From the IMG/VR virus record IMGVR_UViG_3300042894_006198, positions 94,311-158,310 of that record: 64,000 bases of DNA; one strand, written 5' to 3'. Both the position numbers and the translations under genes were made by a program. This DNA is from a virus. The notes beneath the pieces were generated by a model. That model had not been told where the DNA came from and did not search any database. It saw nothing but the letters and a program-made list of their open reading frames with translations. Positions 1 through 64,000 of the stretch are shown here, piece by piece (position 1 is the first letter of the stretch; each line of letters starts with the position of its first letter).

Positions 1-932
1 ACTATGGTCAAACATCAGGTAAACAAACAACGAACCAAGTTAGCTCAGGTGGCATGACCACAAGTTTTATTGGTGTAAGAGCCACAGAAAAGCTTGGTGA
101 TGTTACAGCTAGTGCAGTATTGGAAACATTTTTACGTCCTGACACAGCAGCACAAGGTCGTTTTAATGGCGATACATTTTATGCACGTAACGCATACGTT
201 GGATTAAGTTCAAAAGCAGGTGAGATTCAAGTTGGTCGTGTAACGACACCAATGTTTATTTCAACGATTGTTTTTAATTCATTTGGTGATAGTTTTGTTT
301 TTAGCCCAATGGTAACAGCACGTTATGGCGCAAACAACTTCAACTTAGGTGGGGGTGGTTCTGACACAGGTTGGAGCAACAGCGTTTTAGTCAAGACTAA
401 CGCAGGTCCATTGGCACTTACGGGTGTTTATAGTGCAGGTGTTGCAGATGATGCAGCGGGTACAAAACAAGCAGGTAAAAGTGTTGGCGCAATGTTTTTC
501 CAAGGTCCAATCGGTTTAACAGCAACATGGCAAGATGTTGAGCAAGGTGCAGGTAGACCAAGCATGACTTCAACCATTATTGGTGGTAGCTACGATCTTA
601 AGAAAATCAAAATGTTTGCACAGTGGAATCGTGTTGAAAATAGTGATACTATAACAAAAGAAGACAAAGGTTATAGTGTTGGTGCAACAATGCCATTAGG
701 TGGTGGTAATACAGCTATGGTAAGCTATGCTAAGCATGATCATAATTTTACAAACCATAAATCAGGTGAAACAGCATCGTGGGCAATTGGTTTATCACAT
801 GCAATGAGCAAGCGTACAGACGTTTATGCTGCAGTACGTGATACTAATTATACTAATGATGGTTCCGCACGTACAAATGCTGCATGGGCAGATGCTCGTA
901 CAGCAGGAGTTGGTGTACGTCATCGTTTCTAA
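1..932 (+). CDS. Gram-negative general porin (betaproteobacterial OmpC/Porin_4 type), 5'-truncated by the window edge
   Basis: The frame is open upstream of ATG54. It shows porin-like segments (SFIGVRATEKLG, RNAYVGLS, GEIQVGR, SKRTDVYA) and a C-terminal GVRHRF beta-signal. Confidence 0.85.
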   Translation, partial: YGQTSGKQTTNQVSSGGMTTSFIGVRATEKLGDVTASAVLETFLRPDTAAQGRFNGDTFYARNAYVGLSSKAGEIQVGRVTTPMFISTIVFNSFGDSFVFSPMVTARYGANNFNLGGGGSDTGWSNSVLVKTNAGPLALTGVYSAGVADDAAGTKQAGKSVGAMFFQGPIGLTATWQDVEQGAGRPSMTSTIIGGSYDLKKIKMFAQWNRVENSDTITKEDKGYSVGATMPLGGGNTAMVSYAKHDHNFTNHKSGETASWAIGLSHAMSKRTDVYAAVRDTNYTNDGSARTNAAWADARTAGVGVRHRF

Positions 933-952
933 TTTAAATACAAATTTAAATG

Positions 953-980
953 AAAAAAGGGGGCAATGCCCTCTTTTTTT
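953..980 (+). terminator. Intrinsic terminator, possibly bidirectional
   Basis: AAAAAAGGGGGC-AAT-GCCCTCTTTTTTT hairpin with a U-tract, directly after the porin. Confidence 0.8.
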
Positions 981-1255
981 ATAAGTATAGGTATGCTACA
1001 CAGTGTGTATGAGTGGTCAGACAAGCGTAAAGAATTGTATAATCACATAGTCAATTTAAATGGCTATTACGGTGATGCACATAAATTACTTAAAAATATT
1101 GACAATTTAGTACGTGAATTGAACATGTTAAATGTAAGATTTCGTAATCGAATTGAGCCAACTATATTACAAAAAGAAAAAATGTCTCAAATTAACAACG
1201 CAATCGATATGTTGGAAAAATGGCTACTTGTTGTTACTTTAACTGAATAAAAGCC

Positions 1256-1284
1256 TTGACAAGTATACCTAAGTTCGCTAATAT
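1256..1284 (+). promoter_or_regulatory. sigma70-type early promoter
   Basis: TTGACA-17 nt-TAATAT upstream of the MoxR gene. Confidence 0.7.
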
Positions 1285-1332
1285 ACACATATTGCATGAG
1301 GCAATGATCTAGACACTTTCTAAGGATTACAA

Positions 1333-2487
1333 ATGGGAAAAATTGATACTAGTTTTAGCTTGACAATCGATGAAGCAGAATCTGCTCTGCATAGTCTTAT
1401 TGATACCAAACTTTCAATGTTTTTATGGGGTCCCCCAGGTATCGGTAAATCAGACCTAATTCGTACGATTGCACGTAAAAATAATTGGGCAGTACGTGAA
1501 GTACGTTTGGGTCAGATTGATCCAACGGATATTAAAGGTATTCCCTTCTTTAACGCAGATAAAACTTATTTTGCGTATAATGAAAACACTAAAGAGTTTG
1601 AAGAAACCAAAGGTACCCTTGATTGGGCACCACCATCAGAGTTTCCTGATGCTAAATTTGCTGAACAATATGAGCGTGTTATTCTGTTCTTGGATGAAAT
1701 GAACGTTGCCGCACCTACTGTTCAAGCTGCTGCTTATCAACTTGTGCTTGATCGTCGTGTTGGTAAGTATCGTGTACCTGACAATGTAATTATCGTTGCC
1801 GCAGGTAATCGTGATAGTGACAAAGGTGTTACTTATCGTATGCCATCACCCCTATCAAACCGTTTTGTTCATATGGATGTTCGCCCTGACTTTACAGTAT
1901 GGCAAACATGGGCAGTACAAAACAACGTTCACAAGGATGTAGTTGGTTACTTGTCATTCGCCAAAAATGACATGTACGATTTTGATGGTCGTAACAGTGG
2001 ACACGCATTTGCTACACCTCGTAGTTGGTGCGCTGTAAGTAAAATTCTACAGGAATGCGATAAGATTCCCTCAGAATTGCTTACTAAAATTGTTGCGGGT
2101 ACGATTGGTGAAGGTCTTGCAGTAAAGTTTATGGCACACCGTAAGCTTGTTGATAAGATGCCCGACCCTATGGATATTCTTGAAGGTAAAGTAAGTGAAC
2201 TTCAAGTAAAAGAAGTTAGTGCCATGTACTCACTAACAGTCAGTATGTGTTACGAATTAAAAGATTTGAGCGATAACAACAAAGTTGCTTCGAAAAAGTT
2301 TCATGAAATGTGTGACAACTTCTTCAAGTTTATGATGGATAATTTCGAAACTGAGTTGGTTATTATGGGTGCTAGGATTGCGCTAAAAACTTACAAGTTA
2401 AACATGGATCCAACCCAACTAAAGACTTTGACAGACTTCCATAAAAAATATGGTAAGTACATCAAGGAAGCAATATCAGCAAAGTAA
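1333..2487 (+). CDS. MoxR-family AAA+ ATPase
   Basis: Walker A GPPGIGKS, Walker B LFLDE, AAGNR sensor and LSNRF arginine finger. It is adjacent to a VWA gene. Confidence 0.85.
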   Translation: MGKIDTSFSLTIDEAESALHSLIDTKLSMFLWGPPGIGKSDLIRTIARKNNWAVREVRLGQIDPTDIKGIPFFNADKTYFAYNENTKEFEETKGTLDWAPPSEFPDAKFAEQYERVILFLDEMNVAAPTVQAAAYQLVLDRRVGKYRVPDNVIIVAAGNRDSDKGVTYRMPSPLSNRFVHMDVRPDFTVWQTWAVQNNVHKDVVGYLSFAKNDMYDFDGRNSGHAFATPRSWCAVSKILQECDKIPSELLTKIVAGTIGEGLAVKFMAHRKLVDKMPDPMDILEGKVSELQVKEVSAMYSLTVSMCYELKDLSDNNKVASKKFHEMCDNFFKFMMDNFETELVIMGARIALKTYKLNMDPTQLKTLTDFHKKYGKYIKEAISAK

Positions 2488-2574
2488 TCGTCTAGATCAA
2501 GGGGGCTGAAATGCCCCCACTTGATTTAAATTATTACCTATGTTATGATACTGCTATTACCTAAAGGAACATTT

Positions 2575-3870
2575 ATGACAACCACTGCAAATACCAAAGA
2601 AAACAAAAAACTTAAAAAAGAATTTGAAGATTTGATCGGTCCTTTTGATCCTGTAATAGATCGTGAAGCACGTGATATTCTTACAAGCGCACGTGTCGCA
2701 TTGTTACTTAAGCATTCATTTTTTGGTAATCTTGCTACCCGTTTGAAGTTAATCAATGGGGATGAATGGTTAGCTACAGCAGCAACCGATGGTAAGCGTT
2801 TTTACTACAATAGTCGTTTTATTAAAAAGCTTACACGTGGTGAAGTAGAGTTTCTAGTTGGGCATGAGGTGCTACACGTTGTATATGACCATATCGGTAG
2901 GATCGGTCACCGTGACCGTCAAATGTTTAATATTGCCAATGACTATGCGGTTAACGCTGACCTTAAACGACACAATGTAGGTACTTTTATTACCACTGTA
3001 CCATGTTTGTATGAAGCTAAGTATGATGGTAAATCGTCTGAAGAAATTTATGATGATTTAATGAAGAACATCAAAACTATTAGTATGGATGCACTGATCG
3101 ATAAAATGATCGATGAACACCTTGAAGGTGATGGTGAAGGTGAGTCTGATGGTGATGATGGAGATATGGATAAAACAGGTCGAAGCAAGAACGGACCTAA
3201 GAAGATGACTGATGCTGAGCGTGAGGAATTGCGTCAGGAAATTAAACAAAATATCATCAATGCCGCACGTAGTAGCGAAGCAGGTTCAATTCCTAGGGGT
3301 GTTGAGCGCATGATTAAGGACATTACCGATCCTAAAATGCCTTGGAGAGAATTGCTTCAAACTAACATTGTTTCTACCTTGCGTGATGATTACACTTTCC
3401 TACGTCCAAGCAAGCGTGGTTGGCATCTTGATGCTATCTTACCCTCTATGAACTTTAGCGAAGAAATTGATATTTGCGTAGCGATTGATATGAGTGGTAG
3501 TATCAGTGATGCACAAGGTAAGGATTTTCTTAGTGAAATTCAAGGTATCATGGATATGTTCAGTCATTACAAAATTCATGTATTTTCATTCGATACTAAA
3601 TGCTATAACTTGCAAGAGTTTAATTCAGATAACATGGATAGCATTACTGAGTATCAGTTAAAAGGTGGTGGTGGAACAGACTTTGATGCAATTTTTAACT
3701 TCCTTAAAGATGAAGCTATCGAGCCTAAACGATTGGTAGTTTTTACGGATGGTTATCCTTGTGGATCATGGGGTGATGCAAATTATTGTGATACAACGTG
3801 GATTATCCATGGTGATAAAAATCCTAACCCACCTTTTGGGACATGGGCACTTTATGATGATCAAAAGTAA
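2575..3870 (+). CDS. Metallopeptidase-like (HExxH) + VWA domain protein, MoxR partner
   Basis: AATDG, HEVLH, MIDAS DMSGS, GGGTDF and FTDG motifs. SD AAGGA precedes ATG2575. Confidence 0.8.
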   Translation: MTTTANTKENKKLKKEFEDLIGPFDPVIDREARDILTSARVALLLKHSFFGNLATRLKLINGDEWLATAATDGKRFYYNSRFIKKLTRGEVEFLVGHEVLHVVYDHIGRIGHRDRQMFNIANDYAVNADLKRHNVGTFITTVPCLYEAKYDGKSSEEIYDDLMKNIKTISMDALIDKMIDEHLEGDGEGESDGDDGDMDKTGRSKNGPKKMTDAEREELRQEIKQNIINAARSSEAGSIPRGVERMIKDITDPKMPWRELLQTNIVSTLRDDYTFLRPSKRGWHLDAILPSMNFSEEIDICVAIDMSGSISDAQGKDFLSEIQGIMDMFSHYKIHVFSFDTKCYNLQEFNSDNMDSITEYQLKGGGGTDFDAIFNFLKDEAIEPKRLVVFTDGYPCGSWGDANYCDTTWIIHGDKNPNPPFGTWALYDDQK

Positions 3871-4123
3871 TGGATACCTTTTGGTCTAATACATTCAGTG
3901 CAAAGAAAGTGGGTTCTTACAATTCTTTCCTTACCTCAAATGGTGAGGAAAGAATTTACAAATCAGTTAGTAATGGCGTAACCGTACATGAGTGGGATTT
4001 TTCTCAAAATTGTGCAGGTCTAAATTTAGAGGATTATTTAAATTGTAGGGATTTGGCTAAAACTGATGAACGTTTAGCTAAATTGTTAATTGAACTTGAA
4101 ACCATTTATTTTTTGTTAAAAAA

Positions 4124-4456
4124 ATGAGTAATACATTTAATTACATAGCAAGTTGGGATGAATTTGGTTTAGAAGCATTAATTAATGTTTCCAAAATTGA
4201 TGAGAACAATGTTTGGAAAATATTAAAAGATGAAAGAACACAAACAGTGCCATTGCGTCAATTAATTTTGCGAGCACAATTTAATCCACAACGTGCATAT
4301 GAAATATACGCATTTGTCTCTCCTTTAACCGAAGAAGATATAAGGTTATGTTTTGAGCATACACCACAAGTTATTGTTGAACAGATTAGGCAAGTTGGAC
4401 ATAAATTTTTCTCTAATTATAATCCACACATTAAAAGTAAAATAAAAATCACATAA
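4124..4456 (+). CDS. Hypothetical phage protein
   Basis: ORF coupled to the previous ORF by an ATGA overlap. Confidence 0.55.
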   Translation: MSNTFNYIASWDEFGLEALINVSKIDENNVWKILKDERTQTVPLRQLILRAQFNPQRAYEIYAFVSPLTEEDIRLCFEHTPQVIVEQIRQVGHKFFSNYNPHIKSKIKIT

Positions 4457-4503
4457 TACTATGCTCCTAAATATTTGTGGTACTAGATATTAGGAGAATA
4501 CCA

Positions 4504-5211
4504 ATGGCAAGATTTATCAAACATATTGGAACGCATGGTGATCGTAAAGTAGCAGTAGTTTTCAGACAGGTTCCTAACGAAGAACATATGTGCTTAGTCG
4601 TATATACACAATTGTTAAATCAAAATATCCACGATCCACTTATGTCTACGATAGAAAGTGATATTGGACAACATAGTAAAGAACTTGCTGATGCATTGAA
4701 TCGAACACATACACGTGACGGTAAGATTATTTTACAAGTGTTACATCAAGAAGGTATGCTTAAAAAAGTTAATACTGAACAAATTGTAATGACCCCTGCA
4801 CCAAGACAAACAATACGCTTAAATGAACTTAATCGTTTATTAAATGAAATGGAACAAGGAGAACAAGCTGTACGTCGATTAGCTGAAATTGATGCAAGCA
4901 AGGGATTACAAGATCCTGTTGATATAGCCAAGCGTATGCGTGGTGAAACACCTGCTGCAGATCGTTTAATGGGTACTAAAGAAACATTGGGTGATAATGA
5001 ACTAGCCAATAATTTGCGTCAGCAAGCAGCTAGAATGAGTTCTGAGGCTAAAGGTTTATTAGCTGAAGCTGATAGACTAATGAAAGAAGCTGCATCTATG
5101 GAAGGTATTATAGTTGAATCTAAACCTCCAAGGGCTAAGAAAACTGTTAAAGCTGCACCTGCTAAAAAACGTGCAGCACGTGTGTCAAAGGCTACACAAG
5201 CCGTTAGCTAA
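4504..5211 (+). CDS. Hypothetical protein with a basic Lys/Ala-rich tail
   Basis: SD AGGAG before ATG4504 and an upstream CTAAATA. The C-terminus reads KPPRAKKTVKAAPAKKRAAR. Confidence 0.65.
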   Translation: MARFIKHIGTHGDRKVAVVFRQVPNEEHMCLVVYTQLLNQNIHDPLMSTIESDIGQHSKELADALNRTHTRDGKIILQVLHQEGMLKKVNTEQIVMTPAPRQTIRLNELNRLLNEMEQGEQAVRRLAEIDASKGLQDPVDIAKRMRGETPAADRLMGTKETLGDNELANNLRQQAARMSSEAKGLLAEADRLMKEAASMEGIIVESKPPRAKKTVKAAPAKKRAARVSKATQAVS

Positions 5212-5216
5212 TTATT

Positions 5217-5513
5217 ATGTCTCCTGAAGTATTCAAAAAATGGGAAGAAATTGTTGATGATGTTGAAAAAATTAAAATTCCTGTTGAATTCATCAAAAAG
5301 TTAATTATTAAACTTGAGGGTAGAAGGCAACGTACTCTTAATATTCAATCATTGGTCAGATCAGGACATGATAATGATGAAATTGAAGAAATTATATCCG
5401 CAAAGTTACAAGAACTTGATGATGAAATGATTAGTATAGAATTTATTTTAGATATCGAAAACATTGCTGAAACCGTACAACCTACAACAGATGATCTTTT
5501 AAAAGGTTTGTAA
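5217..5513 (+). CDS. Hypothetical phage protein
   Basis: Co-oriented ORF 5 nt after the previous stop codon. Confidence 0.6.
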   Translation: MSPEVFKKWEEIVDDVEKIKIPVEFIKKLIIKLEGRRQRTLNIQSLVRSGHDNDEIEEIISAKLQELDDEMISIEFILDIENIAETVQPTTDDLLKGL

Positions 5514-5580
5514 ACTAGGATAAGTTCATGTTTGATTTTATAAAATGTATATGTATAATACATAATTAAAAGGATCAAAC

Positions 5581-6270
5581 ATGAATGTAAAATTAGTATC
5601 TTATTCTCAACCAACAGAAGAATTTAAAAGTCTTGGTCTTGAAGATGCCCAAGATTTAATTGCATATTGTGCAAGAGTTAGTAATCCATCTAACCAATTT
5701 AACACTGAAACTAGTGATAAACTTATACGTTATCTTATTAAGAACGCACATTGGTCACCCTTAGAAATGGTTAGTGCATGTATGGAAATTACAACCACAC
5801 GTGATATCGCTAGGCAAATATTGCGTCATCGTTCATTTTCATTTCAAGAATTTTCACAGCGGTATGCAGACCCAACTAAAGATTTAAATTTTGTTGTACG
5901 TGAGGCACGTTTACAAGACACCAAAAATCGACAAAATAGTATTGAGTTAGGTAACACAATTGAACATGGTGTACTGCATGATGAATGGGTTAAAAAACAA
6001 CAAGAAGTAATTAAAGCTGCAAAAAATGCTTATACATGGGCTGTTATTAATGGTATTGCTAAAGAACAATCACGTGCAGTATTGCCTGAAGGATTAATGG
6101 AAAGCAGGTTATACATGAATGGTACTATTCGTTCGTGGATACATTTTATCGAACTACGCAGTGGTAATGGTACACAAAAAGAACATCAATTAATCGCACA
6201 AGAATGTGCAAAAGTTATCGCACATGTCTTCCCTATGGCAACCGAGTTGGTCAGCAATGTCACAGCTTAA
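5581..6270 (+). CDS. thyX: Flavin-dependent thymidylate synthase
   Basis: ThyX signature RHRSFSFQEFSQRY, plus HWSPLE and EQSRAVLP. Confidence 0.93.
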   Translation: MNVKLVSYSQPTEEFKSLGLEDAQDLIAYCARVSNPSNQFNTETSDKLIRYLIKNAHWSPLEMVSACMEITTTRDIARQILRHRSFSFQEFSQRYADPTKDLNFVVREARLQDTKNRQNSIELGNTIEHGVLHDEWVKKQQEVIKAAKNAYTWAVINGIAKEQSRAVLPEGLMESRLYMNGTIRSWIHFIELRSGNGTQKEHQLIAQECAKVIAHVFPMATELVSNVTA

Positions 6271-6557
6271 AAATTTACTTGAACCTACTAATGGCGAAGG
6301 AACGTATTTGCAAGATAACGTTAATTATGTAGAAGTGTGTAGGTTTAGTATGGGTGATGTAGAAGATCCTGAACTATACGCAGCACAACCTCTTTATGAA
6401 TGGTTGCAAACTGAAAAAGGTAAATGGGTTAAAGAGTATAGCAGCGATATGATATATTCAATTATACCTGATGTTGAATATTATGGCTATCGTTGTGTTG
6501 TACGTGCAGCATTTAATAATAATGCATTAGATTTATATATATTAAAGTGGAAATAAT

Positions 6558-7523
6558 ATGATTTTTGTAACAGGTGGGCTAGGATTTATTGGACATAATG
6601 TCGTACGACAATTAGAAAAACGTAATCATGAAGTACGAATTATTGATAATTGTACTGATTATACTTTTATACCAAAAGACGAATTGGCTTATCTTATTAA
6701 AGAACGTAAACGAGAAATCAACTCTATCCTACACAATTTTCATATTGCAGATAAACAATTACATATGGTCTTTAATATGTTAAAACCTCATACTGTAATA
6801 CATCTTGCTTCAATGCCACGTTCTAAAATCGTTAATAAAAACCCTACTCTTGGTGCATATACAATGATAGAAGGGTTATTGAACTTGTTAGAACTATGCA
6901 AAAATCATAGCGTAAAGCGTTTTGTTTATGTTAGTAGTAGCATGGTATATGGTGATTGGAATGGATGTATTGATGAATCACATCCTACTAACCCTAAAGA
7001 TATATACGGTACCTTAAAATTAACAGGTGAAAAACTTGTTAAGTTATGGGCAGAACAAAACAACCATGAGTATACTATATTACGCCCAAGTGCGGTGTAC
7101 GGACCATTAGACGTTGAGGATAGAGTATTAAGTAAGTTTTTACTTAATGCTATGCGTGGTCAAGACATTATGGTAGAAGGTGAAAATGAAGTTTTAGACT
7201 TTAGTTATGTTGAAGATGTAGCATGGGGTATTACTAGTGCTGCATTATCCAAAAATACTGTGAATAAAACATACAATATTACTAGAAATCAGCCTAGTCA
7301 AATTACGTTACATGATGCAGCTAAGTTAGCTGTAGAGATAGTGGGTAAGGGAAATATTACAATTCATCCAAAAAATATTGCTTATCCAAGTAGAGGTAAG
7401 TTAAACTCAGAATTAGCAAAACAAGACTTTGGGTATAATCCATATGTTGACCTTGAAATCGGTTTGGAATGCTATCATAAGTGGCTCGCAGACAGCACCT
7501 ATTGGCAATCAAAAATTAAATAA
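6558..7523 (+). CDS. NAD-dependent nucleotide-sugar epimerase/dehydratase (extended SDR)
   Basis: TGGLGFIG Rossmann motif, SSSMVYG, YGTLK (YxxxK) and DFSYVED. Confidence 0.9.
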   Translation: MIFVTGGLGFIGHNVVRQLEKRNHEVRIIDNCTDYTFIPKDELAYLIKERKREINSILHNFHIADKQLHMVFNMLKPHTVIHLASMPRSKIVNKNPTLGAYTMIEGLLNLLELCKNHSVKRFVYVSSSMVYGDWNGCIDESHPTNPKDIYGTLKLTGEKLVKLWAEQNNHEYTILRPSAVYGPLDVEDRVLSKFLLNAMRGQDIMVEGENEVLDFSYVEDVAWGITSAALSKNTVNKTYNITRNQPSQITLHDAAKLAVEIVGKGNITIHPKNIAYPSRGKLNSELAKQDFGYNPYVDLEIGLECYHKWLADSTYWQSKIK

Positions 7524-8661
7524 TAGTATACCATTCGTTCGTTTAGATCGACAATATCAATTACTAAAAGATGAATTATTAACTGCTACTAATGACGTAT
7601 TGAAAAGTGGCAAATTAGTCAATGGTAAGTATAAGTTTGATTTAGAAGAGTATTTTTGTGATTATTTAAATTGTAAACATGCATTTGCAGTACACAGTGG
7701 TACGCAAGCTTTAGAAATAATTGCTGAAGCTAACAAGTTAATATCATCCTATAGAAAGAAAGATAATCATGTTATCTTACCTGATGTTAGCTATAAAGCT
7801 ACCTTACATGCTTTTATAAGACAAGGTTACAAAGTAACATTAGTTGATGTTGACGCATATGGTATGATGAAGTGGGATGAAGTTACAAAAATTATTGAAC
7901 AAAATCCTGATATTATCTATGATATTTGTGTTGTAGGATTGTATGGTGCCAAACCATACTATAGTAATCACAAAGAAAATGATTTAAGATATAAAGCACT
8001 AAGCATGATTGCTTTACGTGGTGGTAAAGTATTTGAGGATGGAGCACAGCATTGGCTAAGTGGTAGAAGCGAAATGAGTGCAGCTATGGCAATAAGTTTA
8101 GATCCAACGAAAAACTTAAATGCTAGTGGTAATGGTGGCGTTATTGTTTGTAGTAGTGATGATTTAGCAAATCATATTAGAGCAATTTGCAAAAATGGTT
8201 CAGAAAATAGCATTTATGCTACACAATTAGGAACCAATAGTAAGTTAAGTGAAATTGATTGTGCACATGTTTTAGTACGTACTAAGCATATTGAAGCATG
8301 GCAACAACGTAGAAAAGATATTGCTGCCTATTATATGCGTGAATTTGCTAAGCATAATATTGAAAACTTATGTGAATCAAAAGAAGAACGTATGTATGCA
8401 TATCATAGCGTTAACAAGTTTGCGATTAGTGTAGAGAATCGTGATCGTTTACAAGAATATTTACAGTTACATGGTATAGAGACTAAAATACATTATAAAC
8501 AAAATTTATCAAGACATAGATTAGCTAAGAATAACTGTTCCTTTTTAGAGAATTCTTGGCAATTTTGCGCACATACATTATCATTACCTATCTATCCTGA
8601 ATTAACTGATGGTGAAGTTGAGCGAATAACACAGACAATTATTAAATTCATGCATAAATAA
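7429..8661 (+). CDS. DegT/DnrJ/EryC1/StrS PLP-dependent sugar aminotransferase (true start uncertain)
   Basis: SGTQALE, EDGAQ, SLDPTKNL (PLP lysine) and LSLPIYP. Confidence 0.88.
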   Translation: MGIIHMLTLKSVWNAIISGSQTAPIGNQKLNNSIPFVRLDRQYQLLKDELLTATNDVLKSGKLVNGKYKFDLEEYFCDYLNCKHAFAVHSGTQALEIIAEANKLISSYRKKDNHVILPDVSYKATLHAFIRQGYKVTLVDVDAYGMMKWDEVTKIIEQNPDIIYDICVVGLYGAKPYYSNHKENDLRYKALSMIALRGGKVFEDGAQHWLSGRSEMSAAMAISLDPTKNLNASGNGGVIVCSSDDLANHIRAICKNGSENSIYATQLGTNSKLSEIDCAHVLVRTKHIEAWQQRRKDIAAYYMREFAKHNIENLCESKEERMYAYHSVNKFAISVENRDRLQEYLQLHGIETKIHYKQNLSRHRLAKNNCSFLENSWQFCAHTLSLPIYPELTDGEVERITQTIIKFMHK

Positions 8662-8665
8662 GTTT

Positions 8666-9172
8666 ATGTGGATATTATCATTATTGCCTGAGTGGGTTAT
8701 ACATGCTATTTTTATGGTAGGTGTGTTGGGTGTTATCCTAGGATTTGTTTTAGGATTTTTACCATTTTTAGGAAAATACAAATTGGCTATACAAATTATT
8801 AGTGTGCTTATATTAGCATTTGGTGTGTATCTTGAAGGTGGATTTGCTAATGAACAACTTTGGCAAATGAAAGTCAAAGAAATGGAAGTCAAAGTAAAAG
8901 AAGCTGAAGTTAAGGCTGCGCAAAAGAATGTAGAAATACAAGAAAAAGTAGTAACTCAAACACAAATTGTAAAAGAAAAAGGTCAAGACATTATTAAATA
9001 TGTGGATAGATATAGAGATCGTGAAGTATTAAAGACTATTGAAGGACCTGAACGTGTTAAAGTTGAAGAAGTAATTAAGTTTGTAGAAAATTGTCCTATT
9101 CCACAAGATATAATTGATGCACATAATTCTGCTGCTAAAATGAATGAAGCAGCAAAAGGTGATAAAAAATGA
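8666..9172 (+). CDS. Putative inner-membrane spanin (Rz-like)
   Basis: N-terminal transmembrane helices, a coiled-coil and a late Cys (CPIP). It is coupled to a lipoprotein gene. Confidence 0.6.
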   Translation: MWILSLLPEWVIHAIFMVGVLGVILGFVLGFLPFLGKYKLAIQIISVLILAFGVYLEGGFANEQLWQMKVKEMEVKVKEAEVKAAQKNVEIQEKVVTQTQIVKEKGQDIIKYVDRYRDREVLKTIEGPERVKVEEVIKFVENCPIPQDIIDAHNSAAKMNEAAKGDKK

Positions 9173-9477
9173 CAATCTCTAAAGATTTACGTTTTTTAAT
9201 CGTTGTGTGCTTTATTATGTTATTAATGACATTAGGTGGTTGCTCATTATTCGAAAAGCAACCTATCCCTGTCAAGCGTGAATTTCCACAAGCTACGCCT
9301 GAGCTAATGAAAAAATGTGAGCAACTTAAAACTATACAGGGTGATAAAGTTGCGATTACTGAAATGTTAAAAACTGTTGTAGAAAACTATACGTTATATT
9401 ATCAATGCTCAACCAAAGTAGAAGGTTGGCAAGAATGGTATAGTGAACAGAAAAAGATTTTTGATGAAGTCAAATGA
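9169..9477 (+). CDS. Putative outer-membrane spanin lipoprotein (Rz1-like)
   Basis: Lipobox LGGC, Pro-rich segment and two further Cys. ATGA overlap with the i-spanin candidate. Confidence 0.6.
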   Translation: MTISKDLRFLIVVCFIMLLMTLGGCSLFEKQPIPVKREFPQATPELMKKCEQLKTIQGDKVAITEMLKTVVENYTLYYQCSTKVEGWQEWYSEQKKIFDEVK

Positions 9478-9671
9478 AAGTTGCAGACATAACAAAAGAT
9501 TATAAATTGTATATGGCTAAAGTCACCGTAAAGCAACTTGGATACAGTGGTCAGGTTGAATTTACTGTAACTGCGCAAAACTTAAACATGGCTAAAATTC
9601 TAATGAAACGACAATATAATTTACAAGATCATCAAATTGGCTCGATAAGAGAAGTCAAGTAAGGAATTATT

Positions 9672-9926
9672 ATGAAAAACATTGCAATAATTGGTTTCGT
9701 AGTGTTGTTAGCAGGATGTGCATCAAGTAAAGATCAACTATATTATGATGCAGCCAAATCGATTAGCAAAGACAATACTATGAGTCAAACTGCTTGTTGG
9801 GCAGCTATTTCAGATATTGCTAAAGGTGGTAGTGAAGGTGCTAAAGTTGGTGCAATCAGTTTAGCAGACAAGTGCAAGAACGAACCCGTAAAGATTGAAC
9901 GTCCTAGAAATTGGATGGGACTATAA
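9672..9926 (+). CDS. Small lipoprotein
   Basis: Signal peptide with lipobox LAGC. Confidence 0.7.
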   Translation: MKNIAIIGFVVLLAGCASSKDQLYYDAAKSISKDNTMSQTACWAAISDIAKGGSEGAKVGAISLADKCKNEPVKIERPRNWMGL

Positions 9927-10682
9927 TAGTTTAGCTATTTGTATAGCTAGTTCATCATTACGTGGTGCATCAGGTAAATCGTTATTGTTTATATCACGAT
10001 ATCCAATGATTGGAAACTCTACGTTTTCATTTCTAATAAATCGTTGAATAAGTTCTTTTGGTGCAGCAATACCATCAGCATCCATTAATTGACCATTAGG
10101 CAATTCTAATACAGCATGATCGGCACGTTTGCCATACGGTGTGTCAGCAATTAGTACAACCACTTTACCACCATATTTTTTCTGTAGTGCTTGGGCAAAA
10201 ACTACACACCCACCATCAAACGGTCCGCTATCGGTTTGTTGTACTAGTAATGTATATATTTTGTTCTTATTTTTAAATGGAAATTTACCTTCATGTATGA
10301 TTTTTCTAGCTACTATACCATGACCAACAGGATATTCTTTATTAAACCTAATAGGTTGTAGCATTGGATAGAGGTATTTTGTTGTACCACTTTGTATATC
10401 AAACTTAGAACCACGTGGTACAAGATGTTTACGCTCTAGTTTTCTAAATGTATCTTCATCTACAACAATAGGTTCGCCCACTATGATAGAACCTATAGCA
10501 ACTGCCTTACCTGTACCTGTACGAACGATGCCAACACGTTTGCCTATGTATGGGTTAAGGGATGGTCCACGCCTACTTTCGTAATACTTTTTACCATCTA
10601 CTATAAGGTCAGCATAGTGTATATCACCATCGCTACGAATGTTTATGCCTATGGATGGTATATCAAACTCATTAAACTTCAT
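9921..10682 (-). CDS. Two-domain protein: ASCH/PUA-like N-domain + Cys-His-Asp papain/transglutaminase-like C-domain
   Basis: YADLIVDGKKYYESR resembles the ASCH GxKxxExR motif. GGCVVFA...HAVL...MDADG gives a candidate triad. Confidence 0.5.
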   Translation of the reverse strand: MKFNEFDIPSIGINIRSDGDIHYADLIVDGKKYYESRRGPSLNPYIGKRVGIVRTGTGKAVAIGSIIVGEPIVVDEDTFRKLERKHLVPRGSKFDIQSGTTKYLYPMLQPIRFNKEYPVGHGIVARKIIHEGKFPFKNKNKIYTLLVQQTDSGPFDGGCVVFAQALQKKYGGKVVVLIADTPYGKRADHAVLELPNGQLMDADGIAAPKELIQRFIRNENVEFPIIGYRDINNNDLPDAPRNDELAIQIAKLL

Positions 10683-11025
10683 TTTTTATTTGTTCACGTT
10701 TTTCAACATACTCTTGATATAGTTCTATTTCTTTCATATTGATTAGGTATGACTTGCCACCTGTCATATGGTTTTTCAACATACCTTCACTTAGCCATTG
10801 TAATCTTTGTTTAAATTCTTCCAAATTAGAACATTTCATATATTCATATGAATTCATGAGTTCTTTTCTTAGCGCATTTAATTTTTGTTGTTTAGTCATG
10901 ATCTACCGTTATATGTCCATAATTCCATCGACTCAAATTGTAATATTGAGTGGTTTCTTCTCTTGATTCAGTAATAAATTCAGTAGCTCTCATTTATATA
11001 TTTATGAGCAACGCTAAATATTATA

Positions 11026-12489
11026 ATGGATAAAAAGCACAAAAAATTACTAAAGTTTACTGATTGGGTTATTGGTCGTTTAGGCATAAAAAATAAACCA
11101 CAGATACGATTTAGTGATGACAAAACAGAAGTTACCAAACATAGAACATTTGGTTCGACCACCCCTAATAATACCATATGGGTCCATGTTGGTGACCGTA
11201 ATACCGCAGATGTAATGCGTACGTTATGCCATGAACTAGTACATGCTAAACAATTTGAAATTGGTACCGCTAAACCACAGATGGACCCAAAGCGTGAACA
11301 AGGCATAGAAGATGAAGCAAATGCTATGGCAGGACGTATGATGCGTAAGTATGGTAAGATGGATGCTACCATATATGAGAGTAAAGAACGAGCATGTTGT
11401 GCAGAATTGCGTCAAGGGTTACTAAAGCTAGAAAAGACTGATTACGATACGATTGATCGTTTAATGAAGAAAATAGCTAAAAAACATGACATTACTCCAA
11501 AACAATTACATGATTACTTTGTTGAAACACATGGTGTTATACCTGATACATGGATTAAAAACAAGAAGAAAGAGTTAAAAGAAAGTGATTTAGGCGAATA
11601 TAAAATTGTTAACATTCCTGAGTTTAGAATACAAGAATTGATCAAAAGCGGTAATGAATACAAAGATGATATGAAAATTATTAAATCGCCTGTAAGTGAT
11701 TTGTTTAGAGTAAGATTAGATATAGAGCATCCATATCGTGATTACTTTTTATATGATAAGAAAAATGATGTGTGTGTTGGTGCAGTATCTATTGAAACTG
11801 TTACTTCAATCCCTAGAAAATCTTTTAATTCTGTACTTAAACCCAATGTAGCGGTTGTTAGTCCACATATAGTATTGGATAAACAATTTCGTCAAAGTGG
11901 ATTAGGTAGTAGAATATATTCTAGTTTTTTAAATAGTAAAAAATGGGTGTTTATTACTGATAGGCATACTGAAGCAGCGTCAAAGTTATGGAATGCATTA
12001 AGCATTAAAAATGGCTTTGTGTCTATTTTTTATGATGTTGTCAAACAGAAAGTAGTTAATGATGTAAATGAAAATACCTTTCGTTTGATTGGTTCACCTG
12101 AGCATTTTAAAATGTCTTTATCAGAAAGTCGTGAAGGGTCATTAACGCATGAAGTAGCTGACAGTTTACCACATGCTTATGTATTACCTGATATTAATAG
12201 TGGAAATCCTTACTTGCAATATAAGTTTGGTGTAGCGATTGCATCAGCACGAGGAGCACAAGCACGTAAAGATGATGATATTAACCCATTTGACGAAAAC
12301 GGTATGCTTGATGTTTTTTCTGATAAAGAGTTTGTAGTAAGTTTCGATCCACACATTGATCAAATTATTAGTGCTGCTTTAAAAAAAATTGGTATGCCTG
12401 ATAATAAAAAATTAGTTGGGGTAAAAGGTAGTAAAGAGGATAAGGATGTTGACAAAGTAAGTCCTGTCATAGGGTTTAGAGGATTTTAG
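11026..12489 (+). CDS. Multidomain late protein: zincin metallopeptidase-like + GNAT-like + C-terminal domain
   Basis: HELVH...EDEANA, then FRQSGLGSRIY (GNAT acetyl-CoA motif). Upstream CTAAATA. Confidence 0.6.
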   Translation: MDKKHKKLLKFTDWVIGRLGIKNKPQIRFSDDKTEVTKHRTFGSTTPNNTIWVHVGDRNTADVMRTLCHELVHAKQFEIGTAKPQMDPKREQGIEDEANAMAGRMMRKYGKMDATIYESKERACCAELRQGLLKLEKTDYDTIDRLMKKIAKKHDITPKQLHDYFVETHGVIPDTWIKNKKKELKESDLGEYKIVNIPEFRIQELIKSGNEYKDDMKIIKSPVSDLFRVRLDIEHPYRDYFLYDKKNDVCVGAVSIETVTSIPRKSFNSVLKPNVAVVSPHIVLDKQFRQSGLGSRIYSSFLNSKKWVFITDRHTEAASKLWNALSIKNGFVSIFYDVVKQKVVNDVNENTFRLIGSPEHFKMSLSESREGSLTHEVADSLPHAYVLPDINSGNPYLQYKFGVAIASARGAQARKDDDINPFDENGMLDVFSDKEFVVSFDPHIDQIISAALKKIGMPDNKKLVGVKGSKEDKDVDKVSPVIGFRGF

Positions 12490-12490
12490 C

Positions 12491-12925
12491 ATGAAAATTT
12501 ATGAAATTTTAAAAGAAGATACATCAGATCGTCCTCATTTATCTAAAGAACAATTGGATGCAGTTGAACGTTTTGCCGATAAGTTATGGGAAAAATTAGG
12601 TATAGATGTAAAGTTTGGCACTCATTTTTTAGAACGTTTATATCGTTATGAAAATGACCCACCTATTTCAGGAGCAGAGTTAGTTCGTTTATTCAAACAA
12701 GAATATCAAAAATACGGTAAAGAAATTGCTTCACTACCACCTGAAACTGAAGGTGTTTTTATGGATTTACTCACTAATGTAAACCTACCATTTGTGATTA
12801 AACAGCGTGATGATGATGAACCTAAGAAAATATTAGGGCAAACGATAATGCGTAAACCTAGTAATACCACTAAAGGACAATTTGTCCCTAAAGGTCCTGC
12901 ATTTAAAATTGGTAGAACGGATTAA
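12491..12925 (+). CDS. Putative internal head protein
   Basis: N-terminus MKIYEILKE resembles the T4 capsid-targeting sequence. Confidence 0.5.
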   Translation: MKIYEILKEDTSDRPHLSKEQLDAVERFADKLWEKLGIDVKFGTHFLERLYRYENDPPISGAELVRLFKQEYQKYGKEIASLPPETEGVFMDLLTNVNLPFVIKQRDDDEPKKILGQTIMRKPSNTTKGQFVPKGPAFKIGRTD

Positions 12926-12932
12926 ATACAAT

Positions 12933-13304
12933 ATGCGAGCTAAAGAATTTATAACAGAACAAAACAGTATTGGTGAACCACCTGTACGTGCTAGAGAAGC
13001 ATCACGTGGATTGCATAAGTTTCGTGACATTGAAGGTATGGATCGTATTTACGAACTTAATCGTGTTATGATGGCAGTTGCTTGTACAGATGGAACAAAA
13101 CCTGTCGAGTTAAATTCAGAAAGTTATACAGGTAGATATAATACAGCACATCCTTATACAAAAGAAGAACAAGATATGTTAAAAGTTGCATATGCTGCAG
13201 TGGGTTCAGATATGCATGATTTTAATAACGGTGATATGCGTAGTTTAGAAGTAAAAGAAACTAATAAATCAAGCCCAATACAAGCTTTCAAAGGCTTTAA
13301 ATAA
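12933..13304 (+). CDS. Putative internal head protein
   Basis: Starts MRAKEFITE right after TTAAATA and resembles the C-terminal domain of 11026-12489. Confidence 0.55.
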   Translation: MRAKEFITEQNSIGEPPVRAREASRGLHKFRDIEGMDRIYELNRVMMAVACTDGTKPVELNSESYTGRYNTAHPYTKEEQDMLKVAYAAVGSDMHDFNNGDMRSLEVKETNKSSPIQAFKGFK

Positions 13305-13352
13305 TTTTACTTCCGTCTTAATATCGTATAAGTAGTTACACAGAGGACTACT

Positions 13353-14048
13353 ATGAAAAATATTGATATAAACAAAACAATTGATGCTGTGAAATTAAAA
13401 TGGTATCACGAATGGTTAGCCACACATATCTACGATGAAGGTGAAAGCGGATTTCACGAACAACTTACCAGACAAGTTGTTGAAAAATATATTGACCCAC
13501 TTAATTTAAGCAAAGACGCAAAGATTTTAGACATGGGCTGCGGTCCAGGCTACTTTATGAACGAACTTAAAAAACGTGGTTACAATAATTATCTTGGTAT
13601 AACATTAAGTCAAGGTGATATTGATATTTGTACAAAAAATGGGCATACGGTAGAATCATATGATTTAAGCTTTTTACCGCAAAAGAAAGGGTATATAGAT
13701 GAATCTGTTGATTTTATTTTTTGTAGACATGCTTTAGAACATAGCCCTTACCCATTGTTTACTTTGGTTGAATATAATAGAGTTTTAGTACAAAATGGTA
13801 AAATTTATATTGAAGTACCTGCACCTGATTGTGACAGAATGCATGAATTTAATATTAATCATTATAGCATTTTAGGTGAGCGCATGTTAGCTGCATTGTT
13901 ACAGCGCACAGGATTTACCATTAATGCGTTTGAAAATTTAGAATTTGATTTAAGTATTGGGCAAAATGAAGATGGTACACCAAAGAAAGTACGTGAAAAA
14001 TTTTATTGTGTAGTTGCTACAAAGGCTAGACCACTTGATTTAAAATAA
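13353..14048 (+). CDS. Class I SAM-dependent methyltransferase
   Basis: ILDMGCGPG motif I and DFIFCRHALEH. Confidence 0.85.
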   Translation: MKNIDINKTIDAVKLKWYHEWLATHIYDEGESGFHEQLTRQVVEKYIDPLNLSKDAKILDMGCGPGYFMNELKKRGYNNYLGITLSQGDIDICTKNGHTVESYDLSFLPQKKGYIDESVDFIFCRHALEHSPYPLFTLVEYNRVLVQNGKIYIEVPAPDCDRMHEFNINHYSILGERMLAALLQRTGFTINAFENLEFDLSIGQNEDGTPKKVREKFYCVVATKARPLDLK

Positions 14049-14065
14049 CACTCATAAATATCTTT

Positions 14066-14260
14066 ATGAGTGATTTAGATGATTTAAAAAAATTGGCAGG
14101 TATTACCCTGCCAAATTCTTCTGACTATGGCGCAGCCATTAGTATGTCTGCAACCCAAAAAGCACAAATCATGCGTGAAAAGAATATAAAACCTGGAGAT
14201 GCGGCATGGTTTAAATTATGGTTTGCACAAACTCATCTAACAGGTGAAAAACCAATTTAG
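14066..14260 (+). CDS. Small late protein
   Basis: ATAAATA immediately upstream and an LKKLAGI motif. Confidence 0.55.
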   Translation: MSDLDDLKKLAGITLPNSSDYGAAISMSATQKAQIMREKNIKPGDAAWFKLWFAQTHLTGEKPI

Positions 14261-14290
14261 ATAAATAATTTATATTGGGAATTTTAAAAA

Positions 14291-16009
14291 ATGGCAGAAC
14301 CTAATCCATCAAATGTAGCACCTTGGTATTTACGTAATATTAATCAAGCACTTGCTTTAGACTCAACTACGGGCAATGTATATGTTCGCACTGATGCTAA
14401 TATAAGTTTTGGCAATGCAAACCTAACAATTGGAAATGTAGGTATCACAAGTTTAGGTAATGTGGTAATAAGTGGTAATACATTACCTGTTACTGTAAGT
14501 GGTGGAAATTTAAACGCTAATGTTACAGGTAGTACTGTATCATTAAGTGGTAACTTAGCGGGTATTACAGGTAATGTAACCATTGTTGATGGTGGTGGAA
14601 GCATTACAATAGATGGTACAGTTGGTATTAGTGGTAATGTCAATATTGGCACAATGCCTAATGTAAACGCTTCAATTTCAGGAAATGTTAATATTGGTAC
14701 AATGCCTGAAATTGAAATTAAAAATGATTCAGGTAATCCCATACCTGTATCAAAAGATACCAATGTTAATAGTGTAACTAATCCACTTTATGTAGAGGGA
14801 GTAAACAATGCAAGTTTTTTTGCTCCAACACAAAGTGATAGTTTTGGTAGATTGCGTGTAAGTAATCCACAAACATTATTTGATACACAAAGTAGATATT
14901 ACAACCATAATCAGTTTGCTAGTAATGTAGCAGGCGCAGGTACATATACATTTGATAGCAACAGTAGCACATTTGCTATGGCAGTCAATACCGCTAGCGG
15001 TGATAAAGTATATGCAGAAACATACAAAGTTTTCCCTTATCAGCCAGGTAAGAGTTTACTAATTTATTCATCATTCTGTATGAATATTGCTAAACCTAAT
15101 CTACGCCAACGTGTGGGTTATTTTAGTAGTCAAAATGGCATCTACTTTGAACAAAGTGACAGCACATTATATATGGTTATTCGTAGTTATAGTTCAGGTA
15201 GTGTAGTAGAAACTAGAGTAGCACAAAGTAGTTGGAATGGTGATCCATTAAATGGCCTTGGACCGAGCGGTATTGAATTGAACCCCGCAGTAGACCAAAT
15301 CTTTTTCTGTGATATTGAATGGCTAGGTGTAGGTAGTGTTCGTACAGGATTCATCATTGGTGGTCAATATATTGTTGTGCATACATTTGAACATGCTAAT
15401 ATAGCAGGTAATACTACAACTTATATGAGTACTGGTAGTTTACCACTAAGATTTGAAATTGAAAACACAGGTACAGCAAGTAGTTCTAGCACACTAAGAC
15501 AAATTTGTAGTACAGTAATTAGTGAAGGTGGTTACTCATTGTCAGGAACACCTAGAAGTATTGGACATAATTTAGGTACTCCTGTACGATTGCCTAATGA
15601 CCAAAGTTTTCTACCATTGTTAAGCATAAGGTTATTAAGCACTCGTCCTGATAGCATTGTATTGCCTACATTCTTTACCATAGCACCCGTAGCACAAAGT
15701 ACATTTAAGTACCGTATATATAGTAGAGCAGTTACTACTGGTGGAACATGGACCAGTATCGGAGCATCAAGTCCTATTGAATACAATTTAGCACCTACTG
15801 CGGTCAGTAGTGGAGAAATTGTTACTGAAGGATTCATCATGTCAAGTAACCAAACTGCGGCAGCTCCCAGTCAGGAATCATTTGGTTTTGAAGTTCAACT
15901 ACAAAGACAGCCTTTTACTAATGTAATGTACGAATATGTAATGACAGCCGCAACTATTGGTACTAACCAAGATGTTTATGCAAGTATTGAATGGCAAGAA
16001 GTCAATTAA
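14291..16009 (+). CDS. Putative virion structural/fibre protein
   Basis: Gly/Asn/Ser/Thr-rich with GNV/GNL repeats, then a beta-rich domain. Late-type motif upstream, located next to terminase. Confidence 0.55.
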   Translation: MAEPNPSNVAPWYLRNINQALALDSTTGNVYVRTDANISFGNANLTIGNVGITSLGNVVISGNTLPVTVSGGNLNANVTGSTVSLSGNLAGITGNVTIVDGGGSITIDGTVGISGNVNIGTMPNVNASISGNVNIGTMPEIEIKNDSGNPIPVSKDTNVNSVTNPLYVEGVNNASFFAPTQSDSFGRLRVSNPQTLFDTQSRYYNHNQFASNVAGAGTYTFDSNSSTFAMAVNTASGDKVYAETYKVFPYQPGKSLLIYSSFCMNIAKPNLRQRVGYFSSQNGIYFEQSDSTLYMVIRSYSSGSVVETRVAQSSWNGDPLNGLGPSGIELNPAVDQIFFCDIEWLGVGSVRTGFIIGGQYIVVHTFEHANIAGNTTTYMSTGSLPLRFEIENTGTASSSSTLRQICSTVISEGGYSLSGTPRSIGHNLGTPVRLPNDQSFLPLLSIRLLSTRPDSIVLPTFFTIAPVAQSTFKYRIYSRAVTTGGTWTSIGASSPIEYNLAPTAVSSGEIVTEGFIMSSNQTAAAPSQESFGFEVQLQRQPFTNVMYEYVMTAATIGTNQDVYASIEWQEVN

Positions 16010-16027
16010 GATATTTTAAGATATGTA

Positions 16028-17593
16028 ATGAATAGTAGTATTCAACTTATAAAGAATCCTTATGAACTAACTACGTTTAAGGATGATAAACAGTTACAAG
16101 ATTTTATAAAATGTTGTGATCCAAAACATGGTTATCTATATTTTATGGATAACTTTTTTGTTATACAACATCCCACTAAAGGTAGTATGAATTATCATCC
16201 CTACCCTTATCAAAAAAAATTAATCGAAACCTACCATAATTATCGTTTTAGTATTTCTCTTATGCCACGTCAAAGTGGTAAATCAACAAGTGCAGCAGGA
16301 TATCTATTGTGGTATGCCATGTTTGTGCCTGATAGTACAATTTTAATTGCAGCACATAAGTATGCAGGTTCGCAAGAAATTATGCAACGTATACGATATG
16401 GTTATGAAAACTGCCCATTACATATTAAAGCAGGTGTAGTGACTTATAATAAAGGATCACTAGATTTTGAAAATGGTAGTAGGATAATTAGTGCTACAAC
16501 CACTGAAAATACGGGTCGTGGTCTTTCTATATCATTATTATATTTGGACGAATTTGCCTTCGTTCGCCCAGGTATTGCTAAAGAATTTTGGACTTCTATT
16601 GCTCCTACCTTAGCTACAGGTGGTAAAGCAATTATAACATCTACACCTAATAGCGATGAAGATCAATTTGCTTTGATTTGGAAAGGTGCTAATAAAACAC
16701 AAGATGAGTATGGTAATGAGACAGAATTAGGTGTAAATGGTTTTAAATCTTATAAGGCACATTGGAGTGAGCAGCCTGGGAGGGATGAGGCTTGGGCTGA
16801 ATCAATGAAAGCACAATTAGGTGAGGAGCGATTTAGACGTGAAATTGGTTGTGAATTTGTCATTGGTGATGAAACATTAATTAATCCACTGATGCTTACC
16901 ACATTAGAAGGAATTGAACCCATTGAGCGTATGGGACAGGTAAGATGGTATTCAAAACCACAAAAAGGCAATATTTACTGTGTGGGATTAGATCCAAGTT
17001 TGGGAACAGGAAGTGATCCTGCCGCTATTCAAATATACGAAGCTAATACTACAAAACAAATTGGTGAATGGAAACACAATAAAACAACCATACCTGAGCA
17101 AATTAAACTATTAGCAAAAATTAATGAGTATATTGTTGATATAACCAATGAACCTAATAATCTTTACTATAGTTTAGAGAATAATACAATTGGTGAAGCA
17201 GCATTAATTTCATTGAGTGAATATGGTGAAGAAAACATTAAAGGCACTATGCTAAGCGAACCTAAAGCTGTTGGTGCTACACGTAGATATCGAAAAGGAT
17301 TCAATACCACACAAAAAAGTAAATTAGCAGCATGTAGTAAGCTGAAAAACTTAATAGAAAGTGGTAAAATGCAACTAAAAAGTAAAGCTTTAATTACTGA
17401 ACTAAAAGCATTTGTTGCTGCAGAAGGTAGTTATGCAGCTAAGATCGGTGAAACAGATGACTTAGTTATGGCTACACTATTAGTAGTAAGAATTCTCCAA
17501 CACTTGCAACATTATCATAGTGATTTGGATAGTCATGTTAGGGATCATAGTGAGTATATTGAACCCATGCCTTTTATAATGACGCTTGGATAA
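16028..17593 (+). CDS. terL: Terminase large subunit, T4 gp17-like
   Basis: YPYQ adenine motif, PRQSGKST Walker A, LDEFAF Walker B, ITSTP motif III and nuclease motifs GLDPS/DDLVMA. Confidence 0.95.
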   Translation: MNSSIQLIKNPYELTTFKDDKQLQDFIKCCDPKHGYLYFMDNFFVIQHPTKGSMNYHPYPYQKKLIETYHNYRFSISLMPRQSGKSTSAAGYLLWYAMFVPDSTILIAAHKYAGSQEIMQRIRYGYENCPLHIKAGVVTYNKGSLDFENGSRIISATTTENTGRGLSISLLYLDEFAFVRPGIAKEFWTSIAPTLATGGKAIITSTPNSDEDQFALIWKGANKTQDEYGNETELGVNGFKSYKAHWSEQPGRDEAWAESMKAQLGEERFRREIGCEFVIGDETLINPLMLTTLEGIEPIERMGQVRWYSKPQKGNIYCVGLDPSLGTGSDPAAIQIYEANTTKQIGEWKHNKTTIPEQIKLLAKINEYIVDITNEPNNLYYSLENNTIGEAALISLSEYGEENIKGTMLSEPKAVGATRRYRKGFNTTQKSKLAACSKLKNLIESGKMQLKSKALITELKAFVAAEGSYAAKIGETDDLVMATLLVVRILQHLQHYHSDLDSHVRDHSEYIEPMPFIMTLG

Positions 17594-17629
17594 TAAAGTA
17601 GATAAATACACTATCATAGTGGATTTATC

Positions 17630-20026
17630 ATGCCTAAAAGTAATGAATTAATTAACGTCGATCTTGATAATTTCTTGAATGCAAGAAATCTAGATGCTGT
17701 ACCGTACGATAGTAGCGGTAAACAAGTTCCTATTCCTGATGATGCTGAAGTATTTCAGTTTACATTTGCGCCAAATGGTAGTGAACAAGGCACAGCCACG
17801 GTATCAATTGATGGTACTAAGTCATTAAACTTATATTATGATGATGCAATAATTAAAGAAGATGACCACGATGAATGGTTTGATTTTGTAAAATCACTTA
17901 AACGTTTTGCAACACAGCATCAATTAAGTTTTAAAACAAAAAATATTGACAGATTGGCAAATGATATGAAAAAACGTGAACATCTTAAAAAACTAGAAGA
18001 AGGATATTACGGTACACGTCATACAAGTTATAGCGACAAAAACCCAGGTACCGTCAAAATGATCATCAAACATAGCAGACCACTTGATGAGAATGATCAG
18101 CGTTTTCGTAATATTGAAAAGATTTTCCTTGAAACTGAAACAGGCGAGCGTTTTTTGCTTGATACCAAAAAACCAAGTATTGGTCGAGCATATGCACGTC
18201 ATTTAGCTGAAGGTGGACGTTATAATGATGAGCGTTGGAACCACATTCAACAAATTGCTGAAGATATTAATAAATTAGGTGGTTTTGTACGTGCTACACG
18301 TAATAAACAATTCAATGAAAGTGCTGTAAAATTAGTTAATGAAGCACAAAATCATTACCAATCATTACGTGAAACAATAAAACAACTACAAGGATCACGT
18401 GGTTATAAGAATTATTTCGAAAGTTGGAAACCAACATTAAATGAAACAAGTGATGATAGTGCAGTAACAGAAATGTTTTTAACACAAAAGCTAGACCCAC
18501 GTGTTGAAAATGCACTACCTGTTTTAAATCGTTTAGCAAAGAACTTAACAGAAATAACTGAGGTTGCTGAGTTTGAAAGTTGGGCAAATGATATTGTTAG
18601 TGAAGTTATGCACCCAACCCAAGAAGGTACATTAGATGATTTAATCGATTTACTAGGTTCAGACAGTGATTTTTTAGCATTAGGTCCTGATGGAAAAAAT
18701 GCAATTAATGAATTAAATGGCATACTTGATAATCAAAGCTTATATGCACGTTTGCAAAAAGCAGGACGCAGTGACCCTGATCAAGACGCACGTCCTATAA
18801 TTATTGGTTGGATGCAGGAAAATGCAACTGACGAGCATTATGAAGATGTTTTAGATAAAATTGAAAAAGAACAACAGGTAACACCTGCGGCTAAACCTGC
18901 ACCTCAACCTGAACAAAACAAACCAAAAACTGTCCCACCACCTCCACCTGAAGTTGCTGAGGATTATGATCCACGTTTGTCACAGAAAACACAAATTGCA
19001 GGTACCTTACCAACTTATCGTTATGCTAAAGGTTTGTTGGATAAGGTAGAAGGACCACAAGGTAAGACATTAGACTTTGGTGCGGGATTGGGATTAGGTT
19101 CAGCGGAAATAGGTGCTGATAGTTATGAAATGCATCCAAAAGCAGGATTCAAGCCTAACTTTGACCGTGTTGACAGTATACCTGATGAGTCATATGCAAA
19201 AATTGTATCATTAAATGTTCTTAATGTTATACCTAATGATAAAGGTTGGCGTGATGCAGCAGTAAAAGATATTGGTCGTATTCTTATGCAAGGTGGTTCA
19301 GCACTTATCACTACACGTGGTAAAGATGTGTTAGCTGCAAAAGGTGAGCCACAAGATGAACCTAATAGTATCATAACAACTGCAGGAACGTTCCAAAAAG
19401 GATTTAGCCCACAAGAACTAAAAGGTTATGTACAAAATGTACTTGGTGGTGGGTTCACCGTTAAGACTGTAAAAGTAGGTAGTGCACCTGCAGCAATCTT
19501 AGTCACTAAGGGTGGTGAGCAAGTTAATGAACTTAAAGGTAAGATGCCTACACCTGACGAAGTAAAAGCACTGTTACAAAAACAAAAAGATCGTTTTGCT
19601 CAACAAGGTTTTGTACGTGCTAAAGATGAAACAGAACAAATGCTTAAACAACGTGATACGCAACCTAGTGCTAAAGTGGAGGAATATTTAAAAGAGTTTG
19701 AAGGTGAAATTGAAGAGGCATGTTGGAAAGGCTATCATAAAGAGGGTATGAAAACCATGTTTGGTAAAAAATATCCTAATTGTGTAAAAAATAAAGCCAA
19801 TGAAAGTTCAGTACAAGAAGCATCTAAAGATAAAGAATCTTCAGTAACCGTACGTAACCCTGTAGCCAAAAATGCAATGGCAGGAATTGGTGGTGGTGGT
19901 ATGGGCAAACACAAAGATAAAAAACAAGCTGATAAGCGTGGTGAAGTAAAACATAAAAAAGATAAAGTCCCAATGGATCTTGAAGAAGGATCACTTGATA
20001 GGATTAGAAAACTATCAGGTCTATAA
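17630..20026 (+). CDS. Large multidomain late protein with an internal SAM-methyltransferase-like domain
   Basis: LDFGAGLG...SLNVLNVI, a Pro-rich linker, a CWKGY...PNCVK motif and C-terminal RIRKLSGL. ATAAATA upstream. Confidence 0.55.
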   Translation: MPKSNELINVDLDNFLNARNLDAVPYDSSGKQVPIPDDAEVFQFTFAPNGSEQGTATVSIDGTKSLNLYYDDAIIKEDDHDEWFDFVKSLKRFATQHQLSFKTKNIDRLANDMKKREHLKKLEEGYYGTRHTSYSDKNPGTVKMIIKHSRPLDENDQRFRNIEKIFLETETGERFLLDTKKPSIGRAYARHLAEGGRYNDERWNHIQQIAEDINKLGGFVRATRNKQFNESAVKLVNEAQNHYQSLRETIKQLQGSRGYKNYFESWKPTLNETSDDSAVTEMFLTQKLDPRVENALPVLNRLAKNLTEITEVAEFESWANDIVSEVMHPTQEGTLDDLIDLLGSDSDFLALGPDGKNAINELNGILDNQSLYARLQKAGRSDPDQDARPIIIGWMQENATDEHYEDVLDKIEKEQQVTPAAKPAPQPEQNKPKTVPPPPPEVAEDYDPRLSQKTQIAGTLPTYRYAKGLLDKVEGPQGKTLDFGAGLGLGSAEIGADSYEMHPKAGFKPNFDRVDSIPDESYAKIVSLNVLNVIPNDKGWRDAAVKDIGRILMQGGSALITTRGKDVLAAKGEPQDEPNSIITTAGTFQKGFSPQELKGYVQNVLGGGFTVKTVKVGSAPAAILVTKGGEQVNELKGKMPTPDEVKALLQKQKDRFAQQGFVRAKDETEQMLKQRDTQPSAKVEEYLKEFEGEIEEACWKGYHKEGMKTMFGKKYPNCVKNKANESSVQEASKDKESSVTVRNPVAKNAMAGIGGGGMGKHKDKKQADKRGEVKHKKDKVPMDLEEGSLDRIRKLSGL

Positions 20027-20027
20027 T

Positions 20028-21929
20028 ATGTCAGCATCAATACTGTTGGAATCTGCTAAACCACCTGTTGGTCGTGAATTCCAACACCTTGAAGATTTAA
20101 TCTACATAGAAGGCGCACGTGGTATAAAACGAGTGCTTGAATGTATTGCAGGTATTATTAAACGTCAACCATTAGAAGTAAAATGGGATGGTAGCCCTGC
20201 TATAATTTTTGGTAGAACAGACAACGGTCGTTTTCACTTTGGTGACAAATATAGTCGTGATATTGTAGACAGCCCACAAGCAGTATATGAACAATATATT
20301 GGACGTAAACCTAAGCGCACTTTTGAACGTGAACAATTTGCACGTGATATGGCAGCATTGTATGAAATATATGAAGCAGCAACCCCGCAAGATTTTCGTG
20401 GTTTTATGGAAGCAGGATTGCTATATAAAGGGTCACCATCATTAAACGAAGATTGTTTCCAATGTAACCCAAATACTGTAATTTACAAAATCAACCCTCA
20501 AAGTCAATTAGGACAGCGTATTGCTAATAGTGAAAGTGGATGTGCTGCAACAGCATACTTTCAGCACTTACCTGCTACAGGTGGTAGACGATATCCTGTA
20601 GGTGATTATGCTAATAGTTTTAAAGGTAATCAAGTTGTTGTTATACCACCATTACACACAAGTGATTCACCAAAATTAGAACGTTCATTGCTAGAAAAAT
20701 ATTGGAACTTTGCCAAACAAAAGCGTTATAGTATTAATGAATTTGTGTCTCCAATGGTTATAAAAAAGATACTATACGAATATGTTAATAGCCAAATAAA
20801 TGAAAATGATTTAAGCGCATTGAATAATTTAGGAGATAATTTCACTACCTATGCACGTGATAGTTTATCTGCTAAGGAGCAAAACATATTAGCTGAACAT
20901 TTACAAAATAATTTAGATGGAGCTAATGATACTTTTAGGATGATACGTGCTACTATGAAAATTAAGGATTTAATTGTTGACCAACTTGAAGAAAGCACAT
21001 TACGCAAGTTAGGCATTGAGGCAGAATTACCTGATGGACAACGTGGTGGTGAAGGATTTGTTTATGATATCAACGAAGGTGTCAACCCAATAAAACTAGT
21101 CAAGCGTGGCGCATTTACTAGAGCAAATAAATTTAAGAATGAATCAAAATATTTAAAAGAATCAATTAGTCGTAACGGTAAGAGTGATCGTGCAGTAATT
21201 ACTTTTGGTCGTTGTATGGGTCATCGTGGACATATGTATCTTGCTAATAGTGTGTTTAGCACTGCAAAAGAACAAGGTGCAGACCCTTATGTTATATTAA
21301 GTAGAACGATGGGTGAAGATGATCCACTTACGCCAAATGAAAAATTATCCATCTACCATAAAGTATTTCCAAACCAAAAACAATGTTTTGTTGCTGCTGA
21401 TGATAGTATGCCCACATTAATGAGTGCGTTAAAAAAATTAAATGAATTAGGGTATAAGCATGTTACTGCTATATTTGGTAATGATCGTGCTGATAGTATG
21501 GGGCATGTTAAAGAATACAATGGTAAGAGTTATCAATTTGAAACATTGAATGTTATTAGTAGACAACAAACAAATGATCCATACAAGAATATAAACGGAC
21601 CACGTGGCACTGATATGCGTAAAGTATTAAGTGATCCTAATTTGTCTGAGCAACAAAAATTTGGATATTGGCGCAAGTGTATGAGTCCACAATTGAGCGA
21701 TGATGATGTACAATATATCATGAGCATTGTACAAAAACGTATGGGTAATCAATTGGATGAAGCTGATAACCCAAATTATTTTGGTGCTAATAGTGCATCA
21801 CCGATTCCTGGTACGCCTGAAGATTTACAAGATGTTCGTACACCTGCCCAAAAGCGTAAAGATGCTATCAGAGCGGTTAAAAAAGCACGTGAATTACGCA
21901 AATTTATGGGTCATAATGAAGTACGTTAA
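20028..21929 (+). CDS. Ligase-fold (KxDG) domain fused to an HIGH-family nucleotidyltransferase domain
   Basis: EVKWDG, EGFV and IKLV motifs, then ITFGRCMGHRGH and IFGNDR. Confidence 0.55.
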   Translation: MSASILLESAKPPVGREFQHLEDLIYIEGARGIKRVLECIAGIIKRQPLEVKWDGSPAIIFGRTDNGRFHFGDKYSRDIVDSPQAVYEQYIGRKPKRTFEREQFARDMAALYEIYEAATPQDFRGFMEAGLLYKGSPSLNEDCFQCNPNTVIYKINPQSQLGQRIANSESGCAATAYFQHLPATGGRRYPVGDYANSFKGNQVVVIPPLHTSDSPKLERSLLEKYWNFAKQKRYSINEFVSPMVIKKILYEYVNSQINENDLSALNNLGDNFTTYARDSLSAKEQNILAEHLQNNLDGANDTFRMIRATMKIKDLIVDQLEESTLRKLGIEAELPDGQRGGEGFVYDINEGVNPIKLVKRGAFTRANKFKNESKYLKESISRNGKSDRAVITFGRCMGHRGHMYLANSVFSTAKEQGADPYVILSRTMGEDDPLTPNEKLSIYHKVFPNQKQCFVAADDSMPTLMSALKKLNELGYKHVTAIFGNDRADSMGHVKEYNGKSYQFETLNVISRQQTNDPYKNINGPRGTDMRKVLSDPNLSEQQKFGYWRKCMSPQLSDDDVQYIMSIVQKRMGNQLDEADNPNYFGANSASPIPGTPEDLQDVRTPAQKRKDAIRAVKKARELRKFMGHNEVR

Positions 21930-22074
21930 GAATATATATTTTTTGCGTTACTGTTTATCCTAAATACTTTTGACACAGAAAGAAATCAAGTAACATTCAA
22001 TCTGTAGTCGAAGTTCTCGAAACTACACTTAGGTCTCATTTTAGCTACATTTTAACTTATTAAGGAGAAAATAA

Positions 22075-23070
22075 ATGTCATTAGCTGCTATTCGTGCTAA
22101 ATTGGCTGCACAAGAAGCCAAAACCAATGCCCAAGGTTCAACTACATTTTCGGGCGATAACGCAATCTACCCACATTGGAATATGGAAGAAGGTACAACG
22201 ACAACGGTTCGTTTCTTGCCTGATTCAGATGGTTTGAATGATTATTTTTGGGTTGAGCGTAATATGATTAACCTTGAGTTTCAAGGTATTAAGGGGCAAG
22301 CATCAAACCCTGTAACGGTAAAAGTACCGTGTGTTGAGATGTATGGTGAGAATTGTCCTGTTCTTGCTGAAGTACGTACATGGTATAAAGATGAATCCAT
22401 GAAACCCATTGCTAATAAGTATTGGAAAAAGCGTACTTATATTTTCCAAGGATTTGTCCGTAACAGTCAAATGACAGAGGAAAATGTACCTGAGAATCCC
22501 ATTCGTAGGTTTATTATTTCCCCACAAATTTTTGGTGTTATTAAAAATAGTTTGATGGATCCTGATATTGAAGAAATCCCTACACACTATATGCGTGGTT
22601 TAGATTTTAGAATTATTAAAACAAGCAAAGGTGGTTATGCTGACTACAGTACTAGTGGATGGTCACGTAAAGAAAGTGCATTAACTTCAGATGAGCAAGC
22701 TGCAATTGAAAGATTTGGTTTGTTTAATTTGAAAGATTTCTTACCTAAAAAACCTAGCGAAAGTGAATTACGTGTTATCAAAGAAATGTTTGAAGCTAGC
22801 GTAAATGGTGAAGAATATGATACAGACAAGTGGGGCGCATATTACCGTCCAAGTGGTGTACAAGCACCTACATCAGCACCTGTATCACATGATGATGAAG
22901 AATCTTCGTATGTAGTTCAATCTCCTGTAGCTACAAAACCTGTAATCACACAGGTTAGCGAAGAACCTGCTGAAGCAACTGACGTTAAGGTTACTAAGCC
23001 AACTGAATCAAAGCAAAACGTTACTGATGTTCTTGCCATGATTCGTAGCAAGCGTAACGCACAAGCGTAA
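22075..23070 (+). CDS. gp32: Single-stranded DNA-binding protein, T4 gp32-like
   Basis: VRFLPD, C-x7-CP, RRFII and GGYADYSTS motifs. It lies upstream of uvsX/uvsY. Confidence 0.85.
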   Translation: MSLAAIRAKLAAQEAKTNAQGSTTFSGDNAIYPHWNMEEGTTTTVRFLPDSDGLNDYFWVERNMINLEFQGIKGQASNPVTVKVPCVEMYGENCPVLAEVRTWYKDESMKPIANKYWKKRTYIFQGFVRNSQMTEENVPENPIRRFIISPQIFGVIKNSLMDPDIEEIPTHYMRGLDFRIIKTSKGGYADYSTSGWSRKESALTSDEQAAIERFGLFNLKDFLPKKPSESELRVIKEMFEASVNGEEYDTDKWGAYYRPSGVQAPTSAPVSHDDEESSYVVQSPVATKPVITQVSEEPAEATDVKVTKPTESKQNVTDVLAMIRSKRNAQA

Positions 23071-23087
23071 ATAGCATTGTTCAATCA

Positions 23088-23109
23088 GGGTAGCATTACG
23101 ATGCTACCC
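23088..23109 (+). terminator. Stem-loop after ssb (terminator or processing site)
   Basis: GGGTAGCAT-TACG-ATGCTACCC perfect 9-bp stem with a weak U-tract. Confidence 0.55.
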
Positions 23110-23128
23110 AATTCTAAGGAGATTAAAA

Positions 23129-23362
23129 ATGACTTTACCTGATGAAAGGTACCGAGCGTTAAAACAAGGTAAAAAGTTATTGGAAGAACTATGCGACCCA
23201 GGCCGAACCCCACGTGTTCCAAGTATGGTACGTGATCGTGCTAGAGCAGCACTAAAACATTTCCCCAATGATTTTGATATTGATTGTTTAGCAGACTCTG
23301 CACCAACAATTCTTGATAAACAACTATTTAAAGTATATACAAATAATTCTATTGCAAAGTAA
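23129..23362 (+). CDS. Hypothetical phage protein
   Basis: SD AAGGAG upstream. Confidence 0.65.
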   Translation: MTLPDERYRALKQGKKLLEELCDPGRTPRVPSMVRDRARAALKHFPNDFDIDCLADSAPTILDKQLFKVYTNNSIAK

Positions 23363-23366
23363 AATA

Positions 23367-23855
23367 ATGCCAAGATTTTTAGAAAGACAAAAAGCATTAC
23401 AAGCAGGGTTACCTACCTACTTTACAGGTAGACCATGTAAAAGAAATCATATTTCAGAACGTTTTACGTCTTCATGGATTTGTGTAGAATGTTCAAGAAT
23501 GGATCTTTATAAGTCTGACCGAGATCGTTATAGAGAAATGAAAAATACTTTAGAATTCCAATTTAGACAAAGAAGAAACGCTGCGCTTAAGAAAGGTATA
23601 CCATTTACTATAAATTATGAAGAATTAAATCAACCTGAATTTTGTCCAATATTAGGCATAAAACTAAACTATGGATGGGGTGGTTTAAATGGGCATCTTA
23701 GAGACCCTGCTAAAGCAACAATAGATAAAAAAATACCAAAGTTAGGCTATATAAAAGGAAATGTATATATAATATCTTGGAGAGCAAATAAGCTTAAATC
23801 TGATATGACATTAGATGAATTAGAAAAAATTTTAAACTATTTAAAAAAGGTATAA
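23367..23855 (+). CDS. Putative HNH/His-Me-finger free-standing endonuclease
   Basis: N-terminal YFTGRPCKRNH...CVEC Zn module, then CPILG...TIDKKIPKLGYIKGNV...ANKLK. Confidence 0.6.
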   Translation: MPRFLERQKALQAGLPTYFTGRPCKRNHISERFTSSWICVECSRMDLYKSDRDRYREMKNTLEFQFRQRRNAALKKGIPFTINYEELNQPEFCPILGIKLNYGWGGLNGHLRDPAKATIDKKIPKLGYIKGNVYIISWRANKLKSDMTLDELEKILNYLKKV

Positions 23856-23858
23856 TCA

Positions 23859-24923
23859 ATGCAGAAACCGTTTGACATTGCACGTTTTCGTAAAGACGTA
23901 ACAAAAAGTATTGAAGGAATTAGTATAGGATTTCATGATCCTACTGATTGGATTTCTACAGGCAACTATGCTTTAAATTATCTAATCAGTGGTGATTTTA
24001 ATAAAGGTGTACCACTTGGAAAAGTCACTGTTTTTGCAGGTGAAAGTGGTAGTGGCAAATCATATATTTGCAGTGGAAATATCGTAAAAAATGCACAAGA
24101 ACAAGGTATCTATGTTGTTCTTATTGATAGTGAAAACGCACTTGATGAAAGTTGGCTACATGCACTAGGGGTTGATACAAGTGATGATAAATTACTTAAA
24201 ATGAATATGGCAATGATTGATGATGTTGCCAAAACTATCTCAACCTTTATGAAAGATTATAAAGAAACACCTGTTGCTGAAAGACCTAAAGTATTATTTG
24301 TTATTGACAGTTTAGGTATGTTAATGAGTCCAACTGAAGTAAACCAATTTGATAGTGGTGATTTAAAAGGTGACATGGGACGTAAAGCCAAAGCACTTAA
24401 AGCACTTGTCACTAATTGTGTAAACATGTTTGGTTCATTTAATGTAGGCTTAGTTGCTACTAATCATACATATGCTTCGCAAGATCCATACAACCCTGAC
24501 CCTAACGTAAGTGGTGGACAAGGATTTGTTTTCGCAAGCAGTATATTAGTTGCCATGAAAAAATTAAAACTCAAAGAAGATGAGGAAGGTAATAAAACTT
24601 CAGATGTGCTAGGCATACGTGCAGGATGTAAAGTAATGAAAACACGTTTTGCTAAACCATTTGAAGATGTTGAAGTACATATTCCGTATGAAACAGGTAT
24701 GAATCCTTATAGTGGATTTTTTGACCTAATTGAGAAAAAAGGATTTGTTACTAGAGAAGGTAACCGTTATATGTATACAGATCAAAACGGTGAAGTACAT
24801 CGTTACTTTCGTAAAGAATGGGCTAAAAACGAAAACGGTATTATGGATTTAGTAATGAAGGAATTCTCGCAACGTGAAAAACAAGTAAATACAGAATTAG
24901 CGGAGGCTGAACAAAATGCTTGA
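23859..24923 (+). CDS. uvsX: RecA-like recombinase UvsX
   Basis: GESGSGKS Walker A, IDSENA, VIDSLG, DMGRKAK and TNHTY. Confidence 0.92.
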   Translation: MQKPFDIARFRKDVTKSIEGISIGFHDPTDWISTGNYALNYLISGDFNKGVPLGKVTVFAGESGSGKSYICSGNIVKNAQEQGIYVVLIDSENALDESWLHALGVDTSDDKLLKMNMAMIDDVAKTISTFMKDYKETPVAERPKVLFVIDSLGMLMSPTEVNQFDSGDLKGDMGRKAKALKALVTNCVNMFGSFNVGLVATNHTYASQDPYNPDPNVSGGQGFVFASSILVAMKKLKLKEDEEGNKTSDVLGIRAGCKVMKTRFAKPFEDVEVHIPYETGMNPYSGFFDLIEKKGFVTREGNRYMYTDQNGEVHRYFRKEWAKNENGIMDLVMKEFSQREKQVNTELAEAEQNA

Positions 24924-25179
24924 TACAGTTGCAGCAGTATATGAAGTGCTCAAACGTTATATCAATACTACTGATATGCGTGATGCAGCAGAAGATGTAT
25001 TGAATGTTCTTGTTGATCATGACTTAAGTTACGATGAAATACGTGACGCTTTTATAGGTGAAAAAGAAATGGTAAGCGCACTAAAAGCTTACCAAGCAGA
25101 CGAAGATGATTTTGATGATGATGAGGACTTCGCAGAAGACGAAGATGATTGGTATAACGAAGATGACGATTATCAGTAA
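24916..25179 (+). CDS. Acidic hypothetical protein
   Basis: SD GGAGG upstream and an Asp/Glu-rich tail. It sits between uvsX and uvsY. Confidence 0.6.
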   Translation: MLDTVAAVYEVLKRYINTTDMRDAAEDVLNVLVDHDLSYDEIRDAFIGEKEMVSALKAYQADEDDFDDDEDFAEDEDDWYNEDDDYQ

Positions 25180-25181
25180 TC

Positions 25182-25643
25182 ATGGGTTGGTTTACAGAAA
25201 TAACACAGGATATCTCAGTACTACCTGAGTTTATCGAGCATTATCATCATGAACTTAACCAAGCTAAACATGAAGTAAAGATAATTAAAGGCGAACGTGT
25301 TGAACGATTGTTGGCGATGCTGCCTGGGGTGACGGAGCATCGTTTTAACCAACTACAAGAAATTGAAGCTATCCTTGATTATATGAATGGGCAACTTCGT
25401 AAAACACGTAGCTTAGCTTTTAAAAAATATTTAGAGAATTATCCACGTCAGCTAACATCACGTGATGCTGAACGTTATGCTGATGCTGAGCAAGATGTTA
25501 TTGACATGGAAACCCTAGTCAATGAAGTTGCATTGATGCGTAATCAATGGTTAGGTATTATGAAAGCACTTGAGTCTAAAAACTTTATGTTGGGGCATAT
25601 CGTACGTTTGCGTGTTGCAGGAATGGAAGATATTACAATTTAA
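25182..25643 (+). CDS. uvsY: Recombination mediator UvsY-like
   Basis: About 150-aa helical protein with KKYLENYPRQLTSRDAERYADAE, downstream of uvsX. Confidence 0.7.
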   Translation: MGWFTEITQDISVLPEFIEHYHHELNQAKHEVKIIKGERVERLLAMLPGVTEHRFNQLQEIEAILDYMNGQLRKTRSLAFKKYLENYPRQLTSRDAERYADAEQDVIDMETLVNEVALMRNQWLGIMKALESKNFMLGHIVRLRVAGMEDITI

Positions 25644-25656
25644 TATAAAAAAACAC

Positions 25657-25685
25657 TTGACAGGTTATCTAAATTCACTTATACT
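25657..25685 (+). promoter_or_regulatory. sigma70-type early promoter
   Basis: TTGACA-17-TATACT. Confidence 0.8.
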
Positions 25686-25719
25686 TCCCATATAGTTAGT
25701 CAACACCAAGGGGAATACG

Positions 25720-26013
25720 ATGAAAATTGCAGTTTACACTCAATACTTCGAAAACTACGGTACTGTTGAAGCTCCTCGTTGGAAGTCCAAAGGTGGTTCA
25801 ACCTATCTTATAAACAACCTTAGTGTTAAAGATGTTTTCTTCTTAAAAGACAACCTCGATGTAATTAGTGACAAATTTAACTTTAGCAATGAGTTTGCTG
25901 AGGAAATCGTTGCTAACTTTACTATTCACGATGATGACGATATGTCATTCTGTAAAGAGTGGGAATTACCCTATATGAAACAGTTTTCACGTAGCGACTT
26001 TGCCACTGCTTGA
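25720..26013 (+). CDS. Early hypothetical protein
   Basis: Has its own promoter and SD. Contains TQYFENYG...WKSKGGS. Confidence 0.65.
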   Translation: MKIAVYTQYFENYGTVEAPRWKSKGGSTYLINNLSVKDVFFLKDNLDVISDKFNFSNEFAEEIVANFTIHDDDDMSFCKEWELPYMKQFSRSDFATA

Positions 26014-26038
26014 CAGTGGTAGAGTTTTTACCTATAAT
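26010..26038 (+). promoter_or_regulatory. sigma70-type early promoter
   Basis: TTGACA-17-TATAAT. Confidence 0.85.
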
Positions 26039-26072
26039 CACTATATAGTAAATACTTCAAAAGGAAACAAAA

Positions 26073-26789
26073 ATGATGTATGCGAATCGTGAAGCTGAAG
26101 AAAACATGATTTTTGTGCGTTCCCGTATTAAGTATTCACACGGTGTATACACGTCACCCAAACAACGTTGGTTTTGGATGGACAAACCAAAAGATCTTAT
26201 TGAAAAAGAAGATCGTACTACTCCTTATGGACTAGAAGTTAAAGCAGGTGAACGTATCTTATCGATTGATTCTGTTGCTGTATGGGCAGGATATGGTGTA
26301 CGTAGTAAAGTACCTGTTGTCCATGTCGCAATCCTTGATCGTGTTGGTGTACGTGCTTTCTATAAACTAGGTGGTAAGGGTAACCTACGTGATGGTTGGG
26401 CACCTGACCCCAAGAAAACTAAATTAGTGTGGGAGCGTCCTGCAGATGTTGTGGGATTACCTGAAGAAGAACCCAAAGAAGTTAAAAAATCTGTAAAAAT
26501 GGGTGAAGTTGGTGATACCATCATCGTAGAGGGTACCGTAGTCAAGCATGAAGTGTTGCCAACTGTTTATGGTACTGTTGACAAGTTTATTATTAAAGAT
26601 GCTAATGACAACCTATACATGTACAAGGGTACAAAGTTTCTAACTGAAAAAGGTGGTTTCGTTAAACTTGAGACTAAAGTAAAAGATCACTTTGAGATGG
26701 GTGACGCATCTAATAATTGGATCACCATTCTTGGTGGTAAGGGTAAAAATTCGATGAATGTGTTAATTCAAGAAAGTTTTCAAACATGA
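26073..26789 (+). CDS. Early protein with a C-terminal OB-fold-like segment
   Basis: GEVGDTIIVEGTVVK...YGT...IIKDANDN pattern, with its own promoter and SD. Confidence 0.5.
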   Translation: MMYANREAEENMIFVRSRIKYSHGVYTSPKQRWFWMDKPKDLIEKEDRTTPYGLEVKAGERILSIDSVAVWAGYGVRSKVPVVHVAILDRVGVRAFYKLGGKGNLRDGWAPDPKKTKLVWERPADVVGLPEEEPKEVKKSVKMGEVGDTIIVEGTVVKHEVLPTVYGTVDKFIIKDANDNLYMYKGTKFLTEKGGFVKLETKVKDHFEMGDASNNWITILGGKGKNSMNVLIQESFQT

Positions 26790-27123
26790 GATTATTAATT
26801 AAAGATTATAAGTTGACACCTTTAGGTTGGTTTATTGCATTGTTGTTTGGATTGTTTTATGTACCACTATGGATATTATTTCATCCTAAAGAATTTTGGC
26901 AAGAATCTTTAAAACCATGGTTTAAAGAATGAATAATCACTTACGTACTATTGCAACTAAAGCTAGTCGTGATATTGATTTAGCATATATGGGTGATGCT
27001 TATGCCATCTCACTTACTAAAGCCATTATTAAAGATTTAACTGATGAATTAGGCAAGGTTAAATGGATGGGCGATGATGAAGGATGGGACAAAGCTATAC
27101 AAGCTGTACAAAAAGAAATTAAA

Positions 27124-27444
27124 TCACGTTATGGGTTGTGATCGATTGTTGATAACTTCATCATAAGTTTTTACAATATCTAATTCTTGTGGGTCATGAT
27201 TTTTATCATAAGGCACAGGTAATTCTTGCCATTCGTTTTCGCTTACATCACATGTAATTAAAATTTTATATTTGTGTCCATCACTTGTATAAAGTTCGAT
27301 ATTTTCCAAACCTATAACACTATGGCTTGCTTTAATCAGTGCTTCACCTAGTGATTTTAGTGCCAATTTTTCACCAATAATATATGCACGTCCGTTAGGT
27401 TCAGAATGATTGTGCATATGTAACCTACCTTTTATATTATTCAC
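27124..27444 (-). CDS. Hypothetical protein coupled to the dnaE-like gene
   Basis: Overlaps the dnaE stop codon on the - strand. Confidence 0.6.
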   Translation of the reverse strand: MNNIKGRLHMHNHSEPNGRAYIIGEKLALKSLGEALIKASHSVIGLENIELYTSDGHKYKILITCDVSENEWQELPVPYDKNHDPQELDIVKTYDEVINNRSQPIT

Positions 27445-29110
27445 GATATAAATCCTTTATTTTAAAACGCTTATGTTTTTTGACGGTAACATACTCCGTA
27501 TTATTTTTATAACCTAATTGACCAACGCCCCATAATATAGGTTGATCATGAAAACTAATGGCTTTGTCAACAATTACGTCAAGGTATCGATTGTTACCTG
27601 TTCCTAATGTAACAAATGTTATATATTCTTTTGGTTTACTTTTGAAAACACGATAGTTAGCTACTAGACCACAGAATTCGATTTCACCTGGTTTGCGGAT
27701 TTCATTGCAAAAAGGTAAGAATTTTTTACTGTGCCATTTGCCCTCTTTAGATAATTCTGATAGTTCATTGCCTTCGTAAATACTAACCACTGCGTCAGCC
27801 AATTTAGCCTCGTGATGATATACCCATCGACTATAACTACCTTGACAATGTTTTAAAGTAGCTTGCCAAAACTTTTGTGGGTTATGTGCTTTTTGATAGG
27901 CAATCGCCCATATTAGTCGCCCTAAATTTATGGCATGAGCACGACACAAACCAAAATTACTAAGTTCACGTAGAGCAAAAAATATTTCTTCTTTGTGCTC
28001 ATGTTCGCCAATCATTTTCATAAATTCAAATATTTTTTCTTCGTCTTTTTTGGCAAATGCTCTGCGCCACATATCAGCATCATATTGGTTACAACCTAAC
28101 AATTCACTAATTAATATGATGGCATCATCCTCAAAAACTATAGTATTATTAAAATTATCCTTGCTCCAATCTTGAAAAAAACTGGCTTTACGTCTACCTT
28201 GTGTAGCAACAGGTCTGATTAAAGCAGTTGCCAATACACAATCTTCACGTTTCTTTGGTTTTATTGCACGTAATAATCGACGCATGGCAGGACTTTCAGC
28301 TTGCGTTACACCAAGTACATTACCACTACTCAATAATTCAGATGTTTTTTCATCATACTCAGGATAGTCTAATAAGTTCATATTAGGATCAATCTCGTGC
28401 AATTGTGATAATCCACGATTAGCAAGAATATCAATTTTAAAATGTTCTAAATCTTCAATCTCATATTTGTCGAGTAAAATTTGATTTTGAGCATTGATCA
28501 AACTTTTAGGTACAGAACGATCAAAGATTAGTATTCCACCACAATGTTTACTAATACATCGTTTTTTACCAAGTAATTTATTTGCCAATCGTTTAGCATC
28601 TTCAGCATATTCAGGAACAACTTTTTCTAAATTTAAATCACGTGGTAGTCTACCTTTTGCGCCAAAGCGTTTAGCTGCTTCACGCACTGCGCTTTTTTCT
28701 TTATAGGTAACATAATTGCTTACTCTAGCTGATTGACCTTTCCATTTGTTAAATATTCGATTCATAACTGTTTCTTGTTGCCAATGTGGAAAGTCTAAAT
28801 CAATGTCAGGCAAATCATCACGCTTAGGGTTCATGAAGCGTGATAGTGGTATTTTTTCTTTAATTGGGTCAACGTCACTAATTCCAAGTAACCAACATAC
28901 TAAACTACTACCTGCGCTACCACGTGTCATGTGTGGTATGTCAACCGTAAGTTTTAATATATCAACCACTCGTAAAAAATGCTTTGCAAAGTTAAGATCA
29001 AGTATGAGATTTAATTCTTCTTCAAGTCTTGATTCGTATTCAGGTAGTTGGGGTAATGATCTTGTAAAGTGACTAACTAACGTTTCTAATTGCTTTAATC
29101 TTTCTTCCAT
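27437..29110 (-). CDS. dnaE: Compact family C DNA polymerase (DnaE-like, no PHP domain)
   Basis: RGSAGSSLV, RFMNPKR, LPDIDLDF, KHCGG, FKIDILA and a C-terminal OB-like segment. Confidence 0.85.
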   Translation of the reverse strand: MEERLKQLETLVSHFTRSLPQLPEYESRLEEELNLILDLNFAKHFLRVVDILKLTVDIPHMTRGSAGSSLVCWLLGISDVDPIKEKIPLSRFMNPKRDDLPDIDLDFPHWQQETVMNRIFNKWKGQSARVSNYVTYKEKSAVREAAKRFGAKGRLPRDLNLEKVVPEYAEDAKRLANKLLGKKRCISKHCGGILIFDRSVPKSLINAQNQILLDKYEIEDLEHFKIDILANRGLSQLHEIDPNMNLLDYPEYDEKTSELLSSGNVLGVTQAESPAMRRLLRAIKPKKREDCVLATALIRPVATQGRRKASFFQDWSKDNFNNTIVFEDDAIILISELLGCNQYDADMWRRAFAKKDEEKIFEFMKMIGEHEHKEEIFFALRELSNFGLCRAHAINLGRLIWAIAYQKAHNPQKFWQATLKHCQGSYSRWVYHHEAKLADAVVSIYEGNELSELSKEGKWHSKKFLPFCNEIRKPGEIEFCGLVANYRVFKSKPKEYITFVTLGTGNNRYLDVIVDKAISFHDQPILWGVGQLGYKNNTEYVTVKKHKRFKIKDLYRE

Positions 29111-29182
29111 AATGTGCCTTAGTGTAGTAATAGTATGTTGTAAGCATGGTTATTTATGGATGCCGATGCCGAAGAATAAAAT

Positions 29183-29211
29183 TTGACAAGGTTGTAAGGG
29201 TATGGTACAAT
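29183..29211 (+). promoter_or_regulatory. sigma70-type early promoter
   Basis: TTGACA-17-TACAAT, divergent from dnaE. Confidence 0.75.
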
Positions 29212-29507
29212 GCAGTATTGTACAAGGAGAACAAACATGATTTATTTGTTTATCAGTGCATTGACTTTGATGATAGCAGTAAAAGACTTTAATGATATGG
29301 ACAATAAGCTAGGATGGTTTGGTATTGTAATATCTGCTTGTAACTTTTCAGCTTTTTTATTTGAATATTTCTAAATATACCTATGAGTAATTTTATTTGG
29401 TTTATACTAGGTGCTCTATTATGTTTCTTACTTGGAGCTATCATAGGATTTTGGGTAGAGGAATTAACTTATTCGCCACTTACACGTGGTTTTTATGAAT
29501 GTAAAGG

Positions 29508-29744
29508 ATGTTGGTAATGAAATTGTTTGATACGTATGAAAATATTGATAGTATGAAACCTTGTATGAAGCGACCTATTGTTGTACATGCGGTACAAGTT
29601 CATGAAGAATTTAGAGTAAATAGTTTAGAAGGTGACTATGCACAAGGTAAAGCAGGTGATTACTTAATGCGTGGTATAAACGGTGAACTGTATATTTGTG
29701 ACCGTGAAATTTTTGAGAAAACATACGATTTTGTAAATGTCTGA
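29508..29744 (+). CDS. Small phage protein (GDY-type motif)
   Basis: SLEG...AGDYLMRGINGELYICDREIFEKTY. Confidence 0.6.
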   Translation: MLVMKLFDTYENIDSMKPCMKRPIVVHAVQVHEEFRVNSLEGDYAQGKAGDYLMRGINGELYICDREIFEKTYDFVNV

Positions 29745-29971
29745 TAAATTAGTTGAATTAATTAAACGTGCAGGATTTAGTAAAACTTACGAACAAGTTC
29801 GACTTGAACGTTTGATATGGCTAACTGCACTAGAAATTAGTCCACTATTAACTGAAGAAGATTGGACAAAAGTAAAAGAATTGTTGCAGTTACCTGATGA
29901 TGTACAGCAACGTAAAAACTTTAATTACTTAACAAAATTTAAACAAGAAGATCCTGAAGGATATATGAAAT

Positions 29972-30017
29972 AGTTGTAAAAATACAACTTGACAGTATAT
30001 CCAATTTTTACTATAAT
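29972..30017 (+). promoter_or_regulatory. Early promoter with an upstream inverted repeat
   Basis: AGTTGTA-AAAA-TACAACT abutting TTGACA-17-TATAAT. Confidence 0.8.
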
Positions 30018-30046
30018 TTCTCTATAGTCAGATATAGGAGATAGAC

Positions 30047-30406
30047 ATGCCACTCGTTCAATACATGGATCACACTCACCCTGATGCATTCGTAGATTTT
30101 GAAAAGCTTGAACCAATGGTTAATACAGGTTATACCAAACCATGTCCTGTTTGCCAATGTTACGGTGGTTGGAATCTTAAACTCAACGCATACCCTTTAC
30201 ACAATTATCCCAATACTGCAGAAAATCGTCATCGTTATTCGCACTTTCGCAGTAACTGCTCACATTGTAACGGGTATGGTTATACGTTACCTACTGAAAC
30301 TTGCAGTGGTCATGAGTGGGAGCGCAAGCAAAACCTAGGTCGTTGCTACAATTTATATGTGTGTATAAAATGCAACAAGCACATGGAAGTTGATTCTAGT
30401 GATTAA
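30047..30406 (+). CDS. Cys-rich Zn-binding early protein (DnaJ-like CxxCxGxG)
   Basis: CPVCQCYGG, CSHCNGYG and CIKC motifs. SD AGGAG upstream. Confidence 0.6.
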   Translation: MPLVQYMDHTHPDAFVDFEKLEPMVNTGYTKPCPVCQCYGGWNLKLNAYPLHNYPNTAENRHRYSHFRSNCSHCNGYGYTLPTETCSGHEWERKQNLGRCYNLYVCIKCNKHMEVDSSD

Positions 30407-30413
30407 ATAGTAC

Positions 30414-30839
30414 ATGGAACATAATTTTTACAAACTTAAACAACGTTTACAAGAACAAGGATGGTATGTTGCATGGGCACATCCTTGTTGCCAAACTTGT
30501 GCATGGCAAGAAGTACCATATGAACATCCTGATGGGCCTAATGAAGGTAAGGAATTAGATTGGAATAAATTACTATTCAATCATGAACAAGATTGCAACA
30601 TGGAATGTGAGTATGACGAAGAAAATGATGAATACATCTTACCTGATGGCATGACAAAAGATGATTACTGCACATTTCCAACACACAAACCTGAACAAAC
30701 ATCAGGCTCATTATTTTGTTTCAATGGTGATGAACAAGGTGTAAAAAACTTAATCGAAGTATTACCAATCATTGAAGAAAGCGGATGCACTTGGAGTTGG
30801 AACAAAACAGGTAATGCAAGAATTTACATAGGGTGGTAG
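30414..30839 (+). CDS. Hypothetical protein
   Basis: ORF with a CCQTCA motif and TTAAATA upstream. Confidence 0.6.
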   Translation: MEHNFYKLKQRLQEQGWYVAWAHPCCQTCAWQEVPYEHPDGPNEGKELDWNKLLFNHEQDCNMECEYDEENDEYILPDGMTKDDYCTFPTHKPEQTSGSLFCFNGDEQGVKNLIEVLPIIEESGCTWSWNKTGNARIYIGW

Positions 30840-30886
30840 TTGTATAATTACAACGTATTGACAATATATCTCAATTAATGTACAAT
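30839..30886 (+). promoter_or_regulatory. Early promoter with an upstream inverted repeat
   Basis: GTTGTA-TAAT-TACAAC followed by TTGACA-17-TACAAT. Confidence 0.75.
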
Positions 30887-30922
30887 AGTTTTTGTGGTGA
30901 TTAATTCTTAACGGAGATTGAA

Positions 30923-31219
30923 ATGAGTAAAGCCCTAGTAAACAAACTTGCCAAGATTCGTGCTGAAATTGCTCTCTTGAAGGTAGCAGAAAAGAAGGTT
31001 GAAACTGCGTTGATTACTGCTGCCAATTTCGATAGCATGACTTTTTTCGGTACTGCTACGGTTGCCACGGTAGTTCCCCAACACGAACGTGCTAGTGTTA
31101 AATATGAAGCTATGGTGCGTGATGTACTTGGTGATGCCAAAGTAGAATCGCTTGCTGAAGCATATACCAAAATCAGCAAAGTTAGTGCTGCTGTGAAATT
31201 GTCAACCTTAGTAAAATAA
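30923..31219 (+). CDS. Early hypothetical protein
   Basis: Own promoter and SD GGAG. Confidence 0.65.
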   Translation: MSKALVNKLAKIRAEIALLKVAEKKVETALITAANFDSMTFFGTATVATVVPQHERASVKYEAMVRDVLGDAKVESLAEAYTKISKVSAAVKLSTLVK

Positions 31220-31459
31220 TTCTTGACTACAGATATATTTTTAGATATACTTGTATCTGTAGTAACTAATAAACAAAAGGAACAGACGATGAGCATTTTC
31301 AAGAAGATCAAAGAGTTTTTCAATGAACCAGATCAAATGGAGTTGATTGAAGAGCGATTCTACAAGAAGTTGGAAGACATGAATGCTCACCCTGAAAAGT
31401 ACCAACACATTCTGAACAAGAACTCTGCCCAATCTAAGATTCCTCCAGTGTCTCTGTTT

Positions 31460-31500
31460 TAACCCTACAGGTTGACAGGTCTTTGAAGTGGTTGTATAAT
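31460..31500 (+). repeat. Promoter-cassette repeat, copy 1
   Basis: TAACCCTACAGGTTGACAGGTCTTTG (26 bp, identical at 32302 and 33233), followed by TATAAT at a 17-nt spacer. Confidence 0.9.
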
Positions 31501-31530
31501 ATGGGTATAGTAAACAACAAGGAGCAAGAG

Positions 31531-31779
31531 ATGAACGAACGAATTAAAGAACTTGCTAAACAAGCTCAGGATTGGGCAGATGCTCATGCACCTTATGCCA
31601 GTGAAGAACACGAATACTTTGCTGAAAAGTTTGCCCTGTTGATTGTGAGAGAATGTGCTACTGCAATTACCAATGACGATTTGGCAAAAGATTGTGGCAC
31701 TTTTTTGATGGACTCATATGCAAAAGGGATGCGCTATTCAGCGCATCTTATTAAAGAACATTTTGGAGTTGGAGAATGA
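31531..31779 (+). CDS. MNERI/EKFAELIV/KEHFGVE family protein 1
   Basis: SD AAGGAG upstream. Three constant blocks are shared with 32056, 32590 and 33044. Confidence 0.8.
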   Translation: MNERIKELAKQAQDWADAHAPYASEEHEYFAEKFALLIVRECATAITNDDLAKDCGTFLMDSYAKGMRYSAHLIKEHFGVGE

Positions 31780-31898
31780 CGGACGGTGACCGAGCCGGTT
31801 GGTGGGCCGTTGTATATCTACTTATGGTGGGTGTGGCCGCTTATTTCACTATGTTTATGGTGATTTTTAGTTTTATTAAACAATATTTAGGAGATTAA
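31776..31898 (+). CDS. 40-aa single-pass membrane protein (not in the ORF track)
   Basis: ATGA-coupled to the previous gene. Translates as MTDGDRAGWWAVVYLLMVGVAAYFTMFMVIFSFIKQYLGD. Confidence 0.6.
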   Translation: MTDGDRAGWWAVVYLLMVGVAAYFTMFMVIFSFIKQYLGD

Positions 31899-32055
31899 AC
31901 GATGAACGGATATGTATGGAAAATAACAGTAGGCAACACTTATGTAGGAGTGGCTAATACAGAGGACAGATTTAAGTTGCTAGAACAAGCAGTAGACAAT
32001 GGAATTATTCCGGCTGACTATAACATAACCGATGTGAAAATGGAGATAATAAAAA

Positions 32056-32304
32056 ATGAACGAACAGATTAAAGCACTCGCTCAACAGGCTGGTGAGAGC
32101 ATTCCAGAATTCCATTTTGGAGATTGGAACATCCCAAACGAGTTCATTCAAAAGTTCGCCCAATTGATTGTTCAAGAATGTGCTACTGCGATCACCAACG
32201 ACAATTTTGCAAAAGATTGTAGCACTTTTTTTTTCATGGACTCATATGCAAAGGGGATGCGCTATTCGGCGCATCTTATTAAAGAACATTTCGGAGTTGA
32301 ATAA
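32056..32304 (+). CDS. MNERI family protein 2
   Basis: Same constant blocks. The second half is near-identical to copy 1. Confidence 0.8.
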   Translation: MNEQIKALAQQAGESIPEFHFGDWNIPNEFIQKFAQLIVQECATAITNDNFAKDCSTFFFMDSYAKGMRYSAHLIKEHFGVE

Positions 32305-32342
32305 CCCTACAGGTTGACAGGTCTTTGGTTTAGTGTTATTAT
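32302..32342 (+). repeat. Promoter-cassette repeat, copy 2
   Basis: Same 26-bp repeat, with TATTAT as the -10 box. Confidence 0.9.
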
Positions 32343-32372
32343 ACACTTACAGTAAACAAAAAGGAGCAAGAG

Positions 32373-32576
32373 ATGAATGAGATGAAAGGTCCAATGATTC
32401 AAGGTCCCCTGTTCGAAGTCACTGTAACAGAGTATGAGCGTGGTTGGGGACAGCGGCTCTGCCCAGATGAGACAAGAATCTTCACCAACCGTCAAGATGC
32501 TGAGGCCTATGCTCGGACACGGAACTCAGGTACGGCAGAGATCTATTGGCGAGCAGACATCAGGCAGTTTGGTTGA
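32373..32576 (+). CDS. Early hypothetical protein
   Basis: Follows cassette copy 2 with the leader AAGGAGCAAGAGATGAA. Confidence 0.7.
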   Translation: MNEMKGPMIQGPLFEVTVTEYERGWGQRLCPDETRIFTNRQDAEAYARTRNSGTAEIYWRADIRQFG

Positions 32577-32589
32577 TAAGGAGCAAGCA

Positions 32590-32886
32590 ATGAACGAACG
32601 AATTAGACAACTTGCTGAACAAGCGGGTATTCCTGCCATCGACGGTGTATGGGACTACAATGACAGAAATCTTTTAGTAAAAGATGGCGGTGAATGGCGG
32701 ACGGCTGTGCCATCTGAAATCATCGGCACCATGATCAACTCTGAAAAAGGACTCGAAAAGTTCGCAGAGTTGATTATTCGGGAATGTATGGAACAGTTGA
32801 ATATTTCCAATGTGCCCACTTCGATCTCCGCAGGATTGAATCTTGGTAGAGTAGCGATTAAAGAACATTTCGGAGTTGAAGAATGA
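32590..32886 (+). CDS. MNERI family protein 3
   Basis: SD TAAGGAG before ATG32590, with the constant blocks. Confidence 0.8.
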   Translation: MNERIRQLAEQAGIPAIDGVWDYNDRNLLVKDGGEWRTAVPSEIIGTMINSEKGLEKFAELIIRECMEQLNISNVPTSISAGLNLGRVAIKEHFGVEE

Positions 32887-33047
32887 GAAAATTCACTGAA
32901 GTATTGGAAGAGTATTTGGACGAGCGAGAACGCCAAAACGGTGATTACTACGACAATCGTTACATTGGCTCTAAATTGGAAGGCCGATATCGCATGAATG
33001 ACTTGGCAAAAGAATTGGACGAAATGGTTCAAGGAGTTGAAGAATGA
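32883..33047 (+). CDS. 54-aa protein ending GVEE (not in the ORF track)
   Basis: ATGA-coupled at both ends and ends in GGAGTTGAAGAATGA. Confidence 0.6.
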   Translation: MRKFTEVLEEYLDERERQNGDYYDNRYIGSKLEGRYRMNDLAKELDEMVQGVEE

Positions 33048-33235
33048 ACGAACGAATTCGAGAACTTGCCGAACAGGCTGAATGGCGTTTTGCTGACAAA
33101 GCAACAGGTGAATTTTCTGAATATGATAATCGATTGGAAAAGTTTGCCGAGTTGATTGTTAAGCAATGCATTGAAATTAGTCAAGTGGGTTCAATTACAG
33201 AAAGTAAACTTAAAAAACATTTTGGAGTTGAATAA
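33044..33235 (+). CDS. MNERI family protein 4
   Basis: Constant blocks with short variable segments. Confidence 0.8.
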   Translation: MNERIRELAEQAEWRFADKATGEFSEYDNRLEKFAELIVKQCIEISQVGSITESKLKKHFGVE

Positions 33236-33273
33236 CCCTACAGGTTGACAGGTCTTTGTTTCGGTGCTATACT
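33233..33273 (+). repeat. Promoter-cassette repeat, copy 3
   Basis: Same 26-bp repeat, with TATACT as the -10 box. Confidence 0.9.
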
Positions 33274-33480
33274 ATGTTCTGTAGTGATTGATAAGGAACT
33301 TGAGATGAAATTTGTTAAATGCTATGCTTGTGATGGTCGCCATGATATAAACTTCATCAAAATTCTTGAAACCAAAGAAATTAAATATAGTGGTACCTCA
33401 GTTAAATTTAAATGCCCTGATGACAACAGTGAGCAAATAAACAACTCATTTGTCTTTGAAGTTAAAGAACCAAAAACTGC

Positions 33481-33509
33481 TTGACAATATATCCTAATTT
33501 TGCTATACT
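33481..33509 (+). promoter_or_regulatory. sigma70-type early promoter
   Basis: TTGACA-17-TATACT. Confidence 0.8.
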
Positions 33510-33539
33510 TGTTTCTGTTAGATAACTAGTGAGGAATAT

Positions 33540-33869
33540 ATGAACGACACACAAATTCATGATGTAATTAACAGTGCTTTCCAAGCTGCTCGCACTGCCA
33601 CTAAGGAATATCTTGCAACACATGGTGATGTGGATGCTTGTGGTTTTTCATGGGTAAGTATTCGCCCTGCTACAAAAAAAGTAGCAAAAATTCTTAAGAA
33701 TTCTTACGGTGCTGACACCTCATTTGGAGGTGGGTTGAAATTGTGGAACCCAAGTTATTCCCCTGTGCAATCAATTTCTGCAAAGGAAGAAGGTGCGTAC
33801 GCATTTGTTAATGTAATGCGTGAAGCGTTCCCTGATGTTACGTTTACTGTTGGTAGTCGGATGGATTAA
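33540..33869 (+). CDS. Early hypothetical protein
   Basis: Own promoter and SD. Contains CGFSWV...KEEGAYAF...SRMD. Confidence 0.65.
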   Translation: MNDTQIHDVINSAFQAARTATKEYLATHGDVDACGFSWVSIRPATKKVAKILKNSYGADTSFGGGLKLWNPSYSPVQSISAKEEGAYAFVNVMREAFPDVTFTVGSRMD

Positions 33870-33874
33870 AGGAG

Positions 33875-34102
33875 ATGACAATGTATACTGAATTAACCGT
33901 ACAATATACTCGCCATGGTGGTGCTTATGATCGTGGTAACGCAGATGCATACTATGGTCGTGTATTTGACCCACATTACTTCATTGGTGCAACATATAGT
34001 ACTCAACGTGTAGTTGCCCTACAAGGTACACCTGAGTATGATGCATACAAACTTGGTTTTGAGGAGTGCACAGATTTTAAAGATTGGGGTGGAGATGAAT
34101 AG
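33875..34102 (+). CDS. Early hypothetical protein
   Basis: SD AGGAG upstream. Contains HGGAYDRG.ADAYYGR. Confidence 0.6.
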   Translation: MTMYTELTVQYTRHGGAYDRGNADAYYGRVFDPHYFIGATYSTQRVVALQGTPEYDAYKLGFEECTDFKDWGGDE

Positions 34103-34729
34103 AATATTTGTTTTTAAAGAACTTTATGATAGAGCATACAAAGCAAACCGCAAACAGCGTATGTATGCGATTCCTGAAAATAGTATTGAACTTATTGAGA
34201 CAGTCAATGGTAGCCAAAATTGCTACTTGGTGGTTAACGGTAAGGAAGTTGATGGTACTTTTGATGGATTAATTGCAAAACTTGGTGAACGGATAAATGT
34301 GTAATGAACAAACGTTTACTTAAAATAGCCACTGAACATAATATTTTACCTCATGATTATATCGTAGGATCAGATCTACCATTAGAAAATACAATTGAAA
34401 AAATTGGATTGGCAGTGGCAAATGATTGCATGCTTAATGCTTGGTGGACTGAAGGATACAAAGATCCTGAAAAAACCATATCTAACAAAATTAAACAATT
34501 ATACAATTTATGAGCGAAGAAATGATAGAAAAGATAACACTTAATTATACTGACTTACAAAAATTGATGGACACTCTTAAAGAGTTTGAAGTCAACCATT
34601 TTACTATTATCAAAACAGGTGGTATTGGTATTGGGTATGAAGTAGACTTAGAATTTCATCAACAATGTAAAGGTAAAATGGCAACAATTCGTATCCCAAT
34701 TACAACAACTGATGATTGGTAAAAACTGC

Positions 34730-34758
34730 TTGACAGTATATCCACATTGTGGCATAAT
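34730..34758 (+). promoter_or_regulatory. sigma70-type early promoter
   Basis: TTGACA-17-CATAAT. Confidence 0.75.
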
Positions 34759-34797
34759 TATTTCTGTAGTGATTGATAACCAACTAGGAGATGCCAA

Positions 34798-35190
34798 ATG
34801 GCTTACGTTTCCCAAGAAAAGAAGCAAAACCTCGCAGTTGCCATTAAACAAGTTCTAAAGAAATACGGTGTAAAAGCCACGTTAGGTGTGCATCATCACA
34901 GTACGTTAGTTCTTAATATTAAGTCTAGCAAGATTGACTTTCTAGGTAACTTTAATGAAACATGCAAGCAAAGTCTTAAAGCTGACCGTGATTACCTTGA
35001 AGTAAATCCCTATTGGTTCCAAGACCACTTTAGCGGTGTTGCAAAAGAATTTCTTAGTGAAGTAACACAAGCGATGTATGGTCCCGACTACTACGATGAA
35101 AGCGATGCCCAAATTGATTACTTCAATTGCTCGCACTATATTCGGGTAAATATCGGTAAGTGGAATAAACCCTATGTTCTAGAGCAGTAA
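34798..35190 (+). CDS. Early hypothetical protein
   Basis: Own promoter and SD. Contains DESDAQIDYF...IGKWNKPY. Confidence 0.65.
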   Translation: MAYVSQEKKQNLAVAIKQVLKKYGVKATLGVHHHSTLVLNIKSSKIDFLGNFNETCKQSLKADRDYLEVNPYWFQDHFSGVAKEFLSEVTQAMYGPDYYDESDAQIDYFNCSHYIRVNIGKWNKPYVLEQ

Positions 35191-36318
35191 ATACAAATTT
35201 TAACCAACATGGGGCGTAATGCCCCTATAATTTTATGAGGATAATATGGAAGAAAATACAACGTCAAATCAATTACCACCTTTTGTTAGCAGATTTATTC
35301 GTGATGAAGAAGGCAAGTTAAATATTGATCCTGAGTGCAAAATACTAGCTGAAAAACATTATTGGAAAGATCGACCTGCTTATAGCAAGGATGATCGCAG
35401 AGTGATGATTGGGCATTATGATGAAAATGGTAATTTAATCCCATTTAAAAATACACGATAATCATGGCAGGATATAATTTAATCCAAGAAATACGTAGGC
35501 TTGAAGAAGATTGTGATCGTCTTGGTCTAATGATGTGTCACGCAAAGCATTTTTATAATGAATTTGGTGATGTAGTTGCAGTAAAACCAAAAGATGATGA
35601 AGCATTACCTTTGTATTCACGTGATGCTGAAGTGTTTATTGGAACTATAAAAGATTTACAAATGTGGTTACGAGGTATAGAATGGGCACGTGGTTATGAT
35701 GGTATGATATTTGGCAAAAACCATGATAAAAACCGCACAGTTAAAGAAGAAAAGTATCGTGCAGGACAAACATTTAAACGATTATTGGAAGGAAAAGAAA
35801 GTGATAAACCTTGAAGATTATATGAAAGCAATTAATTACAGGATATCTGAAGGCACAGAATACCTTTGGAAATGCTTTGGTGACAACCCATTTACCCTAT
35901 CATATTGGGATAATGATCATGATGGAGTAAGTACTGATATTACTTTTGACACACAAACACAAGAGGTATATTACGCCACTGTACATGATTACGCAAAAAA
36001 ACGGTCATATCGTTTGATCAATCCTGATTACGTTGAAGCATATCGTCAAGAATGTAAAGATAAAAATGTAGTTGAGAATAATGCTTATGATGAAGTTAAT
36101 TATGTTACGTTAGAAACTGATGAGGACTTTATTGAAAAACTTACTGCTATTGTAAATAAACAACCATACAATACCAAAGTGCAAGTACCACTTGAATTAG
36201 ATAAAGAGGAAATGTATAATCTAATGAGTTTAGCCCATGAGCGTGACATAACGCTAAACCAACTAGTGGAAAGCATGTTATGGGAAGCTATCAACAAACA
36301 CGAAACTAAGGTGTAATT

Positions 36319-37662
36319 ATGCTTGAATCATGGATCTATAAGCTTAACGAAAGTAATAGTCGCTTACATAAAGAATCAGTTATACAAGAAGTTTTAAATT
36401 TAGCTACGCTAGGTGATGAAAATTGTAAACACTTTCTTAAATTAGTAAGCTTAACTTATGATCCATTTACTACTTTTGGTGTAAAAGCTGTAGAACCAAC
36501 TGTTGGTATTGTCAATGCAGAAAACCCTTGGCATGACTTTAGCTCACTGTTAGTAGAATTAGCTCTACGTAGTTTAACAGGTAATGCTGCTCATGATGCA
36601 ATTGAAGCTATGAGCGTACGATTCAATAGCCCAACATGGAATGATTTCTGTATCAATGTGATTGGAAAAGACTTACGTTGCGGTATATCTGATAAAACTA
36701 TTAACAAGATTTGTAAAAATACAGAATACGAAATACCAATTTTTTCTTGCCAACTTGCCACTGATAGCGAAGGTCGCCCTGAAATGGTGGGTGTTAAACG
36801 TCTTGAACCTAAACTAGATGGTGTACGAGTACTTATGGTTGTTATACCACCCTCTGACTATGATGAAAAAATTATAGTTACATGCTATAGTCGTAATGGT
36901 AAAGTATTCAATAATTTTACGCACATTGAAGAACAAGTAAAAAATAATTTTGTCCGTATGATTCGTCTAGCAGGATCAAGTAATTTAAATACAGGATTTG
37001 TGCTTGATGGTGAAGTAATGGGCGAATCATTTCAAGACTTAATGCGACAGGCACGTAGAAAAGACAATGCTGATGCTAGCGATAGTGTATTTCATGTGTT
37101 TGATATTCTTCCGCTAGCAGATTTTAGGCGTGGTTATTGGAACGCACAATTAAGCAAACGAATCAAAATTTTAGAAGATATGCGTCCTGCCCTAGAAAAT
37201 ATGCCACATGTCAAATTATTGCCACATATTGTCGTAGATTTAGACATTGCTGAGGGTAGGGATCAACTAGAGCGTTATGCCAATGATTGTGTTGCACAAG
37301 GGTTTGAGGGCATTATGATTAAAAGTGTTGATGCCCCATATGAGTGCAAACGTAATAAATTTTGGTTAAAATGGAAACCAACCATTTCAGTAGATTTAGA
37401 AATTGTTGGGGTAGAAGCAGGTACAGGACGTAATAAAAATCGATTAGGCGCATTAATTTGCGAAGGTGAGGATCATGGAAAGCACATTATGGTTAACGTT
37501 GGTAGTGGGTTTAGTGATGTTGATCGTGATGATTATTGGATAAACCGTAATATGATTGTTGGTCGCACTGTAGAAATTCTTGCTGACGCTGTAACGCAAA
37601 ATCAGGATGGAACACATTCATTGAGATTTCCAAGGTTTCTACGATTTAGGGATGACAAATGA
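36319..37662 (+). CDS. lig: ATP-dependent DNA ligase
   Basis: EPKLDGVR motif I, SRNG, LDGE, FDIL, EGIMIK, WLKWK and SLRFPRF. Confidence 0.93.
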   Translation: MLESWIYKLNESNSRLHKESVIQEVLNLATLGDENCKHFLKLVSLTYDPFTTFGVKAVEPTVGIVNAENPWHDFSSLLVELALRSLTGNAAHDAIEAMSVRFNSPTWNDFCINVIGKDLRCGISDKTINKICKNTEYEIPIFSCQLATDSEGRPEMVGVKRLEPKLDGVRVLMVVIPPSDYDEKIIVTCYSRNGKVFNNFTHIEEQVKNNFVRMIRLAGSSNLNTGFVLDGEVMGESFQDLMRQARRKDNADASDSVFHVFDILPLADFRRGYWNAQLSKRIKILEDMRPALENMPHVKLLPHIVVDLDIAEGRDQLERYANDCVAQGFEGIMIKSVDAPYECKRNKFWLKWKPTISVDLEIVGVEAGTGRNKNRLGALICEGEDHGKHIMVNVGSGFSDVDRDDYWINRNMIVGRTVEILADAVTQNQDGTHSLRFPRFLRFRDDK

Positions 37663-37916
37663 TTGTCAATATTTTTAATGTTGATGAACCATGGGTGTTT
37701 AATTGGTTTACTTCATTATGTCAAGCACACGAATATAAGTTTATTGTTAAATTAACTATAAAAGATTCATTGGCTATTAAAGTAAGTGATCGTTTAAATG
37801 AGTTATCCAAAATTACTAATTACAACTTTTATTTAAGTGATGAAAGTGATATTATGGTAGACATACCTGACGAGGAAATTACGTACATTAAATTGAAATA
37901 TTCATAAAGGAAAAAT

Positions 37917-39173
37917 ATGGTTACTTTAGTTAAACATGAATGGCATAGTGTTGATAGTCAATTTGCCGTTGAGCTTGATATTGATTTGCTTAAAGAAATT
38001 TACCCTGATAAAGATGAGGATGAACTTCAATCTATTTTAGAAGCAGTAGAAGATGGTAGCTATGATATTGACGAGCTTATTGAACATGCTTGGGATAATG
38101 ACGTTGAAATTATGTGGGAACGTCAGTATGATGATTGGTATAGTGACCGAAAAGGTGGGTATGAAGTAACTTATGAACTAGGTGATGAGAATAGTTGGCA
38201 CAGTGACCCTGAACCTCCCGCCCCTACTCACAAGTGTACTAAATGTCGTTGGAAGGGATCTAAGTGGGAAACTAAAACTGAGTTTGTTAATGAAGATGGA
38301 TCTATTTATACTGATGATGAATTAGAATTTCATCATACTAAAGAAGTGTGCCCAATGTGCGATAGCGATGTTGAATTTACGCCTGAAGGTCTTGAGCAAG
38401 AAGCCAAAATGCAAAAACTGTACCAAGAACTTGATGAAATTGAAGTTGATGAGTCTGAAGATACAGATATCACTAATTTAGAAAATGAACTAGATGCGTT
38501 AAGAAAAGCTGTAGATGATGATGACGAAGGTGAATCTTATCAGCGTATTCATCCTGCAGGGGAATATATTATACGTATTTTTGCTCGCACTACTGAGCTT
38601 GGTATTGGTAAGATTACCAAAGAACAATATGAACATTGGAGTAAAGATGAACATTACTACGATATAGGTCCTGCAATTAATGAAGAGTATGATTTTGATG
38701 AAAATGAAACACCTGAAGCTGCACGTTTTACAAGTAGTGGATATTATGAATTTAATGACGTAGCAGATTTTTACGGCATGGAAGAAGATGCTGATGTTGA
38801 AATTATTAACAGCGATGGTGAAACAATTTTTGAGGGAGAATTCTCAGAAATTTTTGAAATTGGGCATAATAACGAAGATTCCCAATACGAATGTAGTACT
38901 GAAGTAGATGAAATTTATCCACTTACTTTTGGTAAAGGATACTACTTAATGTACAAGCAAGGTGGTAAAGGTGGTTCATACCAACATACATTAACTGTAA
39001 CTGATGAATTAGATTTTGCTAAATTTAGAATTGATACAGTTGATGTTGATGGAACTACACATATAAAAACAATTTACTATGACAACGTTGCACTTGAAGA
39101 TGAAGGTATCGATGAAGAATATAACAATTGGAGAGGGCAGTGGGCTGATTACTCAGTTCATAAAATAAAATAA
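37917..39173 (+). CDS. Highly acidic protein with a CxxC pair
   Basis: CTKC and CPMC motifs in an Asp/Glu-rich sequence. Confidence 0.6.
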   Translation: MVTLVKHEWHSVDSQFAVELDIDLLKEIYPDKDEDELQSILEAVEDGSYDIDELIEHAWDNDVEIMWERQYDDWYSDRKGGYEVTYELGDENSWHSDPEPPAPTHKCTKCRWKGSKWETKTEFVNEDGSIYTDDELEFHHTKEVCPMCDSDVEFTPEGLEQEAKMQKLYQELDEIEVDESEDTDITNLENELDALRKAVDDDDEGESYQRIHPAGEYIIRIFARTTELGIGKITKEQYEHWSKDEHYYDIGPAINEEYDFDENETPEAARFTSSGYYEFNDVADFYGMEEDADVEIINSDGETIFEGEFSEIFEIGHNNEDSQYECSTEVDEIYPLTFGKGYYLMYKQGGKGGSYQHTLTVTDELDFAKFRIDTVDVDGTTHIKTIYYDNVALEDEGIDEEYNNWRGQWADYSVHKIK

Positions 39174-39179
39174 TTGCAC

Positions 39180-39213
39180 TTGACTTTAGTAGGGGGTTAT
39201 AGTATAATCCCCT
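39180..39213 (+). promoter_or_regulatory. Early promoter with the -10 box inside a palindrome
   Basis: TTGACT-17-TATAAT, within AGGGGGTTATA-G-TATAATCCCCT. Confidence 0.65.
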
Positions 39214-40378
39214 TATTCTTAAGGAGAAATCATGGGATCGTTTAATCGTAAAATAGTTGAATCTTTAGATGTTCTCAACAAAATTTTAGCTTTAATTTTT
39301 GTTACCATGTCAGGTATCACCTTTTTTGGCGAAGTATTTGAAAACTTTTTACCCGCACTAATGTCAGCATTAGGTATTCTTGTCGTAGGTATCGTTACTT
39401 GTGGCTATACAGCAATACTTATTAATGTAAATCAAAACATTGAAGCAATGCGTGACAAAATTAACCCCGCACCAAAGGAATAAAAAATGCGTAATATATT
39501 CGGTTATATAGTTTGGCAACTTAATCAATGGGAAAAAGAGACATGGTTTATGTTTGGTTGTGTTTTAATTTCTATAATTTTTACAGTTTTTGAACAACCT
39601 TTAATTGGCATGAGTTTCTTACTTTTGATTCCTATTTTTGGTGCATTTAGTTTGTTGAAAGAAAATCTACAAAAAAGTTATAAAAAATATCAGCGTATTA
39701 AAGAAGCATCTGAGGATAGTCCACTATGATAGAAACATTTTACAAAAAAGTTGGACGTAAGTATGTCCCTGTGTCCATGTATGACCCAAGTTTTGATAGT
39801 TCTTTTAGTAATGGTTGTACGTTAGTCGTTGTAACGCCAAACTACTCTATCCGCAAATACAACATAGACCCCGAATTTGCTCCATTAATTGCTGCAGCAA
39901 CCTTTGCACGTGATGCAATAAGTAAATCACTGCGTGATAGTTTAGATGCCCGTCCTTCTCAAACACCTATAACACAGCAACAACGTGAAGCTTGGATTAA
40001 ACTTTCTGAAGCTTTTGGGGAAGAATGTCATCCATTACAATATCCAAGCATATATGAGGCTGTTGAGTGTGGATTAAATGCGTTAGTAAATGAGGCAGCA
40101 AACACACTGAAAAACCCCACGGTAAAAACAGCATATGATAATTTTATGATGATTTATCAACTGACAAAATAATGACATTTCTCTATCGTACTATCTTCTT
40201 ATGTATTTTTTTAGTCCTGATAAGAAATGGGGCATTGTTTTTAGATAAAAATTTTGCAGATCAATCTATTTTACCTCCTCCTGAACTTAGATACTACCAT
40301 GTAAACCATTCGGCACTTTGTGCCGATGGTGTAACTATGTATGGTAAATGCAGTCAAAAAAGCGATAAATAATATTCT

Positions 40379-41890
40379 ATGCTCAGAGATTTTTTTACTT
40401 TTAGTCGTTGGACATTATTTGTTGCTTTAGCTATAAGTATTATAGCTGCCTACTATAGTATTATTGGATTGACAGCAATTTTTGCAGGTGCTTTTGTTTC
40501 TATAGTAATAATGGGCACTGTATTAGAAGTTGCAAAAGTTACCACTACGGTATGGCTGCACAAGTTTTGGCAACGTTCAGGTTGGACTATAAAACTATAT
40601 CTAACCACAGCGGTTATTACCCTTGCTTTTTTAACAAGTATGGGTATATTTGGCTTTTTATCAAAAGCACATATTGATCAAGGTGTTCCAACAAGTGATG
40701 TAGCATCACAAGTTTCGTTGCTTGATGAAAAAATTAAGACTGAACGTGATAATATTGAAACTGCTAGAAAAGCTTTGCAGCAGATGGACAATCAAGTTGA
40801 TCAGTTATTATCACGTGGTACAACTGAACAAAATGCAGAACGAGCAGTAGTAATACGTAGACAACAAGCTAAAGAACGTTCTAATTTGCAAAATGATATA
40901 GCACGTTCACAAGAAACAATTAGAAAATTAAACGAAGAACGTGCGCCAATTGCTAGTCAATTACGTAAGGTTGAAGCAGAAGTTGGTCCTATCAAATATA
41001 TAGCAGCATTAATTTATGGTGATAATCCTGATGCAACATTGCTTGAACGAGCTGTACGTTGGGTAACTATTGTGATTGTTGCTGTCTTTGATCCACTTGC
41101 TATAATCTTAATTTTAGCTGCAAATAATTCTTTAGCTTGGGAGCGTGAAGATCGTAATAAAAAACGTAAAGAAGATGAACAACAATATGAACAAGATGAT
41201 GGTTCACTTACTGACGATCAAATTGAGCAAATCAAGGAAACCGTAAAAACTGAAGAACCTATCGTAGAAAACCGAGTTGAACAGGTATATTTAACAAAAC
41301 GATGGGTGGATAAGGTGCCTGGGGTGTCGGTGCCGCATCAAGTTTATACGCCACCACCAAAAGATGAAGAAATCGTAACACCTGAGCTTACTATCGATAG
41401 TATTTCACTTACAGCAGATACGATGCTTGATCCTATTGAAGCAGATACTAAATTTAAACCTGTTCATCTTACTAATAATGAAGAAATAATAACAGACAAT
41501 GTAACTAAGTTAAAACCATTGTTTAAATCTACGGAAGAATATGTTAATTTTGATGGTAAAAGTATGAGTATGTCAGCATTAAAAGGTATACGTCCTGACC
41601 TAATTCATCCTGCTGATAAACCATGGCCTAACGAAATTAACTTTGGTGCAACGTTTCCTGAAGAAGCGTTAAGTGGTGATACATATATTAGGATTGATAA
41701 ATTACCTCACGTAATTTATAAGTTTAATGGTTCAAAGTGGATTGTTGTTAATAAGCAACAGAATACTACTTATTTGGCTCATGATGGTTATCTTGATTAT
41801 CTTATCGAGTGTATTAAAAATGGAAGCATTGATATTGATACATTGACTGAGGTAGAAAAAGAAGAAATCGAGCGCAAACTCAGTGCTTGA
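40379..41890 (+). CDS. Multi-pass membrane protein with a long coiled-coil
   Basis: Three N-terminal transmembrane helices, a coiled-coil and another transmembrane helix. ATAAATA upstream. Confidence 0.65.
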   Translation: MLRDFFTFSRWTLFVALAISIIAAYYSIIGLTAIFAGAFVSIVIMGTVLEVAKVTTTVWLHKFWQRSGWTIKLYLTTAVITLAFLTSMGIFGFLSKAHIDQGVPTSDVASQVSLLDEKIKTERDNIETARKALQQMDNQVDQLLSRGTTEQNAERAVVIRRQQAKERSNLQNDIARSQETIRKLNEERAPIASQLRKVEAEVGPIKYIAALIYGDNPDATLLERAVRWVTIVIVAVFDPLAIILILAANNSLAWEREDRNKKRKEDEQQYEQDDGSLTDDQIEQIKETVKTEEPIVENRVEQVYLTKRWVDKVPGVSVPHQVYTPPPKDEEIVTPELTIDSISLTADTMLDPIEADTKFKPVHLTNNEEIITDNVTKLKPLFKSTEEYVNFDGKSMSMSALKGIRPDLIHPADKPWPNEINFGATFPEEALSGDTYIRIDKLPHVIYKFNGSKWIVVNKQQNTTYLAHDGYLDYLIECIKNGSIDIDTLTEVEKEEIERKLSA

Positions 41891-41947
41891 CAAGTTCAAT
41901 CTTTTACGATAAGATCACATCATTAACAATTAATTTGTGAGGTTACA

Positions 41948-42631
41948 ATGAAAAAAACACTCTTGGCAGTGGCACTTACTTCAACTGTATTGGGTGGCTG
42001 CGGCACTACTAATAAACTCTTTAGTGATGCAGGAATAAAAAGTGGCGATCAAACTGCTATTAGCGAACAACGTGTTACACAAGACTTTAAGCGTAGAGGA
42101 GTAAAACTTGAATATAGTTTGTTCTTGCGTGAACTTAAAGCCATTGAAGTAACAGGATATGCGCCTGTATGGGGAAATAGTCCCAATGCAACCGAAAGTG
42201 CATATAAGGTTGCCGAATTAGATGCAAAGAAAAAACTTGTAGACTTTATCTATCGTGAAACTGTAGCAAGTGAAACTAGCGTTAATATGATTAGTAAATC
42301 ACTTGAACGTGCACGTGATCAAAAAACAAACCGTATAGCAAGTAATTATGATAACCAAAGCGTATCTGTAAGTGATATTGATGTTGAAGGTAAAGCCACA
42401 CAAGCTGTAGGTAGCCCCCAAAATGTAAATGTTGCAACACGTAATGATGCAGTAGAAATTGCTACTACCATGAATCAAATTATTAGAAACAATAACAAAG
42501 GTATCTTAGGTGGGTTACGATTAGTTGATAATGCTGTATTAGATGGTGGTAAAGTAGTGAGCGTAGTATATCGTTGGGACTCAAAACATACTAGTGATAT
42601 TCAATCAGTTCGTCGCCAAATGAGTCGTTGA
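41948..42631 (+). CDS. Lipoprotein (LPP20-like)
   Basis: Lipobox LGGC and an AYKVAELDAKKKL helix. Promoter at 41887-41915. Confidence 0.6.
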   Translation: MKKTLLAVALTSTVLGGCGTTNKLFSDAGIKSGDQTAISEQRVTQDFKRRGVKLEYSLFLRELKAIEVTGYAPVWGNSPNATESAYKVAELDAKKKLVDFIYRETVASETSVNMISKSLERARDQKTNRIASNYDNQSVSVSDIDVEGKATQAVGSPQNVNVATRNDAVEIATTMNQIIRNNNKGILGGLRLVDNAVLDGGKVVSVVYRWDSKHTSDIQSVRRQMSR

Positions 42632-42632
42632 T

Positions 42633-43742
42633 ATGAAGAAGTTGCTTGCTTCAACGCTAATTGCTGTGCCATTAATTGCACATGCTGATGTATGGACTGT
42701 GATTAGCGTAACTAAATTTTTAGTTGAACATTTTAATAATCAACCACCAACTCAACGTGTTCGTGTACAAGTTGAATCAAACACTGCTGTAAACGCACAA
42801 CAGGCAGCATGGCGTGAAGCATGTAATCAAACATGGGGAAGTAGCTTAATCTCAGATTTAAGCACAACTAACACAAGGCTTTTAACTGATCGTGTTGCTT
42901 CAAGCTCAAGTTGCTATATTAAAAATTATACAGTAGTTGATTCTCATGTTTATGTAAACCATATAGGCGAAAAGAAATACCGTGTTCAAATGGACGTAAC
43001 AACATCACCTAATAACGTTGATGGTAGAATTTTGGGTAATTCTACTGATACTAAACAATTACAAGGTGATCAACATCAAGCTGCTATAAAATCTTTGGTT
43101 GATAGCAGAAAGTCACAAGATAATTTAATTAAATCTTATTTAAATTTTTACCCTGAAGGCGCATGGGATGTTGAAGTCAATAAAGTACAAAGTGGCGTAA
43201 TCAATACGCAACCTTATTTAAGAATTTCTTATGAGTATAAGCTTAGTTACAAATTTATGCATGGGTTGTGGCAAGTTGTTGACCGTATGAAAGTTCCGAC
43301 AAATAGCGTTAGCGTATTGGATAGACGTTGCTATAGTGAGGGTAGTCGTATTGATACAAATTGTATACAGCACTATAGTCGTAATGATAATGGTGTGCGT
43401 AGCGTAAAATTAACGATGCGTGAATCAGGACAATTGTTTGGTGAATCTGATACCGTTACATTAACACATGGTAATTATGAAACTTTAGTTCAGGAGATTG
43501 CACGTTTAAGACATACAGTTATTCAATTTAATTTTAAAGATGCTAGTGGTAATGTATTATTAAGGACGTGTGATCGTAACGTTACTATGAACAATATTAT
43601 GTTGCAGGGTAGTGGTACAGGTTTGATTCAAGGTGATCGATATACTAAAAATACTTTACAAATTAATTTAACAGAAATTGATTTGGAAAATTTAAAGAAT
43701 TATCAATCCTTAGAAGCTAAAGTAGCAAGCACTTGTTATTAG
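42633..43742 (+). CDS. Secreted/periplasmic protein
   Basis: Signal peptide [18 protein letters not shown] with an A-x-A cleavage site. Confidence 0.6.
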
Positions 43743-43756
43743 GGATAAGTATCAAT

Positions 43757-44998
43757 ATGGGTGACGTTTATCATTTTCAAGAATGTAGTTTTTGTGGCAA
43801 ACACAAAAATGTGGTTAAAAAACTTATTGTAGGTGAGAGTACTGCTATATGCAGTGATTGTGTTGAACTATGCAATGATTTGCTTAAAGACGAAGAACCT
43901 GATGGTGATGATGCACCAAAAAAGATAAGTTTTTATGCTGATGATATTAAAAATTTTCTTGATCAATATATCATTGGTCAAGATTATGCTAAGAAAATTA
44001 TCAGTGTGGCAGTATCAAATCATTACAAGCGGATTACTTCGGAAACAAAAGAATTAGAAATTCAAAAAGCTAACGTGTTGATACTTGGTCCGAGTGGCGG
44101 AGGTAAAACGTTATTAGCCAAAACTGTTGCAAAATATTTAGACGTGCCATTTGTTATTGCAGATGCTACCTCATTAACTGAGGCAGGATATGTTGGTGAT
44201 GATGTAGAAAGTATGATACAACGGTTAGTAGCTGATGCTGACAATGACATTGAACGTGCTCAACGTGGCATTGTATTCATTGATGAGATTGACAAAATTG
44301 CAAGAAAAAGTGAAAGTGCTAGTATTACACGTGATGTAAGCGGCGAAGGTGTGCAGCAAGCATTGTTAAAAATTGTAGAAGGCACAGTATGTCGTATTGC
44401 ACAACAGGGTAAACGCAAACATCCAAGTAATGAAATGTTAGAAGTTGATACAAAAAATATTTTATTCATTGGTGGTGGTGCGTTTGTTGGATTAACGGAT
44501 ATTATTTCACGTAGGATGCATGGTAATAGTATTGGTTTTAGTGCACAAGTTGGACAGGCTGAATCTACAAGTGACGTGTTGGCTAAAGTAAGTCCTGATG
44601 ATTTGACTAAGTTTGGGATGATTCCTGAATTAATTGGTCGTTTTACTAGTCGTGTGTCTATCACGGAACTTAATAAAGAGCAACTTGTAAATATTTTGAC
44701 TAATGTAAAAAATAATTTTATTGAGCAATATCAATATTTGCTAAGTTTAGATGAAATCGAATTAACTTTTACAAAAGAAGCTATTGAACAAATTGCTGAT
44801 AATTGTCTAACATTAAAGACAGGTGCACGTGGTTTGCAATCTGAGGTAGAAAGAGTATTAATGAATGTTATGTTTCATGCTAAACAGCTTAAAGGTAAGC
44901 AAATTGAAATAGATAAAAAGCATGTAGAAAATCCTGATTTACTAAATACATATTGGGAATCTTACCTAGGACAATCATTAAGAAAAGGAAAAAAATGA
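43757..44998 (+). CDS. clpX: ATP-dependent Clp protease ATPase subunit
   Basis: CSFCG...CSDC Zn domain, [37 protein letters not shown] loop, IGF loop and GARGL. Confidence 0.95.
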
Positions 44999-45204
44999 AA
45001 GTAGTTATTAAAGAAGGGCAATCTTTTGAAAGCGGTATAAGAAAGTTTAAGAAAAAAATTCTTGAAAGTGGTATCATGCAAGAATTGCGTGATCGTCAAG
45101 AATATACTAAACCTAGCATTGCTAGAAAAATTGCAAGAGGTAAAGCAGTAAGTCGTTGGAAAAAATATTTACGTACACAGGAATTGCCAACTAAGTTATA
45201 TTAA
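44995..45204 (+). CDS. rpsU: Ribosomal protein bS21
   Basis: [11 protein letters not shown]...[16 protein letters not shown], 69 aa and basic. Confidence 0.85.
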
Positions 45205-45363
45205 ATATTAATGAGGTTAATATGATTAATACATTGTTTCAATGGCAGGAAGTAGAAGTAACACCTGAGGAAGAAGAAGCATGGCAAAACTTTTTAACCA
45301 AATATCATGAAAATCCACCACGACAAGAAAATCTAGAAACTACAATTCCAAGGGAGAAAAAAG

Positions 45364-45747
45364 ATGGCATACAGTGAACAGGTAATAGATCATTATGAAA
45401 ATCCAAGAAACGTGGGTAGTTTTGATAAGTCCGATAGCGATATTGGTACAGGTATGGTTGGTGCACCTGCTTGTGGTGATGTTATGAAATTACAAATAAA
45501 GGTAAAAGATGGAATCATTCAAGATGCAAAATTTAAGACGTATGGATGTGGCTCAGCGATTGCAAGTAGTTCGTTGGTTACGGAGTGGGTTAAAGGCAAA
45601 ACTTTGGACGAAGCGTCGATTATCAAAAATACTCAAATCGCACAGGAACTTGCACTCCCACCCGTTAAGATCCACTGTTCGATACTTGCTGAAGACGCAA
45701 TTAAAGCAGCAATAAACGATTATAAAAATAAACACGCTATACAATGA
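45364..45747 (+). CDS. iscU: Fe-S cluster scaffold
   Basis: HYENPRNVG, APACGD, GCGSAIAS and LPPVKIHC. Confidence 0.96.
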   Translation: MAYSEQVIDHYENPRNVGSFDKSDSDIGTGMVGAPACGDVMKLQIKVKDGIIQDAKFKTYGCGSAIASSSLVTEWVKGKTLDEASIIKNTQIAQELALPPVKIHCSILAEDAIKAAINDYKNKHAIQ

Positions 45748-45953
45748 TTGTATTTTTTGTTGTCAACTTTATCATTGGCGTGATTTTTATATTAAGTTCA
45801 CGGTGGACAGTTGATCCTCAAGTAAAAATGAGTATGCCACCACAAGATATTGAACAAATTAATCTTGAGCTTGATAGACGGGAAGAAGTAGGGGTACTAT
45901 TTCTTTTGATATCAGCATTTTTTCTTATATTATTAATTTTATAGAGGTATTCA

Positions 45954-46973
45954 ATGAGAATTGAAGATGAAATCAAGCTTGATTTCAAGGATGTACTAAT
46001 TCGTCCAAAGCGTAGTACACTATCAAGTCGTAAAGAAGTTGATTTAGTAAAGTTTTATAAATTTAAACATAGTAGATATGAATACGAAGGTATTCCTATT
46101 ATGGCAGCTAATATGGACGGTGTGGGCACAATGTCAATGGCATTAGCATTGGGTAAGCATAGACTATTTACATGTCTAATTAAGAGCTATAATAAAGATA
46201 TAGAAAACTTCACAGAATTTAAAGTAAGCAGGGACCACTATGCAGTTAGTACGGGCACTAGTGATGAAGATTTTCGTAATTTAAATACTATTTTAACGGG
46301 TTTAGGTGCTCAATTTATCTGTATTGATGTAGCCAATGGATATAGTGAACATTTTGGTGACTTTGTTGAAAGCGTAAGAAATCGTTGGCCTGATAAAACA
46401 ATTATTGCAGGTAATGTAGTTACAGCAGATATGACACAGGAGTTAATATTACGTGGGGCAGATATTGTTAAAGTTGGGATTGGGCCTGGCAGTGTGTGTA
46501 CTACTCGTGTACAAACAGGTGTGGGTTATCCTCAACTTAGTGCAATCATCGAATGTGCCGATGCTGCTCATGGTCTTGGTGGGCATATTATTGCTGATGG
46601 AGGGTGTATTTGTCCTGGGGATGTTGCTAAAGCTTTTGGTGCAGGAGCAGATTTTGTAATGCTTGGTGGCATGTTTGCGGGACACGATGAAGGTGGTGGT
46701 ACTATAGAAAACGGAAAAGTTACGTTTTATGGCATGAGTAGTGAAACTGCTATGGAAAAACACCATGGTGGTGTAGCAGATTATCGTAGTAGTGAAGGAC
46801 GTACGGTAGAAATTCCCTATAAAGGTAAAGTTTCACAAACTGTACTTGATATATTAGGTGGACTACGTAGCACTTGTACCTACGTTGGTGCGTCAAATTT
46901 AAAACAACTTCCTAAATGCACTACATTTATTAAAGTCAACCGTCAAATTAATGATGTGTTTATCCAAAAATAA
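45954..46973 (+). CDS. guaC: GMP reductase
   Basis: [39 protein letters not shown] and YRSSEG. Confidence 0.93.
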
Positions 46974-47011
46974 TCGTATATTTTACGAATTTTGATAAAA
47001 TATATACTGAG

Positions 47012-47073
47012 GTAGATGCCAAATGGGTCTACTTTTAAAAAGTCATCTTGCTTAATAAAGGAGAAAAAACATG
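47012..47073 (+). promoter_or_regulatory. ROSE-like RNA thermometer in the hsp20 5' UTR
   Basis: A 5' hairpin (GTAGATGCC-AAAT-GGGTCTAC), then TCTT(G)CTT-AATA-AAGGAGA pairing over the SD with a bulged G. Confidence 0.65.
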
Positions 47074-47523
47074 ACAAACACATTGACATTACGTTCATTT
47101 GATATTCCCACAATTACAAAATTTGGTATTGGTTTTGACCGCATGTTTGATGAGCTATCACGCTTTAATGACATGTCGCAACAAACTAATTATCCCCCAT
47201 ATAATGTAATTGAAGTTACTGAGGACAAGTACATTGTAGAGTTAGCAGTAGCGGGATTTAAAGAGGGAGAAATTGACATTACTGTAAACAATCGTAATTT
47301 GATTGTTAAGGGTCAACGTCAAACAACCACTATTGAAGGTGAAGAAACTAAATTTATTCATCATGGTATTAGTGCTCGCTCTTTTACACGTAGTTGGCCT
47401 ATTGCTGAGTACGTGGAAGTAACAAGTGCAACGCAAGAAAATGGTATCCTATCAGTTACGCTAGAGCGTAAAATTCCTGAAGAAAAGAAGCCAAAAACTA
47501 TTGCAATCACTTATGTAAAGTGA
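47071..47523 (+). CDS. Small heat-shock protein (IbpA/Hsp20 family)
   Basis: IGFDRMF, NYPPYNV, ELAVAGF, HHGISARSF and NGILSV. Confidence 0.93.
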   Translation: MTNTLTLRSFDIPTITKFGIGFDRMFDELSRFNDMSQQTNYPPYNVIEVTEDKYIVELAVAGFKEGEIDITVNNRNLIVKGQRQTTTIEGEETKFIHHGISARSFTRSWPIAEYVEVTSATQENGILSVTLERKIPEEKKPKTIAITYVK

Positions 47524-47595
47524 TAAAATCATAAATACTAGAGTCAGCGTAGTCACTTTAGCTACGCTGTTCTCTAGCTTATTAGAGGATACTAT

Positions 47596-47904
47596 ATGTC
47601 TAAAACTGATGTGAAAACTAGAATTAAACCTAATTTGAAATTGCATGAACCAAATTTGTTTAAAATCATCTATATTAACGATGATGTTACTACTATTGAA
47701 TTTGTTATTGAGTCACTTATGGAATACTTTCAGTATACTTCCGAAAATGCCTTAGAATTGACTAAAAATATACATAATGAAGGTAGCGCAGTTGTAGCAG
47801 TTTTGCCATTTGAAATTGCTGAACAAAAAGGTTTAGAAGTTACGTTAGCTGCTAGGGCACAAGGTTTTCCATTACAAATTAAAATAGAAGAAGAAAAAAC
47901 TTAA
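47596..47904 (+). CDS. clpS: N-degron adaptor ClpS
   Basis: NDDVTTIEFV, IHNEGSAVV, EIAEQK and FPLQ. Confidence 0.9.
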   Translation: MSKTDVKTRIKPNLKLHEPNLFKIIYINDDVTTIEFVIESLMEYFQYTSENALELTKNIHNEGSAVVAVLPFEIAEQKGLEVTLAARAQGFPLQIKIEEEKT

Positions 47905-48596
47905 CTTATAATTACTTTTTTCGGATAGTAGGGGTCATGCATTTTAGGATTGTTGACATATCTTCTAGCATTAAAAGTATAATCTATTGAACGTTTATAT
48001 GACCCAAATAACCAATGATCAACTTTATGATCTGAATCACTTGCTAAACACATAATTAACCCCATAGGATCATCAACTTTTAACGTAGGATCTCTAAAAG
48101 ATACTTGTTGTGAAGGTAAAGAACTTGTAATTAATGTAATACGATTTGCGTCATGATGCTTTTGTAAATTTCTTATCGTTCTTGTTAGGTAAGTCATATC
48201 TTCATTATGATAATCACTTAGTTTTTCTTTGTTTGCGTTAGTCTCGTTAATATCTTGAGCATACCACCCATTAGCCCCAACAAATGCAATACCATTAAGT
48301 ATAACTACGTGATTGTGTAAGTACACTACATTAGGTAATGGTCTACATATATTACGCATAGATTCAATAACATCGTGTGAGCTTATATATTGGTTTTCTA
48401 AACTACCATCAATAAACAATACACCTCTATAATGTTGACTTAGATTTGTTAAGACATTATCAACTATGGCATGATCTGAACTAACGTTACCTGCTACTAT
48501 ACAAAAAAGTGATGTTGCTTTACCATCCCAATCAAAAGTGTCTTTTACTGTTAAGTTTAAATCACTTATTAAATCCACCGCAAAAGATAAATCCAT
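47901..48596 (-). CDS. Degenerate calcineurin-like metallophosphoesterase homologue
   Basis: Colinear with 59160-60005, but the metal ligands are replaced. Start reassigned to ATG48596. Confidence 0.65.
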   Translation of the reverse strand: MDLSFAVDLISDLNLTVKDTFDWDGKATSLFCIVAGNVSSDHAIVDNVLTNLSQHYRGVLFIDGSLENQYISSHDVIESMRNICRPLPNVVYLHNHVVILNGIAFVGANGWYAQDINETNANKEKLSDYHNEDMTYLTRTIRNLQKHHDANRITLITSSLPSQQVSFRDPTLKVDDPMGLIMCLASDSDHKVDHWLFGSYKRSIDYTFNARRYVNNPKMHDPYYPKKVIIS

Positions 48597-48597
48597 A

Positions 48598-48882
48598 TTA
48601 CATTTTGGGTTTTGGTGTACGTGGTTTTCTAGCTTTAGTTGCTTTAGGCTCCATCGCAGGTACCTCTTTCTTTTCTTTTTTAATAGGCGCAACTACCACA
48701 TTATCTTTTTTAGGTTGTCTAACTGTAGGTTTTTTAGCGGGTGCAGTAGCCTCAATATGTTCATCTGCAGGTTTACCAACCGTTTGTAACGGTTGTGGGG
48801 CAGGTAATGGTGCGGGTGCTTCAATACCTTTTTGACCATCAGTAAATAAACTTCTAAAAAATTTACCTAATTTTTCTAACAT
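48598..48882 (-). CDS. Basic Pro/Lys-rich low-complexity protein
   Basis: SD AAGGAG and TTAAATA upstream on the - strand. Confidence 0.65.
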   Translation of the reverse strand: MLEKLGKFFRSLFTDGQKGIEAPAPLPAPQPLQTVGKPADEHIEATAPAKKPTVRQPKKDNVVVAPIKKEKKEVPAMEPKATKARKPRTPKPKM

Positions 48883-48967
48883 TGTTATTCTCCTTAATTA
48901 AGTATTTAATCAAATTTTACTCATATAACCATTTTAGGTAAATAATTTTTGTTATAAGGTTTAAAAC

Positions 48968-49480
48968 ATGCAAGTTGAAGAATTGTGCTTTGTTTCTAAA
49001 ATTGAAAATTTTAAAGAGTTAAAGGGAATTATTTTAGAAAAAATTAATAGTATGGGTCAACTTGACTTTAATAATAGCTTTCAAAATATTTGTCATACTG
49101 ATTATCATTTAAATAATGCATTTGAAAGACCATATGTTGAATTTATACAACCAAGTTTTGTAAAACACCTAACTGAATTAAATTCTACTTTTGGATATGA
49201 TTATTTTGAATTCGGTTATATTTGGTTTCAACAATATGAAAAAAATGGGTTTCATCCATGGCATTGCCATCCTGATAGCACATTTTCAAATATAGCTTTT
49301 ATTGAATTACCTAGTAGCAATGTTTCAACTCAAATTAAAATAAAAGATTATCAATTTTCTATTGACGTAAAGGAAGGTGAGATATTATCGATGCCTGGTT
49401 CATTTTTACATTGTTCCCCAATAAATAAATCAAAAAGAAAAACTGTAGTTGTTTGTAACACTTTTAACTATGTCTCTTAA
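48968..49480 (+). CDS. 2OG-Fe(II) oxygenase-like protein
   Basis: HPWHCH...LHCS...RKTV double-stranded beta-helix pattern. Confidence 0.7.
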   Translation: MQVEELCFVSKIENFKELKGIILEKINSMGQLDFNNSFQNICHTDYHLNNAFERPYVEFIQPSFVKHLTELNSTFGYDYFEFGYIWFQQYEKNGFHPWHCHPDSTFSNIAFIELPSSNVSTQIKIKDYQFSIDVKEGEILSMPGSFLHCSPINKSKRKTVVVCNTFNYVS

Positions 49481-49967
49481 AAAATTCACATTAAAAGAAT
49501 TTATGCATGCTCCACTACCATCTTTAACTGATCAAAGGAAAAAATTATATCGCCCTACTAAACGTGAAGTTAAACATTTTTATAAACTAATTAACCAAGA
49601 TATATTTAAAAATAAGTTAACAATGCCAACTATTGAATTAGTCTCACATAGAAAATATTTGGGATTGTGTCAAGGAAAAAATAGATGGGGTAAACCTTAT
49701 GATACAGGTTCATACTGTACAATAAAATTAATAGACAAATTTTACTGTAGACAATGGTTTATTACAACTTTGGCGCACGAGATGGTTCATCAATACCAAT
49801 GGGATATACTTAGTGGAAAACGAAGGAAACAAGGTAAAAGCCCTATTATGAGTCACGGACCTTCATTTTATGTATGGAAAACCAAATTAAACAAATTTTC
49901 CATACCATTAAAAAAACACTTTAAATTACATAAATGGTTTCAATATCAACAATTGGATAAATGCTAG
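49470..49967 (+). CDS. SprT-like zinc metalloprotease
   Basis: TLAHEMVH...SHGPSF. Confidence 0.75.
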   Translation: MSLKKFTLKEFMHAPLPSLTDQRKKLYRPTKREVKHFYKLINQDIFKNKLTMPTIELVSHRKYLGLCQGKNRWGKPYDTGSYCTIKLIDKFYCRQWFITTLAHEMVHQYQWDILSGKRRKQGKSPIMSHGPSFYVWKTKLNKFSIPLKKHFKLHKWFQYQQLDKC

Positions 49968-50000
49968 TTGTATTTTACAAAAACTAAGTTATAATGCCCT

Positions 50001-50480
50001 ATGTCTAACGATAAAAAACCCAATAGTATGAAGGGACGAACTAGCTTTGATGCTAATGTGGCAGGTTTACCTGCAATTTTTATCAATAGAAACATAACAG
50101 AATATCCTGTTGAGGTAAGTGCGCCAAAGTTTGATCTTGTACCAATTCAACAACAAAAAGATGTTATGTTAAATGTGGCAAGGTTGCATGCCCAACAAGA
50201 ATATGATAGGATTATGCAACTTGTAAATGTTTTACAAGATCAAGCAGCACAAATTAAACGTAGGTTAGATATTACAGATTGGGTACATGCAGCAGAATAT
50301 AAGTTTCAAATAGCACATGGTCAAACTTATTGGTTATTATTTGATCATAAAATTAATGGAACCCGTTTGTCGTTGCATGGACCTAACGATTGGAGTACAG
50401 GAGTACCCGAAAGTTATGAATATATAACCAAAGTTAAATGGTTAGGTGATTATACTTGGATAGAAGTCGAAGGAGATTAA
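50001..50480 (+). CDS. Conserved hypothetical protein (DUF2452-like)
   Basis: EYPVEVSAPKF, a coiled-coil, GQTYWL and DYTW. Confidence 0.5.
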   Translation: MSNDKKPNSMKGRTSFDANVAGLPAIFINRNITEYPVEVSAPKFDLVPIQQQKDVMLNVARLHAQQEYDRIMQLVNVLQDQAAQIKRRLDITDWVHAAEYKFQIAHGQTYWLLFDHKINGTRLSLHGPNDWSTGVPESYEYITKVKWLGDYTWIEVEGD

Positions 50481-51080
50481 ATGAGTCTTGTCCCCATAGT
50501 AGTAGAGCAAACAAGTCGTGGCGAACGTAGCTATGACATTTATAGCAGATTGTTACGTGATCGAGTAGTTATTCTTAATGGCGAAGTAAATCATGTTACT
50601 GCCAACCTCATTGTTGCACAGTTGCTATTTTTAGAAAGTGAAGATAGTGATAAAGATATTAGTTTTTACATCAACAGCCCAGGCGGTTCCGTCACCGATG
50701 GCATGAGTATTTACGATACTATGCAATTTATTAAACCTGATGTATCTACTATCGTCATGGGTCAAGCTTGTAGTATGGGTTCTTTTTTAGCCCAAGCAGG
50801 TGCTTCAGGTAAAAGATATATCTTGCCTCATGCTAGACATATGATTCATCAACCAAGTGGTGGCGCACGTGGTATGGCAAGTGATATGGAAATTTCATTG
50901 AAAGAAATTTTAAAAATTAAACACTTGCTTACTGAACTTTATGTCAAACATAATACTGCCAATAAAACATATAATGATTTTAAAAACGATATGGATCGTG
51001 ACAAGTATATGTCTGCTGAAGAAGCAGTAGCGTATGGTTTAGCTGATAAAGTTATTTCTAAACGAGAACAAAATGTCTAA
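50481..51080 (+). CDS. clpP: ATP-dependent Clp protease proteolytic subunit
   Basis: [23 protein letters not shown] (Ser), MIHQP (His) and DRD (Asp). Confidence 0.96.
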
Positions 51081-52131
51081 TACGCTTACATCAAGTGTTA
51101 TTGTAGATGATATGGTGAAAGCAGTAAGCACTGCTTTTGATTATGAATTTACAGGCATATCTACTTTTACTGTGCCACAATTTGAATTGCCAAGTGATTA
51201 TCAAATTGGGTTGATTGTCGGTCCAAGCGGTAGCGGAAAATCAAGCATACTGAAAACAATTGGACAAATTGATACACCACAATGGGATGAAAACAAAGCC
51301 ATTTGTAGTCATTTTAGTAGACTTGATGAATTACATGCAGTTGGTTTAAATAGTATTCCTACATTATGTAGACCGTATCATGTGTGCAGCAATGGTGAAC
51401 AGCATCGTGCTGATATGGCAAGACAACTTAAAAGCGGTGCTGTTATTGATGAATTTACTAGTGTGGTTGATCGTAATGTAGCAAAAAGTTTAAGCAACGC
51501 AATAAACCGCTATATTAGAGAAGAAGGTTTACAACATGTAACTTTTGCAACATGTCATTATGATATTGTTGAGTGGCTTCGTCCTGATTGGGTATTTGAT
51601 ACCGCAACGGGCGAACTCACAAGGGGGTTACTTCGGCAACGTCCAACAATCACTATGGAAATCATACCTGCTGACCGTAGATTGTGGACAGCCTTCGCTC
51701 CGCATCACTATTTAAGTGGTAGCATGAACAAATCATCTAAATGTTGGGCAGCAGTATGGAATGATGTTATAATAGGTTTTGGTGCAGTATTGCCACAGCC
51801 AAGTGGTACACTAAAAAATGCGTACCGTGGTCATCGTACAGTAATCTTACCTGACTTTCAAGGATTAGGAATTGGTGTGAGATTTAGTGATGCAATAGCT
51901 AAAATGCATGTTGACCAAGGTAAACGTTACTTTAGTAAAACAGCTAATCCAAGAATGGGTGGATATAGAGACAACTCTCCTCTATGGAAACCAACAAGCA
52001 AGAATAGAATGAAACGAAAAGATTATTTGTTAAGTGGTACACAGCATGATAATCAAATGCTTTCCGTTGAATCCTTACTTGCACATGCTAATAGAGAGTG
52101 TTGGTCACATGAATATATAGGAGAAAAATGA
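51073..52131 (+). CDS. ABC-type ATPase fused to a GNAT acetyltransferase
   Basis: [21 protein letters not shown] and TCH, then HHYL and [10 protein letters not shown]. Confidence 0.8.
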
Positions 52132-52670
52132 TGACTATGCAACTAGAAGATGATCAATTAGAGCGACTTGAAAAATTACTTCAACATGTTGTTGATGACA
52201 TGTTTTTCCCTAATGATTACCATGGTTGGGAACGTGGTACAGACTACAGCGATACTCCAGGCATTAAATGCATCTTTGAACAATACGGTGATTTAGAAAC
52301 TGAAGATGAAAATGGGGAATATGTTTATGAAGAAGGTGGAAATAAAGATATGCGTTGTTATGCAATTTTTATCCACAAAGATAGCAAAGAAGGTGAATTT
52401 CCTGAGCATGAAACTGCTTGGAATTTAATTAGGCATCGTCCAAAAGAAGAAGTTTGTATCTTTGCTTGGCATGATGTACAAAATGCATCGTGGGAATTTG
52501 TCAATACTTATGATTTAGATAGTGAAATGGGCGAAGATGTTCTAATGGATGTAGTAGATTATATTTTAGAAGAGTATTACCCTGATTATAATGAAGATGA
52601 AGATGACACTGTACAAGAACCTGCTGCACATGACCCCAATTCATGGCCTTTTGGAACAGTCAAAAAATAA
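52128..52670 (+). CDS. Acidic hypothetical protein
   Basis: ATGA-coupled ORF. Confidence 0.6.
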   Translation: MMTMQLEDDQLERLEKLLQHVVDDMFFPNDYHGWERGTDYSDTPGIKCIFEQYGDLETEDENGEYVYEEGGNKDMRCYAIFIHKDSKEGEFPEHETAWNLIRHRPKEEVCIFAWHDVQNASWEFVNTYDLDSEMGEDVLMDVVDYILEEYYPDYNEDEDDTVQEPAAHDPNSWPFGTVKK

Positions 52671-53707
52671 AATGATGAATCAAAAAGTTTACAATAAACT
52701 AAAAAAGTTTATTGAGCTATATGGTTTGCCAAAAGAAATTGGTGTATCAGGATGGATTTCTGAAACATCACAATGGACATATAACAATCAAGTAATAGGT
52801 TCTTCAACAGAAGAATCTAAAGGTTGGATTTTTGTAAATCCTAATACTACTTCGTTAAACCAATTACAATATAAAAATTATTGGGATATAGATTCTGTGT
52901 GTGGCATAGTAGAATCTATATGTCTTAATAATACGATGGATAAAGATCTACTTTTTATAGTCAATGACCGTGAATTTATTATTGATTTAAATAATGAAGA
53001 TGCAGATGGCAAAGGTTGGGATTGGTTATGTGATACAGAAGATCTAGAAACTATTGTTAGAAAATTAAAAGGTTTTCCTATACATCCCGACGAGGATGGT
53101 TATGATGATTTTGATTTAGATCCTATGGATTTTTTGTGGTCTGAGTGCGAAGAAGATATTGTTGAAGTGTCTTATTCTTTACCCTATCATACTTGTTTTC
53201 TAACATGGGAAAATGGTGCATCCATACAAGTTGAAGAACGTAAAGCTAAATTACATATTAAAAAAATAGAAGCACCACTTAAAAAGCATTACGTTTTTAT
53301 TAGTTTACCCAATAGAGAATATTTTGATGATATTGAGGAGTGGTGTAAATCTAACAATTTAGAGTATGAACTTTTATGTAAACCTGAAACTTTTGGTACA
53401 GTAGGATTTGGTTTTGTTGATGAGGAAAAAGCAACACTCTTTAGTTTGAAGTGGATGACCTAAGTATACCTTGACTTTTGGTAAATAGTTATGTATATTC
53501 TATGTACCAAATTAATAAATCAGGTATTACTTATATGCACAATGCTAAAATTGTTGTTTATAATCGAGATCATATACATGAAATTTTAAATTGGTTAAAA
53601 CAATACTGCAAAGGTCAATATACTTGGAAACAAGGACATAAAATAAATGAACGTGTTGTATCTTTCCAACACGAATGTGATCTAGTGAATTTTACCCTAT
53701 ATTGGGT

Positions 53708-53736
53708 TTGACAATTCATAACACTTATCGTATACT
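53708..53736 (+). promoter_or_regulatory. sigma70-type early promoter
   Basis: TTGACA-17-TATACT. Confidence 0.8.
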
Positions 53737-53977
53737 GACCTTGTCATAACACAGGAGGTTGTATGGGTTACAAAATTCTTCCCGCAATTCCCGCTCGTTA
53801 CACTAAACTAAAAGGTCTTGAAGGACCTTTTCTTTACGAAACAGGTAAAGTGTTGTATTATGATCCTATTGTAGGTCAATACTATGATCGTGATACAGAC
53901 TTGTACCTTGAACAAGAAGAAGCTGACTTTCACGTTTTTTATGGTGTACGTAATACTTTGTCTATATTGAGCGCATA

Positions 53978-55840
53978 ATGCTACCACCTATCAACTCTTA
54001 TGCATACGTTATTGCACCTCTTGAATGGACACCACGAGGTGTAAAAGGTTTGATTGATGATCTCGCTAAAACACCTTTTGACATGGTGATATTTGGCAAC
54101 ATTTTTAACCTTGCACCAAACATAATTCATTCTGCTGAGCAACCATTAGCAGATAAAATTATTATAGGTTATCTTGACATAGCTGCTAGTACAGCACTTG
54201 TAACGAACAAATATGTTGGTGCAAAAACCTTAGATCAAATACCAAGTTATTTTGGCAAACCTCAATCAGGTTTTATTAAACCAAATCCTGTACAAAATTT
54301 GTACACTGTAAAGTATTGGGTTCCTGAATGGTTTGATATTATTAAAAAGCAAATTGATGATCAAATTGCTGCAGGTTATGATGGGTTATTTTTGGATGAA
54401 GTAACAGGAGACAGTCATTGGTATAGTACTAACAGAGCAGGTAATGAATACTACCCTAATGCCACGTACGAAATGGCAAATCTTATTAGAAAAATTCATA
54501 GCTATATTAGTTCCAAAAATTTATCTAAACCGTTTTATTTGATTGGTAACAACACTGACCGTATTTTTGGTCAACATCCTGACCTAGTCAAATTGTTTGA
54601 TCAATCAATGCGTGAAAGTATACATTATAACCAATCTGCACAAAATGGGGCAGTATCAGTTGCTGATCCAAACTCAACTAATGTTTTTAACTATATTAAA
54701 CGAACATATGGTGAACAAAACATTCTAGTCAATGACTACCCACCGTTAAGTTCCGTTGATACTATAGTTCCTATACTTAAAAAATATAACATTGAAGGAT
54801 GGGTACCAAGCTTACAAAAAGCTTTCCAAGATACAAACTTATTGCTGACAGGACCGTTTATCATTCAAGCAAACAATGTTGAACCCGTAGTAAGTGGTGC
54901 TAATTTTGCTACCAATTACTTATTAAGTGGCGAATATGGCGGATCTACCCTTAATGGTGGTGATACTACTAACTATTATGTATTAACTAATCAGTCCACT
55001 GTAAATGGTGGTAATAGTCAAGATACTATATATGTATGGAATACAAAACCTACAATTTCCAACAATGTTATTAATGGTAACGGCGGATTAGACAAAGTAA
55101 TTTATGAAACTGTATTCTCTAATGTATTATTTAAGCTAGAAAAAGGTGGAGTGGTTTCTTTAAAATCAGATGTACTACGATTAAATGATACCTTAAGTGA
55201 GATTGAAACTATACAATTTACTGATAAAAAGATTAATTTAAAGTCTTTAGCACATGAATCATATAGTGACATTCCTGAAATGTTGTATCAAATGTTAGTA
55301 TCAGTGTTTGATATTGCGCCTGGGGTGGTGTATATGAATGAATTGGCTAGTGCATATCGTTGGTGGTCAAAAACGTTAACACCAAAAGAAACTATTGAGA
55401 AAATAGTTGAAGTATTAAGTACTAAACCATTTTTTACTAATGTATATCCAAGTAATATGACAGACAGGACATTTGCTTTTAGGTTGATTTATGACTTTAT
55501 AGAAAATTCAGTAAGCACTGACGTGCGTGATGCAGTAATAGCAGATGTGGAAGCAGCATTAAAAGTGGGTTGGTCTAGAGCAAAAATTATCTCACAGGTA
55601 ATTTACAATATTTCTCAAATGTCAACTGATCATTCTGTATTTGGTAGTACAGTAAAATTAATTCAAAATGAAACTAAAGTGGCAAAATGCTATACTGAGT
55701 ATTTTGACCAAAGTACTACCAATTTTAATATATTGGGTGGTCTTATGGACATTGTAAATCATCAAACTAAGGTTGATACTGAAGAAGATTTGATACAGTT
55801 TGTAGGTACTTTTATACTTAACATTGATGGGGGGTTATAA
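53978..55840 (+). CDS. GH114/PelA-like glycoside hydrolase domain + Gly-rich RTX-like repeats + helical S-layer-like domain
   Basis: IIIGYLDI, VKYWVPEW, GYDGLFLDEV and IGNN, then NGGxxxD repeats and IETIQFTD. Confidence 0.55.
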   Translation: MLPPINSYAYVIAPLEWTPRGVKGLIDDLAKTPFDMVIFGNIFNLAPNIIHSAEQPLADKIIIGYLDIAASTALVTNKYVGAKTLDQIPSYFGKPQSGFIKPNPVQNLYTVKYWVPEWFDIIKKQIDDQIAAGYDGLFLDEVTGDSHWYSTNRAGNEYYPNATYEMANLIRKIHSYISSKNLSKPFYLIGNNTDRIFGQHPDLVKLFDQSMRESIHYNQSAQNGAVSVADPNSTNVFNYIKRTYGEQNILVNDYPPLSSVDTIVPILKKYNIEGWVPSLQKAFQDTNLLLTGPFIIQANNVEPVVSGANFATNYLLSGEYGGSTLNGGDTTNYYVLTNQSTVNGGNSQDTIYVWNTKPTISNNVINGNGGLDKVIYETVFSNVLFKLEKGGVVSLKSDVLRLNDTLSEIETIQFTDKKINLKSLAHESYSDIPEMLYQMLVSVFDIAPGVVYMNELASAYRWWSKTLTPKETIEKIVEVLSTKPFFTNVYPSNMTDRTFAFRLIYDFIENSVSTDVRDAVIADVEAALKVGWSRAKIISQVIYNISQMSTDHSVFGSTVKLIQNETKVAKCYTEYFDQSTTNFNILGGLMDIVNHQTKVDTEEDLIQFVGTFILNIDGGL

Positions 55841-56440
55841 TATGGTAAGAGGTTTTTTCCTTGCATTTGGCTTTATTTTTGGAAATATTGCAGGTACAAT
55901 GTACAAAGATCAAAAATTTATGTTAGAATGTGATGTAGCGCAAAGTGTTGCTATACGCAGTAATGTTTATGAATGTAAGAAAACCCGTTTGAAAAATGAA
56001 GTTTAAACGTTTTAATTCGGAGCACATTATGGGATTAGATCAGTACGCATATGTAGCTGCACAAGCAGGTGATTATGATTCATACTTTGAAAACAATAAC
56101 GTGGGTAAACCACGGGAATTAGCCTATTGGCGTAAACACCCTAATTTGCAAGGTTGGATGGAGCAGCTTTGGTTAAAAAAGGGTGGAACACCTGATGAAA
56201 ATTTTACAAGTTCATGGGGTTCAAGTTTTAATGGTATTGAACTTGAATTAACTTGGGAAGATTTAAATCAGTTAGAAAAAGATATTTTAAACAACGCTGT
56301 AGCATCCTTAAATACAGAGGGATTTTTCTTTGGTAGTCCAAAGGACGCTTACTATAGAAATCAAGACTTACAGTTTATAGCTGACGCTAAAGCTGAACTT
56401 ATACTAGGGTTAAAAGTATTTTACAATTCAAGTTGGTGAT

Positions 56441-57031
56441 ATGTTTAAAGATTATATGATTATAGATAATGCACTAGATGATCCCGATGAGCTAGTTTCA
56501 TTAGCAAAAAGAATAAAGTTTCACTCATCAAAAGATATGCCATGCAAAAATATAAATCTTTATGAAGATCATGAATATAATGAAAGATATGTTTCAGGTA
56601 ATTGGCGTGGTTTTAGATCTAATCCACTATGGTTAACACACGAACAACTTAACAATAATATATTGAAGCAACTGTTTAGTAAAATGTTTGTTAATGATCA
56701 AATTACTATTAAGTGGGATATAACTACACATTTGCACTATTTTCCTACAGGGTTGCCTGATGGTGAATTTTGGTGGCATCCTGATGGAGGGTGTTTTTGG
56801 GCAGGTGTACTATATTTAAACAAGAAACCAAAAAAAGATAGTGGCACTATGATAAGAATGCCTGATGGTACTGAAACTATAATTGATAATGTTTACAATC
56901 GATTTATTGTGTACAATTCTAAGTTACTACATCGTCCACAAGCAGGGTTTGGTACTAATACAAACAACTCACGTTTAACTTTAACGGTATTCTTTTATCG
57001 TTTAGATATTCAATCTATCGAAAATAATTGA
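56441..57031 (+). CDS. 2OG-Fe(II) oxygenase-like protein
   Basis: IIDN, WHPD, AGVLYL, SGT, NVYNR, LHRP and SRLT. Confidence 0.75.
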   Translation: MFKDYMIIDNALDDPDELVSLAKRIKFHSSKDMPCKNINLYEDHEYNERYVSGNWRGFRSNPLWLTHEQLNNNILKQLFSKMFVNDQITIKWDITTHLHYFPTGLPDGEFWWHPDGGCFWAGVLYLNKKPKKDSGTMIRMPDGTETIIDNVYNRFIVYNSKLLHRPQAGFGTNTNNSRLTLTVFFYRLDIQSIENN

Positions 57032-57752
57032 TTGTATAAAAAATAATGATAGCATACTCATACGGTATTCGGCTTGAAGCCGAATTCGATATTAATGATA
57101 GTCATAGTAAAAAAACAGGGTTAGAATTTAGTTACACTTATTATTGCGAGTTATGTAAAAAGCACCGTAACAAAATTTTAACTGATGATGAATATTATGA
57201 TTGGGAAATACTAATGTACAAGTACGATTTAAATAGAAAGCATTTTTAATAAAGGAATTTTATGCAAAATATGGATAACTCTCTGACACCACGTCAGAAA
57301 AAAGCAAATGATCTATTGTCATTTGCTGAAGAAAGTGGTTTTGATATTGTAGTACGTGATCAAATTACAGGCGATGTATTTAAAAAAACTCGTAAAATTG
57401 ACTATCAACCTATTAACCAACATGGAAAAGAAATTAGCGGAGGATATAAGTCAGGTAATCCTTTATTAAGTCGCAATGAAAGGCGAAATTATGCTAGTCA
57501 AAAAATAGTTGAAGCACTAAAGAAAAAAGAATCAGGTGTGGTACAAATACCACTCGGTCCGTATACAGGTAGGCAGTTACAAGCATCAGTTTCTTCTTGG
57601 GTTTTGACTGATAGTAAGAAAAATAACTATAAAGCAAGCACACATATTAATAAACTTGAGCAAACGCTTGATGTAACGCTTATTTTCCCAACAAAAAATA
57701 CATCACCTCAAGATGAATTATCTTTTGATTAATCAATAACACAACAAAGTAG

Positions 57753-57781
57753 TTGACAAATTTATCTAAATTGACTATACT
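57753..57781 (+). promoter_or_regulatory. sigma70-type early promoter
   Basis: TTGACA-17-TATACT. Confidence 0.8.
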
Positions 57782-57810
57782 ATGTCTATAGTGCTTAAAA
57801 GGAGATAGAA

Positions 57811-58089
57811 ATGAAGACTACTTTGACTGACACAATTTACACGGATCCAGGACACGGATGGGTTAAAGTTCCACTCGCACGTTTAAGCAAGCTTGGAATA
57901 TTAAATAAAATTACTTCTTATAGTTATATTCGTAACAAACACGCTTATTTAGAAGAAGATTGTGATTTTACTACTTATGTAAATGCCCTTAAAGCAATAG
58001 GGATTACTCCTAAGTTTAAAGAAGTGCATACAAACAAATATAGCAAAATTCGTAGCTATTGTCACTTTCCATCGAATTATACAAAATAA
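57811..58089 (+). CDS. Early hypothetical protein
   Basis: DPGHGW...YLEEDCD, with its own promoter and SD. Confidence 0.65.
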   Translation: MKTTLTDTIYTDPGHGWVKVPLARLSKLGILNKITSYSYIRNKHAYLEEDCDFTTYVNALKAIGITPKFKEVHTNKYSKIRSYCHFPSNYTK

Positions 58090-58430
58090 TGGTGAGGATT
58101 TTATGAAAAATTTTCTGTTTGGTACTGTTTTCGGAATTATTGTTGCTACGGTTGGTTTTAGTGGTGTAGCTAGATTGCTAGACAATAGTGTAGAAAAAGT
58201 AAAAGAAACTGTACAGGAGCAAGCTTACAGATGAAAATTTTAAACTCCACATGGTTTACCAATAAAGATGCATGTATTGGTGTTGTCAAGGTTGATGTAC
58301 CGTATGAAGGTGTAAAATATTACATTGGTTTGGGGTTTGGTGAAAACAAAACGGCTGATGAACAATATATTGCAGATTGGGGTTCATCATTTCCAAATGA
58401 AGCGGCTGAGAGGTTATTTTAATTAAACAC

Positions 58431-58459
58431 TTGACAAGTTTATCCTAATTTGCTAAACT
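58431..58459 (+). promoter_or_regulatory. sigma70-type early promoter
   Basis: TTGACA-17-TAAACT. Confidence 0.7.
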
Positions 58460-59159
58460 ACTCCTATAGTCAATAAGGAGATGTAAATGAATATGCCAAT
58501 AGGTTTTGCAAACAACACAGCAACATGGTATGAAATGAGTCCTGCTGAACGTGCAGAATTATGTGGTATAACTGAGACAGACTATAAAAACTACTTGCAT
58601 GATATGGAAGTACGTTATACAATTATTGATGCAGCACTTACACAATCCACACAGGAGTTGGAAAATGCATAAAGTAATCAAGAAAGAAAAGCTTCATAAT
58701 CGTTCAATGAAGAATAAAGACCGTATCTCTTATCGTTTAGACTTTATTCATCAAGATGGTACACGGTTTGCTTTTAGTAATATTTCAACCATTGGTGATG
58801 TGCTCAATATTCAAAATGTGGATCATCGTGATACCATCATCAATGCTCTACAAGAGATTGCACTGTCTGACCCTACAGCGGTTGGGATAGTAACAGATGC
58901 ACCACGTTGGGTTAGTCACAAGATTTACCCACATTCGTTGCATGTTCAGGTTAACCTACTTGATTTGGAAGAAGCATGAGTAATAGTACAGAGCAATTAG
59001 TTAGAGTAAGCTTGGGTGATTCTGATTACAGTTTGTTAGAAAGTATGGGATATTTAAATAATTTTAAGATTCGCTCATTAACCCAAGAACAGCTAAATTA
59101 TTATATGAGAAATAATGATATCAATTCGTTTGATATTATGGTAGATACAATTACAGGAA

Positions 59160-60005
59160 ATGAAAGTGAAGATAGGTTTAATTAGTGATGCACATTTAGA
59201 GTTTGGTGATTTATCCTTTGATAATGATCAAAACGCAGACGTATTGATATTAGCAGGAGATATTCTTGTTGCTAAAGATTTAAAAGATTTTGCACGTGAT
59301 GATGCAGTGATTCCACTACAACAATGGTCTAATCGTTATCAGCGTGTTCTAGCATATCGTAAATTTTTAGAAGAATGCAGTGCTAAATTTAAACATGTGC
59401 TATGGGTAGCAGGTAACCATGAGTTTTATCATGGTAAATGGTTTGAAACCCTTGACATACTCAAGCATGAAGCAGAATATTTTCCAAATATTACTTTTAT
59501 GGAAAATTCTACTGTTGATATTGATGGGTATAAGTTTATTGGTGCATCCATGTGGACTGATGCTAATAAACAAGATCCACTTACCAAAATTCACGTAGAA
59601 GCTGTATTAAATGATTACCGCATCATTAAAAATGAAAATGCGGGATATCGTAGGTTAAGTATATCTGATTCGTTACAACGTCATTTAGCAAGTATGAGGT
59701 ATTTTAGTGAGCAGTGGGACAAATTTAAACATGATAAAGTAATCATGGTAACACACCATGCTCCTACTTTTCAGTCAATTAGTCCTGATTATGTTGGTGA
59801 AACCTTAACAAATGGAGGATATGCTAGCGATTTATCCAATGAAATTTTAAACAATCCACAAATTAAATTGTGGGTGCATGGACATGTTCATGCTAAGAAT
59901 GATTACATAGTGGGAAATTGCCGTGTAGTTTCAAACCCACGTGGCTATATTGGTCACGAGGTAATTGCTGAGCAATGGCAACTTCAGTATTACGAAGTTA
60001 TCTAA
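59160..60005 (+). CDS. Calcineurin-like metallophosphoesterase
   Basis: SDAH, AGD, GNHE, THH and HGHVH motifs are all intact. Confidence 0.92.
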   Translation: MKVKIGLISDAHLEFGDLSFDNDQNADVLILAGDILVAKDLKDFARDDAVIPLQQWSNRYQRVLAYRKFLEECSAKFKHVLWVAGNHEFYHGKWFETLDILKHEAEYFPNITFMENSTVDIDGYKFIGASMWTDANKQDPLTKIHVEAVLNDYRIIKNENAGYRRLSISDSLQRHLASMRYFSEQWDKFKHDKVIMVTHHAPTFQSISPDYVGETLTNGGYASDLSNEILNNPQIKLWVHGHVHAKNDYIVGNCRVVSNPRGYIGHEVIAEQWQLQYYEVI

Positions 60006-60084
60006 ATTGCTTGACAACTAGGCCGAAAGCAGTTATTATACACACACGTTGACAAACAACGATTTTTTAAAAGGAAATTTAAAT

Positions 60085-60309
60085 ATGAAAACTACAGTTA
60101 AAGCTTCAAAACCCGTTCTTTCTAAAACCGCTCGCTTGGGTGAGCAGCTTCGTGCAGGTAAGACCTTTACCGCAGCACAAATCAAGCAACGTTTTGGATT
60201 GGCAAATCCACGTGCTAGCGTCAGCGATGTTCGTCGTGGTGGTCTTAAAGTCTACGCAATTCAGCGTAGCGGACGTGCTACTGTTTACTCAACTAAAGCA
60301 CCTGTCTAA
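60085..60309 (+). CDS. Small basic winged-helix-like DNA-binding protein
   Basis: Promoter at 60011-60039 and SD AAGGA. Contains FTAAQIKQRFGLANPRASVSDVRRGG. Confidence 0.5.
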   Translation: MKTTVKASKPVLSKTARLGEQLRAGKTFTAAQIKQRFGLANPRASVSDVRRGGLKVYAIQRSGRATVYSTKAPV

Positions 60310-60315
60310 TTAAAT

Positions 60316-60345
60316 GAGGGTGCAACGCCCTCTTATCTCCTTTTG
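60316..60345 (+). terminator. Probable intrinsic terminator
   Basis: GAGGGT-GCAA-C-GCCCTC stem followed by a pyrimidine-rich tract. Confidence 0.55.
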
Positions 60346-60790
60346 ATTATAGTTTTGAACGGATCTATTAAAAAATCCGTTCTTTTCTTTTATAAATACC
60401 AACATGAACGACATAAACCTTATCATACTAACAGTATCTTACGCAGTCTGTTTTTTTATGGGTGCAATTTTTGGTGTACGCATATTACAAAAACGTGTAA
60501 CAGAAATATTGAAAAAAGATCAAAAATCAAGTGTGCAAGACGTAGAACCATCAGAAAAAATTACACGTGTTAGCATGCCAGCCTGTATGATGCGTGTTGA
60601 ACATGTAGATGGACTTATGTTATTCTATAATTGCGAAGATGATAAATTCGTTTGCCAAGGTTCTACGCTTGATGAATCTGCCAAAAATTTTTGTACGAAC
60701 ACTAAAAATGAGTTGGTTGGCATGACTGTTATAAATGGTAAAAAATTTGTATTCCATGATTTTGAATGTTTACCCGTAATAGAGTAAATT

Positions 60791-61321
60791 ATGAAAGTTA
60801 AAATATCAAAATACCTTAAAGCAGGTAGAAAAATTGCGGTGCATATTGAGAATTGTGATATATGGAGTTTAGACACTACCTTAGCGTATATCATTTATCC
60901 TGCTTTGTTAGAATTACGCATGGTTAAACATGGTGTTCCTGCTGACTTTGCTCAGGTTGGTGGTGAAGATTGGCATGATCAAGGCTGCTTTGATTTTTAC
61001 AAAGAAACACACGATTGGGCATTCAATGAAAAGATTAAAGAATGGGACGTAATTCTCGATAAAATGATATGGTCATTTGGGCAATTAATATGGGATAATG
61101 AAGAATCCTTCCATTATGGTAAAGTACCTAGGTTTAAATTTGTTAAAACAGGTCAAACCATGTTAAATCCTATAACCAATCAAGTTGAACAATTAAGTCA
61201 GATGGTTGATCCTGATCCTACTAGTCATTATTTTGACGCAGCAGGATACACATTATATCAAGATCGTATCCAAGAAGGATTAGATTTGTTTGCAAAATAT
61301 TATCGTTCACTATGGGATTAA
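60791..61321 (+). CDS. Hypothetical phage protein
   Basis: DIWSLDTTLA...WDVILDKMIWSF...EGLDLFAKYYRSLWD. Confidence 0.65.
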   Translation: MKVKISKYLKAGRKIAVHIENCDIWSLDTTLAYIIYPALLELRMVKHGVPADFAQVGGEDWHDQGCFDFYKETHDWAFNEKIKEWDVILDKMIWSFGQLIWDNEESFHYGKVPRFKFVKTGQTMLNPITNQVEQLSQMVDPDPTSHYFDAAGYTLYQDRIQEGLDLFAKYYRSLWD

Positions 61322-61322
61322 C

Positions 61323-61826
61323 GTGAAAGAAAAATTTATAAAACTTTATGCAGATATTGCTAAACGAGTATCGGAATTAAGTTATGCTGTACGGTTGAAA
61401 GTTGGTGCGATTATTGTTAAAGATGATCGTATCATCAGTATTGGTTATAATGGTATGCCTAGTGGATGGGACAATGGCTGTGAATATACTGAATTTATGC
61501 CTATCAACGACCCTACAGCAAAATTTCAAGACTATCCTTTTACAGGTAATTTTTGGATTAATGGTCACAGCGTAGAAAGAAGATACAGACTAAAAACCAA
61601 ACCTGAAGTATTGCATGCTGAATCAAATGCTTTGGCAAAATTAGCTAAGTCTAACGAGAGTGGGGATGGTGCTGATTTGTTTATTACACACAGTCCTTGT
61701 ATCGATTGCGCTAAACTAATTTACCAATCAGGTATTCGTCGTGTGTATTTTGGTACACACTATAGGGACGATGCAGGGATAAAATTTCTTGAAAAAAGTG
61801 GAGTAGAAGTTATTTCACATGGATAA
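61323..61826 (+). CDS. dCMP deaminase
   Basis: VGAIIV, GYNG, HAESNA and PCIDC. Probable GTG start. Confidence 0.92.
   Translation: MKEKFIKLYADIAKRVSELSYAVRLKVGAIIVKDDRIISIGYNGMPSGWDNGCEYTEFMPINDPTAKFQDYPFTGNFWINGHSVERRYRLKTKPEVLHAESNALAKLAKSNESGDGADLFITHSPCIDCAKLIYQSGIRRVYFGTHYRDDAGIKFLEKSGVEVISHG

Positions 61827-64000: not shown

Follow-up and report, generated by a model that had tools for sequence, protein, structure and literature searches.

The uncultured giant phage described here probably packs enzymes into its capsid and cuts them apart, as read from its genes. The window, the whole 64,000-nucleotide stretch of DNA analysed, is part of a 158-kb record of this phage that is ~45% complete. 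A cargo mechanism of the T4-type prohead, with loading by a tag and chains of modules cut by a protease, is in our judgment the best explanation and a reasonably probable one. Comparison of homologous proteins indicates that joints obeying the rule of the protease are retained selectively and precisely at the module borders. The original prediction, of capsid-loaded polyproteins cut at L/I-x-E sites, largely holds: its observation is confirmed in part, and its interpretation is supported in part.

In the proposed mechanism, a T4-type prohead would assemble around a core of scaffold and a serine protease of the gp21 type. A nine-residue leader, M-[RK]-x-x-E-[FI]-[IL]-x-E, would play the role of the T4 capsid targeting sequence (CTS), take its protein into the core and then be removed by a cut after its last Glu. 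The 487-, 633- and 798-aa ORFs would be chains of independent modules on short linkers ending in hydrophobic-x-Glu (h-x-E). The predicted chain modules are an IrrE-like zincin, a GNAT-fold module, a methyltransferase-like module, DUF6267, an NMNAT-like nucleotidyltransferase and small Cys-rich or basic modules. Since the bond at the joints would be the same as that at the leader end, we propose that the mature N-terminus of a module freed by the protease is identical for the stand-alone and the chain form. The freed modules would remain in the head and exit with the DNA. We infer that the tag binds to the core and that the proteins are cleaved, kept in the head and ejected, as well as the roles of the enzymes in the host.

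Head machinery and the cutting rule

The phage encodes a gp21-type prohead protease of 214 aa (genome 24174-24818). It matches Peptidase_S77 (T4 gp21) with 92.8 bits against a cut-off of 27 (genome 24318-24758, minus strand) and phrog_207 with an E-value of 2.4e-61. A protease is found in three of five records of relatives, both 86-89% complete records among them. The MCP (genome 21764-22975), the protease and the portal (genome 26065-27816) are named by PHROG matches; together with a scaffold-like protein (genome 23004-24107) they lie outside the window. TerL (16028-17593) lies in the window, between the chain ORFs.

The cutting rule of the protease is calibrated with the phage's own head proteins, namely the scaffold-like protein, the MCP and the protease itself. 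The scaffold-like protein holds ten [LI]xE[SA] sites against 1.27 expected (~8-fold, p 9e-7, rank 1 of 174 genes), and for eight of these, 49 or more of 57 distinct relatives have the site too. The protease has ILE/S at residue 16 and LKE/S at residue 200 (the slash marks the predicted cut), and the counterparts in T4 gp21 are LIE9 and LAE206. The MCP carries LQE43/S, and its N-terminus is MSKVLLE/S. Among the chains, the 633-aa ORF has five [LI]xE[SA] sites against 0.63 expected (rank 2 of 174), the 487-aa ORF has three against 0.45 (rank 3), and the 798-aa ORF shows no enrichment (1 against 0.93), with a motif that was chosen after the joints of the 487-aa and 798-aa ORFs had been seen. The four-residue motif is not specific, since TerL, not an expected substrate, holds three against 0.96 expected. 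The bare [LI]xE triplet is common genome-wide, with 494 in 50,376 residues against 399 expected; 15 are in the 633-aa ORF and 13 in the 798-aa ORF.

The T4-late-promoter-like sequence GATAAATA is located at 14260..14267 (plus strand), 31 nt 5' of a 572-aa virion structural gene, and at 17601..17608 (plus strand), 29 nt 5' of the 798-aa ORF. All ten genome copies lie at most 39 nt upstream of a same-strand gene, head and tail genes included. The T4 late-promoter consensus TATAAATA was rejected as the signal of this phage, with two copies against 11.7 expected; GATAAATA fits instead. Neither megablast of 9474-21929 nor blastn of 11026-12925 gives a match in 50,697 phage records.

The N-terminal tag

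Four N-termini had been proposed as T4-like tags, and all four exist. MKIYEILKE, MRAKEFITE and MRATEFITE conform to the leader pattern, and MKFNEF, which has no closing h-x-E, does not. T4 IPII and IPIII start with MKTYQEFIAE (NC_000866) and have EFI[AT]E in common with the tag of this phage. In this genome and 80 related loci, the pattern M[RK]x(2-3)E[FLIMY][ILVMFA]xE stands at the start of 145 of 1596 called genes, in eight sequence-unrelated clusters formed after removal of the first 12 residues. Inside proteins, the same pattern occurs 33 times in 378,794 residues (8.7e-5 per internal position). The tag codons vary synonymously across 98 distinct starts, which points to selection on the peptide.

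The 123-aa ORF (12933..13304, plus strand) carries the tag MRAKEFITE/Q and belongs to a conserved ~124-aa family of 879 proteins. R2, E5, F6 and E9 are invariant in 21 members of 56-89% identity, and the family ends in SP[IV]xxFKG[FY]. A tblastn search of the 123-aa protein against the 50,697 phage records gives no match, thus no cultured relative with that family is found among them. The AF2 model of the family (21 sequences) has a pLDDT of 53.6, too poor for a structure search, and in the protein atlas the family finds only unnamed viral clusters (scores 0.80-0.84) that can serve as leads at most. The 144-aa ORF (12491..12925, plus strand) carries MKIYEILKE/D on a body that resembles the C-terminal end of phrog_23027 (602 positions). 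The 33-aa ORF (10892..10993, minus strand; 10993(-)), absent from the default ORF list, consists of MRATEFITE and only 24 further residues. Two related loci (L007 and L008) have the same ORF, and in L004-L006 the leader heads a 286-aa protein there. Full tags in this genome are found on these small ORFs only; the N-termini of the 487-aa and 798-aa ORFs are untagged. Further stand-alone modules that are tagged in other phages are DUF6267, GNAT-fold and CWKGY modules.

MKFNEF is the N-terminus of the 253-aa ORF at 10682 (minus strand) and is conserved only within an orthologue of 97-98% identity. This ORF matches ASCH at 20.6 bits, under the Pfam cut-off of 21.2 (E 7.5e-4). It had been listed as an ASCH/Cys-His-Asp cargo enzyme, which is not supported, as it has no tag. 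The stand-alone methyltransferase (13353-14048) was rejected as cargo; it has no tag and no joints, and its single [LI]xE[SA] is at chance level.

Modules, joints and alternative readings

The 487-aa ORF starts with a zincin module (residues 1-118, 11026..11379, plus strand) that contains HELVH and ends in IYE/S. The module is weakly IrrE/ImmA-like, with a best Peptidase_M78 match of 22.2 bits against a cut-off of 22 in 15 proteins scanned; the MPTase-PolyVal model PF18818 stays below its cut-off (E 0.042, 14.4 bits against 27.5, in one of the 15). Zincin-first relatives start with MRLxEI, and this start is lost here. Helical module B (residues 119-186, 11380..11583, plus strand) is phrog_10346-like and ends in LKE/S. 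Its position differs in other phages, where it stands first and follows the tag directly (MRAEEFNE/SAADELK, MRAYELEE/SAVEELK), and the zincin closes the chain. Module C (residues 187-367, 11584..12126, plus strand) is flanked by LKE/S, LGE/Y and LSE/S, and its stand-alone forms of 170-200 aa have the tag at the start. The 305-aa orthologues in L005 and L007 are without this 182-residue block, which in the window is inserted exactly at LKE/S and ends with LSE/S. Module D (residues 368-487, 12127..12489, plus strand) is homologous to a ~130-aa tagged family (MRAKEFITE...SPVKAFKGYPK), and LSE367 aligns with the ITE of the tag of that family.

Module C has a GNAT fold, judged from its AF2 model (pLDDT 89). 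A structure search with it returns 57 PDB chains at E<=0.001 with TM-scores of only 0.32-0.45; among the matches listed (32 PDB chains), all but one are named acetyltransferases. No family is matched in a Pfam search with the window's module C, and in 14 homologues two GNAT models match (2 and 1 members, E 7.6e-5 to 0.0065). The pLDDT is below 50 for the first eight residues and averages 38 in the last block, so that both joints are predicted to lie within disordered ends.

The homology stretches of the 487-aa ORF break at residues 117-122, 184-193 and 361-367 (150 listed representatives of 1631 hits). IYE118 is kept in 68 of 115 aligned homologues, and at border 368 an h-x-E stands exactly in place in 12 of 13 (13 of 13 in a second alignment). 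At border 187, a first pass finds h-x-E in only 3 of 10 homologues; the conserved site near it is LGE/Y, five residues on, present in 7 of 13. Conservation is 59-100% for the border sites of this ORF and 6-9% for its internal h-x-E sites.

The 633-aa ORF starts with a short leader, MSASILLE/S (residues 1-8, 20028..20051, plus strand), kept in 26 of 34 homologues; stand-alone homologues have full tags in that place. The DUF6267 module (residues 9-378, 20052..21161, plus strand) ends in LKE/S and over residues 20-368 matches PF19782, scoring 72.4 bits where the cut-off is 27. It contains KWDG, which may be a ligase-type motif. The cytidylyl/NMN-adenylyl-transferase-like module (residues 379-578, 21162..21761, plus strand), a homologue of the virion NMNAT of S-SCSM1, ends in LDE/A. 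The conserved tail ADNPNYFG..IPGTP..RKFMGH (residues 579-633, 21762..21929, plus strand) is preceded by h-x-E in 35 of 35 cases. At border 379, 31 of 49 homologues have [LIVM]xE exactly at P3-P1; the background frequency of this triplet for the border counts is 0.015-0.028. The three border sites of the ORF have conservation rates of 76%, 79% and 100% among aligned homologues, against 0-8% for 13 of the 16 internal h-x-E sites and 27%, 45% and 48% for the remaining three.

The 798-aa ORF has a conserved N-domain (residues 1-411, 17630..18862, plus strand) that is homologous to PA5oct gp278, found at the same place behind TerL. A Pro-rich linker and VAE/D lead to a methyltransferase-like module (residues 445-631, 18962..19522, plus strand), which is followed by VNE/L; VAE444 is called a border solely from the starts of tblastn matches (residues 432-453). 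The mini-module ACWKGYHKEGMKTMFGKKYPNCVKN (residues 697-730, 19718..19819, plus strand) is flanked by IEE/A and VQE/A and belongs to a family of 579 members. It is absent in L004 and elsewhere stands directly behind tags (MRYREILE/ACWKGY). All 133 ACWKGY copies are preceded by [LIVM]xE at P3-P1, 38 of them behind an N-terminal tag. VQE730 flanks an indel, and the site is kept there in only three of eight homologues. Several joints of this ORF have Val at P3, outside the published L/I rule of T4. The C-terminal end, LDRIRKLSGL (19994..20023, plus strand), is like that of the scaffold-like protein (…IKRLAGL).

All hydrophobic-x-E triplets that had been assigned to domain junctions are present. 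Seven coincide with module borders (IYE118, LKE186 and LSE367 in the 487-aa, LLE8, LKE378 and LDE578 in the 633-aa and IEE696 in the 798-aa ORF). VNE634 and LEE786 of the 798-aa ORF and IHE131 of the 253-aa ORF are candidate border sites. LEE124 and LNE272 are rejected as border sites; they fall inside the conserved N-domain of the 798-aa ORF, which aligns with PA5oct gp278 over residues 26-304. The domain swaps anticipated in relatives are observed, with modules inserted, dropped or permuted at the h-x-E borders of the 487-aa and 633-aa ORFs and in the 798-aa tail. Stand-alone modules begin behind the tag at the same residue as after the joint in a chain.

Some homologues are linked to virions of cultured phages. 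The record note of PA5oct gp278 reads 'virion structural protein', by ESI-MS/MS. The S-SCSM1 NMNAT, similar to residues 376-572 of the 633-aa ORF (E 4.6e-15), starts with MKSFLQFLKE/A. It was detected in the virion proteome, and its authors mention possible carry-over in the CsCl preparation (PMC9602691). S-SCSM1 gp029, annotated 'virion protein' and encoded near TerL, consists of the same mini-modules in a chain. DUF6267 and the cytidylyltransferase of cyanophage Syn1 come from separate genes that carry no tag and lie among replication genes, so these enzymes are not always cargo.

The Syn1 arrangement would suit an unlikely reading, in which the chains are ordinary uncut multidomain cytoplasmic enzymes, the h-x-Glu at the borders is a generic feature of helix ends and linkers combined with recombination microhomology, and the N-terminus serves, for example, folding, stability or translation. 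The high frequency of the bare triplet and the L-x-E-S at both ends of the 182-residue insert, as from microhomology-mediated insertion, fit it too. However, 16 of the 19 internal look-alike sites of the 487-aa and 633-aa ORFs are kept in 0-9% of homologues and the border sites in 59-100%, as counted in related sequences that are not independent events. The flanks of the internal sites are equal to or above those of the border sites in identity, and P2 at the border sites varies freely. The same residue comes first behind the tag in stand-alone forms, and the motif, found near either end of the protease, is also in excess in the scaffold-like protein. The synonymous variation of the tag codons and the tagged NMNAT homologue in purified virions (PMC9602691) also argue against uncut enzymes.

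It is improbable that the chains are 'polyvalent proteins' as described by Iyer et al. (2017), with their own zincin metallopeptidase, in place of the prohead protease, cutting them before or after delivery. Iyer et al. proposed such processing (PMC5512222), and an HExxH zincin does stand at one chain end in the 487-aa ORF and many relatives. However, the same joints occur in chains with no zincin (633 and 798 aa) and in many tagged proteins that likewise have none, the joint motif is that of the sites piled up in the scaffold-like protein, MCP and protease, and the Peptidase_M78 and PF18818 matches are weak. We also give little credit to the view that only the small tagged proteins are head-internal, as in T4, and that the large ORFs encode late products, structural or enzymatic, that have similar linkers and are not cargo; the restriction of full tags to small ORFs, a possible structural role of the 798-aa N-domain (compare the gp278 annotation) and the missing MRLxEI start speak for it, and the homology of module D to a tagged family with LSE in place of ITE, the tagged stand-alone DUF6267, GNAT-fold and CWKGY modules of other phages and the second rank of the 633-aa ORF for the scaffold-type motif speak against it.

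Beyond the T4-type cargo mechanism itself, we tentatively suggest one 'cargo grammar' in many uncultured T4-type phages. Modules bounded by h-x-Glu would stand either behind a tag or in a chain and give the same mature protein, and a second, C-terminal address may recruit untagged chains. Two C-terminal ends are shared in this manner: [RK][RK]L[AS]G[LI] occurs in the 798-aa chain as well as in the scaffold-like protein, and SPhxxF[KR]G[YF] in the 487-aa chain as well as in the two core tagged families. On this view the head would serve as a programmable container whose host-directed enzyme kit changes and may comprise an acetyltransferase, an NAD-related nucleotidyltransferase, a ligase-like enzyme, a methyltransferase and a peptidase.

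Significance and relation to known systems

If the cargo mechanism is correct, T4 capsid targeting would not be confined to coliphages but would serve large environmental phages widely as a modular delivery system; the families have hundreds to thousands of members (879, 1631 and 579). Exact mature N-termini would be predicted for many function-unassigned proteins, and semi-specific virion-proteome searches can therefore test them directly. Enzymes acting in the first seconds of infection would be singled out, and natural address tags and joints would be at hand for loading foreign proteins into phage heads. The recurrent NMNAT-like enzymes in cyanophage virion proteomes would be explained (PMC9602691).

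A search for a published account of protease-jointed cargo polyproteins found only work on T4, SPN3US and P1, none on such chains, with most subscription journals outside the search and absence unproven. The 'plug-and-play' idea of the original prediction is not wholly new, as T4-even internal proteins sharing only the CTS and polyvalent proteins (Iyer et al. 2017, PMC5512222) are already in print. The S-SCSM1 NMNAT is a homologue of the C-terminal module of the 633-aa ORF, but it is a single-enzyme protein, and the section 'Virion-associated proteins' of its description mentions no leader or processing (PMC9602691).

DarB of P1 (250 kDa) owes its loading into the head to a short N-terminal signal, with which a reporter can also be loaded (PMC9024508). 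It resembles the present proteins as a large enzyme with a short head-loading signal at its N-terminus. As described there, the P1 signal differs in that it has more than 9 and at most 30 residues, is not on other Dar proteins and is not a known protease site, and no modular joints are known from that account (PMC9024508).

The ejection and inner-body proteins of phiKZ, 201phi2-1 and SPN3US are cut at S/A-x-E by a gp21-related prohead protease (PMC5694885). Those phages are giant too, with many head-internal proteins cut after Glu by a T4-related protease and with paralogues that have identical N-terminal propeptides (PMC5694885). They differ in that the propeptides are mostly longer than 100 residues, P3 is Ser or Ala, and processing, as reported, removes a propeptide and does not separate enzyme modules; they are also another phage lineage (PMC5694885).

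Polyvalent proteins, described from phages and conjugative elements, are likewise multi-domain enzyme chains that adjoin packaging genes and are predicted to travel with the DNA, and they share the zincin peptidase module and methylase, NTase and GNAT-type domains (PMC5512222). Processing by the zincin was proposed for them (PMC5512222), whereas the joints here fit the prohead protease, also in chains with no zincin; the present zincin falls below the MPTase-PolyVal model, and there is no MuF or portal fusion.

In T4, IPI, IPII, IPIII and Alt carry the CTS and are processed by gp21 (Mullaney & Black 1996, via PMC9026906, PMC5694885). As in published accounts of T4, a leader of about ten residues ending in L/I-x-E is found on otherwise unrelated proteins, with a gp21-family protease and a scaffold riddled with the same sites. 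Unlike in those accounts, the same bond also joins modules within chains of 300-1100 residues, and modules move between tag and chain. The cargo predicted here is mostly enzymes, whereas that of T4 is small basic proteins. In contrast to the fast-changing T-even internal proteins, the two tagged families of 124 and ~130 aa are strongly conserved core genes. The cargo system would thus be a variant of the T4 capsid-targeting system.

Module borders in the three long chains

The window's 487-aa, 798-aa and 633-aa ORFs (starting at 11026, 17630 and 20028, all plus strand) are putative chains of modules that meet at hydrophobic-x-Glu (h-x-E) joints; a slash marks the predicted cut after Glu (P1). 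The 487-aa ORF contains a zincin, a helical module B, a GNAT-fold module C and a module D. The ORF matched 1631 of 1.84 billion representatives at E ≤ 0.001, and among the 150 listed the matched query stretches break at residues 117–122, 184–193 and 361–367. These are the positions of IYE118/S, LKE186/S and LSE367/S, all listed in the original prediction; LGE191/Y goes with LKE186/S. The prediction also proposed looking for domain swaps at h-x-E sites in relatives, and these occur. Orthologues in the related loci L005 and L007 have 305 residues and run ...WIKKQKK-LKE/SREGSL; in the window and locus L004 an extra 182 residues are inserted exactly at LKE/S and end in LSE/S. In 7 of 23 homologues read, the order is permuted, with module B first, directly behind a short N-terminal tag (MRAEEFNE/SAADELK, MRAYELEE/SAVEELK), and the zincin last. 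Module C elsewhere stands alone behind tags (MRFWEILKE/Y, MKASEFIRE/S, MKATEFIDE/Y) or heads other chains. The last module aligns with a tagged family of about 130 aa, LSE lying beneath ITE of MRAKEFITE. The 487-aa ORF itself starts without a tag, and zincin-first relatives begin MRLxEI. The AF2 model of module C (14 sequences) has a pLDDT of 89 and a pTM of 0.82, with the first 8 residues below 50 and the last block at a mean of 38. Foldseek returned 57 PDB chains at E ≤ 0.001; named acetyltransferases fill 31 of the best 32 of these, with modest TM-scores of 0.32–0.45. A Pfam search with the window's own module C recognized no family. The zincin gave a weak match of IrrE/ImmA-like type and not of MPTase-PolyVal type.

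Residues 26–304 of the 798-aa ORF match PA5oct gp278, recorded as 'virion structural protein, ESI-MS/MS', and locus L061 has only residues 12–411 in common with the ORF. Its methyltransferase-like module begins after a Pro-rich linker and VAE444/D, and tblastn matches begin at residues 432–453. The mini-module ACWKGY...CVKN is flanked by IEE/A and VQE/A, both among the predicted sites, and is missing from L004; two other sites proposed as joints, LEE124 and LNE272, fall within the N-domain instead of at a border. The L005 version has an additional module of about 110 residues ending in VKE/A. Mini-module relatives number in the hundreds (most of 579 matches). N-terminal copies follow tags (MRYTEILE/ACWKGY, MRFREITE/ACW, MKYRELLE/ACW, MKAEEILGE/ACW), and copies within chains are preceded by LDE/, IAE/, VSE/ or IDE/.

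The 633-aa ORF is DUF6267 (72.4 bits) fused to a cytidylyl/NMN-adenylyl-transferase-like domain (phrog_3041), while in cyanomyoviruses the two are separate genes. It has 333 homologues, with architectures of 352 to 1096 residues among the 120 matches listed, 21 of them read. Stand-alone DUF6267 proteins carry tags (MKITEVILE/A, MKIAEIITE/S, MRARQFIVE/T); at that spot the 633-aa ORF starts MSASILLE/S, resembling the start of the major capsid protein, MSKVLLE/S. In the homologous proteins P0136, P0154, P0161 and P0172, additional modules of roughly 80–400 residues lie exactly between ...LKE/ and the transferase, each ending in a further h-x-E. The chain closes with a conserved tail of ~55 residues (window 21762–21926), ADNPNYFG..S.IPGTP...[RK][RK]FMGH.

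Window borders were projected onto homologues, leaving out long HSPs above 80% identity and requiring [LIVM]xE exactly at P3–P1. Against a background of 0.015–0.028, and counting kin sequences rather than independent events, h-x-E is exact in 133/133 before ACWKGY (38 of them behind an N-terminal tag), and it precedes the ADNP tail in 35/35. At the other borders of the 633-aa ORF it is exact in 31/49 at 379 (39/49 within two residues) and 32/108 at 9 (53/108 within two residues). The 487-aa ORF has 12/13 at border 368, 7/13 at 192 and 12/47 at 119, and border 731 of the 798-aa ORF has 3/8. As a control in the same alignments, h-x-E is conserved at the three borders of the 633-aa ORF in 26/34, 31/39 and 29/29 homologues, whereas 13 of its 16 internal sites are kept in 0–8% and the remaining ones in 27%, 45% and 48%. 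The internal sites have flanks of equal or higher identity than the borders. In the 487-aa ORF border h-x-E is kept in 59–100% and its three internal sites in 6–9%. At the borders P1 remains Glu and P3 remains L/I/V/M, with P2 free to vary; here too the counts are of kin sequences and not of independent events.

The N-terminal tag

All four N-termini quoted in the prediction (MKIYEILKE, MRAKEFITE, MRATEFITE and MKFNEF) are present in the window, MRATEFITE as the start of a 33-aa minus-strand ORF at 10993. MKFNEF, proposed as a T4-like leader, falls outside the tag pattern. The T4 L/I-x-E rule and the role of the T4 capsid targeting sequence (CTS), on which the prediction drew, agree with PMC9026906 and PMC5694885. 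The family of the 123-aa ORF numbers 879 proteins; across 21 aligned members (56–89% identity) R2, E5, F6 and E9 never vary, and M1 and A3 hardly do. It has 572 IMG/VR relatives, of which the best 80 loci (1.03 Mb) were taken. In these loci and this genome M[RK]x(2-3)E[FLIMY][ILVMFA]xE heads 145 of 1596 called genes and occurs 33 times at internal positions in 378,794 residues. Part of the tagged genes is missed because the gene caller picks the first ATG. With the first 12 residues removed, the tagged proteins form 8 clusters. The largest (128 members) unites the 124-aa and about 130-aa families, and the others hold proteins of 144, about 202, 286, about 224, 264, 111 and 191 aa. Codons for the tag's Arg, Ala, Glu and Phe differ synonymously among 98 distinct starts; therefore, the conservation is at the peptide and not the RNA level.

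The 124-aa and about 130-aa families are neighboring genes in most relatives (window 12933–13304 and 12127–12489; loci L009–L083), and both share a C-terminal SP[VI]xxF[KR]G[YF] with the 487-aa ORF. The 253-aa ORF (window 9921–10682, minus strand) is 97–98% identical in L004, L005 and L007; it has a sub-threshold ASCH match at residues 23–115 and a second domain after IHE131. Upstream of it L004–L006 have a 286-aa tagged protein, where the window, L007 and L008 have a 75-aa ORF and the 33-aa tag remnant.

Head genes, candidate protease sites and expression

The record has 158,310 bases, the window being bases 94311–158310, with a CheckV completeness of 45%; near-complete relatives have 303 and 317 kb. 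Nucleotide searches of the phage DNA collection found no record resembling the region at the DNA level. A T4-type head module lies beyond the window on the minus strand. It encodes the major capsid protein (genome 21764–22975; phrog_138, E 3.4e-99), a 367-aa scaffold-like protein (23004–24107), a 214-aa gp21-type protease (24174–24818; phrog_207 and, at 92.8 bits with a cut-off of 27, Pfam Peptidase_S77), an extremely acidic protein of 280 aa adjoining the protease (24833–25675), a 74-aa protein and the portal. The acidic protein (...LIDLIINED) and the scaffold-like protein (...LLDNGIINED) are alike at the N-terminus. A single ORF of 6388 aa lies amid tail genes (genome 50826–69992, plus strand).

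Each of the 174 called genes was scored for the motif [LI]xE[SA], a form chosen after the 487-aa and 798-aa ORF joints had been seen, with 500 shuffles per gene giving the expected number. The scaffold-like protein ranks first (10 against 1.27 expected, p 9e-7), followed by the 633-aa ORF (5 against 0.63, p 5e-4) and the 487-aa ORF (3 against 0.45, p 0.011). Sixth comes the protease, with ILE/S at residue 16 and LKE/S at residue 200. The large terminase (TerL) has 3 against 0.96 expected, and the 798-aa ORF only 1 against 0.93. The scaffold-like proteins of 57 distinct relatives have a mean of 9 sites, and 8 of the 10 sites of this genome each recur in 49 or more of these relatives. It ends in [IF][KR]RLAG[LI] in 55/57 relatives, and the 798-aa ORF ends in LDRI[RK]KLSGL in 4/4 close orthologues. 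The 633-aa family ending, [RK][RK]FMGH, resembles the scaffold-like [RK][RK]LxG[LI]. A 64-aa ORF (window 14066–14260) starts MSDLDDLKKLAGI, the C-terminal motif of the scaffold-like protein (IKRLAGL) and the 798-aa ORF (IRKLSGL) placed here at the N-terminus; this is kept in L004, L005 and L007, and across loci the motif is at the exact C-terminal end in 11/26 occurrences.

The sequence GATAAATA has 10 copies in the 158-kb record, all of them 13–39 nt ahead of a gene that starts on the same strand (window 14260–14267, 17601–17608 and 40364–40371, and seven outside). Most of the genes behind it are structural; those of head and tail are among them, as are the 572-aa and 798-aa ORFs. T4's own TATAAATA is depleted, the window having 2 copies where 11.7 are expected. 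The 633-aa ORF starts two bases past the end of the 798-aa ORF stop codon. TerL lies at window 16028–17593 and the 572-aa virion structural protein (phrog_1645) at 14291–16009; the region also encodes a gp32-type SSB and a UvsX-type recombinase. The 572-aa protein, with counterparts in Puniceispirillum phage HMO-2011 and in cyanomyoviruses, carries a Gly/Asn-rich repeat run at its N-terminus and is 499 to 626 aa long among close relatives. In the close relative L004 (13205–16043) TerL is split into ORFs of 310 and 223 aa (window TerL residues 2–275 and 302–520) around a 273-aa ORF that has no match in the window's genome, an arrangement suggestive of an inserted mobile intron, intein or homing endonuclease.

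Interpretation and known systems

The simplest account, and probably the right one, is that loading and processing follow the T4 scheme and are extended here to modular chains. The tag would load a protein into the head, and the protease would cut after each exposed hydrophobic-x-Glu joint; since the bond that ends the tag also ends a joint, modules could be exchanged. Swapped modules could also come from multidomain enzymes that are never cut and have linkers prone to recombination, which we consider unlikely given how differently border and internal sites are kept. Processing by the zincin has a candidate enzyme in the 487-aa ORF itself, and is improbable, the joint motif matching the sites in the scaffold-like protein and the gp21-type protease. 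That the cargo is small proteins only would fit the full tags on this genome's small ORFs and is equally improbable, stand-alone DUF6267 and GNAT-fold modules being tagged in other phages. No single rival explains the selective border-site conservation, the tag/joint equivalence and the scaffold enrichment all together.

Already in print are the CTS of T4 and its variable set of internal proteins (PMC9026906, PMC5694885), giant-phage ejection proteins cleaved after Glu (PMC5694885), the P1 DarB signal (PMC9024508) and the polyvalent-protein concept (Iyer et al. 2017, PMC5512222). Our literature search, with most subscription journals outside its coverage, found no account of enzyme chains jointed at prohead-protease sites.

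Among cultured phages, 29 cyanomyovirus records contain the ACWKGY mini-module. One copy is in S-SCSM1 gp029, a 518-aa 'virion protein' that is encoded two genes ahead of TerL and is made up of a chain of these small modules. The 409-aa S-SCSM1 NMNAT (1820–3049 of its locus, L169, NC_070962; annotated 'virion protein') matches residues 376–572 of the 633-aa ORF (E 4.6e-15, 29% identity) and begins with a near-T4 leader, MKSFLQFLKE/AAES. An extension of about 105 residues precedes its transferase domain. PMC9602691 reports it among 45 proteins of the S-SCSM1 virion proteome, and notes that the virion proteomes of two further cyanophages also include NMNAT-like or cytidylyltransferase proteins; the authors concede that such proteins may be carry-over. 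The paper's section on virion-associated proteins makes no remark on the NMNAT leader or extension. In contrast to S-SCSM1, the Syn1 homologues of the 633-aa ORF domains are untagged and lie beside gp41 and mazG. The gene order structural protein, TerL, structural proteins, SSB and UvsX is common to the window and Pseudomonas jumbo phage PA5oct. In T4, IPII and IPIII begin MKTYQEFIAE (T4 record). T4 gp22, with 16 [LI]xE in 269 residues, is comparable to the scaffold-like protein, and gp21 has LIE9 and LAE206, as the protease here has sites near both ends.
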